A stretch of DNA of 64,000 bases, from positions 1 to 64,000 of the forward strand of contig NW_003314426.1 of the NCBI RefSeq assembly GCF_000143415.4. The letters run 5' to 3'. Shown piece by piece: positions 1 through 64,000 of the stretch. This DNA comes from Selaginella moellendorffii (taxonomy: Eukaryota > Plantae > Lycopodiophyta). Under the pieces are notes generated by a model. It had not been told where the DNA came from, searched no databases, and saw only the letters and a list, made by a program, of their open reading frames with translations. Position numbers and translations under genes: made by a program. How positions within the stretch are numbered: the first letter of the stretch is position 1; each line of letters begins with the position of its first letter.

Positions 1-1365
1 TAACATAAAGATATTCCACCAGCTAATATAGTACAAAGTTTGGGTTTAAACTTAAGCCAAACATACCTAATAAGAAGTTAGATAATGTTTCAAGTTGGTC
101 AACCACGCCAAACTTACCCACTATCCCTACTATATATTTAGAATCGTTTTAGCCATATTTCCTAATTTTTTTGTCAACATATAAATAATACTTATTCAAT
201 TTCTCATGTTATTCCTCATCCATGGCAAGTCTCTGAAGCTTATATTGCTACTAGTTCTAATGGATAACAACAATAGACATATGCTACTATTGATGACTCA
301 TCTTCTCCTATTTTATTTTTAACTAAGGATTTTCAACACAATCATACTCATATTACTGGTGCTTTATTAACTATTAGTTGTTTTTTACTCTTATTATTAA
401 TTCTGATGCCACATAACATATGGTTGAGCACTTTGAATTCCTTTATATCTATCAAATTATTGTTTGTATGGGTATATTACCACCTTTTGATATGATCCTC
501 TTTTACTTTGCATGGTTATCTTTTAGCATATGCTTCAAGATAAAATCGTCTTTATCTTCTAGCATATACTTAAGACAAAATCATCTTTATATCTGTAGCA
601 TATATGACTTTCACCTTTTAATTACTATAGGATAGCAATAGAACAGACCTAACTTTTGAGATATGTGTGCTAAGGGCAACACCTAAGTTTTAGGACCTTA
701 GGCCACTAAACAAAATGATAGAATCAAACTCCTAAGCATATGCCTAATGAACAAAGAAATAAAAGTATGGAATAACTCTTGAATATGCAACTAAGGAGCG
801 ATGAAACAGGAGCACAAAACAACACTAAAATAGTCTTAAAACTTTTAGCATCCCAACATTAAAACAAAGATGTAAAACAAAGCTAAAGCATTATTTCAAC
901 ATATTAATGGTCTAGCGCAAGGATATAAATACTCCACTAGCTAACATGGTATGGATTTTAAGCTTAGACCTAAGCCAAATGTAAAATAAAGATAGACACA
1001 CCTAATAGGAAGCTAGCCCCCCCTCCCCATCCCCCAAGAATATTAGAATTAAATCTTGATAAAAATGAATTATAGAAAAGTTTAACAGCAAGAAATTATA
1101 ACCTTTAGAATGAGGAATATTTTATTATATATTAAATATTTTAGGTATATGCTTTACACTATAATTTCTAAAGTAAACTAAAAATGCTATGCATACTATT
1201 GTTGCTCTATTAGTTACTCTACAACAAGATTATAAAACAAATTTTGCACTAGCCATTGTGTAATCTTTTGAAGTTCATCATTTCCAAGGGATCCAAGTGA
1301 TTAACTATAATTGAAAAATAATATATCAGAGACATATTTTCTTATAATTTATTTATAATTTAGAG

Positions 1366-1540
1366 TGTGAGTGCTTGGAATATGGAAAGGGAATACAGAA
1401 ATGTGCATATCAATTAGCCCAAAAACCCTAGCTTATATATAGGAGCGAGTGGTCCAGATTGAAATCAATCCGATGGCTACCAAAATCCCACTATGCTAAT
1501 ATTAGTATACGGCATCATAACCGTATACTTGGCCCTCACA
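1366..1540 (-). repeat. 3' LTR of gypsy element
   Basis: TGTGAG...CTCACA; direct repeat of 6186-6360; preceded on the minus strand by PPT GAGAGGAGGGGATGA. Confidence 0.96.
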
Positions 1541-1686
1541 TCATCCCCTCCTCTCGGGATAATGGAAGACCATCAGGGTTCTCTTGAAGATGGGCCGGGA
1601 TCCAGAGGAACATCAGGAGGAGGCATCGGTGGATCTGTATGTGGTATTAACTCCTCCTGATCCCTTTGTACGAAGCGTTTCAACCG

Positions 1687-2838
1687 CTACACATGCACAA
1701 TCTCTGGAGGATCGACCTGCTGAATGTCATGCCAAACCTCATAAACTTGTGGTCCAGCTTGCCGCAACACTCGATACAGTCCTTTCCATTGCGCAAAAAG
1801 CCCCTTAGATAAACTACGTACCGTAAGATGGGGAAAACAGACTAACACCAAATCATCCACTTTGTACTTCGCAGGTGGACGATGATGGGAGTTGTAGCGC
1901 CATTGTTGTCCCACTTGTACGCGGCCTAAGTGTTCGGCAGACTCTGCTCGGACAAGTGGAAGAATGCTCGTCAAATACTAATCTCATGATCTAGCATCGG
2001 CAGTTCGTGGCAATCGCGAAGGTAAACCCAGCTCCGTTGGTAATATTGGATCATGACCATATAGGAGTTTATATGGTGAAGCACCAACAGAACTCTGCAC
2101 CTCTGTAACATATGCATACCGAAGAGACAGCAAATAACCATCCCAATCCAAATGCTGAAAGTTGACATACTTCGCAATCATCCCTTTGAATGTCCGAATA
2201 AGCCGTTCCACCAGACCGTCTGATTGTGGATGATAAGCACTTGTGAAAGTGTGGCATATCCCCAATCGAGACATCAAAACATGAAATGCCTCAGCCATAA
2301 ATGTGGGACCATTATCCAAAAGAATCCGCTCTGGACAAGAATGCTGGAACACCACTCGATTGAGGAGGAAGTATCCAACAGCAGTTGCAGAGGCACTAGC
2401 AAGAGCACCAACTTCCACCCAACGAGTCAAGTAGTCAGAAGCAATAATAACATACTCATTGCCAACAGTCGACCGTGGAAAAGGTCCCATAAGATCAAAC
2501 GCCACTAACTCAAATGGACAGGAAACCGCAATTGACTCCAACTGTCCTTCTGCAACACGAGGGGGAGTATTACGAGCTTGGCACCAAACGCAGTTACGCA
2601 CATACCGGATAATATCACATCGCATCTCCGGCCAATAGAAAGACCTACGCAGCTTCTTGGTGACACGACAGTGTCCCATATGCCCACCAAGAACAGGAGA
2701 ATCATGGTAGGCATGGAGAAACCGCGGAATAAACACCAAAGGCACCACCAGCCGTAAATGATCATCAGGATCCGTCCCCACAAAATAAAGAAGGCCATTT
2801 TCAAGACGATATTGAGAATGTAAATGCCGGAAAGGCAA
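1687..2838 (-). pseudogene. Integrase (HHCC, DDE core, GPY/F-like C-terminus), frameshifted
   Basis: ORF 1984-2838: HDSPVLGGHMG...CVWC, FDLMGP, LLDNGPTF, YHPQSDGLVER. ORF 1687-1974: YKVDDLVLV...WKGLYRV. Confidence 0.93.
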
Positions 2839-2883
2839 GTCATTAGCAAGTGATGCAGGATTCTTAAACCCATCTTGAAGCCT

Positions 2884-4890
2884 TCAAATCCACGGCTCAA
2901 TCTTTTGAGCCTCGCGAACCTCATCAAGAGATGGTAGATCTTGCTCTGTGCCTTGTGGACACTGAACGTCAAGGACAGCAACCACCGACGGCACAGAATC
3001 CTCATCTAGAAAATCCACAGATGCTGGAACAACAGGTTCGTCAGAAACATGAGAAGTGAGTGGAGAAGGAAGAGGAGCTCGAGAAAGGGCATCAGCATCA
3101 ACCATAGAACTCCCTAAGCGATGAACAACATCGAAATCATATATCTAAAGCTTCAAAGCCCATCGAGCCATACGACCAACCAGGTTCTTCCGCTTCAATA
3201 ATGAAGTAATAGCAGCATGGTCACCTTCAAGTAACGTCCGAGAACCATGTAGATATGCATGAAATTTCTGGAAACCCCAGATTGCTGCTAAACACTCCTT
3301 CTTTGTCGTGGAGTAGTTCATCTCCGCTGGTTGTAATGTATGGCTTATGTATGCAATGGGATGGCACTGACCAGGCACACTCGAGCTCTCTTGCATCAAC
3401 ACACCTCCAAGACCAATGTCAGAAGCATCCACAGGCAAAATAAAAGGTTGAGTGTAGTCAGGATACGCCAAAACCGGAGGAGTCGTCAATAGCTCTTTGA
3501 GATCCACGAACGCCCGCTCACAATCCAGAGACCAGATGAAAGATGACGTTGATGACTTCAGCAACGCTCGCAATGGTGTAGTGCAATCGGAAAGATGATC
3601 CACAAAACGACCAAGATACTGCACCTTACCCAAAAAGCGCTGCACATCATTCACACACTTCGGAGTAGGGAACTCTAGAACAGCCATAAGTTTGTTAAGA
3701 TCAACTTGCAAACCCTCACGAGAAATACGGTACCCAAGATAAGTTGTCTTTGGACCCAAACACGCACTTTAACCGCTTCAGCTTTAAACCAACGTTCTGT
3801 AGCCGATCCAACACTTTACAACATCACGAATGTGCTCCTCCCACGTCCCCTCCGAGTGGATCAAGACATCATCAATGAAGTCAGTAGTCACCTCTGGCAT
3901 ATTGCAAAGAACCTCGTCCATCATCCGCTGGAAAGTTGCTGGAGCATTGTTCAAATTAAACGGCATCACCAAGAACTCATACAAACCAAATGGTGTACAA
4001 AAAGCAGTCTTAGGAATATCTTCTTCGGCCATCGATACTTGCTAATACCCAGAAGCAAGATCTAGCTTGGTGAACCAACGACTTCGCCCCAGACGATCCA
4101 AGAGATCAGCAGTGTGAGGAAGAGGATACACATCTGGGATCGTCACTTTGTTTAACGGACGATAGTCGATGCAGAAACGAATACTCCCATTAGGCTTCGT
4201 CACAAGATGAGGTTCACATGCCCAAGGACTCTGCGACTTCCGAATAACACCCTTCTCCAGCATTTCCTTGACGTTTGCTCGTAAAATCTTGATCTTCTTA
4301 GGTGACTGACGACGAACAGGAACCTTGATTGGACGAGCATCCCCAGTTGGAATCAGATGACGTGTGGCAATCTTGGCCCCAAACGATAGGTCAAATTCAA
4401 AGAGATCAGAATACTCCTTCATGAGCCAATCAACTGCTGCAACACAAAAATCGTTGGAGGGATCGGAAAAGGGAAAAGTAGAACAAGATGGAAACACAGA
4501 AGGAAAGAGTGGGGGAACAAAAGTAATGGAAGCAGAGGTAGAAGTAAAGGGACGAAGAGGTATGGAAGTGAGAGGAATGGATGAAATATAAAGAAGTATG
4601 AGACAAGGGGGAGAAGCCTTAAAGTCACACTTGGCATGATTGCGCTGCAACCAATCCATACCAAGAATGAGGTCAAAAGCTTGACTCGGCACCACCCGCA
4701 ACGACTGCAACTCAAGCTCGAGATCGCCCACACGCACAACCAGGTCCACCTCATCCCGTGCACATGCATGTGTATGGCTGTTGCCATAAAGAATGAAAAC
4801 TGGTTCCGCCGCACAACGCAAGTGTAAACGACAACGTGTGGTAACAGGTCGAGCAATAAAAGATAAACTCGAACCTGTATCAACCAACAC
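2884..4890 (-). pseudogene. Aspartic protease, reverse transcriptase and RNase H, broken by stops/frameshifts
   Basis: LVDTGSS (PR); FCIDYRPLN, KLDLASGY, KTAF..PFGLYEF..MPF, FIDD (RT); VDASDIGLG, NYSTTKKECLA, ADALSR (RNase H), spread over ORFs 4042-4890, 3784-4032, 3145-3759 and 2884-3105. Confidence 0.93.
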
Positions 4891-5154
4891 AGAGAGAATA
4901 ATAGGAGACCTCTAGTTATAAAAACGAGCTTGGAAAGTAAACACTGGATGAACTGGTGCCGAGTGAACCCCTTGATGATACTCCCAAAAGAAAGATGGAG
5001 GTCACTGATTTATTCGCGCAAGGTCCCTCCGTTACTCGCGCAACTCCTCGTTTTCCGGATGCATCTCGGTGTCCAGACCTTCCACTGCAGCAGCACCCAC
5101 GGGACGTTGCTGACGCCAAGGTCTCCACCCAGGAAATGGAGGTCACCAATCCGG

Positions 5155-5859
5155 AAAACAACGGAACCACCGATAAGTATGACCAACTTCATCACACGCC
5201 TAGCAGCGAACATCACGGCCACGACCACGTCCTCGCGCTTGTCCTTGGACTCGAGCAGCAGTAGCATCAACCTCTATTGGAACAGGACCATCACCCATAA
5301 GAAGTGGAGCGGAAGGACGTGCAGTGAGAAGTGGAAGAGGCGACATCTCATAACGTTGTGCCAAGCGAAGAGCATCGTCAAGGGTGGCATGCACAAGGCC
5401 AACAAGATCTTGACAAAGTGCTGGCCACAACATTCCTAGCTTGATCCGCTCCGACATATTTGGCTCCGCACAAAGCAAAAGACTTCGGAAACGAACGCCA
5501 AATTGGATCACCAACTCAGATGGCCCTTGGCGAAGACGATGCAATTGTTGGAAAGCATCATCACAATCATTGGCATGTCCGAAGGCGCATTTGAAGACGT
5601 CCGAGAGAACACTCCAATCCCCACGAGTGGCTGCACTCAAACCATTATACCACTGCAACGCCGTCCCTTGGAGACACATGGGAAACTCATGCAACCGTCG
5701 AGCATCATCCCAAGAATGATATGTGGCAATCACTGTGAAGTGATCGAACCAATGGTACACATCATCCCCAGGATTCCCGCGAAAGAACTCTGGCCGAACG
5801 CGAAGATTGGCACCAAGAGCAGGAGGAGTTGTACCACGTGCCGTGAACGCCGCCATCAA
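5155..5859 (-). pseudogene. Retrotransposon Gag with degenerate zinc knuckle
   Basis: RPEFFRG...W...F, LQGTALQWY, LRQGPSE. Reading through the stop at 5200 gives C*ACDEVGHTYRWFRC. Confidence 0.88.
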
Positions 5860-6164
5860 CTAAGTTTGGTTGTTCAATTGCAAGCGCATAGCATCAAGCA
5901 ATTGTACCAACTACTGCTCTAGAGTCAAAGGAGGAGATTGTTGATCTGCCATGAAGATGAACAAAAAACAAAGAGCAAAAGAAGAGAAATGATAAAAAGC
6001 TAGAAGGAAATGGTAGATCTACACAACGCAAAAAGCTAGATCTAAACCAAAACCCTGAAAAGAAAGAACAAAAGAAAGGAAATGGAAAAAGCTAGATCTA
6101 GACGGTGCAAAAGCTAGATCTAAACCAAAATCCCAAATCCAAGCACTCATCAGGGATAATCAAA

Positions 6165-6185
6165 GGTACCCCTTAACTCCACCAA
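6165..6185 (-). promoter_or_regulatory. Primer-binding site, tRNA-Ala-like
   Basis: Minus strand just after the 5' LTR reads TGGTGGAGTTAAGGGG; TGGTGGAG complements the CUCCACCA 3' end typical of tRNA-Ala. Confidence 0.65.
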
Positions 6186-6360
6186 TGTGAGTGCTTGGAA
6201 TATGGAAAGGGAATATAGAAATGTGCATATCAATTAGCCCAAAAACCCTAGCTTATATACAAGAGCGAGTGGTCCAGATTGAAATCAATCCGACGGCTAC
6301 CAAAATCCCACTACGCTAATATTAGTATACGGCATCGTAACCGTACACTTGGCCCTCACA
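6186..6360 (-). repeat. 5' LTR of gypsy element
   Basis: Direct repeat of 1366-1540. Confidence 0.96.
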
Positions 6361-6467
6361 AGAGAAAATTTATTTATTATTATTATTATATTGCTAGCTA
6401 TATAATAAATAAATATGTAAGCAACATTCATTTTAAGTTACTGTATACTTCCTTATTTATATTATAT

Positions 6468-9236
6468 TGCCTCAGAGGAACCCCAGCTCCAATGTTTACT
6501 CTCTGAGAGATTCACAATTAAGGTGTATGCAAGATCCTCAACTAGTTGATCCTTATAAAAAGATGATATTAAAAAGCAATAAAAAGAGAGGAAAAAAAGA
6601 AAAACCAATCTGAAAAGAGTGATGTCCCCAGTAGAACATTTTAACTTCCCACCACCCCAACCACGACTCAAGTTGTGGTAGACAACTGACATTAGTATGG
6701 CTATCTTCACGCCACCACATTCAGATCTTGTTTGTTTTTGCCTCGTGCTCTTCTTCAAAAGGTGCAATCTGCCATTGTTTGCACAACTCTTTAAATACTA
6801 ATTAGAAATCTAGCTTGATAAGGTGGCAGTGTTGGTTTAGACTTTGAGCCCAATGGAATTCACAAGTCCTCTTATGACCTTCTAGGGGTTGACCATTCCC
6901 CAAGACTGCCCGGACACCATTCTAATTAGCCCCAGCCCCATCTGCCATGAAACCACGAAAGTTGGCAAGCTTATCAGTTCATTTTAATACAATGTCGAAG
7001 AGGGACTTTCAAAATATTTCCTGAGTCATTTGGTCTTGTACTTTAAACTCTGTTGTTGCAATTGTCAAGTTACAATGTAACCTGTGAAAAGGGCAATACT
7101 TAAAACCATTTTAAGATAATGAGAAAAAAAAATACTTCAGATCATACACATAAGCTCCCATGGTTATCCAACCCACCACCCACTCCATATGGTCAAAATG
7201 TACCCATGCATTAGCAAGGTCACTTGACCTATATATATCCATTTGGGAAACAAGATCCACACCTGTAGTGCACTTTATCTCTCTCCCCTTAAGCCAATTG
7301 TTTGATGAGAAAGCCCTTAGTGGCTATTTTATCCCCCAAGGTTCCAAGGATCCATAGTGACAGTATATCTAAATCTCATCCCATGATCACATGCGCTACA
7401 CTCACCCTCCCCCTTCAGAGATGTCAATATCCTCATTGACTATTGACTAACAACCTCTACTAAGCTAAGGGGAACCAACACCTCCATTTCCGCACTCAAT
7501 CTACAAATCCTTCCATTGTGTAGACCAGCTATTCCATGTGAGGCAACTAATCATTCATCTGTATCGCAGTCCCACGGTGGATACCGTCGTCCATGGATAC
7601 TCCATAGAAGAGGAAGGACGTATGCATGGATGTCCAATACGTACGATTTCAAATTTAGAGGTGGGAATATACCTTGCTCAAGGGTATATTATATTTTTAA
7701 GTAGCCACTAATCAATAGGAATCGAACCCGTGCCATTTGCTTTAATACCAACTGTAGCGCACCTTATCTCTTTCCCCTTAAGCCAACTGGAAAAGGGGCA
7801 ATTGCTTGATAAGAGAGCTCTTAGTGGCTATTTTCTTCCTATTTATTCCCCAAGGTTCCAAGGATCCACAGTGACAATATATCCAAATCTCATCCCATAA
7901 TCACATGCGCTACAACACCAGAGGTAGACATTTTGAAAACAAAGGGGTGCTCTTGCTCACTAACAACTTGATCTGGAAATAAATTCCCATGAATAAACTC
8001 ATAGCGACAAGTCCATTTTAGTTCAAGGATTGAGTTGATTTTTAATTGGAGTTTCCCCTCTCGAGATTCACACATCCAAGATTTTATCCTAAATAAAACA
8101 AAATATAAGAGAGATATTATTGAAAAGTATATAATAATATTTTCATACCTTCTGAGGCTAGTTGCAAGTTGCACATGCCGTAGTAACTCCCACAAGCTAG
8201 TCTCATCCAGTTGAGTATTCTTACAGTCTAGATCAAGTAAAGTGCTTGTGATAAAATCCTTGAGCACTGTCTTTTGAACATGCTTCAGAGTTGCAGATGA
8301 GTTTCTCACAGTCTTTATTTGCATTGCATCTTTGAAACAGTTGACTGAACTCCTTTGTATCTCTTCCTGCATTAGATGTGTGTGCGTGCCAATATATACT
8401 GCAGCTCTACTAGCCTCTCCATCCCGTGGAAGAAAATAGTACATCTTGGCCCCATAGATGGCACAACAAAATAGAGCATTCTTGCAAAATTGATAGTTGA
8501 ATCCAACACTAATGGTGTCATAGATGGGAGGATTGGTTGCAGATCCTTCAAAAAATATGGAGTTTTTACCATGTTCTCGATTGCATGCTTTATTCACACA
8601 ATCCAAATACCCACCACAATGAACTATAGACACTATGCCTTTGAAATGCTGAAAATGTGTGGTCTTGATCTTGCACCAATTGTGAACGTCCTACTTCATC
8701 TCCATCCCCTTTTGTTTTGAGCTGACAAAAGGTGGTAGTTCAAAGAAGATATTGCCATTGTATGTAGATGGGAGCTCACTAACAGGCCTATGCAGAAAGT
8801 AACATATAGAGAGGCGGGAAAACTGAAAAGCATTGCAAACAGCTTTGAATATTGGTGAAGTTTGAGTTTGGAAATTCTTAACTCACACTGGACTAAAATC
8901 TCCATTAGAACTAAAAGAGGAAAAAATAATGACGATCGAATCATGCTTCACATTCACTTTGGCAGGATTGCAGCCTCGCACTTTGATTGAAGATCCAAAA
9001 ACTCGAATCTCCTTCAACTTAGAATGTTGTAAATCTCAATGTTGTCCACCTTCACCTACACCTGAAAGAAGAAACTTTGATTGTTCAACTACACCAATAT
9101 TGTTGCGAATCACAGCCTCCAATGAAATAGAATTGAGAGAAAGATCAAAACGTCGGCAAAGAAAACTTTCTAAAATAAGACTTTGAGAGAAAAAAAACGG
9201 TGGGTGATCTTGGTAATGCAAAAGGAAACTCTCCAT
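6468..9236 (-). pseudogene. MULE-type DDE transposase with N-terminal GCM-like Zn domain, copy 1
   Basis: HCGGYLDCVNKAC...FCKNALFCCAIYGAKMYY...IGTHTH (ORF 7890-8633); WVHFDH; GFMADG; VNLSESKHWSW (ORF 6462-6767). Interrupted by a TRIM and truncated at 6468. Confidence 0.8.
7264..7914 (-). mobile_element. TRIM (non-autonomous miniature LTR retrotransposon) inserted in the transposase
   Basis: LTRs 7264-7400 and 7753-7914 (TGTAG...CTACA). 5-bp TSD ACACC (7259-7263, 7915-7919). PBS TGGTATTAAAGC (decayed tRNA-iMet site) at 7739-7750; PPT at 7401-7416. Absent from copy 2 near 28997. Confidence 0.92.
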
Positions 9237-10034
9237 TTTGTTGCCTTTAGGTTTTGGAACTTTGAACTTTTATAAAGAAATGTCACCTCAAACATGTGCT
9301 ATGCCATTATGTGAAAAGAAAGGGCGATTTTATTCTAGGATCTAACATTGAATAATGTTGTTATAATAAATTCTATATGAAGTATATAGGACTATATTGT
9401 ACAATATTAAAAGTCTGTATATATTGAATTCAAAAACATGCTCAAATTTATTATATGGACTAACTTTTGGTAGAACGGAAAGAAATATCACCTCAAGCAT
9501 ATGCCATAATATGAAAGATATGAATGATTTTATTCTAGGATCTACCATCAACCAACTATTGCCAAACAAATTAAATATTGTACATATTTTCAGTACTTCA
9601 TTAAAGCCAAAAATCATCACATTCCTCTGAACTCATTTAAATATATTCCATCTTTGTACTACCATCTATCACCTATAGTAAATTATTTATATACATTGCT
9701 TTGGAAATAACACCTTATGATTTAATAATCTTATATTTTCTGACAAGATGCTATTACTTGCAAGAAACACATAATTCTCATTCATAATTTCATATTATCA
9801 TCAATTCAACACATGTGTTTGTGACATTATTTCCACATTATGGCATAGTCATATTAAAGCACACATCCATTATTAAATTACAACTCAAAAGGACTTTATC
9901 ACGTGATCAAATCTAGGACAGAATAGAAATTGTACATTGCTAGCAAATATTTGCAGAATGTAATGAGAGTGGGAGATTGGGAGTGACTGTGGGATCCATC
10001 AGTGATGAACAAAATGCCGCCAAGAGTAAGTTTT

Positions 10035-10690
10035 TTACTCCTCCACCCCATGCCATGCCCAGTGCCGCCACTGCCTAGGGCCGCCACTGCCCATCACTGC
10101 CACGCCCAGTGCTGCCACGCCCACGCCATGCCACGCCCAGCGCCGCCACTGCCCAGGGCCACCGCTGCCCAGCACTGCCGCTGCCAAGTGCCCTGAGCCA
10201 GGCATTTGGCCGGGCACTCCGCCTGGGCAGGCCATCGGTACACTAGCAAACCAGCACCCGCACCAAGTGCCTGTGCCAAGTGCCCGGGACAGGCACTCCG
10301 CACGGGGCCGGCAAAGGCACTTGGGGGCAGGCTGGCCAAGGCGCTTGGGGGCGGGCCAGTTCGCTGGTGAACCGGCCCTCCCCCAAGTGCCTTGGCCGGC
10401 CTGCGTCAAGTGCCCGACCTAGGCACTTGGGGGCAGGCCGGCCAAGGCGCTTGGGGGCGGGCCAGTTCGCTGGTGAACCGGCCCTCCCCCAAGTGCCTTG
10501 GCCGGCCCGCGTCAAGTGCCCGACCTAGGCACTTGGACTTGGCGCTGGGGGGAGGGCCAGTTTGCCGGCGAACCAGCCTGCCCGCAAGCGCCTTCGCCAG
10601 CCCGCGCCAAATGCCCAGCCCGGGCACTTGGACTTGGCGCTGGGGGGAGGGCTAGTTCGCCAGCGAACTGGCTCCTACGCCAAGTCCACG
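10035..10690. repeat. GC-rich tandem/palindromic array between the divergent transposon genes
   Basis: 106-bp period (units start 10316, 10422, 10528). Each unit holds a ~30-bp imperfect inverted repeat GGCCAAGGCGCTTGGGGGCGGGCCAGTTCGC...GTGAACCGGCCCTCCCCCAAGTGCCTTGGCC. Preceded by (GCC/CAC)-rich short repeats. Confidence 0.9.
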
Positions 10691-10749
10691 CCCCAAAGTC
10701 ATTGCTTCTTATGCATTTTTAATTTATATTGAGTTTTTTTTATTTTCAG

Positions 10750-13700
10750 AAACAGAAGCAACTACAAAAGGAGAAGGATGTTGGATCAAAGAGAAGACAT
10801 GAAGAAGATGAGATCCAAGACGACAATCAAGTTGACCTTTAGATAGAGATTTCCATAGTAACAACTCTGCCGTCTTCACAACCAGATAGCTCTAGTCCAC
10901 ATGCACCCCCATTTTTGCCACCACCACCATCGATGCCACCACCACCATTGCCACCTCTACCTTCATCACCACCATTACCACCACTGTCATCACCACCATT
11001 ACCACCACCGTCATCACCACCATTACCACCATTGCCATCATCGCCATTATTACCACCACCACCGCCACCATCATCACTACTAGTAATGTGATTGTCGTCA
11101 CTACCATTGCAGCCACAACCACAAATGCCACTACTCTTAACATATTCACAAAATATGGCAGAAACTAGCTACATTACGAAGCAGTGCCCAAGTGTGCCTG
11201 ACGGGGGTGTTGGGCCTGAGCTGGGGGCTAGATCTGATAATGGTGCTACTCGAGGTGTAGCTGAAGCTGAAAGAGAAGTGGAGTTACCTGAACACACTGT
11301 AGACAAGCGCTTCCAAGAGACAATTTTGAGAACCAAAGAGAAAGCCATTCACACGACTCTGGAGTTTCTCAAGTGGGAAGGCCCGGGAGACATAATCTGA
11401 GAAATCCCACTATGTCAATTCACTCAGACAAGTATCGTTCGGTCTGCTTCACCGCACTTCATTAACATGAACATCTATAGTCTGTACAAACATAATGGCC
11501 TTGGGACAAACATAGGTATGTTCCTTGTTTCGGTCTTCAAGCCAGGAACAACAAATACCCTCTCGGTGTTACCAAAAATCGAGAGGGTTTAGGATGACAT
11601 TTGGAAAATGAAGTCCCACAAATTTGAAAACATGCTTATGAGCCATCCTGAGACTCAACAATGTGTGGGGCAAATGTTCTACATTATCGATGGGAATCAT
11701 GGCTGGTGTGCGTGGATGAAGTGCATCAATGAATGCTTCCGAGACGATTCTGTCTATCACATCAATGTTCCGGTTGGACATGTACATATGAGAGGATCTC
11801 TAGATGTGGCAAGGCTTGTGATAGCTTGCCACAAAATTAATGCGTAGGTACCACTCCCTTTTCAATCACTTTTAACAATTTGTGTTTTTGCAAGTTGGGA
11901 CAGTTTGCAGCGCAGAAACAAAGCCTAGTACATGATATTGAGCAGATCCGGTTTCTTGCCAATCTCGACGAGGATGCAGTCTGCAGCCACTATGGTGATG
12001 ATTTAGCATCACTTATTCAGCATCATCGAGGTCATCAAGATGCCAATAGATGGTACAAGAATCTAATGGCTTTTATAACAGCTGTGTGGAGTAAGGTATG
12101 TTCTTCCAAGTATACTTCTTATCATAGATTGTTTGTGTTGTCTTCAGCCATTGGTGAAGGTTAAGCAAGATGCATATGCACAGTCGCATCAAGCTGAAAA
12201 TGATCAAGAACTATTGGAGCATTAGCTGCAATTGACAAGAAAATCAACAACACAAAGAAGACAAAGGTAAAGAAATTATTTAGTGTGGCTGACCCTCGAC
12301 GCCCAAAGGAGTGGTTTGATATTATAATAGAGATTTCTTGTCATGAAAGTAAGTATTGTTTGCGTTTACATGAAGGTTACTCACAAAAGTTATTTCTTAG
12401 TGGTCAAGACTCCAGATGAGATTATTTACAACATCTCAAAGTCAAAGTTTACATATTAGGAACAGATACACATTCTGAGCGACCTCAATAGTAGACTCAA
12501 GGAAGGAGAAAAAGGTTTGGATAGTATGATGGAGACTATTATGAGGAGGACCGTCTATATTTCACAAACTGTATATGAAAGGAAGATGTTTCTAGCGTCT
12601 TTTATAGGGGATGATCTTGAGCAATTTCCATTCATGGACTTCATCACCACTGAGCTTACAAAACTCGGAGAGGACTGGCTGCCAAAGAAGGCCACAAACA
12701 CGACTCTATTTGATAAACAACTTGGCCAACTTTACTTCATGCATCGAGGGGCTTTTAGGTAACATATAATTTCTCAACTATACTCAATTTGTTTATATTC
12801 TATTATAGGTATCTCCAATATAGAGGCGTTCCTCTCAAAACACCGGTATGCACACGACTCCTGAGGCATGGTGTGAGAGATGGAGGCATGTACTCGACAA
12901 CAATGAAGTTTCCAGTGGCAATAAAGCGAGCTTATCCTTGGGAATTGGAGATGCCAGATTATACACCAACCCACCAAGAGGCTGCAAGAGGCAACAATGA
13001 AGACGTGCCGGATGACGAAAATGATGGCCATGAGAATATCAACATTATTGGTGCCAATGGCAAGGAGAGTGAAGATGGCGGTGAGAACAATTTGCAAGAA
13101 ATTCCTCGAGACGAAGTCCAACAAGAGAACCAGAACATCAAAGAAGTTTTACCTCGACGAAAGCATGCAAATCTACATCTGAAGGAATTAGTCAACAATG
13201 ATGATGATCATCCAAGACGTCCCCGTAACCAAGGAACTTCTCGAGGTATATTTCTCTTAATTCTCTCCTTTTCTTAGTTCCTCAAAATGGTTGCAGCAAA
13301 AACTGTCAGGAGTAACTTCATTCTAGCTCGTCTTGATGCCTGAGAAGAGGACCTGGAGGAATTTACATCTACCACACGCCACATGACGGTATGTAAATTT
13401 TTCTTAAGTTCACATCTTATCTTTGTCTTCTCCCTCTAGATTCGCCCTATTTCTCTAGTAGCATTCCGTGGTGAAGTTGGGAACTTTATTGGCTCCTACA
13501 ATTCATTGATGGGATCTTTTAAGGAGGATGCTGAGAATATGGCTATCCGGCAAAAGTGGGAGCGCTTTTGTCAGAAGACTGCTCAAGAGCACAAACTTCA
13601 TACTCTTTCACATGCTAGATGGTCTTCGAGACGCTAATGGTGATGTCCCAAGCTGGAACAACCTGATTAAAGACCACTTGAAAGATGCATTCCTTTTGGT

Positions 13701-14290
13701 AGCAATTCTCCTTCACACAACCGGTCAAGTTGCTTTCATTCTCCCAAATGACCCCCATTGGATGTCCTGCCTTATGAGGTATGCAAGTGGAGTCAACTTC
13801 AAGAGGTTCTCTTCCGGGTGCATCATGGATAGTGTTGGGGTCGAGACCAAAGGCGTCCTAAGCATGCTAGAGAAGGTAAGAAATCATCTTCTGTTTTGGT
13901 TGTCTCTAAAGTTTTATTATTCAGGTTATGATGTGGGCCTACCATGTGTTCTACAGAAGAGAAAATGACGGTTTTCGTGATAACAAGTGTGCTGCAAGGG
14001 TTTTGCCAGGGTATGATAGCTTTACTGACATCATACCAAATCTCGTAGATGATGACATTCACAACACATTGTCTGGGTATCGGTTCCGATCTCCATCGGC
14101 AATGCATGTCCTACTTGAGCTTTATTGCCCAACTAGGGGTGTTGTCATCGATTGCATAGTAAGTAGTGGTTCAATGGTTGAAGCAGCACATGACTCTAGT
14201 AGATCAGTGTTTGTGATTGAAGAATATGAGTTCTTCAAACACCGTCTTAGAGGTTTTTGTCCTTCTCTATCAGTTGCTTCTAGGAGGTAA
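10750..14290 (+). pseudogene. Multi-exon transposon accessory gene: Pro-rich region + ParB/Srx-like domain + C-terminal beta-class N6A/N4C DNA-methyltransferase-like domain
   Basis: Acceptor at 10749, then a poly-Pro frame. FYIIDGNHGW at ~11677-11706 (ParB-like DGxH). Several short GT-AG introns. NFILFHMLDG...VPSWN (motif-IV position) at ~13594-13660. RSPSAMHVLLELYCPTRGVVIDCIVSSGSMVEAAHDSSRSVFVIE (motifs X-I-II) at 14087-14221. In-frame stops are mostly C>T/G>A-type. Confidence 0.7.
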
Positions 14291-16096
14291 TTTATGATGT
14301 TTTAAAAACTTATATATAATATATATTTAGTTTTCTAGAAGTCTTCCTAGGTATGCATAGCACATCATATACAATGTATAAATTGAGGAGTGGTATGAAA
14401 AATTTATTTATTAATGATACATTAAAAGACAATTGAATACATCCACTTGCAATAAGAAAGATGTGTCACATGTCAATATGATAATGATTGTGACAATGAT
14501 AGTGTCAGTACAGCAGATAGTGATAGTGATAGTGTCAATGACAAAGACAATATCAATGTCAAAGATGACAGAGTTACAGTGTCAGTCTGTCAAATTTCAT
14601 AATTACTAGTATTATGAGTTTATTATCTATAGATAAAACAATTTTGTTAATAAAAAAAAGGCAAGGGGGGGGGGGATGGATATTATCATAGTGTAAGAAT
14701 TATTAGTAGCTAGAATTTTCAATAGGATGGCCTAAAAATACCATATTCAACACTTGTGGATGTAGGATTTACTAACGGAATATTGTTCCTCACCATGAAA
14801 TGATAATGATTGTGTGTTCTTAACTCTATCTTAATTTTCTTATACATCCATTCATGCACACCTTCCACACCAGTTCTTGTTCAGTTGCACTCGAGGTTGC
14901 AAATGAAAGAGCCTCACAACAGCCCTCAAAATGAAAAGGAGGATTGTTGCATAGAGGTGAAAGTGGATTATTGGTTAAAATTGGAGATGGAAGTGGAAAC
15001 TCATATGAAAGGCCTCTGAGACTAAAAGTAAATTTCTTCCTAACCATTGCAACACACAAGAAGAATTAAACTTCCCAGCAATAAGAATTCTCTGATTAAT
15101 ATACTATATTTCAGTCTCAGGAATGATGTTTTATTATTACATGACAATACATTGAATCATAATTGTCAATCTCAGTAATTTCAACCTACTATGAGAGACA
15201 AGTGGTTATAGGGTTTCAAAAGCTAAAAACTAGCATATAATTAATATGTAGCCTTATTTTATATAGCTGGCTTGCCATATATAATAATGGTGAATACACA
15301 CAAGCACGCGAATATGCCTTTTTGCAAGATTACCTTTCAATCCCAAAATCATATATAGATTTAACTCTTTGATTTGTCCACATCATATATCTTTGCAAAG
15401 ACAAAACATATCAAAAGGAATAAGATATATACAAAAATTTACTTTTTTTATAATACTTTAGTGGATTACAAAAGCCATTGAAAGGTTTATAAAGTGGATT
15501 TATTAGTGTTTTCCGCTGTGCTGTCCATTTCTTCTTTTCTCTTGCTCTGGATTGTTATTTCGAAAGTAACAAGAGCATTTTTATTAATAGTGATAGTAGT
15601 CTTCACATTCTCGGATGGGTAATAAGGACTAAGCGTGTAATATGAAAATTATGGTAGTGAAACAAAATTAATATTCTCACATTTCTGTATGCTAAAACTA
15701 CTTACAGATTTTTTGTTTTCCTTGCTTCCCATCTCTATGAACCCTAAAGAATGAACAAGTGAATCAGTGTTTTGAATTATTTATATATTTTTGGCCAATT
15801 GTTGAAATGTTAAAATGTTGAAATGTACAATAGAAATTTTAGATTCATTTGAACTTCAATATTCCCATTTTATTTGGGACCAATAAAGCCCAAAAATTTC
15901 TATGGGTTCAAATGAACTTCTAATTCTAGAAATTGTATAAATTGCATTAGAAATATTCAAAAAATAGAAATCTCTTTGAACCATTGATACTTAAATTCAT
16001 AAATTTCAAGTTCATAAAAGAATAACATTTTTCTGACTTAATATTTCCTTATAAGACTTATGGTTGACTATGTTGACTAGCATCGAATTAAACTAA

Positions 16097-16134
16097 ATTG
16101 AGCTCAACTCGTGAGCTCAACTCAACTTTAGACC
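16097..16134. repeat. Putative terminus (imperfect short TIR / subterminal repeats), accessory-gene end
   Basis: AATTGAGCTCAACTCGTGAGCTCAACT also occurs at the transposase end of copies 2 and 3 (31700-31754, 53078-53132). Because those copies are oppositely oriented, the motif is inverted within the element. Confidence 0.65.
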
Positions 16135-16922
16135 ATCCCCCCAATCCCTTCCAGATCCAACTTCCACAGCAGTGCAATTGCTACTTTAAACTACCCATTA
16201 TGGGCATTTGCGGCAATCGCAGTGTTCCAGTCCGTGCCGATGCCGGCATCCCGGAGCTGGCGATAGAGCTCGATCACAGCAGGGAGCCCGCCCTGATCGG
16301 GATTTCTGGTGCAAGCAGCCAGCATTGCGCTCCAGGCAACTATCGTCTTGCGCGGCATGTCATCGAAGACTTTCTGCGCGTCTGCCAGGCTGCCGCATTT
16401 CCCATACATGGTTAAGAGGGCACAGCACACAACTGGATTGCTCGCGATCGCGGGTGGCACGGCGACGATCTGGGCATGGATCCGGATGCCCAACTGGAGA
16501 TTGGGGCAATTGGCGCAGGCGGCGAGTGCGGCGACGAACAAGACGTGGGTGGGGCGGACGACTGAATCACTGGCGAGGGCGAGGAAGAGATGAATCGCTT
16601 GCGCGCTCTGGCCATTTGCGCAGAGCGTCGAGATCATGATGTTACAGGAGAAGGCGTTCTTGTGGACGAGATCGTGGAAGACAGACCATGCATCTGGGAG
16701 GCTGGAGCACTTGCCGTACATGAGGATGAGGAGACTGCTGAACAAGGGGTGGTGGCGTAGGTCGAGGGTGGCGGCCAGGCGGCGGTGCAAGAGCTTCCCT
16801 CGCGAGAGGGACTTGGAATCACCACATTGACGCAGAAGAGTCGCGATTTGGCGATGGCTGGGTGTGGAGATGCCTGCAGGAGGCACCGCAATCACTCCTC
16901 TTGCTACTTCGCTGGATGTCAT
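16135..16922 (-). pseudogene. PLS-type pentatricopeptide repeat (PPR) gene, truncated by the transposon end
   Basis: LILMYGKCSSLPDAWSVF, LLTMYGKCGSLADAQKVFDDM. WNTAIAANAHNG*FKVAIALLWKLDLEGI runs right up to 16135. Confidence 0.9.
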
Positions 16923-16930
16923 GGCAAAGT

Positions 16931-16932
<2 letters not shown>

Positions 16933-16973
<41 letters not shown>
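16933..16973. repeat. (CT)n microsatellite
   Basis: About 20 CT units upstream of the PPR ATG; shorter variants at 22735-22766 and 44684-44700. Confidence 0.95.
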
Positions 16974-16977
<4 letters not shown>

Positions 16978-17642
16978 ATCCTGTGAAGAGCTTCATATGG
17001 ATCATCACATGTTTTGTCAATAGCTTCACATAGGCACTAAACAACAGACATAAAGGAACTCAGAAGCAATCAGTCTTCTAAGCATCTTATCCTCTGGCAT
17101 CAAATGTTGGATCAGTGATGTCCTTTTTGAAGTCTCGCTTGTTGTTTGAGGTGGGCACGTGCTCCTATTGGTGTTCATGGGGTGTTGCAAAGCTGTGGGC
17201 TCTCAATGTAAAGGGGATTTACCTTGGCAGCGTCCCCATCCTCCGGCATTAGGTGATCCAGTGTGGCTGTGAGGCTTGGGCTTATTTTGCCCTGTTGAAA
17301 AGTTCACCAAAGACCTGTACATATCCAAATTCTGGTTGAAAGTGATCCAAATGATCTTCTAAGGTCATATGTACTCCTAAGGATCTTGTTCCAAAGATCT
17401 CAGTCTGCATTATCACAGTGGTTGAACTTGGGTGTGATTTTTTCATGGTCATTGTGTACTCTTGACGTCTTAAAAGTGTGTAGAAAATGTTATGGATGAG
17501 CACAGCACAATGGAATCCTAGCACTATTATATAAATGAATGCAATTACTTTTTGCCCCAACTTAGATTCCTTTTTTTTTCCTTGTTAATTTGAATAAGTT
17601 TTTCTACATTTCCACGGAATACGAGTCATTTTTTAGGGTATC

Positions 17643-18139
17643 ATGAAGAAAACACTCATTCTCGATCTAGACAATCCACTGGTACACGCTCATAAGGATC
17701 TCGTCTCTTCTGTAGATTTCAGCATGGAATTTGACGATGATGCACCACTCCACATCATGAAGAGATTAGGTGTAGATGAATTTCTGGGGAAGGTTTCAAA
17801 TGTGTACGATATCGTGGTGTTTAGTGCCGCCCAGGAGAAGTATGTCAACCTTGTGGTTGACCATCTGGATCCTACTCGGAGGCTTGTGTAGAGGAGGCTA
17901 CATGGTGGCAATTGTGTTGTCCTAAAGGACGGGATGAAAGTCAAGAATCTTGACCATGTAGGGTTTCGGGATTTCAAGCGGGACTTCTTGGCAGATGTAG
18001 CCCCTTTCCTTCTTGCCCTGCCAAAGTGTGTGGATTTTACCAAAGTTACCCATCGCTGGAATATTGGACAATGTGGAGAAGCAAGGCAAATTGTACGTCC
18101 CAGATCCATTTGATGATGAATGGGTTGTGTTTAACTGAT
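17643..18139 (+). pseudogene. Decayed third copy of the FCP1/SCP-like HAD phosphatase
   Basis: MKKTLILDLDNPLV; premature stop at 17891; internal deletion relative to 21856-22443. Confidence 0.88.
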
Positions 18140-20013
18140 TATTGTATTTTGTAATATATGTTATAATTTTCCCCCCAATAGTTTATGGAAGTGACTTTCG
18201 AGCTCAGGATTTCCTGCATGTCTTGTGTGAAACAAAATGGTAAAACAAGCCAAAAGAACACCAAGTTTTCAAGCTCTTCTGCTTCAAAAGTGTATCATCC
18301 TAGTAATGAGCTCACAACTTTTGCTTGACCGAGCCTGAAAGAGATTGGAAAAAATGAGCTACCTCCTGGTACTTGATACATTAGGCAAACATGAAGGCAA
18401 AGAAGATCGGGAAGCCGACCAAGACACCCGCGACAACACCCAAAAGTCATGTCGTAGCCAAAGTAACTCTCCACAAACGCCTTGACAGTCGTGTATCACG
18501 CATTGGGTGTCATGAGGCGCACAAGATCATTTGCATACTGGGATGCGACCCAGCCATACAAATCCAATAGTGATCCACATTCTCGGAAAGTCCAAGGAAA
18601 AGCAAAAAGCTGTTTATATCCAACTTAGGTTTGGTGGTCAACACTAAACCAAAAACAATGAAGATGAATAGGACGATGTTATTGTCCCTGCCCTACAAGT
18701 ATTTTTACGTGTTTTCGTTTGCAGCAGAGGAACCACGGTACTGAATATCCACATTCTGGTATTGAAATGAAGCTGGTCACTTGAGCGATTAGTTTGTAGC
18801 TGATCAAAACGGTTTTAATGTACAATGTTTAAATCGTGATTTTCATTTGTGAATACTTTAGTGTTCTTAATTTGGATTTTCTTTACATTTCGCTTTATAG
18901 GTATAAAGAATATACCTAAATATCTAAGTATATTCTAGAATATTCTCTAATCTAGCAACTTTAAAGTTTTCATATAAAAAACTATGAAGTTCTTTATTTT
19001 GCCTCATATCTAGAACTGGAAGAGTATCAAGTAAAATTTGAAAAACAATATAAAACTGAGCAACACTATATTATCCTATAAATTACAAGGATTAACACTG
19101 ACAAAGAGTCTAAAATTAACATCATTAATCTAGAGGGCACAAAATCCAACTTCTGGACGTGTTTTAAGATTGATGTCATGATAGTTAAACACTAAACAAC
19201 TTAAAAGAGCTAAAGATTGTTCTAGCTATTTGAAAACTTGCCTCAATCTAACCAAGCACCTAGCTTCATTATTTGTTATTCTTTGCATTCAAGTATGCAA
19301 AGAAATCAGTGGAATTGAACGATTGGTTCCTCAAGGTATGAAAAAAACAAGAAACCTGGATCAATTCATATATATATATATATATATATTTCTCTCTCTC
19401 TCCATTTGACTCATCCTTTCTATAATTTTGCAGACTCATCAAAAAAGGGGCTTTGAGGGGGCAAAAAGAAACTCATTCACCCTGTACCACAACAGAACTT
19501 GCAGGGGTGAGCTTTTGAGTGTTCTGAAGCTACTCTATTGTTTTGACTTCCAGGTTCCTTGGATTCAATTCAGAAAGGCCTGTAGGAAAACGTTTCCCTG
19601 TAAAAAGGTCAACAGGTCAAAGGTGCGAATATTCTCTCTACAAAAATCAACAATCCCGCCATTTTCTTCATCGCATCTCCCGAGAATTAGGATAGCTCTC
19701 CAGCTTCCACTCGATCTCTGCCCACTTGAGGTGAGATGCATGGACCCTACAAGAAGCCAGCCGTGGACACCACGCTGTTGCATCTCCCGTCAATGTGCTG
19801 TTTACCAATCCTGTTCCTTGAACCGAACCTGACTACAAGAATGTCGGAAGCCCTTGAGTTGTTCAGCAACCTTGATCGAGAACAACTCGGCCTGGCAGAA
19901 ATGCAATGAACTGGCAACGAATTCATATTTCTGAATCGAAATCAGCATGCTGAAAAAGACCAAGACTACAAAGATGACAAAAAGGAGCAAGTAAATCTAA
20001 ACAACTACAACGA

Positions 20014-21429
20014 TCAGCTGCAAACAGACATGTTAGAAGCCAAGCAGAGAATCAGAGTAATGAAAGAAACTCACCAAACAGATTGCCAGGCAGGATCGCA
20101 GAGGATGTCGCGCGCGGATGGACGCTGGTCGCGTCTTGCTGCGACCAGCTCCAACACCTTGGGCGCAATTGATGGGTGTTGGTACGCCCAGTCTGCTGGT
20201 AAAACGCCATCCCGGACGTCAATCAATACCGACTCCCTTTCCTACACAGATTCACCAAACTAAGCAAGCACGTTGCACAAACTGCAGCCAAACCTGGTCC
20301 GGGGGACACCTCCAATGAAGTTCGAAGAGTATAACTCCAAGCGCAAGCATGTCAGTGTAGGTTGAGTTGCTCCGGCGCTGGGGAGAGTAGTAAACTGCTC
20401 TCCCCTTCTTGATATTTTCGGTCTCGAGCATGGACTCCTTATTTTTAGCTGTAAGCCAACAAATGAGAGATGGAAGAGATGTTTCATTTGCCTACCAAGA
20501 CCGAAATCTCCCAGCTTGATGCGTCCATCGTCTGTGACGAAGATGTTGTGTGGTGCTATATCCCGATGAACACCCACGTTGTCGTGCACATGCGCCACAG
20601 CTTGAAGAAGCTGCCTAAACGCATCTGCAGGTGGTGACTCACCGCCGAGGAGCACCGACTGGAGCGAGCGGCCACAAAACTCCATGACAATGTACACTTT
20701 CGACTTGCCCGGCTCGCCTTCCTCCTTCCACATGTCGAAGTATTTGACTATGTTGGGGTGTTCGCAGCGCTGGAGCATCTCTCCCTCCTTGAAGACGAGC
20801 GCGACATCCTGGTCTCTGGACTTCGTTGCTGTGCGAACCTTGATGACTTTGATGGCGTAGATTTGTTCGTCCTCCTTGCTACGGCACTTGTATACTTTCC
20901 CGGACGCCCCCTGGCCAACACAAGCGAGCACTTCGTAGCTGCTGCAGAAGCGGCCTGGACAAGAGAGACAAGGGGCCACTCAGAAGCGAAAAGATGCCAA
21001 AGAGAGAAATTATTGTATCCACCTGCTGCTGCAACTGGAGTCTCCCCTCCCTTTTGGATCGATTCCACGATCCCGGTCACAACATTCGCCGAGAGCATCT
21101 TGAATCTCTCCAAGCGTTGCGCCATTGCGAGGAATTGCCGAACATATTCTGCAAGTCATGAATCAAACCAGCAAAGAGTCGTGTCAGCCAACAAAAGGAA
21201 TTCTTCGTACCAGCGTCAGGAGCAGCCTGCAACGCGGATGCATCATGATCAGTTTCTCCTGCTCCTGCTTCAACGAGGATCTTCGTCAGACAAGTGCAGA
21301 TGTTTCAAGTTTTGACCAACCTGATCGAGCTCGGTTAATCGGATCCAGTGGGCGGGTCCTTTCGAGCATGACGTCGGATCGCTTCTGAGTGTGTAGTTTC
21401 TTCGGACCAGCAGCCCTCTTCCTCTCCAT
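20014..21429 (-). CDS. Stand-alone eIF2alpha-kinase (GCN2-like) protein kinase, 7 exons, ~357 aa, copy 1
   Basis: Mirror copy of the 46118-47533 model: GQGASG, YAIK, HPNIVKYF, MEFC, HRDIAPHNIF, DFGL|AK, DMLALGVILFEL, RPSA. Confidence 0.8.
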
Positions 21430-21855
21430 GGTGGACTCTGGTCAGTGTTAACATTGTGAGTCGTTGCTGAAAGCACAAAAGAGATTGAGGAGTCGTTACT
21501 GCACTTATCCAACGGCTGGAGCCTAGAATGCGCACATCAGCTGTCCGTCAATGGATTCACAACAAACTTGTTACAATTGCATGCTCACCTCCTTCCGCCT
21601 CGCCAACAGTAGGCCGCAAACCAGCAGCGCACTCACCTCTGCCCTTGCCAGACGATCACGGCAGCCCTAGATTTGGAATCTAAGCTGCATTGAGGATCGA
21701 CGCGCTCCTCCGGCTCCCTTGGGCTTTGCCAATAGTAGGGTACAAGAATACAAAAAGGCCACGTCGGATAGAGTTTAGGGCAGACGTGGCACCTTTGGTC
21801 ACCTTTTGTGGCCCTTCTACATTTCCACGGAATACGAGTCATTTTTTAGGGTATC
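21430..21855. promoter_or_regulatory. Putative bidirectional promoter with an inverted pair of ABRE/G-box-like motifs
   Basis: 426 bp between divergent start codons; GCCACGTC at 21758-21765 and GACGTGGC at 21783-21790. Confidence 0.45.
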
Positions 21856-22443
21856 ATGAAGAAGACACTCATTCTCGATCTAGACAATACACTGGTATAC
21901 GCTCATAAGGATCTCGTCTCTTCTGTAGATTTCAGCATGGAATTCGACGATGATGCACCACTCCACATCATGAAGAGACCAGGCGTAGATGAATTTCTGG
22001 GGAAGGTTTCAAAAGTGTACGATATCGTGGTGTTTAGTGCCGCCCAGGAGAAGTATGTCAACCTTGTGGTTGACCATCTGGATCCTACTGGGGGGCTTGT
22101 GTCAAGGAGGCTACATGGTGGCAATTGCGTTGTTCTAAAGGACGGGACGAAAGTCAAGAATCTTGACCATGTAGGGTTTCGGGATTTCAAGCGGGTGGTG
22201 GCACTGGATGACATTGTTGACTTCTACCAAGGTCATCAAGAGAGCGTGGTGGTGGCTCCAAAGTTTGAGGGGTCAAAGGATGACCACTTCTTGGCAGATG
22301 TAACCCCGTTCCTTCTTGCGCTGTCAAAGTGTGTGGATTTTACCAAAGTTATCCATCGCTGGAATATTGGACAATGTGTGGAGAAGCAAGGCAAATTGTA
22401 CGTCCTAGATCCATTCGATGATGAATGGGTTGTTTTTAACTGA
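21856..22443 (+). CDS. FCP1/SCP (NIF)-like HAD phosphatase, intronless, 195 aa, copy 1
   Basis: KKTLILDLDNTLV (DxDxT), KRPGVDEFL, VVFSAAQEKY, VKNL, ALDD, FEGSKDD. Confidence 0.9.
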   Translation: MKKTLILDLDNTLVYAHKDLVSSVDFSMEFDDDAPLHIMKRPGVDEFLGKVSKVYDIVVFSAAQEKYVNLVVDHLDPTGGLVSRRLHGGNCVVLKDGTKVKNLDHVGFRDFKRVVALDDIVDFYQGHQESVVVAPKFEGSKDDHFLADVTPFLLALSKCVDFTKVIHRWNIGQCVEKQGKLYVLDPFDDEWVVFN

Positions 22444-22732
22444 TTATTGTATTTTGTAATAAATGTTATAATTTTTCTGCCAAAGTGTAGTTTATGCAAA
22501 TGAATCTTAGTGAACGTTTGAGCTCAGGATTTCCTACATGTCTCATGTAAAACAAAATGGTAAAACAAGAAAAACAGCACACCAAATTTTCAAGCTCTTT
22601 TGCCAAGGAAATCCCCTTTACATTGAGAGCCCACAGCTTTGCAACACCCCCATAGGAGCCTGTTGTTTAGTGCCTATGTGAAGCTATTGACAAAAAATGT
22701 GATGATCCATATGAAGCTCTTCACAGGATCAT

Positions 22733-22766
<34 letters not shown>

Positions 22767-22778
22767 TGTGTCTTTGCC

Positions 22779-23750
22779 ATGACATCCAGCGAAGTAGTAA
22801 GAGGAGTGATCGCGGTGCCTCCTGCAGGCATCTCCACGCCAAATCGCGACTCTTCTGCGCCAATGTGGTGATTCCAACTCCCTCCCGCGAGGGAAGCTCT
22901 TGAACCGCCGCCTGGCCGCCACCCTCGACCTACGCCACCACCCCTTGTTCAGCAATCTCCTCATCCTCATGTATGGCAAGTGCTCCAGCCTCCCGGACGC
23001 ATGGTCCGTCTTCCACGATCTCGTCCACAAGAACGCCTTCTCCTGTAACATCGTGATCTCGACGCTCTGCGCAAACGGCCAGAGCGCGCAAGCGATTCAT
23101 CTCTTCCTCGCCCTCGCCAGCGATTCAGTCGTCCGCCCCACCCACGTCTCGTTCGTCGCCGCGAAAAGAGTGCTTGGATTGTTCTCGGAGTCACTGGGAC
23201 TGGAAAGTGGTGCTCTGGAGGAAGCTTTTGGAGGAGAGAGGCATGCGATGAGGATGAACTACTATCCACCTTGTGCGGAGCCGGAGCTTACAATCGGACT
23301 GGACGCTCACGCGGATCCAAACGGTTTCACTATACTCCAGCAGGACACCAGGGTGAAAGATGGCCTCCAGATTGTACACTGTGGAGCGTGGGTGCCGATC
23401 AAACCTCTGCCTGGCGCCTTTGTTGTCAACATTGGAGATCAACTTCAGGTAAGCTTTCTTTCGATCGTCATAGTCGTGCATGCATGAGATTTCCAGGTTT
23501 TGATTGTGTGTTATTCAGATTCTTTCCAATGATGCGTACAAGAGTCTCCATTGCTTCATTCTATGGGCCAGCAGAAGATAGTCACATTGCTCTGCTGGCG
23601 CAGCTGGTCACTGACGAAGCGCCTGCTTGCTTCAAAGATAGCGTGATCATCGACGAACACAAAGCCAACAAATCCGATCCCACAACGGATTTCATGGATA
23701 CTTTGCTTGAGCACAGACGAGATGACCAAGAGGTTGTCAAAGCCACCTTG
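22779..23750 (+). pseudogene. Chimeric PPR / 2OG-Fe(II) dioxygenase / P450-like fragments, copy 1
   Basis: PPR up to VSFVAA, then KRVLGLFSESLGLE...MRMNYYPPC...HADPNGFTIL...VNIGDQLQ, an intron, then IIDEHK...DFMDTLL. Carries an 11-bp deletion near the ATG and lacks the VEHRAVVN segment. Confidence 0.82.
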
Positions 23751-25098
23751 TCTGCATCTCGTTTAGGTTATGGTCATCCCACTCATTTCCATCCCTCCCT
23801 TAGCCATACATCTGTGGGTTGTTGATGCAATAGCTAATGCAGAGGGTCTCAATCTTTCATACAGCCGCCTTGCTCTATTGATTTGATCCAACATAGAAAA
23901 CTGGTGACATGCCAGAAAGAAACGAAGTATACATGTAACGAAACAAATCAAGGAATTCTTTTCTGCTTTCTTTCCTTCTGGCAAGTCAATAATTTTCAGC
24001 TGGATCGAACCAACAAAGCAAGGTGGGAGATGTCTGAAGTTCTTAGAAAGATTGAAATTGTTGGCGGAGGTGCAACTTAATGAAACGTACCACATGTTCT
24101 AATTGTCTTGCTCTCATTCGATGAGCAGACTAGTATGAAGAAAGGATGACAAAAACCTCCTGTTGTTTACGAAGTTCTTGGAATTGTCATGTATGGCTCG
24201 CAAAAGCACAAAAAGCTTCAAGACTTGACCTTCCTACTTGATTTCTTTAAAGCACCGCATGGCACAGACTACAAACAAAGATTTAAGACTGGTTTAAATT
24301 ATGAAATCAAGATTTACCTTCAAAGTGCTTGCAAGAGCTACAATGCAGCCAACCACGGCCAACAGTAACTGCTTCTCGTCCGAAATAGAAGTTTCAGAAA
24401 TAAACCATGCTAGGATGTTCAGGCGTAGTGCTATCTGGTATTAGTGTTAGTGACGACAAGTAAAACACTGAGCTTTCCAACAGAAAAGAAACAGCATCGG
24501 AAGTATGCCCAAGGAGAATTAACAGTAAACTTCCCGGAAAGTTTTGCGAAAATAAGATAAATACTATCACGAACCTGCAATAGAGAAGATTAGTATTTCT
24601 TCTCGATGGAATTTTATTATGTTGGAGTCCAAGAACGAGATGATCCTACACAATACAAGAAGTTTCCCGGTCAGCACCGAACTGAGAAACATAATCAACC
24701 TAAATTATGCACAGATAAAAAAAATTCAAGAGTATCAGTGTTAGTTGCGATTGCTGACACTCCTCACAAAGAAATGGAACATATTTCTTTAATAACTGCT
24801 CTGGGTTTCCTAGCTGGTTAATTTCTTGTGAGAATAATAAAACTCAAACTTACCATCGGGACCTTCCACAAAGCATATTGGAATTCGCGAAGGCTCAACA
24901 TTTTGGAGTTGTCAGATATCATAGCTGCTTCTAGCATTAAATCAGTTCGAATGTGATCCTACACTGCAATTTATAGTTCACGTCGGTATACCACACATCT
25001 TGAACAAAATAGCTCGGGAGATGCAACAGCATGGTGTCCACGGCTGGCTTCTCGTAGGATCCATGCATCTCATCTCAAGTGGGCAGAGATCAAGTGGA

Positions 25099-25817
25099 AT
25101 GTTGATGAAGTGCGGTGAAGTAGACTGAACGATGCTTGTTTGAGTGAATCGACATAGTGGGATTTCTCGAATTATGTCTCCCAGGCCTTCCCACTTGAGA
25201 AATTCCAGAGTCGTGTGAATGGCCTTCTCTTTGGTTCTCAAAACTGTTTTTTGGAAATGCTTGTCTATAATGTGTTTAGGTAACTCTATTTCTCTTTTAG
25301 CTTCAACTACACCTCCAGTAGCACCATTATCAGATCTAGCCCCTAACTCGGGCCCAACACCCCCGTCAGGTGCACTTGGGCACTGCCTCGTAATGTAATT
25401 AGTTTTTGCCATATTTTGTGAATATGTTAAGAGTAGTGGCATTTGTGGTTGTGGTTGCAATGGTAGTGACGACAATCGCGCTGCTGGTGGTGATGATGGT
25501 GGTGGTGGTGGTGGTAATAATGGCGATGATGGCAATGGTGGTAACGGTGGTGATGACGGTGGTGGTGATGGTGGTGATGACAGTGGAGGTAATGGTGGTG
25601 ATGAAGGTAGAGGTGGCAATGGTGATGGCAATGGTAATGGTGGTGGTGGCAAAAATGGGGGTGCATGTGGACTAGAGTTATCTGGTTGTGAAGACGGCAG
25701 AGTTGTCGCTGTGGAAATCTCTATCTAAAGGTCAACTTGATTGTCGTCCTGGATCTCATCTTCCTCATGTTTTCTCTTTGATCCAACATCCTTCTCCTTT
25801 TGTAGTTGCTTCCGTTT
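25099..25817 (-). pseudogene. 5' part (Pro-rich exon, start of ParB-like domain) of the accessory gene
   Basis: ORF 24978-25652 matches copy 1 up to SPHFIN, then switches to unrelated cassette sequence at ~25098. Confidence 0.8.
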
Positions 25818-25879
25818 CTGAAAATAAAAAAAACTCAATATAAATTAAAAATGCATAAGAAGCGAGGACTTTGGGGCGT

Positions 25880-26348
25880 GGACTTGGTGCAGGAGCCAGT
25901 TCGCTGGCGAACTAGCCCTCCCCCCAATGCCAAGTCCAAGTGCCCGGGCTGGGCATTTGGCGCGGGCCGGTGAAGGTGCTTGGGGGGGGGGCCGGTTCGC
26001 CGGCAAACTGGCCCTCCCCCCAGTGCCAAGTCCAAGCGCCTAGTCCGGGCACTTGACACGGGCCAGTCAAGGCACTTGGGGGAGGGCCAGTTCGCCAGTG
26101 AACTGGCCTGCCCCCAAGTGCCTTTGCCGGCCCCACGCGGAGTGCCTAGGCATGGGCACTTGGCGCGGGCACCGGTTCGCTGGCGCACTGATGCCTGCCC
26201 GGCCTGGGCACTTGGCAGTGGCGGTGCTGGGCAGCGGTGGCCCTGGGCAGTGGCGGTGCTGGGCGTGGCATGGCATGGGCGCGGCAGCACTGGGCATGGC
26301 GGTGATGGGCAGTGGCAGCCCTAGGCAGTGGCAGCACTGGGCGTGGCA
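25880..26348. repeat. GC-rich palindromic array, copy 2 (runs into gap)
   Basis: Reverse-complement homolog of 10035-10690 with a different unit number. Confidence 0.88.
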
Positions 26349-26856
26349 NNNNNNNNNNNNNNNNNNNNNNNNNNNNNNNNNNNNNNNNNNNNNNNNNNNN
26401 NNNNNNNNNNNNNNNNNNNNNNNNNNNNNNNNNNNNNNNNNNNNNNNNNNNNNNNNNNNNNNNNNNNNNNNNNNNNNNNNNNNNNNNNNNNNNNNNNNNN
26501 NNNNNNNNNNNNNNNNNNNNNNNNNNNNNNNNNNNNNNNNNNNNNNNNNNNNNNNNNNNNNNNNNNNNNNNNNNNNNNNNNNNNNNNNNNNNNNNNNNNN
26601 NNNNNNNNNNNNNNNNNNNNNNNNNNNNNNNNNNNNNNNNNNNNNNNNNNNNNNNNNNNNNNNNNNNNNNNNNNNNNNNNNNNNNNNNNNNNNNNNNNNN
26701 NNNNNNNNNNNNNNNNNNNNNNNNNNNNNNNNNNNNNNNNNNNNNNNNNNNNNNNNNNNNNNNNNNNNNNNNNNNNNNNNNNNNNNNNNNNNNNNNNNNN
26801 NNNNNNNNNNNNNNNNNNNNNNNNNNNNNNNNNNNNNNNNNNNNNNNNNNNNNNNN
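26349..26856. other. Assembly gap (N)
   Basis: Run of N. Confidence 1.
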
Positions 26857-27662
26857 GAGGAGTAGAAAACTTACTCTTGGTGGCATTCTGTTTGTTGCTG
26901 ATGGATCCCACAGTCACTCCCAATCTCCCACTCTCATTACATTCTGCAAATATTTGCTAGCAATGTACAATTTCTATTCTGTCCTAGATTTGATCACGTG
27001 ACAAAGTCCTTTTGAGTTGTAATTTAATAATTGAGGTGTGCTTTAATATGATTATGCCATAATGTGGAAATAATGTCACAAACACATGTGTTGAATTGAT
27101 GATAGTACGAAATTATAAATGAGAATTATGTGTTTCTTGCAAGTAATAGCATCTTGCAGAAAATATAAGATTATTAAATCGTAAGGTGTTATTTCCAAAG
27201 CAATGTATATAGATAATTTACTATAGGTGATAGATGGTAGTACAAAGATGGAATATATTTAAATGAGTTCAGAAGAATGTGATGATTTTTGGCTTTAATG
27301 AAGTACTGAAAATATGTACAATATTTAATTTGTTTGGCAACAGTTGGTTAATGGTAGATCCTAGAATAAAATCATTCATATCTTTCATATTATGGCATAT
27401 GCTTGAGGTGATATTTCTTTCCGTTCTACCAAAAGTTAGTCCATATAATAAATTTGAGCATGTTTTTGAATTCAATGTATACAAACTTTTAATATTGTAC
27501 AACATAGTTCTATATACTTCATATAGAATTTATTATAACAACATTATTCGATGTTAGATCCTAGAATAAAATCGCCCTTTCTTTTCACATAATGGCATAG
27601 CACATGTTTGAGGTGACATTTCTTTATAAAAGTTCAAAGTTCCAAAACCTAAAGGCAACAAA

Positions 27663-30600
27663 ATGGAGAGTTTCCTTTTGCATTACCAAGATCACCCACT
27701 GCTTTTTTTCTCTCAAAGTCTTATTTTAGAAAGTTTTTGTTGCCGATGTTTTGATCTTTCTCTTAGTTCTATTTCATTGGAGGGTGTGATTCGCAACAAC
27801 ATTGGTGTAGTTGAACAATCAAAGTTTCTTCTTTCAGGTGTAGGTGAAGGTGGACAACATTGGGATTTGCAACATTCCAAGTAGAAGGAGATTCGAGTTT
27901 TTGGATCTCCAATCAAAGTGCGAGGCTACAATTCTGCCAAAGTGAATGTGAAGCAAGAGTCGGTCGTCATTATTTCTTCCTCTTTTAGTTCTAATGGAGA
28001 TTTTAGTCCAATGTGAGCTACGAATTTCCAAATTCGAACTTCACCGATATTCAAAGTTGTTTGCAATGCTTTCCAGTTTTCCCGCTTCTCTATTGACGTG
28101 TGTTCCTTTCTGCATAGGCCCGTTAGCGAGCTCCCATTTACATACAATGGCAATATCTTCTTTGAACTACCACCTTTTGTCAACTCAAAACAAAAGGGGA
28201 TGGAGACAAAGCAGGACGTTCACAATTGGTGCAAGATCAAGACCACACATTTCCAGCATTTCAAAGGCATAGTGTCCATGGTTCATTGTGGTGGGTATTT
28301 GGATTGTGTGAATAAAGCATGCAATCGAGAGCGTGGTAAAAACTCCATATTTTTTTAAGGATCTGCAACCAATCCTCCCATCTGTGACACCATTGGTGTT
28401 GGATTCAAGTGTTAGTTTTGCAAGAATGCTCCATTGTGTTGTGCCATTTGTGGGGCCAAGATATACTATTTTCTTCCATGGGATGGAGAGGCTAGTAGAG
28501 CTACAGTACATATTGGCACACACACACATCCAATGCAGGAAGGGATACAAAGGAGTTCTCTCAACCGTTTCAAAGATGCAGTCTAGATAGAGACTATGAG
28601 AAACTTATCTGCAACTCTGAAGTATGTTCAGAAGACAGTGCTTAAGGATTTTATCACAAACACTTTACTTGATCCAAACTGCAAGAATACTCAACTGGAT
28701 AAGACTAGCTTGCGAGAGTTACTATGACATGTGCAATCTACAACTAGCCTCAGGAGGTATGAAAATATTATTACATATTTTTCAATAATATCTCTCTTAT
28801 ATTTTGTTTTATTTATGATAAAATCTTGGATGTGTGAATCTCGAGAGGGGAAACTCCAATAAAAAATCAACTCAATCCTTGAACTAAAATGGATTTGTCC
28901 CTACGAGTTTATCCATACGAGTTTATTTCCAGAACAAGTCACTAGTGAGCAAGAGTGCCCTTTTGTTTTCAAAATGTCTACCATAGGCCCTACCTTTGGT
29001 GTGGATCTTGTTTCCTGAATGGATTTGTCTGGTTCAAGTGACCTTGCTAATGCATGGGTACATTTTGACCATATGGAGCGAATGGTGGGTTGGACAACCA
29101 TGGGAGCTTATGTGTATAACCTGGGGTAGTTTTTTTTCTCATTATCTTAAAATGGTTTTAAGTATTGCCCTTTTCACAGGCTACATTGTAACTTAACAAT
29201 TGCAACAACAAAGTTTAAAGTACAAGACTAGATGGCTCAGGAAATATTTTGGAAGTCCCTCTTTGACATTGTATTAAAACGGACTGGTAAGCCTGCCAAC
29301 TTTCGTGGTTTCATGGCAGATGGGGTTGGGGCTCATTGGAATGGTGTCTGGGTAGTCTTTGGGAATGGTCAACCCCTACGAGGTCGTGAGAGGATTTGTG
29401 AATTCCATTAGGCTCAAAACATAAACGAACACTACCACCTTATTAAGCTAGATTTCTAATTAGCATTTAAGAAGTTGTGCAAACAATGGTAGGCTACACC
29501 TTCTGAAGAAAAGCACGAGGCAAAAACAAATGAGATTTGAATGTGATGGCGTGAAAAATAGCCATACTAACGTAAGTTGTCTACCACAACTTGAGTCATG
29601 GTTGGGGTGGTGGGAAATTAGAATGTTCCAATGGGGACATCACTCTTTTCAGATTGGTTTTTCTTTTTTTCCTCTCTTTTTATTACTTTTTAATATCATC
29701 TTTTTATAAGGATCAACCACTTGAGGATCTTGCATACACCCCAACTTTGAATCTCTCAGAGAGTAAACATTAGAGCTGGCATTCCTTTAAGGCAGGGAAA
29801 GGGAAGATGAGTGTATATGAAGCATGTCTATCAAATTTGATACACGTTGTAGAGCAGTCTTCAAAAGCCTTGGCATTTGAGGAAGGAAGATACATGGGAA
29901 CAGGACCTTCGGTTGAGATGTTACAAGAAGAAAGTGACTCCACCAGCACAAACAGTGGCAACTACAGTGGAGGAAGTGGTCCATGGAACATCTATGGAGT
30001 ACACTCCTCAGGCTTCTATTGGTGATATGAAGACCGTCCGCTCAAAGCGTCGCTTTTCCTTTGCTGGTGAAGATGTTAACACAGATCTTGGAGCAAAAAG
30101 CTCTCACAAGCCTGATGTTGAGTATCATTCTGCTCCAAGACATCACCCCCCAACCGAGCCACCTCAAGTGGCTGATGAAGAAAGTGCATCACAATAAGTT
30201 GAAATTTCTTATCGTAGCGTGGAGCCGAAGCAATGGGCAATCCATCGAGTGCCAGCAAAATCAAATGTAAAGTGTGTGGGGATGCTTCCGAGGGGCAAGT
30301 GTTGGGCTTGGATCCGTGGTGACAAGTCTGCTTCTGTTCCAGCCCCATGTTTCCATGGGGAACGAAAGCAAGCAGGATTTTCAAGATGGTGTTGGTTATA
30401 TTGCTGCAACATTGATGTCAACCATACAAAGTGGCTTGAAGACACTATAGAGACTAAACCTGATGCAGTACCTAAAGAATGGCCGGTTGCTAATGGGGTT
30501 GCGTTCACCTTGGATGAGATTGAAAACCTTGAGAAATTTAGTTTGAATCTTGAAAGGAGAGTTGGAGACATGAGTGATAAAACCAAGACTGTTCCTACAG

Positions 30601-30977
30601 AGATGCATAGGAGGCCAACGAGAAAAGGTAAGGCAGTTAAATTTATTAGTACCATCTCCAAACAGAAGCAAGGTAAAATAAACTTGGCTCAAACACTTGA
30701 GTATAAGATTCTCTCTATGAAGTACATTATTGCGCTTGCAAAGGAGTACATAGTCAAAATAGAAGGTGGAGAGTGCACAATTGCCATTCAAGACTTTCCT
30801 TCTTGCACATGTCCAGACTTTACGAAACGTGAGGAACATGGGAAGGCATATGCTTCTTGCAAGCATATGTACTACATCTTCATCAGCATCTTGCACCAGG
30901 ATCCTAAAGTGGATATTCATATACACCAAGCAAGCCTCACTATTGCCGAGTTGCAGAAAACTTTTGGAGCTAATTAG
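27663..30977 (+). pseudogene. MULE-type transposase: GCM-like Zn domain, DDE core, Cys-rich region, C-terminal SWIM finger (most complete copy)
   Basis: ELPFTYNGNIFFELPP...DVHNWCK...HCGGYLDCVNKAC...FCKNAPLCCAICGAK...IGTHTHP. D1 in HFDH ~29061; D2 in GFMADG ~29307; CEFH ~29396; E in LNLSESKH ~29747; SWIM SCTCPDF...SCKHMYY ~30801-30876. Multiple TAG/TGA/TAA stops. Confidence 0.85.
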
Positions 30978-31044
30978 ATTTTCCAGCACTATCGATGTTT
31001 ATTCTCTATCAATAATATAAATTTAAATAAAATATAAATTAATA

Positions 31045-31173
31045 GAAAGTCTTAAATAGCAATTTTATACTCTCCACCTTCTATTTTAACTATGTACTCC
31101 TTTGCAAGCACAATAATGTACTTCGTGGACAGAATCTTATACTCAAGTATTTGAGCCAAGTTTATTTTACCTT
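31045..31173 (-). repeat. 129-bp inverted duplication of transposase 30670-30798
   Basis: Reverse complement of AAGGTAAAATAAACTTGGCTC...CAAGACTTTC, located ~70 bp after the stop codon. Confidence 0.92.
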
Positions 31174-31699
31174 ATATAATTAATAAAAATATTTTATTAT
31201 TTCACTTTTCATTTCATATACTTGCGAGGGTTCTTTTCGCAATACTACCTATAGTATTCGTGAGTCTCCATTTTTGTCTTTACCATCTCAAAAAATATTT
31301 CATGGTAGTCTTTCGGGTGCGTGATGTTGCAATGTATTGTGAGAGCATATGTACTATCATAGTTGTTTTTTTTCCTTTCAAATGGCTATATGTCCTTATA
31401 TATAATCTTAATTCAAATTTAATAATTTTAAAATTCTGATGAACCTGACATTTACTAGCCAGAAAGCACAGAGTACAAATTTAAAGAAGTGATAAGAATA
31501 CTTTTTTTGCAAACATTTTATTTTATGTTCTAACAAACGTCTCTATCATTGCATGTAGTAAATATTTAAATTCTTAGAACAAGAAGTGTCCTTTAGAACA
31601 TTTTTATCTATATAATATATAAAGAGTTATGAAATTATTAAGTTCACCATAACTTTAAAATTTTAAAGTTTATAATGTTTGTACTAAATTACAATTGAA

Positions 31700-31754
31700 A
31701 ATTGAGCTCAACTCGTGACCTCAACTGTTCAACTCGTGAGCTCAAGTATAGTCT
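31700..31754. repeat. Putative terminus, transposase end (copy 2)
   Basis: AATTGAGCTCAACTCGTGACCTCAACTGTTCAACTCGTGAGCTCAAGTATAGTCT. Confidence 0.65.
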
Positions 31755-33454
31755 GCACTCTGGATCGGGAAGTTATTAATTATTTTTTTTAATTTCTAAT
31801 CTAGATGTAATATAATATAAATAAGGAAGTATACAGTAACTTAAAAATGAATGTTGCTTACATCATTATTTATTATATAGCTAGCAATATAATAATAATA
31901 ATAAATAAATTTGCTCTAAATTATAAATAAATTATAAGAAAATATGTCTCTGATATATTATTTTTCAATTATAGTTAATCACTTGGATCCCGTGGAAATG
32001 ATGAACTTCAAAAGATTACACAATGGCTAGTGCAAAATTTGTTTTATAATCTTGTTGTAGAGTAACTAATAGAGCAACAATAGTATGCATAGCATTTTTA
32101 GTTTACTTTAGAAAATATAGTGTAAAGCATATACCTAAAATATTTAATATATAATAAAATATTCCTCATTCTAAGGGTTATAATTTCTTGCTGTTAAACT
32201 TTTCTATAATTCATTTTTATCAAGATTTAATTCTAATATTCTTGGGGGATGGGGAGGGGGGGCCAACTTCCTATTAGGTGTTTCTATCTTTATTTTACAT
32301 TTGGCTTAGTTCTAAGCTTAAAATCCATACCATGTTAGCTAGTGGAGTATTTATATCCTTGCACTAGACCATTAATATGTTGAAATAATGCTTTAGCTTT
32401 GTTTTACATGTTTGTTTTAATGTTGGGATGCTAAAAGTTTTAAGACTATTTTAATGTTGTTTTGTGCTCCTGTTTCATCGCTCCTTAGTTGCATATTCAA
32501 GAGTTGTTCCATACTTTTATTTCTTTGTTCATTAGGCATATGCTTAGGTGTTGCCCTTAGCACACATATCTCAAAAGTTAGGTCGTTCTATTGCTATCCT
32601 ATAGTAATTAAAAGGTGAAAATCATATATGCTACAGATATAAAGATGATTTTGTCTTAAGTATATGCTAGAAAATAAAGAAGATTTTATTTTGAAGCATA
32701 TGCTAAAAGATAACCATGCAAAGTAAAAGAGGATCCATATCAAAAGGTGGTAATATACCCATACAAACAATAATTTGATAGATATAAAGGAATTCAAAGT
32801 GCTCAACCATATGTTGTGTGGCATCAGAATTAATAATAAGAGTAAAAAACAACTAATAGTTAATAAAGCACCAGTAACATGAGTATGATTGTGTTGAAAA
32901 TCCATAGTTAAAAATAAAATAGGAGAAGATGAGTCATCAATAGTAGCATATGTCTATTGTTGTTATCCATTAGAACTAGTAGCAATATAAGCTTCAGGGA
33001 CTTGCCATGGATGAGGAATAACATGAGAAATTGAATAAGTATTATTTAGATGTTGACAAAAAAATTAAGAAATATGGCCAAAACGATTCTAAATATATAG
33101 TAGGGATAGTGAGTAAGTTTGGTGTGGTTGACCAACCTGCAACATTATCTAACTTCTTATTAGGTATGTTTATTTTTGTTTTACATTTGGCTTAAGTTTA
33201 AGCCCAAACTTTGTACTATATTAGTTGGTGGAATATCTTTATGTTAGGCCACCATTATGCTCCATTTTATGTGATTGTCTTGATATTGGAATGCTAAAAG
33301 CTCTATTCCTTATTCTGTATTTGTTCTTATTCCTTTGTTCATTAGCTTTATATATACTCAAGAGTTTTGTTCATCCCTTTGTTTAGTGGCCAAGGCCCTA
33401 AAACTTAGGTGCCACTCTATTGCCATTAGACACAGATATATATATATATATATA

Positions 33455-34011
33455 TATAAGCTTTTAAATTTGGATTTCTCATGATGTCATTGAGCCCAAT
33501 ACTATTCAACCTTAGGTATTTAAACTTAAGGACACTTAACCATAAATATTTTGAAACCTTTAATTGATTGAAAAAAAGGGGTACACTTTTATTCATCCCT
33601 TTATATTTGAACTCTATAGATTATCTCTCAAGTCATTCCCTTTGGTTATTTACAATTCATTATGTTTCTCTATAAGTTCTTTATAGATGCAACTTTCTTG
33701 ACACTGTACAAGTCAAGCTTAACTGGAATAAATTAGACTTGCTAAATGTAAATCTTAACATATGGTATAATTTCTTTAGCCAACTGAAAGTCAAACCTGA
33801 GATCCCTCTAATACTAAATGTAATCTTCTAAATTTAAACTTTTTGGGAGGTCATCCAACTTAGGTTATTCAAACCCAAGAACATTTAACCCCAAGTATCC
33901 CAAGACCTCTAACTGATTAAAAACAATGTTGCACTTTTATTTATGGGCCCTTTCCCCTTATATTTGAATCTCATATATCATTTATTGAGTCATTCCTATT
34001 AGTTGTTTACA
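33455..34011 (-). mobile_element. Old AT-eroded TRIM (~190-bp LTRs related to the solo LTR at 61101)
   Basis: 33455-33654 and 33819-34011 align by eye to the reverse complement of 61101-61294 and end in TTACA. CTCTAATACTA at ~33806-33816 is a decayed CTCTGATACCA (tRNA-iMet PBS). Confidence 0.7.
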
Positions 34012-34228
34012 ATATGTTTCAAGAGATATGGTCATTTTATAATAATTAAATATAGGCTATAAGGTGAAAATCATATGTATTACATATATAAAGATGATTT
34101 TGCTGTGAAATATATATAAAAAGGTGATCATGCAAAGTATAAGAGTATCTATAACAATCAAAAGTTGGTAATATACTCATGTTTACAATACAAGCAATAG
34201 ACAAAATATTAGTGTGAAGGGATGGAAT

Positions 34229-34418
34229 TATAAACTTTTAAATTTAAATTTCTTGGGAAGTCATCCAACCTATTACTACTCAACTAAAAGATATGTATTA
34301 ATTATTCCAAAACCTTTAATTGATTGGAAAATAAAATACACTTTTATTCATAAGCCTTTTCCCTTTGTATTTAAATCTTTACATATCATTTCTCAAAAAA
34401 AAAAATTTGTTGATTACA
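34229..34418 (-). mobile_element. Eroded solo LTR of the same family
   Basis: TATAAAC...GATTACA with near-TSD GGAAT/GAAAT; shares GGGAAGTCATCCAAC and CCTTTTCCCT blocks. Confidence 0.6.
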
Positions 34419-35959
34419 GAAATATAAAAAACTCTCTTGAGAAAAGAGAGTTTTAAATTTGTATCCTAAATAACTTGGATAATCATAAAGGAATTCAAAG
34501 TACTCAACCATATATTATGTGGAGTCAACGTTAAGAGTAAAAGAAGAACTAATAGTCAATAAAACATCAGTAATATAAGCATGATAAGAATCCTCAGTTA
34601 AAGACAAAATAGGAGAAGATGATTCATCGATAGTAGTATATACTTGTTGCTGTTATCCACTAGAATTAGTAGCAATATAAGCTTAAGGGAGTTGCCATGG
34701 ATGAAGAATAACACGAGAAATTGAACAAGTATTATTTAGGTATTGATAACAAAATTAAAAAATATATGATAAAACCCAGAAGATTGATGATAAAGGCATG
34801 CTTATCAACCATAATTATAACAAATATTGCCCAAACCACCATAAGAATGAAATGAATTTTATTAAAAAGAGAACCACTTATTTGAAACATGAGCACTAAT
34901 AGATGGTGACTGAGAGTAAAGTGTCGGGGGAAGCATATTGAATAACGATTCTAATCACAAATTGCAGTAAGAGCAATCTTAAAATTATAATGATCTTTCA
35001 TCATAAGATTAGTAACCACAATAGAATACTTTAAAGGAAGAGTGTTCAAAAACCAAAGAAAGCAATCCTCAAGGGTGAGAGTCATATCTCAGTTGTAAGT
35101 CTAGTTGTATCATATAGCCTTTGTGATATTGCTTGGATCTATAATCCTTAGGTGAAAACTTGATGAAGTTCTTTGGTGTAGTTTGGATTGCGATTGTGAC
35201 TAATTGCGCCAGTCTACTGTTGTAATTGCAAAATGACAAAGGGCTTTTGATGTTATTGATTTTGTGTTGGTATAGTAATTCTCGCCCTAAAACAAGCTAC
35301 CAAACATAGGAATCAATTAAAAACTAATTTGAGACCTTCAATTCCCAAGAAGGCTCATGCAAGTGGTTGTGAGTAAGGATAAGCTTGATATTACTAGAAT
35401 ACCCCAAGTCGTGAGAAAATGGATGTGCATTGGTCATAAACTGGAATACAATAGAGAAGTGCTAACTCTCCCCCTTAACTACTCTTACATGGTGGCAACT
35501 GCCACTTCTTCATGAGTCATGATTGTTAACTACGGAGCTTTGTGCTTTCTTTAGCAAGCTGGTCATTGATGCATTGTGTTTCCGCACATATTGTCCTCTA
35601 GGACATATCTCTAGAGTTAGGATTTTGCTCTTTGCAATGGAGTGTCGAGTTTGAGTCCTTGTGGTAACTTTCTTGAGTTTTTTCTTTGTTGGTGTGGTAG
35701 TGTTGGAGAAGCTTGCTTCGTGTTAGTCTTTGGCATGTTTGTTAATGAGTCTTAAGAGATTTGTTAGTATCTAAGTCTTGTTTTTGGTCAAAGTTCTTCA
35801 AATTATTATTTTTCTTCATGTTGTTTTCTTGAGCTTGATTTTTCAAAGTCTTTCTTGTGTTGGATTTTTGAATTTGAGCTTCATGTTTTTTTATTGTGTT
35901 GAGTTCTTGAGCTTGAACTTTGTAAATCTTAAATGTGTTGAAATTTTGAGTTTGAGTCT

Positions 35960-36797
35960 TCATAGTCTTGATCTTTTGATCTTCATGCCTATAGTTCTTT
36001 TTGATATTTCATTCTTGATCTTTAAAACTAAAACCTTCATTTCTTTCAAGATTGTTGTTGATGATGTTTGAGTCGTATGATTGGTATTTCTTAAACTTGT
36101 TAAGGTTGACAATTTGGAGATGTTTGCCATTGAATGTTGCAATTGTTCCCATTCCTGGAGCTTTGAATTTTTGAATGAGGAATGGTCCTCCCCATCTTGA
36201 CTTCACTTTTGAGCCGATTTTCTCAATGTTTTTTAGAAACCAAAGTACTTGATCATTGATTTTGAATTCTTTATTTTTCTTTATTTTTCTCTTTTAGTCG
36301 TGGTTGGATTTTCTTCAAGCTTGAATGGCTTCAAGTGTCTAAATTGCTTATAGTCTTTCTTTATCAAGTTTTTTTAGTGTGACTAGTTTTTTTTTAATTT
36401 ATTCTTCTTGGTTGATCTCGTAGTGTATTGCTATTCACAATGAAGGACGATGTACTTGAATGGCTTCTAAGTCATAGGCAAGCTTGAATAGTGTCAAATT
36501 TGTTGAAACCTTGTATGTTGTTCAATATACCCATAAGGTATTGTAAATATAATTGTCCCAATCTTTCTAATTTGTTGAGTAGTCCAAAGAAGTCAAGTCC
36601 CTATCATTAAAATGGTTCCAATGGTGTTGTTAGATGAAGCTCTTAAGTTTGTTTCTTTGATGTGTACTTGGTTTGCTGACAAATGTTGCATTCTTGACAA
36701 AATTTTACTAATGTAGCTAAGATGGTTGGTTTATACATGTTGTTTGCCAGGTTTGTGAATAATCTTGGGCAAGTATTGGAGCCCTTGTTAAAGAATT
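35960..36797 (-). pseudogene. Heavily degraded older Ty3/gypsy pol relic (continues after 40413)
   Basis: KSRWGGPFLI (GPF/Y module); homologous to the clearer relic at 57240-58839. Confidence 0.6.
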
Positions 36798-39700
36798 TGT
36801 CAGGAATCCCCCAATTCTTGCCACATTCCTAACTCTCGCCAGATTCCTGACCCACAGGCCACATTCCTAACTCTCAAGACACGACCACATTCCTGACTCT
36901 TAAGACACTTCCCTATTCCTGACTCTTTGATTTCTTATATGATTCCTGATTCTCGGACCACATTCCTAATGATGATGTGGCACCTTCTCGACCTCAGTTA
37001 TATTTAGGCCGTCCTCAATCCAAGAGTGCTGAAGCTTCATCAACCTATAGTATATATAGGTTAGCCTTGTTCCATTTCTCCACAATCTGAATCAACACTA
37101 GTCTAAGGCCTTTTCTTCGTCTCCACTAGCTTTTCTCTTTGTCTTTTGCATTTTCCAGTTTTAATCTTATTGGGGGTTTTGACAGTTTGATTCAAATTGT
37201 GCTTTCTGCTTTTGCTTTAGCTCATTTTGATTGTTTGATTGCATTTGCCTTTTTCCCCCTTTTCTTTCTTCTTTGCTGATGGAGTCTTCAAGCCATCTTG
37301 ATTTCTTTGCTGAAGTCCTTGCAAAAATCCAGTCTGAGAATACCGAGCTAAAGGCGGCCCTTCTTCACATGCAACAGAAGCTTGCTTCACTTTGGGCTCA
37401 AGGATTAAGCAGAGTTCCTACCAAAGATGAGTTCCTACCAAAGATTAAGCAGACGTCTCTCTCAGGGGTCTCATCTTGCCTCAATCTATGCTACGGAGTT
37501 CCAACTCCTTGCCTTGGATACTCAATGGGATGAGCGGGCCTTGATTGATCAATTTCGTTTTGGCCTCAACAATAGTGTCAAGGATTTGTTGCTCACCATG
37601 GAGGATCCCACAGACCTGTTGGACGCCATCAACAAAGCTATTCGATGTGACAATCGTCTCTTTGAACGTTGTCAGGAAAGTCACCGCGCCACCGTTTTCC
37701 CGTCCCAGACTCAGGAATCCTAGCTTGAGTCTTCGAGGCATACTCCTGAACCTACTACTCCGGTCCCGATGGATATTTCTGGTACTCCCCGGCTCATCAA
37801 AGGGAAGCTGACTCCTGCTAAGAAGCAAAGTCGAGTATCTCAGAATCTTTGCCTCTACTGTGCTGATCCTAATCACAAAGCAACTGTGTGTCCCAAGAAG
37901 CCTCCCTGATTGCTTGAGTTCACTCTGCCTCAAGGTCCACCTCTATTGTAATTGGGAAACGACCCTGTCCAAACAGAGTAGGAGTTGTCTATTTGAACTC
38001 CCCAAATAAAAACAACTTTTCTTCTTTATCAAACTCCTCACCACCTTTCATCAAAGCCACCACCAATTCCCACAACTTTCGCATCCTATGTCTCCTTTCT
38101 TTCACCGAACAATCAGGACTTAAGGCTCTAGCGCTACTGGACTTGGGTGCAACTTCTTGCTTCATGGATACGGACTTTGATACCTGACATCACGTTCCTC
38201 TTTCTCCTACCATACGGGATCTTAGGGTTGAAGGCATTGGCGGGCAATTTGTGTCTCCATCTTCTGGACTTAGGAAAATGTTGCCTGTTCAAGTACATAT
38301 TGGGTCCAATGTCACTGATATCGCCAGGGCCTTCCTGATGCTCTTTCAAGACACTCCTATCTCAGTCTCAGGCCTTGTAATCCTACTTTCAATCAACAAG
38401 ATCAAATCATCCTTGGTCCTGATCAACTTCAAGTTATGGCAATTTCCTTGGCCCCTCAGGACTCCTCCTTGATGGACGCAATTAAAAATGATCTTCAATC
38501 TGACGACCTTGCTAGTGACATTTTCCCCCATCTTCAGGCTGGACATCTAGTGACTCCCGATTGCCGGCGATTTGACGAGTTTGAGTTCTTAGATGGCTTG
38601 TTATACCGTGGGGAGCAGCTTTACATTCCTGAAGGTGGTGCTCGAAGGTTGGTCCTGATAGCATGCCATGATAGCCCAACTGTTGGTCACTTCGGCATTG
38701 CGAAAACCTATGAGCTGGTTGCATAGGACTTTTGGTGGCCTCACATGGACAATTACATCAAAGCTTTTGTTACTTCTTGTGACACTTGTGCCCGGAATAA
38801 GGTACCTTGCCACCTTCCTTTAGGTTTGCTTCGTTCCCTCCCGGTCCCTTTAGGTCCTTGGGAATCCATCTCAATGGATTTCTTGAGTGATCTTTCGAGT
38901 TCTGGAGGCTTCAACAGCATTTTAGTCGTAGTGGATCGCTTCACAAAGATGGCGCACTTTGTGCCGTGTACCAAGGAGCTTTCAGGCAAGGACATGGCAA
39001 AACTGGTATTCAAGGAAATTTTCTGACTTCATAAGATTCTTGCAGATGTAGTTTCGGATCGGGGACCTCAGTTCATCTCTCATTTCTGGCAATGGTTCCT
39101 GCAGCTTCTTGGAGTGAAGGCCAACCTCTCTTCAGCGTATCATCCTCAAACTAATGGACAGTTTGAGCAAACGATTCAAACATTGGAACAATTCCTGAGG
39201 TGTTTCATCAACTATCATCAGGATGACTAGTTCGATATCCTTCCCCTTACTGAGTTCTCCTATAACAACTCCGTTCACTCCTTCCTTCGAATTTCCCCCT
39301 TCTTTGTAAACTTTGGTTGAAATCAATCTCTCACTTCCTTTTTCATCCGAATCCTTTCATTCAAATCCCTGCTTTGAAGCATTTATCTCTAACCTCTAGG
39401 AAATCCATAACTCCATCTCCTTCCACCTTTATCGTGCTCAGGAATCTCACAAAACATTCACCAATGTCCATTGTCAGGATTGTCCCTCTTACAATATCGG
39501 GGATAAAGTCTAGCTCCTTAGATGAAATATTTCCACCACTAGGCTATGTCCCAAACTCAATTTCAAACGCCTTGGTCCTTTCTCTATCACTGCCATCATT
39601 AATCCTGTCATTTATCACCTTGCACTTCCCTCCTCATATCAAATTCACCCCGTTTTTCACTCCTCTCTCCTTGAGCCTTATATTCCCAGTCCTATTCCAA

Positions 39701-40412
39701 ATCGGGTCATTCCTCTGCCTCCATCAGTGCAACTCGAAGATGGGTCTGAGTACAAGGTTCAGGACATCCTTGATTCCAAGATCTCACGGTCTAAACTCTA
39801 CTATCTAGTAGACTAGAAAGGTTACGGACCTAAAGAATGCACTTAGGAACCTGCAAACCACTTAATTCATTCTCCTGACCTTGTTCATGACTTCCACTAT
39901 TGCTATCTTTCTCATTCTAGTCTTCATTTTTTTCATTCCCCATCTCCCGTCCCACGACGCCCATCTCATCCTCCTCTTTGTTCTCATTCACATCCTCATT
40001 CCACTCATTCTTGAGGAGGGGGTGCTGTCAGGAATCCCCCAATTCTTGCCACATTCCTGACTCTCGCCAGATTCCTGACCCATAGAACACATTCCTGAAT
40101 CTCAAGACATGACCACATTCCTAACTCTTGAGACACTTCCCTATTCCTGACTCTCTGATTTCCCATATAATTCCTGATTCTTGGACCACATTCCTAATGA
40201 TGACGTGGCACCTCCTTGACCTCAGTTATATTTAGGCTGTCCTTGATCCAAGAGTGGTGGAGTTTCATCAACCTATAGTATATATAGGTTAGCTTTATTT
40301 CATTTCTCCACAATTTGAATCAACATCAGTCTAAGGTTTTTTCTTCGTTTCCACTAGTTTTTGTCTTTGTCTTTTGCATTTTCCAATCCTGATCTTGTTG
40401 GGGGTCTTGACA
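36798..40412 (+). mobile_element. Chromovirus (Tcn1/Tf1-like Ty3/gypsy) copy A, internally deleted
   Basis: 387-bp LTRs 36798-37184 and 40026-40412; TSD GAATT; PPT GAGGAGGGGGG; gag and integrase remnants; chromodomain EYKVQDILDSK...YYLVD*KGYG...EP at ~39745-39900. RT/RNase H deleted at ~38325. Confidence 0.94.
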
Positions 40413-41551
40413 GAATTCTTAAGCATGTCGAATGCTTGTTGGCAATCTTGAGTCCAATTGTACATGTGATTTTTCTTCAAAAGATCTGCAAGGGGTTTTG
40501 CAATCTTCATATAATCTTTGATGAACTATCAATGGTATCTCATTTTGCCGAAGAAGGATCGTAGTCTGGTGACTAAAGCACTATTATATGAGTATGGACT
40601 ATCTTTTTAAGTTAGAGGCATTAGTGATGTGAGCGGTGCTTGCTTTCCTTAAGGATATCCTAGTACTCCCTCATCTTGGCTGTGCCATAATTCTCTACCT
40701 CAAAAGTACACTTAGCTCAGAAAAGTGAAATCATTTATAAAGAGACTAGCTAAACTGCTGCGTAACCTTGTGTTATTGTGAAAGTTCTTGCTTCTTCGTC
40801 ATGTTATTTACTTTAATCAGTCTTCAATCTATTCTCAGGCTTTATGATTCCCATATTCTTGTCTTGCTTGCTCACAACACTGTGTTTTTCCTGCAGAGGA
40901 TTCCAAAGTGTTGGATCTGGTACTATTGGATCTGTCTGGCCTGATCATGTCCTAGTATGGAAACCGTCTATGTGTAAAAGTTTTTGATATTTTCTTTGGA
41001 AAAACAAAAGATTTTGAAACTTTTGTGTTTTTTGGGATAAAGTTTCATACTTATATTGTGTCCCAACACTTATTAAATTCTTCAACTAAAATTATAATAT
41101 TGAATGCATTTCAATACAAAATTAAGCAAGATATTTAATTATTGATCTTTTTCTATAAAAAATATTGGGTATAAACCCATTTAAAATATTTTATAATTTC
41201 TTTATATTGTATGTTATGCTTGATTTAAAGGAGTTTTTGTAAGTTAATAATTTTTTTTGTTTTATTTCTAATCTAGATGTAATTTAATATAAATAAGGAA
41301 GTAAACTAAATATTAGAGTAACTTAAAAATTAATGTTTCTTACATCATTATTCATTATATAGCTGTCTCTTGGTCTAGCTGATGTAGCATTCTAATTTCA
41401 GTACTATAAGTTTATAATAATAATATTAAATAATTTTCTCTAAATTATAAGAAAATATGTCTCTGATATATTTTTTTTCAATTATAGTTAATCACTTGGA
41501 TCCCTTGGAAATGATGAACTTGAAAAGATTACATAATGGCTAGTTGTAATA

Positions 41552-42338
41552 TAGAGGGCACAAAATCCAGCCGTCTAAGATTGATGGCCTGGTGGTTAAA
41601 CACGAAAGAACTTAAGAGAGTTAAATATTGTTCTAGCTATTTAAAAATTAGAAACTAGTGGGGACACCATTTGTCCTGGTGTGCAACAGCTAGCAATTAA
41701 CATTAATATTCAATGGTATGCAAATGCCTCAATTTAAACAAATGCCGAGCCTCATTAGTTGTTATTCTTAGCATTCAAGTATGTTAAGAAATATATTAGA
41801 ATATACATTGTGATATATTTTAGATAGCACAAAAGAAATTTAGGAGTAGTATATTTTAAATAGCACAACAAATTATTTAAAAAGAGGAGTAGTACTCAAT
41901 GGAATTTAACAATTGGTTCCTCAAGGTATGGAAGAAACTAGAAACCTAGACAGATAAAATTGATGGATCAATTCCTCTCTCTCTCTCTCTCTCTCTATTT
42001 GTTGATTTTGCAGAGTTGTCAAAAAAGGTACTTGGCATTGGCTTTGAGGTTCCCATAGGCAAACTCATTCACTCTGTACCACAACAGAACTTGCAAGGGT
42101 GAGCTTTTAAGTGTTCTGAAGCTACTCTCTCTTGTTTTGACTTCCAGGTTCCGTGGATTCGAAAGGCCTGTAGGAAAACGTTTCACAAAGGTGCGGATAT
42201 TCTCTCTACAAAAATCAACAATCCCGCCATTTTCTTCATCGCATCTCCCGAGAATTCACTTGATCTCTGCCCACTTGAGATGAGATGCATGGATCCTACA
42301 AGAAGCCAGCCGTGGACACCACGCTGTTGCATCTCCCG
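41552..42338 (+). repeat. Left arm of long inverted repeat bracketing the kinase/phosphatase cassette
   Basis: Starts TAGAGGGCACAAAATCC, ends GTTGCATCTCCCG; diverged inverted homolog of 47758-48446 and direct homolog of 19131-19789. Confidence 0.8.
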
Positions 42339-43609
42339 AGCTATTTTGTTCAAGATGTGTGGTATACCGGCGTGAACTATAAATTGCAGTGCAGGATCAC
42401 ATTCTAACTGATTTAATGCTAGAAGCAGCTATGATATCTGACAACTCCAAAATGTTGAGCCTTTGCAACTTCCAATATGCTTTGTGGAAGGTCCCGATGG
42501 TAAGTTTGAGTTTTATTATTCTCGCAAGAAATTAACCAGCTAGGAAACCCAGAGCAGTTATTAAAGAAATACGTTCCATTTCTTTGTGAGGAGTGTCAGC
42601 AATCGCAACTAACACTGATACTCTTGAATTTTTTTTATCTGTGCATAATTTAGGTTGATTATGTTTCTCAGTTCGGTGCTGACCAGTATCTACGTCTGGG
42701 GAAACTTCTTGTATTGTGTAGGATCATCTCGTTCTTGGACTCCAACATAATAAAATTCCATCGAGAAGAAATACTAATCTTCTCTATTGCAGGTTCGTGA
42801 TAGTATTTATCTTATTTTCGCAAAACTTTCCAGGAAGTTTACTGTTAATTCTCCTTGGGCATACTTCCGATGCTGTTTCTTTTCTGTTGGAAAGCTCAGT
42901 GTTTTACTTGTTGTCACTAACACTAATACCAGATAGCACTACGCCTGAACATCCTAGCATGGTTTATTTCTGAAACTTCTATTTCGGACGAGAAGCAGTT
43001 ACTGTTGGCCGTGGTTGGCTGCATTGTAGCTCTTGCAAGCACTTTGAAGGTAAATCTTGATTTCATAATTTAAACCAGTCTTAAATCTTTGTTTGTAGTC
43101 TGTGCCATGCGGTGCTTTAAAGAAATCAAGCAGGAAGGTCAAGTCTTGAAGATTTCTGTGCTTTTGCGAGCCATACATGACAATTCCAAGAACTTCGTAA
43201 ACAACAGGAGGTTTTTGTCATCCTTTCTTCATACTAGTCTGCTCAGCGAATGAGAGCAAGACAATTAGAACATGTGGTACGTTTCATTAAGTTGCACCTC
43301 CGCCAACAATTTCAATCTTTCTAAGAACTTCAGACATCTCCCACCTTGCTTTGTTGGTTCGATCCAGCTGAAAATTATTGACTTGCCAGAAGGAACGAAA
43401 GCAGAAAAGAATTCCTTGATATGTTTCGTTACATGTATACTTCTTTTCTTTCTGGCATGTCACCAGTTTTCTATGTTGGATCAAATCAATAGAGCAAGGC
43501 GGCTGTATGAAAGATTGAGACCCTCTGCATTAGCTATTGCATCAACAACCCACAGATGTATGGCTAAGGGAGGGATGGAAATGAGTGGGATGACCATAAC
43601 CTAAACGAG

Positions 43610-44671
43610 ACGCAGACAAGGTGGCTTTGACAACCTCTTGGTCATCTCGTCTGTGCTCAAGCAAAGTATCCATGAAATCCGTTGTGGGATCGGATTTGTT
43701 GGCTTTGTGTTCGTCGATGATCTTCTGGCTTTGTGTTCTTCTGGCTTTGTGTTCGTCGATGATCACGCTATCTTTGAAGCAAGCAGGCGCTTCGTCAGCG
43801 ACCAGCTGCGCCAGCAGAGCAATGTGACTATCTTCTGCTGGCCCATAGAATGAAGCAATGGAGACTCGAGTTCGCTCCGAGTTGACAACTGCTCGGTGCT
43901 CCACACTCTTGTACGCATCATTGGAAAGAATCTGAATAACACACAATCAAAACCTGGAAATCTCATGCATGCACGACTATGACGATCGAAAGAAAGCTTA
44001 CCTGAAGTTGATCTCCAATGTTGACAACAAAGGCGCCAGGCAGAGGTTTGATCGGCACCCACGCTCCACAGTGTACAATCTGGAGGCCATCTTTCACCCT
44101 GGTGTCCTGCTGGAGTATAGTGAAACCGTTTGGATCCGCGTGAGCGTCCAGTCCGATTGTAAGCTCCGGCTCCGGACAAGGTGGATAGTAGTTCATCCTC
44201 ATCGCATGCCTCTCTCCTCCAAAAGCTTCCTCCAGAGCACCACTTTCCAGTCCCAGTGACTCCGAGAACAATCCAAGCACTCTTTTCGCGGCGACGAACG
44301 AGACGTGGGTGGGGCGGACGACTGAATCGCTGGCGAGGGCGAGGAAGAGATGAATCGCTTGCGCGCTCTGGCCGTTTGCGCAGAGCGTCGAGATCACGAT
44401 GTTACAGGAGAAGGCGTTCTTGTGGACGAGATCGTGGAAGACGGACCATGCGTCCGGGAGGCTGGAGCACTTGCCATACATGAGGATGAGGAGATTGCTG
44501 AACAAGGGGTGGTGGCGTAGGTCGAGGGTGGCGGCCAGGCGGCGGTGCAAGAGCTTCCCTCGCGGGAGGGAGTTGGAATCACCACATTGGCGCAGAAGAG
44601 TCGCGATTTGGCGTGGAGATGCCTGCAGGAGGCACCGCGATCACTCCTCTTGCTACTTCGCTGGATGTCAT
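43610..44671 (-). pseudogene. Chimeric PPR / 2OG-Fe(II) dioxygenase / P450-like fragments, copy 2
   Basis: ORFs 43963-44550 and 43542-43946; retains HAD, VEH and RVS residues of the 2OG-dioxygenase core; frameshift near the PPR ATG. Confidence 0.85.
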
Positions 44672-45103
44672 GGCAAAGACACACTCTCTCTCTCTCTCTC
44701 CATGATCCTGTGAAGAGCTTCATATGGATCATCACATTTTTTGTCAATAGCTTCACATAGGCACTAAACAACAGACATAAAGGAACTCAGAAGCAATCAG
44801 TCTTCTAAGCATCTTATCCTCCGGCATCAAATGTTGGATCAGTGATGTCCTTTTTGAAGTCTCGCTTGTTGTTTGAGGTGGGCACGTGCTCCTATGGGGG
44901 TGTTGCAAAGCTGTGGGCTCTCAATGTAAAGGGGATTTCCTTGGCAAAAGAGCTTGAAATTTTGGTGTGCTGTTTTTCTTGTTTTACCATTTTGTTTTAC
45001 ATGAGACATGTAGGAAATCCTGAGCTCAAAAGTTCACTAAGATTCATTTGCATAAACTACACTTTGGCAGAAAAATTATAACATTTATTACAAAATACAA
45101 TAA

Positions 45104-45691
45104 TCAGTTAAAAACAACCCATTCATCATCGAATGGATCTAGGACGTACAATTTGCCTTGCTTCTCCACACATTGTCCAATATTCCAGCGATGGGTAACT
45201 TTGGTAAAATCCACACACTTTGACAGCGCAAGAAGGAACGGGGTTACATCTGCCAAGAAGTGGTCATCCTTTGACCCCTCAAACTTTGGAGCCACCACCA
45301 CGCTCTCTTGATGACCTTGGTAGAAGTCAACAATGTCATCCAGTGCCACCACCCGCTTGAAATCCCGAAACCCTACATGGTCAAGATTCTTGACTTTCGT
45401 CCCGTCCTTTAGAACAACGCAATTGCCACCATGTAGCCTCCTTGACACAAGCCCCCCAGTAGGATCCAGATGGTCAACCACAAGGTTGACATACTTCTCC
45501 TGGGCGGCACTAAACACCACGATATCGTACACTTTTGAAACCTTCCCCAGAAATTCATCTACGCCTGGTCTCTTCATGATGTGGAGTGGTGCATCATCGT
45601 CGAATTCCATGCTGAAATCTACAGAAGAGACGAGATCCTTATGAGCGTATACCAGTGTATTGTCTAGATCGAGAATGAGTGTCTTCTTCAT
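45104..45691 (-). CDS. FCP1/SCP-like HAD phosphatase, 195 aa, copy 2
   Basis: One amino-acid difference from 21856-22443. Confidence 0.9.
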   Translation of the reverse strand: MKKTLILDLDNTLVYAHKDLVSSVDFSMEFDDDAPLHIMKRPGVDEFLGKVSKVYDIVVFSAAQEKYVNLVVDHLDPTGGLVSRRLHGGNCVVLKDGTKVKNLDHVGFRDFKRVVALDDIVDFYQGHQESVVVAPKFEGSKDDHFLADVTPFLLALSKCVDFTKVTHRWNIGQCVEKQGKLYVLDPFDDEWVVFN

Positions 45692-46117
45692 GATACCCTA
45701 AAAAATGACTCGTATTCCGTGGAAATGTAGAAGGGCCACAAAAGGTGACCAAAGGTGCCACGTCTGCCCTAAACTCTATCCGACGTGGCCTTTTTGTATT
45801 CTTGTACCCTACTATTGGCAAAGCCCAAGGGAGCCGGAGGAGCGCGTCGATCCTCAATGCAGCTTAGATTCCAAATCTAGGGCTGCCGTGATCGTCTGGC
45901 AAGGGCAGAGGTGAGTGCGCTGCTGGTTTGCGGCCTACTGTTGGCGAGGCGGAAGGAGGTGAGCATGCAATTGTAACAAGTTTGTTGTGAATCCATTGAC
46001 GGACAGCTGATGTGCGCATTCTAGGCTCCAGCCGTTGGATAAGTGCAGTAACGACTCCTCAATCTCTTTTGTGCTTTCAGCAACGACTCACAATGTTAAC
46101 ACTGACCAGAGTCCACC

Positions 46118-47533
46118 ATGGAGAGGAAGAGAGCTGCTGGTCCGAAGAAACTACACACTCAGAAGCGATCCGACGTCATGCTCGAAAGGACCCGCCCACT
46201 GGATCCGATTAACCGAGCTCGATCAGGTTGGTCAAAACTTGAAACATCTGCACTTGTCTGACGAAGATCCTCGTTGAAGCAGGAGCAGGAGAAACTGATC
46301 ATGATGCATCCGCGTTGCAGGCTGCTCCTGACGCTGGTACGAAGAATTCCTTTTGTTGGCTGACACGACTCTTTGCTGGTTTGATTCATGACTTGCAGAA
46401 TATGTTCGGCAATTCCTCGCAATGGCGCAACGCTTGGAGAGATTCAAGATGCTCTCGGCGAATGTTGTGAGCGGGATCGTGGAATCGATCCAAAAGGGAG
46501 GGGAGACTCCAGTTGCAGCAGCAGGTGGATACAATAATTTCTCTCTTTGGCATCTTTTCGCTTCTGAGTGGCCCCTTGTCTCTCTTGTCCAGGCCGCTTC
46601 TGCAGCAGCTACGAAGTGCTCGCTTGTGTTGGCCAGGGGGCGTCCGGGAAAGTATACAAGTGCCGTAGCAAGGAGGACGAACAAATCTACGCCATCAAAG
46701 TCATCAAGGTTCGCACAGCAACGAAGTCCAGAGACCAGGATGTCGCGCTCGTCTTCAAGGAGGGAGAGATGCTCCAGCGCTGCGAACACCCCAACATAGT
46801 CAAATACTTCGACATGTGGAAGGAGGAAGGCGAGCCGGGCAAGTCGAAAGTGTACATTGTCATGGAGTTTTGTGGCCGCTCGCTCCAGTCGGTGCTCCTC
46901 GGCGGTGAGTCACCACCTGCAGATGCGTTTAGGCAGCTTCTTCAAGCTGTGGCGCATGTGCACGACAACGTGGGTGTTCATCGGGATATAGCACCACACA
47001 ACATCTTCGTCACAGACGATGGACGCATCAAGCTGGGAGATTTCGGTCTTGGTAGGCAAATGAAACATCTCTTCCATCTCTCATTTGTTGGCTTACAGCT
47101 AAAAATAAGGAGTCCATGCTCGAGACCGAAAATATCAAGAAGGGGAGAGCAGTTTACTACTCTCCCCAGCGCCGGAGCAACTCAACCTACACTGACATGC
47201 TTGCGCTTGGAGTTATACTCTTCGAACTTCATTGGAGGTGTCCCCCGGACCAGGTTTGGCTGCAGTTTGTGCAACGTGCTTGCTTAGTTTGGTGAATCTG
47301 TGTAGGAAAGGGAGTCGGTATTGATTGACGTCCGGGATGGCGTTTTACCAGCAGACTGGGCGTACCAACACCCATCAATTGCGCCCAAGGTGTTGGAGCT
47401 GGTCGCAGCAAGACGCGACCAGCGTCCATCCGCGCGCGACATCCTCTGCGATCCTGCCTGGCAATCTGTTTGGTGAGTTTCTTTCATTACTCTGATTCTC
47501 TGCTTGGCTTCTAACATGTCTGTTTGCAGCTGA
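46118..47533 (+). CDS. Stand-alone eIF2alpha-kinase (GCN2-like) protein kinase, 7 exons, ~357 aa, copy 2
   Basis: Hand-built model join(46118-46226,46283-46336,46399-46524,46593-47051,47099-47253,47306-47472,47530-47533) = 1074 nt, no internal stop, all GT-AG introns of 47-68 bp, start in CCACCATGG context. C-lobe ERESVLIDVRDGVLPADW...RPSARDIL resembles eIF2alpha kinases. The 5' exons are less certain than the kinase exons. Confidence 0.8.
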
Positions 47534-47757
47534 TCGTTGTAGTTGTTTAGATTTACTTGCTCCTTTTTGTCATCTTTGTAGTCTTGGTCTTTTTCAGCAT
47601 GCTGATTTCGATTCAGAAATATGAATTCGTTGCCAGTTCATTGCATTTCTGCCAGGCCGAGTTGTTCTCGATCAAGGTTGCTGAACAACTCAAGGGCTTC
47701 CGACATTCTTGTAGTCAGGTTCGGTTCAAGGAACAGGATTGGTAAACAGCACATTGA

Positions 47758-48136
47758 CGGGAGATGCAACAGCGTGGTGTCCACGGCTGGCTTCTTGTAG
47801 GGTCCATGCATCTCACCTCAAGTGGGCAGAGATCGAGTGGAAGCTGGAGAGCTATCCCAATTCTCGGGAGATGCGATGAAGAAAATGGCGGGATTGTTGA
47901 TTTTTGTAGAGAGAATATTCGCACCTTTGACCTGTTGACCTTTTTACAGGGAAACGTTTTCCTACAGGCCTTTCTGAATTGAATCCAAGGAACCTGGAAG
48001 TCAAAACAAGAGAGTAGCTTCAGAACACTCAAAAGCTCACCCCTGCAAGTTCTGTTGTGGTACAGGGTGAATGAGTTCCCCTTTTTTGACGAGTCTGCAA
48101 AATTATAGAAAGGATGAGTCAAATGGAGAGAGAGAG

Positions 48137-48211
<75 letters not shown>

Positions 48212-48446
48212 TTGATCCAGGTTTCTTGTTTTTTTCATACCTTGAGGAACCAATCGTTCAATTCCACTGATTTCTTTGCATACTTGAATGCAAAGAATAA
48301 CAAATAATGAAGCTAGGTGCTTGGTTAGATTGAGGCAAGTTTTCAAATAGCTAGAACAATCTTTAGCTCTTTTAAGTTGTTTAGTGTTTAACCATCATGA
48401 CATCAATCTTAAAACATGTCCAGAAGTTGGATTTTGTGCCCTCTAG
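47758..48446 (-). repeat. Right arm of long inverted repeat; contains (AT)n at 48139-48208
   Basis: Ends GGATTTTGTGCCCTCTA; reverse complement of 41552-42338 with indels. Confidence 0.8.
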
Positions 48447-48617
48447 ATTAATGATGTTAATTTTAGACTCTTTGTCAGTGTTAATCCTTGTAATTTATAG
48501 GATAATATAGAGTTTCTCATATATTGTTTTTCAAATTTTACTTGATACTCTTCCAGTTCTAGATATGAGGCAAAATAAAGAACTTCATAGTATTTTATAT
48601 GAAAACTTTAAAGTTGC

Positions 48618-51600
48618 AAATCATTATGACCGCCATATTCAGTCTCCTCGCCATTGGCACCAACAGTGTTGACATTCTCATGGCCATCATCTTTGTCATT
48701 CGGCATGTCTTCATTGTTGCCTCTTGTAGCTTCTTGGTGGGTTGGTGTATAATTTGGCATCTCTAATTCCCAAGGACAAGCTTGCTTTATTGCCGCTGGA
48801 AACTTCATTGTTGTCGGGTACATGCCTCCATCTCTCACACCATGCTTTAGGAGTCGTGTGCATACCAGTGTTTCGAGAGGAATACCTCTATATTAGAGAT
48901 ACCTATAATAGAATATAAACAAATTGAGTATAGTTGAGAAATTGTATGTTACCTAAAAGCCGCTCGACGCATGAAGTAAAGTTGGCCAAGTTGTTTATCA
49001 AATGGAGTCGTGCTTGTGGCCTTCTTTGGCAGCCAGTCCTCTCCGAGTTTTATAAGCTTAGTGGTGATGAAGTCCTTGAATGGAAATTGCTCAAGATCAT
49101 CCCCTATAAAAGGTGCTAGACACATCTCCCCTTCATATACAGTTAGTGAAATGTAGACGGTCCTCCTCATCACAGTCTCCATTATACTGTCCAAACCTTT
49201 TTCTCCTTCCCTGAGTCTGTTATTAAGGTTGTTGAGAATGTGTATCTATTCCTCATATGTAAGCTTTGACTTTGAGATGTTGTAAATAATCTCATCTGGA
49301 GTCTTGCCCACTAAGAAATAACTTTTGTGAGTAACCTTCATGTAAACGCAAACAATACTTACTTTCATGACAAGAAATTTCTATTATAATATCAAACCAC
49401 TCCTTTGGGCGTCGAGGGTCAGCCACACTAAGTAATTTCTTTTCCTTTGTCTTCTTTGTGTTGTTGATTTTCTTGTCAATTGTAGCTAATGCTCCAATAG
49501 TTCTTGATCATTTTCAGCTCGATACGATTGTGCATATGCATCTTGCTTAACCTTCACCAATAGCTGAAGATAACACAAACATTCTATGATAAGAAGTATA
49601 CTTGGAAAAACATACCTTACTCCACACAGCTGTTATAAAAGCTATTGGATTCTTGTACCATCTATTAGCATCTTGACGACCTTGATGATGCCGAATAAGT
49701 GATGCTAAATCATCACCATAGTGGCTGCAGACTGCATCCTCGTCGAGATTGGCAAGAAACCGGATTTGCTCAATATCATGTACTAGGCTTCGTTTCTGCA
49801 CTGCAAACTATCCTAACTTGCAAAACACATCTTATTTCAGAAAGTTTTCTTTGCCAACATTTTGATCTTTCTCTCAGTTCTATTTCATTGGAGGCTGTGA
49901 TTTGCAACAACATTGGTGTAGTTGAACAATTGGAGTTTCTTCTTTTAGGTGTAGGTGAAGGTGGACAACATTGGGATTTGCAACATTCCAAGTCAAAGGA
50001 GATTCGAGTTTTTGGATCTCCAATCAAAGTGCGAGGCTGCAATCCTGCCAAAGTGAATGTGAAGCAAGATTCAGTCGTCATCATTTCTTCCTATTCTAGT
50101 TCTAATGAAGATTTTAGTCTAGTGCGAGCTAAGAATTTCCAAACTCGAACTACACCGATATTCAAAGTTGGTTGCAATGCTTTCCAGTTTTTGCACCTCT
50201 CTATCGACGTGTGTTCCTTTCCGAATAGGCCTGTTAGCGAGCTCCCATCTACATACAATGGCAATATCTTCTTTGAATTACCACTTTTTGTCAGCTCAAA
50301 ACAAAAGGGGATAGAGACGAAACAGGACTTTCACAACTAGTGCAAGATTAAGACCACACATTTCCAGCATTTCAAAGGCACAGTGTCCATGGTTCATTGT
50401 GGTGGGTATTTGGATTGTGTGAATAAAGCATGCAATTGAGAGCGTGGTAAAAAACTCCATATTTTTTGAAGGATCTACAACCAATCCTCCCATCTGTGAC
50501 ACTATTGGTGTTGGATTCAAGTGTCAGTTTTGCAAGAATGCTCCATTGTGTTGTGCCATCTACGGGGCCAAAATGTACTATTTTCTTCCATGGGATGGAG
50601 AGGCTAGTAGAGCTGCAGTATATTGGCATGCACACACATCCAATGCAGGAAGGGATACAAAGGAGTTCAGTCAACCGTTTCAAAGATGCAATGCAAATAG
50701 TGACTGTAAGAAACTCATCTATAACTCTAAAGCATATTCAAAAGACAGTGCTTAAGGATTTTATCACAAGCACTTTACTTGATCTAGACTGCAAGAATAC
50801 TCAACTGGATGAGACTAGCTTGCGGGAGTTACTACGACATGTGCAACTTGCAACTAGCCTCAGGAGGTATGAAAATATTATTACATACTTTTCAATAATA
50901 TCTCTTTTACATTTTGTTTTATTTAGGATAAAATCTTGGATGTGTGAATCTCGAGAGGGGAAACTCCAATAAAAAATCAACTCAATCCTTGAACTAAAAT
51001 GGATTTATCCCTACGAGTTTATCCACTTTATCAAGCCAGATTTCCAATTAGCATTTAAAGAGTTGTGCAAACAATGGCAGGCTGCACCTTCTGAAGAAGA
51101 GCACGAGGCAAAAACAAACAAAATCTGAATGTGGTGGCATAAAAATAGCCATACTGACGTAAGTTGTCTACCACAACTTGAGTCATGGTTGAGGTGGTGG
51201 GAAGTTAGAATGTTCCAATGGGGATATCACTCTTTTTAGATTGGTTTTTCTTTTTTTCCTCTCTTTTTATTGCTTTTTAATATCATCTTTTTATAAGGAT
51301 CAACTACTTAAAGATCTTGCATACACCCCAACTTTGAATCTCTCAGAGAGTAAATATTGGAGCTGGCGTTCCTTTGAGGCAGGGAAAGGGAAAATGAGTC
51401 TATATGAAGCATGTCTATCAAATTTGATACACGCTGTAGAGCAGTCTTCAAAAGCCTTGGCATTTGAGGAAGGAAGATACATAGGAATAGGACTTTCGGT
51501 TAAGATGTTACAAGAAGAAAGTGACTCCACCAGCACAAACAATGGCAACTGCAGTGGAGGAAGTGGTCCGTGGAACATCTATGGAGTACACTCCTCGGGC

Positions 51601-53132
51601 TTCTATTGGTGATATGAAGACCATCCGCTCAAAGCGTCACTTTTCCTTTGCTGGTGAAGATGTTAGCACAGATCTTGGAGCAAAAAGCTCTCACAAGCTT
51701 GATGTTGAGTATCATTCTGCTCCAAGACATCACCCCCCAACTGAGCCACCTCAAGTGGCTAATGAAGAAAGTGCATCACAACAAGTTGAAATTACTTATC
51801 ATAGCGTAGAGCAGAAGCAATGGGCAATCCATCGAGTGCCAGCAAAATCAAATGTAAGGTGTGTGGGGATACTTCCGAGGGGCAAGTGTTGGGCTTGGAT
51901 CTGTGGTAACAAGTCTGCTTCTATTCCAGCCCCATATTTCCATGGGGAATGAAAGCAAGTAAAATTTTCAAGATGGTGTTGGTTATATTGCTACAACATT
52001 GATGTCAACCATACAAAGTGGCTTGAAGACACTATAGAGACTAAACCTGATGCAGTACCTAAAGAATGGCCAGTTGCTAATGGGGTTGCGCTCACCTCGG
52101 ATGAGATTGAAAACCTTGAGAAATCTGGTTTTAATCTTGAAAGGTAAGGCAGTTAAATTTATTGGTACCATCTCCAAGTAGAAGCAAGGTAAAATAAACT
52201 TGGCTCAAACACTTGAGTATAAGATTCTCTCCACGAAGTACATCATTGCGTTTGCAAAGGAGTACATAGTCAAAATAAAAGGTGGAAAGTACACAATTGC
52301 CATTCAAGACTTTCCTTTTTGCACATGTTCAAACTTTACGAAATGCGAGGAATATGGGAAGGCATATGCTTCTTGTAAGCATATGTACTACATCTTCATC
52401 AACATCTTACACCAAGATCCTAAAGTGGATATTCATATACACCAAGCAAGCCTTACTATTGCCGAGTTGCAGAAAACTTTTGGAGCTAATTAGATTTTCC
52501 AGCACTATCGATGTTTATTCTCTATCAATAATATAAATTAATTATACCTTATATAATTAATAAAAATATTTTATTATTTCACTTTTCATTTCATATACTT
52601 GTGAGGGTTCTTTTCGTAATACTACCCATAGTATTCGTGAGTCTCCATTTTTGTCTTTATCATCTCAAAAAATATTTCATAGTAGTCTTTTGGGTGCGTG
52701 ATGTTGCAATGTATTGTGAGAGCATATGTACTATCATAGTTGTGTTTTTTCCCTTTCAAATGATTATATGTCCTTATATATAATCTTAATTCAAATTTAA
52801 TAATTTTAAAATTCTAATGAACCTGACATTTACTAGCTAGAAAGCACAGAGTACAAATTTAAAGAAGTGACAAGAATACTTTTTTTGCAAACATTTTATT
52901 TTATGTTCTAACAAACGTCTCTATCATTGCATGTAGTAAATATTTAAATTATTAAAACAAGAAGTGTCCTTTAGAACATTTTTATCTATATAATATATAA
53001 AGAGTTATGAAATTATTAAGTTCACCATAACTTTAAAATTTTAAAGTTTATAATGTTTGTACTAAATTGCAATTGAAAATTGAGCTCAACTCGTGAGCTC
53101 AACTGTTCTACTCGTGAGCTCAAGTATGGTCT
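48618..53132. mobile_element. MULE-like transposon, copy 3 (centre deleted)
   Basis: 48618-49829 matches accessory gene 11885-13095 reversed, fused directly to the transposase 5' part. Terminal motif 53078-53132. Confidence 0.82.
49830..52493 (+). pseudogene. Transposase copy 3 (D1-D2 region deleted near 51025; GCM-like domain, E motif and SWIM retained)
   Basis: ORFs 49699, 50444 (GFKCQFCKNAPLCCA), 51241 (LNLSESKYWSW), 52200 (FCTCSNF...SCKHMYY). Confidence 0.82.
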
Positions 53133-54024
53133 GCACTCTGGATCAGGAAGTTATTAATTATTTTTGTTTTATTTCTAATCTAGATGTAATATAAAATAAA
53201 TAAGGAAGTATACAGTAACTTAAAAATGAATTTTGCTTACAGCATTATTTATTATATAGCTAGCAATATAATAATAATAATAAATAAATTTGCTCTAAAT
53301 TATAAATAAATTATAAGAAAATATGTCTCTGATATATTATTTTTCAATTATAGTTAATCACTTGGATCCCTTGGAAATGATGAACTTGAAAAGATTACAC
53401 AATGGCTAGTGCAAAATTTGTTTTAGAATCTTGTTGTAGAGTAACTAATAGAGCAACAATAGTATGCATAGCATTTTTAGTTTACTTTAGAAAATATAGT
53501 GTAAAGCATATACCTAAAATATTTAATATATAATAAAATATTCCTCATTCTAAGGGTTATAATTTCTTGCTGTTAAACTTTTCTATAATTCATTTTTATC
53601 AAGATTTAATTCTAATATTCTTGGGGGATGGGGAGGGGGGGCAGCTTCCTATTTACTCCACTAGCTAACATGGTATGGATCTTAAGCTTAGACCTAAGCC
53701 AAATGTAAAATAAAGATAGACACACCTTTAATATCCTTGCGCTAGACCATTAATATGTTGAAATAATGATTTAGCTTTGTTTTACATGTTTGTTTTAATG
53801 TTGGGATGCTAAAAGTTTTAAGACTATTTTAATGTTGTTTTGTGCTCCTGTTTCATCGCTCCTTAGTTGCATATTCAAGAGTTGTTCCATACTTTTATTT
53901 TTTTGTTCATTAGGCATATGCTTAGAAGTTTGATTCTATCATTTTGTTTAGTGGCCTAAGGCCCTAAAACTTAGGTGTTGCCCTTAGCACACATATCTCA
54001 AAAGTTAGGTCTGTTCCATTGCTA

Positions 54025-54544
54025 NNNNNNNNNNNNNNNNNNNNNNNNNNNNNNNNNNNNNNNNNNNNNNNNNNNNNNNNNNNNNNNNNNNNNNNNNNNN
54101 NNNNNNNNNNNNNNNNNNNNNNNNNNNNNNNNNNNNNNNNNNNNNNNNNNNNNNNNNNNNNNNNNNNNNNNNNNNNNNNNNNNNNNNNNNNNNNNNNNNN
54201 NNNNNNNNNNNNNNNNNNNNNNNNNNNNNNNNNNNNNNNNNNNNNNNNNNNNNNNNNNNNNNNNNNNNNNNNNNNNNNNNNNNNNNNNNNNNNNNNNNNN
54301 NNNNNNNNNNNNNNNNNNNNNNNNNNNNNNNNNNNNNNNNNNNNNNNNNNNNNNNNNNNNNNNNNNNNNNNNNNNNNNNNNNNNNNNNNNNNNNNNNNNN
54401 NNNNNNNNNNNNNNNNNNNNNNNNNNNNNNNNNNNNNNNNNNNNNNNNNNNNNNNNNNNNNNNNNNNNNNNNNNNNNNNNNNNNNNNNNNNNNNNNNNNN
54501 NNNNNNNNNNNNNNNNNNNNNNNNNNNNNNNNNNNNNNNNNNNN
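54025..54544. other. Assembly gap (N)
   Basis: Run of N. Confidence 1.
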
Positions 54545-57239
54545 GTTTGGCGTGGTTGACCAACCTGAAACATTATCTAACTTCTTATTAGGTATGTTTA
54601 TTTTTGTTTTACATTTGGCTTAAGTTTAAGCCCAAACTTTGTACTATATTAGCTGGTGGAATATTTTTATGTTAGGCCACCATTATGTTGTCATGATGTC
54701 ATTAAGCCCAATACTATTCAACCTTAGGTATTTAAACTAAAGGACACTTAACTCTAAATATTTTGAAACCTTTAATTGATTGAAAAAAAGGGGTACACTT
54801 TTATTCATCCCTTTATATTTAAACTCTATAGATCATCTATTAAGTCATTCCCTTTAGTTATTTATAATTCATTATGTTTCTCTATAAGTTCTTTATAGAT
54901 GCAACTTTCTTGACACTGTACAAGTCAAGCCTAATTGGAATAAATTAGACTTGCTAAATGTTAATCTCAACATATGGTATAATTCCTCTAGCCAACTGAA
55001 AGTCAAACCCAAGATCCCTCTAATACTAAATGTAAGCTCATAAATTTAAACTTTTTGGGAGGTCATCCAACTTAGGTTATTCAAACCCAAGAACATTTAA
55101 CCCCAAGTATTCCAAGACCTCTAACTGATTAAAAAACAGGTTACACTTTTATTTATGGGCCCTTTCCCCTTATATTTGAATATCATATATCATTTCTTGA
55201 GTCATTCCTATTAGTTGTTTACAATATGTTTCAAGAGATATGGTCATTTTATAATAATTAACTATAGGCTATAAGGTGAAAATCATATGTATTACATATA
55301 TAAAGATGATTTTGTTGTGAAATATATATATAAAAAGATGATCATGCAAAGTAAAAGAGTATCCATAACAATCAAAAGTTGGTAATATACTCATGTTTAC
55401 AATACAAGCAATAGACAAAATATTAGTGTGAAGGGATGGAATTATAAACTTTTAAATTTAAATTTCTTGGGAAGTCATCAAACCTATTACTACTCAACTA
55501 AAAGATATGTATTAAGTATTCCAAAACCCTTAATTGATTGGAAAATAAAATACACTTTTGTTCATAAGCCTTTTCCCTTTGTATTTAAATCTTTACATAT
55601 CATTTCTCAAATTATTCTTTTTGGTTGATTACAGAAATATAAAAAACTCTCTTGAGAAAAAGAGAGTTTTAAATTTGTATCCTAAATAACTTGGATAATC
55701 ATAAAGGAATTCAAAGTACTCAACCATATATTATGTGGCATCAGAGTCAACGTTAAGAGTAAAAGAAGAACTAATAGTCAATAAAACACCAGTAATATAA
55801 GCATGATAAGAATCCTTAGTTAAAGACAAAATAGGAGAAGATGATTCATCGATAGTAGTATATACTTGTTGCTGTTATCCACTAGAACTAGTAGCAATAT
55901 AAGCTTAAGGGAGTTGCCATGGATGAAGAATAACATGAGAAATTGAACAAGTATTATTTAGGTATTGATAACAAAATTAAAAAATATGGTTAGAACGATA
56001 ATAAAACCCAGAAGATTGATGATAAAGGCATGCTTATCAACCATAATTATAACAACTATTGCCCAAACCACCATAAGAATGAAATGAATTTTTTAAAAAA
56101 GAGAACCACTTATTTGAAACATGAGCATTAATAGATGGTGACTGAGAGTAAAGTGTCGGGGGAAGCATATTGAACAACAATTCTAATCACAAATTGCAGT
56201 ATGAGCAATCTTAAAATTATAATGATCATTCATCATAAGATTAGTAACCACAATAGAATACTTTAAAGGAAGAGTGTTCAAAAACCAAAGAAAGCAATCC
56301 TCAAGGGTAAGAGTCATATCTCAGCTGTAAGTCTAGTTATATCATATAGCCTTTGTGATATTGCTTGGATCTATAATTCTTAGGTGAAAACTTGATGAAG
56401 TTCTTTGGTGTAGTTTGGATTGCGATTGCGACTAATTGCGCTAGTCTGCTGTTGTAGTTGCAAAATGACAAAGGGCTTTTGATGTCGTTGATCTTGTGTT
56501 GGTACAGTAATTCTTGCCCTAGAACAAAATACCAAACACAAGAATCAATTAAAAACTAACTTGAGATCTTCAATGCTCAAGAAGGCTCATGCAAATGGTT
56601 GTGAGTAAGGATAGGCTTGATATTACTAGAATACTCCAAGTCGTGAGAAAATGGATGTGCATTAGTCATAAACTGGAATACAATAGAGAAGTGCTAACTC
56701 TCCCCCTTAATTACTCTTACATGGTGGCAACTGCCACTTCTTCATGAGTCATGACTGTCAACTACGAAGCTCTACACTTTTTTTAGCGAGCTGGTCATTG
56801 ATGCATTGTGTTTCTGCACATACTGTCCTCTAGGACATAACTCTAGAGTTAGGATTTTGCTCTTTGCAATGGAGTGTCAAGTTTGAGTCCTTGTGGTAGC
56901 TTTCTTGAGTTTTTTCTTTGTTGGTGTGGTAGTGTTGGAGAAGCTTGCTTCGTGTTAGTCTTTGGCATGTTTGTTAATGAGTCTTAAGAGATTTGTTAGT
57001 ATCTAAGTCTTGTTTTTGGTCAAAGTTCTTCAAATTATTATTTTTCTTCATGTTGTTTTCTTGAATTTGATTTTTCAGAGTTTTTTCTTGTGTTGGATTT
57101 TTGAATTTGAGCTTTGTGTTTTTTTATTGTGTTGAGTTCTTAAACTTTTACTTTGTAAATCTTAAATGTGTTGAAATTTTGAGTTTGAGTCTTTATAGTT
57201 TTGATCTTTTGATCTTCATGCCTGTAGTTCTTCTTGATA

Positions 57240-58839
57240 TTTCATTCTTGATTTTCAAAACTAAAACCTTCGTTTCTTTCAAGATTGTTGTTGATGATGT
57301 TTGAGTCGTATGATTGGTATTTCTTAAGCTTGTTAAGTTTGACGGTTTGGAGATGTTTGTCATTGAATGTTGCGATTGTTCCCATTCTTGGAGCTTTGAA
57401 TTTTTGAATGAAGAATGGTCCTTCCCATCTTGACTTCACTTTCAAGCCGATTTTCTCAATGTTTTTTAGAAACCAAAGTACTTGATCATTGATCTTGAAT
57501 TCTTTATTTTTCTTTAATTTTCTCTTTTAGTCATGGTTAGATTTTCTTCAAGCTTTAATGGCTTCGAGTGTCTAAATTGCTTATAGTTTTTCTTTATCAA
57601 GTTTTTCTAGTGTGACTAGTTTTTTTTTAATTGATTCTTCTTGGTTGATCTCGTAGTGTATTGCCATTCACAATGAAGGACGATGTACTTGAGTGGTGTT
57701 AGGGCTTCTAAGTCATAGGCAAGCTTGAATAATGTCGAATTTGTTGAAACCTTGTATGTTGTTCAATATACCCATAAGGTATTGTAAATATGATTGTCCC
57801 AATCTTTCTAATTTATTTTTATGATTTTCTTGAGGATGTTCTTAAGTGTCTTGTTTGTCAACTCTGTTTAACCGTTGCCTTGAGGGTAGTATAGTGTTAA
57901 AGCCTTATGCTTGTTTCTCTTGAAACTTGTTATGAGTAGTCCAAAGAAGTCAAGTCTCTATTGTTAAAATGGTTCCAGTGATGTTGTTAGATGAAGCTCT
58001 TGAGTTTGTTTCTTTGATGTGTACTTGGTTTGTTGACAAATGTTGCATTCTCGACAAAATTTTACTAAGTTATGCCAAAGTGTTAGCCACCAGAGTCCTA
58101 CTTGCAAAATCTTGTGAGCTGTGATTTCTTCTATGAAGTGGCCTCTTGCTTGTCCATAGTGGGCTTCTCCGAGTCGATCTTGAGTTCTTCAAGTTGTACA
58201 CATCTTTGTAGCACATTGTCTCGTTCATTTTTGTACAATCTTCCTCCCACGACTGAATACCTTAAGGCAAATTGTTTACGGTGATTAGAGATGGAGTATC
58301 AATTTGGAATTATTGTTGTTATGAGGTAGTAGTAGATGTCATTCGTCCATGTTGATGATGTGTGGATGCAAAGTATGTTGGAGTCAGGAAAGTCGTCCAT
58401 ATTATATTTTAGTTGTTCACTAGTTGTAATGTAGCTAAGGTGGTTGGTTTATACATGTTGTTTGCCAGGTTTGTGAATAATCTTGAAGTTGTATGCTTGA
58501 AGTAATAAGAACCATCAGGCAATTCTACCGGTGAAGATGGTTTTGTTGAGGAGATGTAAAAGTGCTTTGTAGTTAACAATGATCTTGACTTTGGTGTCGA
58601 GTAGGTAGTGTCAAAACTTTTATAGTGCATAGACCATTGCTAAAACTTCTTTTTTAGTGGTGGTGTAGTTCATCTCAACTGAGTTGAGTCTTCAACTCGC
58701 ATAGTAAATTGGTCGGTCTTTGAGGTTTTATTGTTGTTGAGAAAGTATTGCTCTGATGGCATAATCAAAGGTGTCAATGTGTATTGAAGTCTTTGTCCCA
58801 GTTTGGTTGGGTGAGTATTGGAGCCCTTGTTAAGGAATT
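57240..58839 (-). pseudogene. Degraded older Ty3/gypsy RNase H-integrase relic
   Basis: Minus strand gives EMNYTTTKKEVLAMVYAL (~58630-58685), YYPQGNG*TELTNKTLK (~57840-57895) and KSRWEGPF (ORF 57242-57445). Confidence 0.75.
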
Positions 58840-61800
58840 TGTTAGGAACCCCCCAATTCTTGCCACATTCCTGACTCTCGCCAGATTCTTGACCCACAGA
58901 CCACATTCCTGACTCTCAAGACACGACCACATTCCTGACTCTTAAGACACTTCCCTATTCCTGACTCTTTGATTTCCTGTATGATTCTTGATTCTCGAAC
59001 CACATTGCTGATGATGATGTGGCACCTCCTCGACCTCAGTTATATTTAGATTGTCCTCGATCCAAGAGTGCTGAAGCTTCATCAACCTATAGTATATATA
59101 GGTTAGCCTTGTTCCATTTCTTCACAATCTGAATCAACACTAGTCTAAGGCTTTTTCTTTGTCTCCACTAGCTTTTCTCTTTGTCTTTTGCATTTTCCAG
59201 TCCTGATCTTATTAGGGGTCTTGACAGTTTGATTCAAATTGTGCTTTCTGCTTTTGCTTTAGCTCATTTTGATTGTTTGATTGCATTTGACTTTTTCCCC
59301 CTTTTCTTTCTTCTTTGCTGATGGAGTCTCCAAGCCATCTTGATTTCTTTGTTAAAGTCCTTGCAAAAATCCAGTATGAGAATACCGAGCTGAAGGCGGC
59401 CCTTCTTCACATGCAACAGAAGCTTGCTTCACTTTCGGCTCAAGGATCAAGCAGAGTTCTTGAACCGAAGATGAGTTTCCCAGTGAAGTTCTCAGGCAGG
59501 CGTTCAGAGCTTCGCGGATTCCTAAACCAGATGCAGTTGATCTTCGCACTTCAACATCAGCGGTACCCCACTCCTGAGTCTCAAATTGGCGCGATTGGGA
59601 CATTGCTCAAAGGTGCATCTTTGTCATGGTTTTCTCCTCTCCTGGAGAAGAGCATGAAAGGGGTCGTGGTTCTGGAGCTGATGGATCTTCAGTTGTTCAA
59701 AGAGGATCTTGAAGCATGTTTTGGTGAGATAGATCGGGTTTGGGCTGCCACCACAAAGATGAGATGTCTCTCTCAGGGGTTTCGTCTTGCCTCAATCTAT
59801 GCTACGGAGTTCCAACTCCTTGCCTTGGATACTCAATGGAATGAGCGGGCCTTGATTGATCAATTTCGTTTTGGCCTCAACAACAGTGTCAAGGATTTGT
59901 TGCTCACCATGGAGGATCCCACAAACCTGTCAGATGCCATCAACAAAGCTATTTGATGCGACAATCATCTCTTTGAACGTTGTTGGGAAAGTCACCACAC
60001 CACCATTTTCCCGTCCCAGACTCAGGAATCCCAGCTTGAGTCTTTGGGGCATACTCTTGAACCTACTACTCCGGTCCTAATGGATATTTCTGGTACTCCC
60101 CGACTCATCAGAGGGAAGCAAAGTCCTGCTGAGAAGCAAAGTCGAGTATCTCAAAATCTTTGCCTCTACTGTGCCGATCCTAATCACTAAGCAGCTGTGT
60201 GTCCTAAGAAGCCTCCCTAATTGCTCGAGTTCACTCTGCCTTAAGGTCCTATTGCAATCGGGAAACGACCCTGTCCAAACAGAGTAGGAGCTGTCTATTT
60301 GAACTCCCCGAATAAAAACAACTTTTCTTCTTTATCAAACTCCTCACCACCTTTCATTAAAGCCACCACCAATTCCTGCAACTTTCGCATCCTATGTCTC
60401 CTTTTTTTCACCGAACAATCAAGACTCAAGGCTCTGGTGCTATTGGATTTGAGTGTAACTTCTTGCTTCATGGACACGAACTTTGCTACCCGACATCATG
60501 TTCCTCTTTCTCCTACCATATGGGATATGAGGGTTGAAGGCATTGGCAGGCAATTTGTGTCTCCATCTTTTGGACTTAGGGAAACATTGCCCGTTCGAGT
60601 ACATATTGGGTCCACCGTCACTGATATTGCCTTCAACATCATCAACAACAACTCTTCCTCTGTGGTGCTCGGCCTTCCTTGGTTCCAACTGCACCAGCCT
60701 TAGATCTATTGGAAGGAATTATAGCTCGTTTCTCCCACATCAGCATCTCCCATGTCTTCCCCTGTTGTTCATCGAGTCTGAATCAGGAAAAGTTCCCTAA
60801 ACTCAAATTGAGGTTTTGTTCCTAACTCTACAAAGTTTTCACCCTCTTATTTTCCCTCTTTTCCATCTTACATTGAACAGTATCCTTGTCTCATCATTCC
60901 ATTCAGTTATACGCCTCCTCTTATCTCCACAATCACTATGAAAGAACTCCTTCATAGAAAACCTATTTTCCTTTTTGGAATGTGTTTGACAAGAAAAAAA
61001 CTAGTGTATTATCTTATGATTGTCCTATTGATTTACAGGAAGGAGCATCACCTTCGTGGGGGCCTATCTACAGACTATCCCCGTCCGAGTTTAAGGCCTT
61101 TGTAAGCAACCAAAGGGAACGATTCGAGACATAGTCCATGGGGTTCAAATATAGAGGGAAAGGGCCCATGAACAACAGTGCACCCCTTTCTCAAATCGGT
61201 TAAGGGTCTTGGGATATTTGGGGTTAAGCGTCATTGGGTTTGAATAGTACTGGGCTAGGTGACCTCCCGGGAAGTCCAAACTTAGGAGTTTACAGCCCTC
61301 AAAGAGTACATGGACGAGAACCTTGCATCGGGGTACATTCAGCATTCACAATCCCTGGCTGGAGCACCTATCTTCTTTGTCAAGAAGAAGCATGGGAGTT
61401 TGTGGTTAGTCATCGACTGAGGTTTGAACAAGGTGACTGTTCGGAACCATTATCTTTGGAACGCCTCGGTGGTGTGCACTTCTTCACCAAGATTCACCTT
61501 TGTGGAGCATACAACCTGATCCAGATCCGGCCTAGCGATGAATGGAAGACTGCATTCTGAACCCGCTATGGCCACTTCGAGTACACGGTCGTGCCCTTTG
61601 GTTTGACAAATGCTCCAGCAGTTTTCCAACATATGGCGAACGACATCTTTCGGGAGTTTCTTGATGTGATGGTGATCGTCTACCTCGACGACATCCTCAT
61701 CTACTCAAAAACTTAGGAGGAGCACGACGAGCATGTGCGCAAGGTGCTAGTGAAGCTGCGGGAACACGACCTATACGCAAAGCTTGAGAAATGTTCCTTC

Positions 61801-64000
61801 AATCAGGAGTCTGTGGAGTTCCTTGGGTACATTATCACTCCTGAGGGTATCACGATGGATCCTGCCAAAGTCAAGACTATTCTCGAATGGGAGCCTCCAC
61901 AATCAATGTGAGACATTCAGGTTTTCCTTGGCTTCGCCAATTTTTACCGCAAATTCATTGATCACTACTCCGACATTGTCCTTCCTCTCACGCATCTCAC
62001 TTGCAAGGATGTTCCCTTCTCTTGGTTTGCTGCTGCCCAGTAGGCCTTCGACACACTCAAGGTGGCCTTCAGTTCTGCTCCCGTCTTGATCCACGCTGAT
62101 CCCTCACAACCTTTCTTCATCGAGGCAGATGCCTCCGACTTTGCCATCGGTGTTGTGCTGTCTCAACTCGGAGCAGATCAGCTCCTTGCCATCGTGGATT
62201 CCTTTAGAAAGTGGCATCATTTCTTGGAGGGGGTGAGCCATCAAACAACGTTCTAGATGGATCACAAAAATCTGGAGTACTTTGCCACTTCCCGAGTTTT
62301 GAGCCGTCGTCAGGCAAGGTGGGCACAATTCCTGAGTCAGTTTGACTTTGTTATCAAGTACAAACCTAGAAAGCTTCAGGGCCTTCCTGATGCTCTTTCA
62401 AGGCACTCCTATCTCAGTCTCAGGCTTGGTAATCCTACTTTCGATCAACAAGATTGGTCCTGATCAACTTCAAGTTATGGCAATTTCCCTAGCCCCTCAG
62501 GACTCCTCCTTGATGGACGCGATCAGAAATGATCTTCAATCTGATGACCTCGCCAGTGACATTTTCCCCCATCTTTAGGCTGGACATCCAATGACTCCCA
62601 ATTGCCGGCGATTTGACGAATTCGAGTTTTTAGATGGCTTGTTGTACCGTGGGGAGCAGCTTTACATTGCTGAAGGTGATGCTTGAAGGTTGGTCCTGAT
62701 GTCATGCCACGATAGCCCAACTACTAGTCACTTTGGCATTGCAAAAACCTATAAGTTGGTTGCACGGGACTTTTGGTGGCCTCACATGGACAATTACATC
62801 AAAGCTTTTGTTACTTCTTGTGACACTTGTCCCCGGAATAAGGTACCTTGCCACTTTCCTTTAGGTTTGCTTCATTCCTTCCTGGTCCCTTCAAGTCCTT
62901 GGGAATCCATCTCAATGGATTTCTTGAGTGATCTTCTAAGTTCTGGAGGCTTCAACAACATTTTAGTCGTGGTGGATCGCTTCACAAAGATGGCGCACTT
63001 CCTACCGTGTACCAAGGAGCTTTCAGGCGAGGACATGGCAAAACTGGTATTCAAGGAAATTTTCCGACTTCATGGGATTCTTGCAGATGTAGTTTCGGAT
63101 CCGGGACCTCAGTTCATCTCTCATTTCTGGCAACAGTTCCTGCAGCTTCTTGGAGTGAAGGCCAACCTCTCTTCAGCGTATCATCCTCAAACTAATGGAC
63201 AGTCCAAGCGAACAATTTAGACATTGGAACAATTCCTGAGGTGTTTCATCAATTATCATCAGGATGACTAGTTCGATATCCTTCCCCTTGTTGAGTTCTC
63301 CTATAACAACTCTGTTCACTCCTCCCTTCAAGTTTCCCCCTTCTTTGTAAACTCTGACTGAAATCCCCAATTTAATCTCTCATCCGAATCCTCTTGTTCA
63401 AATCCTTGCTTTGACACATTTATCTCTAACCTCTAGGAAATCCATAACTCCATCTCCTTCCACCTTCATCGTGCTCAAGAATCTCACAAAACACTCACCA
63501 ATGTCCATCGTCAGGATTGTCCCTCTTACAATATCGGGGATAAAGTCTGGCTCCTTAGGTGAAATATCTCCACCACCATGCTATGTCCCAAACTCGATTT
63601 CAAACGCTTTGGTCCTTTCCTTATCACTGCCATCATTAATCCTGTCATTTATCGCCTTGCACTTCCCTCATATCAAATTCACCCCGTTTTTCACTCCTCT
63701 CTCCTCTCTCCTTATATTCCCAGTCCTATTCCAAATCGGGTCATTCCTCCACCTCCCTAGTGCAGCTCGAAGATGGGTCTGAGTACAAGGTTCAGGACAT
63801 CCTTGATTCCAAAATTTCACAGTCTAAACTCTATTATCTGGTAGATTAGAAGGGTTACGGACTTAAGAAATGCACTTGGGAACCTATAGACCACTTAATT
63901 CATTCTCCTGACCTTATTCATGACTTTCACTGCCAGTATCCTTCTCATTCTAGTCCTTATTCTTTTCATTCCCCATCTCCCGTCCCTCCCAGGAAGGATC
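58840..64000 (+). mobile_element. Chromovirus copy B (more complete gag-pol, decayed; 3' LTR not reached in window)
   Basis: 5' LTR 58840-59226 after the same GAATT site; Gag ORF 59315-59956; PR ~60430; RT DEWKTAF and VYLDDIL (~61678); RNase [11 protein letters not shown]; integrase ORF 62690-63220; chromodomain ~63780-63930. Confidence 0.94.
61101..61294 (+). mobile_element. 194-bp solo LTR inserted in chromovirus pol
   Basis: TGTAA...TTACA termini; TSD GCCTT/GCCCT. Removing it restores the reading [16 protein letters not shown]. Confidence 0.9.

Follow-up and report, generated by a model that had tools for sequence, protein, structure and literature searches.

A multi-copy, stand-alone PEK-family kinase with a remodeled active site, paired head-to-head with an SCP-type phosphatase in Selaginella moellendorffii

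A divergent gene pair and its inverted duplicate

The window analyzed here, a 64,000-nucleotide stretch of contig NW_003314426.1 from the lycophyte Selaginella moellendorffii, carries two genes that diverge from a common intergenic region. A stand-alone PEK-family (eIF2-alpha-kinase-like) kinase gene occupies positions 46118–47533 of the forward strand, and the open reading frame of a small FCP-homology (NIF) phosphatase of the SCP1/Dullard type lies at 45104–45691 of the reverse strand. The head-to-head arrangement described in the first-pass annotation can be read directly in the sequence: the start codons are 426 bp apart, separated by positions 45692–46117, and we infer that a promoter shared by kinase and phosphatase may reside in this interval.

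The pair, here termed copy B, has a counterpart in the same window. An inverted repeat (19463–22659 and 44888–48084) carries a second kinase gene, copy A, at 20014–21429 on the reverse strand, encoding P0121, together with a second phosphatase open reading frame at 21856–22443 on the forward strand (195 aa; 100% identity to P0135 by tblastn). A third, degenerate phosphatase fragment, with an internal deletion and no adjoining kinase, lies at 17643–18135 on the forward strand and retains 75% identity by tblastn over residues 1–178.

The kinase of copy B is assembled from seven exons (46118–46226, 46280–46336, 46399–46524, 46593–47051, 47099–47253, 47306–47472, and 47530–47533) that total 1077 nt, separated by six introns of 47–68 nt, all of them bounded by GT..AG. 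The proposed model of six tiny introns and about 357 residues thus stands, and the peptides of all seven exons are found within the RefSeq protein P0123 (358 aa) and also in P0124; a NAGNAG acceptor at exon 2 accounts for the 357-aa form. RefSeq has annotated the gene before, as XP_024523035.1, “eIF2-alpha kinase-like”, 358 aa. The exons were handled singly, and P0123 serves below as the full-length stand-in. The main kinase exon (46593–47051) runs from the glycine loop to the DFG motif, includes the catalytic loop HRDIAPHN, and matches Pfam Pkinase at E=1e-34.

The N-terminal ~95 residues are predicted to be partly disordered and partly helical, and have no family match. Pfam and NCBIfam detect no RWD, HisRS-like, dsRNA-binding, heme-binding, or luminal domain, NCBIfam returning nothing beyond sub-threshold bacterial kinase models. 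Alignment shows that the long insert between strands beta4 and beta5 is absent as well: the site of the lengthy HRI and PERK inserts has gained only a few residues here. The earlier statement that RWD and HisRS-like domains and the long kinase insert are missing is therefore correct.

The phosphatase is a single-domain, intronless protein of 195 aa (Pfam NIF, E=8e-37). It had been described as FCP1-type, which holds insofar as it is an FCP-homology phosphatase, but its affinities are with the small SCP1/Dullard type: its best relatives of solved structure are human SCP1/CTDSP1 (E about 1e-20), as against 1e-5 for FCP1 proper, and it lacks the C-terminal BRCT domain that FCP1 proper possesses alongside an FCPH insertion; against TIGR02250 it scores 52 bits, where the cut-off is 135. 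Aligned to SCP1, the full set of catalytic motifs is present: DLDNT, Ser at the Thr152 position, Lys at the Lys190 position, and LDD. SCP1/CTDSP and Dullard/CTDNEP1 share with it the NIF domain, the DxDxT motif, and a single-domain architecture of ~190 aa. It differs from them in its ~30% identity, in scoring below the dullard-like cut-off (114 bits against TIGR02251, cut-off 139), and in a family-specific C-terminal tail, which is common to P0138, a diverged S. moellendorffii paralog of 54% identity.

A stand-alone member of the PEK family

Several lines of evidence support the kinase as a stand-alone relative of the PEK family (GCN2, PERK, HRI, and PKR/PKZ), as had been suggested from signature segments. 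In an IQ-TREE phylogeny, the kinase and its closest relative, the S. moellendorffii paralog P0142 (D8T4S3 / SELMODRAFT_161006; 40% identity), group together (support 96/97) and fall within a larger clade, supported at 97/95, that also contains HRI, PERK, and PKR/PKZ, and an AU test rejects placement with the NEK clade (p=0.02). A profile built from P0123 and P0142 finds only GCN2, HRI, PERK, or PKR among its first 19 matches to solved structures in the PDB (126–168 bits), with NEK1 (122 bits) and Myt1 (107 bits) both below them. Foldseek with the predicted fold of the kinase likewise places GCN2, PERK, or PKR at all of ranks 1–45. The catalytic loop ends in NIF, as in PEK kinases.

The more specific label of GCN2-like claims too much: HRI, PERK, and GCN2 score alike and lead the single-sequence search of solved structures, and the tree contained no GCN2, WEE1, or Myt1 rows, so the position of the kinase relative to plant GCN2 and the WEE family is given by score rankings alone. 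On those score rankings we reject membership of the WEE1/Myt1 group, Myt1 falling below the PEK range and Wee1 outside the top 60.

The paralog P0142 appears to be single-copy (a three-member cluster on one scaffold), unlike the multi-copy kinase of the pair, and upstream of the kinase its gene models include a pantothenate-kinase (Fumble) domain, either complete or represented by its end. RefSeq names these models variously “eIF2-alpha kinase” and “wee1-like protein kinase 2”.

Beyond S. moellendorffii, no relative above 40% identity was found among 1.84 billion cluster representatives or by word search, and the kinase appears restricted to this one species in the databases searched. A literature search found no paper on these Selaginella genes. 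Plant kinome classifications include a sporadic non-GCN2 PEK subfamily, “PEK_PEK” (10.1101/2020.09.15.298612), to which these genes may belong. We also considered a viral origin, and reject it for want of any viral relative beyond the family level. Viral contigs scanned with phosphatase and kinase alignments returned family-level matches only (24–34% identity, mostly in giant-virus bins). A BFVD fold search gave 15–26% identity, its top matches including stand-alone giant-virus kinases, one named as an eIF2-alpha kinase, at ~19–20%; neither search found a specific sequence relationship to viral kinases.

An active site remodeled and maintained

The kinase had been described as intact, with K, E, HRD, N, and DFG in place and APE reading SPQ. 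At the level of individual residues this is accurate: the glycine loop, K133, E154, the HRD aspartate (Asp229), N234, and D247 of DFG are all present, and the glutamate of APE is indeed replaced by glutamine. What escaped notice is that the lysine of the catalytic loop is alanine and that the P+1 “GT” reads “GR” in P0123. The full canonical set (glycine loop, VAIK Lys, alphaC Glu, HRDxKxxN, DFG, and APE) is accordingly incomplete, with the loop Lys and APE Glu changed, and the catalytic apparatus as a whole cannot be called intact.

The changes extend to positions with known roles in substrate recognition. A study of PKR identifies Thr487, Gly450, and Thr451 as important, with Thr487 and Thr451 highly constrained; Thr487 stabilizes helix alphaG and induces a change in eIF2-alpha that is required for phosphorylation (PMC11556786). 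The Thr487 column holds Pro in P0123 and a residue other than Thr in P0142, while the Thr451 position is Arg in the kinase of the pair. At the activation-loop column of PKR Thr446, a residue that serves in autophosphorylation and is Thr in nearly all PEK rows and Ser in one PKR-type domain, P0123 has Asn and P0142 has Gly.

Four of these alterations are therefore common to the two paralogs: loop Lys to Ala, loss of the APE Glu, loss of the activation-loop Thr, and a residue other than Thr at the PKR Thr487 position. Both have the catalytic loop HRDIAPxN, whose Ala in place of Lys is absent from all of the roughly 500 further catalytic loops in the retrieved relatives; P0142 keeps the P+1 “GT”. 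Because a paralog of only 40% identity carries the deviant residues too, they are old and maintained, and not a product of recent decay.

How such an active site would behave can be framed by several readings. One, in which the protein is an unregulated, constitutively active Ser51 kinase that lets this plant shut off translation independently of GCN2, draws on the placement in the PEK clade and on conservation of the alphaG motif ER..VL..VRDG.LP, but it must contend with the missing catalytic-loop Lys and with Pro and Arg at the two constrained PKR threonine positions, and we regard it as very unlikely. Judged by its residues, the kinase is not a canonical eIF2-alpha kinase. It might nevertheless act as a dominant-negative or unregulated eIF2-alpha kinase, as the first-pass annotation had it.

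Replacement of the loop Lys by Ala could alternatively mean that the protein is a pseudokinase. A regulatory pseudokinase or decoy of low activity might modulate plant GCN2 or sequester eIF2-alpha by PEK mimicry, much as baculovirus PK2, a PEK-derived inhibitor of host eIF2-alpha kinases, provides a dominant-negative precedent (10.1101/2025.02.05.636571). PK2 resembles the Selaginella protein in being short, PEK-derived, and devoid of sensor domains, and the loss of the loop Lys, APE Glu, activation-loop Thr, and, in copy B, the P+1 Thr, with the fold and N-lobe kept, is consistent with such a role. Yet PK2 comprises an N-terminal extension and a mimic of the C-lobe only (10.1101/2025.02.05.636571), whereas the Selaginella kinase has a full two-lobe domain with ATP-binding residues. 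Moreover, retention of the glycine loop, VAIK Lys, alphaC Glu, HRD Asp, Asn, and DFG across 40% divergence fits an ATP-using enzyme, which leaves a decoy role rather improbable.

A further comparison is with tyrosine kinases, whose catalytic loop the HRD-x-Ala-x-[His/Lys]-Asn loop seen here resembles. One could envisage a hitherto uncharacterized PEK-derived subfamily with a tyrosine-kinase-like shift of the positive charge, linked to the phosphatase from a time before the two paralogous pairs separated. The two would operate as a plant-specific, sensor-less phospho-switch on a substrate other than eIF2-alpha, by now amplified beyond ten copies, a speculation that we consider improbable.

Recent duplication and apparently uneven constraint

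The fact that both copies in the window are open had been offered as a mark of their integrity, and open they are. However, copies A and B differ at just 6 of about 3000 bases (99.8% identity), so the openness of copy A is expected by chance and is uninformative about selection; as evidence of selection it is ruled out. The kinase copies show two exon differences, of which one is silent and the other replaces Ser by Thr, and the phosphatases a single Thr/Ile difference.

A wider view is afforded by the genome, in which the unit has been copied at least ten times, with ten distinct loci on nine scaffolds at 97–99.9% identity and with mosaic flanks. Among these copies the kinase has two nonsynonymous and four synonymous variable sites (pN/pS about 0.15, p=0.027), a signal that is biased by the choice of nine loci for encoding exactly P0121 or P0001, which excludes further nonsynonymous changes by design; five residues vary across all full-length proteins of the kinase family. 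The kinase thus looks constrained, as seen in a biased sample. The phosphatase, with ten nonsynonymous and five synonymous sites (pN/pS about 0.57, not significant), is near-neutral and drifting in the copies, and it is frameshifted in two of the ten loci (L002 and L007), both of which encode an identical kinase protein. The intergenic region at 45692–46117 is more variable than either coding region, the ten copies differing there at 13 sites and by indels that reach 20 bp.

These patterns bear on whether the two genes form a functional module. One could imagine a kinase and an SCP-type phosphatase, co-expressed from the putative 426-bp promoter, writing and erasing phosphorylation on one substrate, with their linkage under selection. 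The close divergent layout, the complete catalytic motifs of the phosphatase, and the existence of one diverged S. moellendorffii paralog for each gene (P0142 and P0138) are all in keeping with this proposal. Set against it are the near-neutral change and occasional breakage of the phosphatase beside an unchanged kinase, and an intergenic region that varies more than any other part of the unit. We view a selected module of this kind as unlikely.

The same frameshifts speak against a bolder suggestion, in which the kinase is a poison, the phosphatase its antidote, and the pair a selfish or self-mobile cassette spread by a transposon. High copy number, near-identity of copies across many scaffolds, and a transposon-rich neighborhood speak in its favor, but identical kinase proteins persist beside frameshifted, near-neutral phosphatases (rescue in trans by other copies is possible), and relatives in viruses are found at the family level only.

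The structure of the repeat unit argues against mobility in its own right. In most copies the unit spans 44288–48617 and comprises a PPR-gene fragment, the phosphatase, the kinase, and a 3′ region, matching loci on eight further scaffolds. Its recurrent breakpoints fall at 44287/44288 and 48617, although the ends vary between loci and only a minimal core of 44950–47968 is present in all copies. The 44288 junction lies inside a chimeric pseudogene open reading frame (43963–44550, reverse strand), in which a PPR fragment is fused at that position to a fragment of a 2OG-Fe(II) oxygenase. At locus L002, separate models exist for the PPR protein (420 aa) and the oxygenase (345 aa), the latter matching the window only up to 44288. 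The 48617 junction adjoins another repeat, and the 3′ part of the unit contains a (TA)n microsatellite (48139–48208), where the alignment between copies breaks (48150–48197).

Inspection by eye and BLAST at 44288 and 48617 revealed neither terminal inverted repeats nor target duplications, and no ends resembling those of Helitrons. Transposon cargo, whether of a MULE, a Helitron, or similar, was rejected on this account, both positions being rearrangement breakpoints that bear no terminal signature. An inverted repeat of ~480 bp (about 41895–42370 versus 47750–48271; 78–83% identity) was also discarded as a candidate for transposon ends, as it is older than the amplification, occurs in some loci only, and lacks a matching target duplication. 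Tandem and inverted duplications are intermingled in the flanks, and several of the copies are located at the ends of scaffolds, which is what a local array collapsed in assembly should look like. The copies as a whole form a patchwork of segmental duplications; neither the mobile cassette nor the toxin-antidote pair is supported, and we hold the combined idea to be highly improbable.

A probable atypical kinase and its proposed passenger

Taken jointly, the evidence leads us to favor, as fairly probable, an ordinary nuclear gene pair of S. moellendorffii, located in a region rich in repeats, that segmental duplication has recently multiplied, and in which an atypical PEK offshoot is the apparently conserved element and the phosphatase a linked passenger. 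The kinase would be a lineage-restricted offshoot, cut down to its kinase domain and ~95-aa N-terminal extension and free of sensors, that keeps the residues for binding ATP and Mg while its catalytic and substrate-docking apparatus appears to have been remodeled. Most likely, we infer, it is an atypical kinase that has no sensor and is controlled through its transcription, or else a weakly active scaffold, and it probably does not recognize eIF2-alpha in the canonical way. The SCP-type phosphatase, despite its full catalytic motif set, seems to be drifting and sometimes broken within a young repeat family, and in these copies it would merely travel with the kinase, which does not depend on it as a partner.

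Our interest in the locus is moderate, since the gene was already annotated in RefSeq, it appears confined to one species in the databases searched, several canonical eIF2-alpha-recognition residues are missing, and the poison-antidote and mobile-cassette readings are unsupported. GCN2 is generally regarded as the sole eIF2-alpha kinase of land plants. With a multi-copy and apparently conserved PEK-derived kinase in a lycophyte, one can ask in concrete terms whether the family ever had further members in plants, and in what roles. Equally, the Lys-to-Ala substitution shared by two divergent paralogs offers a way to probe the extent to which a PEK domain tolerates remodeling and is yet retained.

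Anatomy of the gene pair

The window is nuclear S. moellendorffii DNA: the proteins it encodes agree exactly with RefSeq and GenBank records for this species, and loci from assembly GCA_000143415.2 match it. The head-to-head kinase and phosphatase genes at 45104-47533 (copy B of what we term the cassette) were confirmed, and their anatomy in the first-pass annotation was borne out, that of the kinase by an exon-by-exon check. The phosphatase ORF (45104-45691, minus strand) is uninterrupted and encodes 195 aa, with a full-length NIF (FCP-homology) domain (E=8e-37). The kinase start codon lies 426 bp from the phosphatase, at 46118 on the plus strand; the gene comprises seven plus-strand exons totaling 1077 nt (46118-46226, 46280-46336, 46399-46524, 46593-47051, 47099-47253, 47306-47472 and 47530-47533) and six introns of 47-68 nt, GT..AG in 6/6. 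It is already annotated, but uncharacterized. The database protein P0123 (RefSeq XP_024523035.1, 358 aa), which contains each exon's peptide, stood for the full-length kinase in every full-length analysis; isoform X2 has 357 aa, via a NAGNAG acceptor at exon 2.

Domain scans of the kinase with Pfam and NCBIfam returned nothing beyond the kinase domain. Residues 1-50 are predicted to be disordered in the AlphaFold2 model and residues 55-87 to form two helices; Lys/Arg clusters in residues 1-36 (46118-46225) resemble a bipartite nuclear localization signal.

Both genes recur in an inverted duplicate (copy A, 19463-22659), with the phosphatase at 21856-22443 (plus) and the kinase at 21429-20014 (minus). 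The copies differ at 6 positions in about 3000 aligned bases (99.8% identity), including one Thr/Ile difference in the phosphatase and, within the exons of the kinase, a silent change and a Ser/Thr replacement. That both copies are open had been noted earlier; at such identity openness is the chance expectation, and the observation is therefore uninformative. A third, degenerate phosphatase fragment (17643-18135) has no kinase beside it.

A kinase of the eIF2-alpha kinase family

Four lines of evidence (single-sequence, profile, library, and phylogeny plus fold) agree in supporting affinity of the kinase to the eIF2-alpha kinase (PEK) family of GCN2, HRI, PERK and PKR/PKZ. Against all solved structures, phmmer ranked HRI (1e-29), PERK and GCN2 at the top, with NEK1 close behind. 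A profile of P0123 and its 40%-identical S. moellendorffii paralog P0142 yielded GCN2, HRI, PERK or PKR as the first 19 distinct matches (126-168 bits), followed by NEK1 (122 bits) and Myt1 (107 bits). An HMMER scan across 1.84 billion cluster representatives yielded no kinase relative above 40% identity other than the one representing the family itself; P0142 (D8T4S3, 396 aa) ranked first among single-domain matches, and the ten top long matches checked were mostly tandem PKR/PKZ-type fish proteins, with one mite protein named PERK. In a word-based search, the best named outsiders were bird HRI. Foldseek with the AlphaFold2 model (mean pLDDT 77.7, kinase core mostly >85) placed exclusively GCN2, PERK and PKR at ranks 1-45, then Nek2 and Myt1.

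In an IQ-TREE phylogeny of 62 kinase domains (LG+C20+F+G4), the cassette kinase and P0142 form a sister pair (support 96/97) within a 27-row clade of HRI, PERK, PKR/PKZ and unnamed PEK-like proteins (97/95), with NEK, CAMK, STE20, bacterial and other kinases outside. Constraining the pair to the NEK-containing clade, a group picked after the tree was seen, lowered the log-likelihood by 19.7 units (AU p=0.02). The earlier label "GCN2-like" thus stands at the level of the PEK family; GCN2-like and PEK-like are inseparable here because the tree lacks GCN2, WEE1 and Myt1 sequences, and WEE membership is ruled out by score rankings only.

Upstream of the kinase, the P0142 and P0289 gene models, on a 565-kb scaffold, carry the end or whole of a pantothenate-kinase (Fumble) domain, which may reflect a merged gene model or a real fusion; RefSeq names the paralog models "wee1-like protein kinase 2" and "eIF2-alpha kinase". 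In a viral fold search (BFVD) with the kinase model, the top matches were stand-alone kinases of 356-416 aa from Klosneuvirus KNV1, Faunusvirus and ChoanoV1. These giant-virus kinases, one named eIF2-alpha kinase 1, are only ~19-20% identical to the Selaginella protein; a viral origin of the gene pair was checked and is not supported.

Departures from canonical eIF2-alpha kinases

The catalytic core had been described as intact. This holds for the glycine loop, Lys133, Glu154, Asp229, Asn234 and DFG, but not for the catalytic-loop Lys or the APE motif. Four features deviate from every aligned PEK row. The catalytic loop reads HRDIAPHN, with Ala replacing the loop Lys; among ~530 loops from retrieved proteins, Lys occurs in 499 and Ala only in the cassette family and P0142 (HRDIAPKN). 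The APE position is SPQ in the cassette kinase and SPK in its paralog P0142. Asn (Gly in P0142) occupies the column of the activation-loop Thr (PKR Thr446), and Pro that of PKR Thr487, immediately before the alphaG ER motif. In addition, the P+1 "GT" (PKR Gly450-Thr451) is "GR" in the cassette kinase only. Deep mutational scanning of PKR places Gly450, Thr451 and Thr487 among few highly constrained sites, Thr487 stabilizing helix alphaG and inducing the eIF2-alpha change required for phosphorylation (PMC11556786). Judged by its sequence, the cassette kinase is not a canonical eIF2-alpha kinase. Since the deviations are common to two proteins only 40% identical, they are long-standing traits that a small subfamily has maintained rather than recent decay. 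As a lead only, the +4 residue, which is Arg in tyrosine kinases, is His or Lys in the cassette kinase and P0142.

An SCP-type phosphatase

Among solved structures, the phosphatase best matches human SCP1/CTDSP1 (E about 1e-20); CTDNEP1 (Dullard) and Tim50 rank next, and FCP1 structures reach only 1e-5, contrary to its initial designation as FCP1-type. With 114 bits, the NCBIfam dullard-like model stays under its 139-bit cut-off, and the FCP1-like model scores 52 bits. Because SCP1 ranks best and catalytic-motif equivalents are present (DLDNT, with counterparts of SCP1 Thr152, here Ser, Lys190 and Asp206), an active SCP-type small phosphatase is plausible. A word search returned relatives solely from S. 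moellendorffii, including P0138 (204 aa, 54% identical).

Amplification of the pair and decay of the phosphatase

At 90% clustering, the kinase comprises 17 protein models, spread over at least 9 scaffolds, and five residues vary across all full-length family proteins. Nine loci were fetched, of which L001 is copy A, giving 10 distinct loci that share a core of ~3 kb (44950-47968) at 97-99.9% identity. The stretch between both start codons is the most variable (13/426 sites); kinase introns vary at 4/339. Kinase exons carry 2 nonsynonymous and 4 synonymous variants (pN/pS about 0.15, p=0.027), a figure biased because loci were retrieved through exact identity to two kinase proteins, and is only suggestive of constraint. 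The phosphatase ORF, free of that retrieval bias, carries 10 nonsynonymous and 5 synonymous variants (pN/pS about 0.57, not significant). It is open in 8/10 loci and frameshifted in L002 and L007, where an identical kinase protein sits alongside. This argues against an obligatory antidote, and the proposed toxin-antidote-like pair is not supported.

The cassette had also been suggested to be mobile. Four loci have the same larger repeat context as the window, whose sequence covers 94-99% of them; the other five lack that context (28-57% covered). Breakpoints recur at 44287/44288, where a PPR-gene fragment joins a 2OG-oxygenase fragment (separate models of both persist in L002), and at 48617, where the unit abuts another repeat, or ~670 bp and then a partial phosphatase copy; alignments also break at (CT)n and (TA)n microsatellites, and some copies lie at scaffold ends. 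No transposon-defining terminal repeats or target duplications were found at the unit or its breakpoints; with its flanks mosaic, a mobile cassette is not supported. An inverted repeat of ~480 bp (41895-42370 versus 47750-48271, 78-83% identity) brackets the PPR::2OG chimera, phosphatase and kinase. Since it occurs only in some loci (copy B, L003, L008 and L009) without matching target duplication, it represents an older repeat and does not mark the ends of the unit. The amplification is most simply read as local segmental duplication, both tandem and inverted, that is partly collapsed or split in a draft assembly of two haplotypes.

LTR-retrotransposon remnants abound in the neighborhood, among them pol/gag remains at 1984-5859 (minus), with separate ORFs for integrase (H2C2 + rve), RNase H, aspartic protease/RT and gag, and a further gag fragment at 59315-59953. 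Large direct repeat blocks of ~13-15 kb (25099-40292 and 48614-63661), 21-24 kb apart, flank both cassette copies, and the beginning of the window holds a partial copy in inverted orientation (59-13097); the blocks overlap a putative Mutator-like transposon with a ParB/methyltransferase-like gene. A 261-aa PPR ORF (16191-16976, minus) and two distinct gene models at L002:571-3176, a PPR protein of 420 aa and a 2OG-Fe(II) oxygenase of 345 aa, look like sources of the chimeric PPR::2OG pseudogene (43963-44550).

The kinase thus reads as a lineage-restricted variant of the eIF2-alpha kinase family with an unusual catalytic loop, amplified recently along with a decaying SCP-type phosphatase neighbor.
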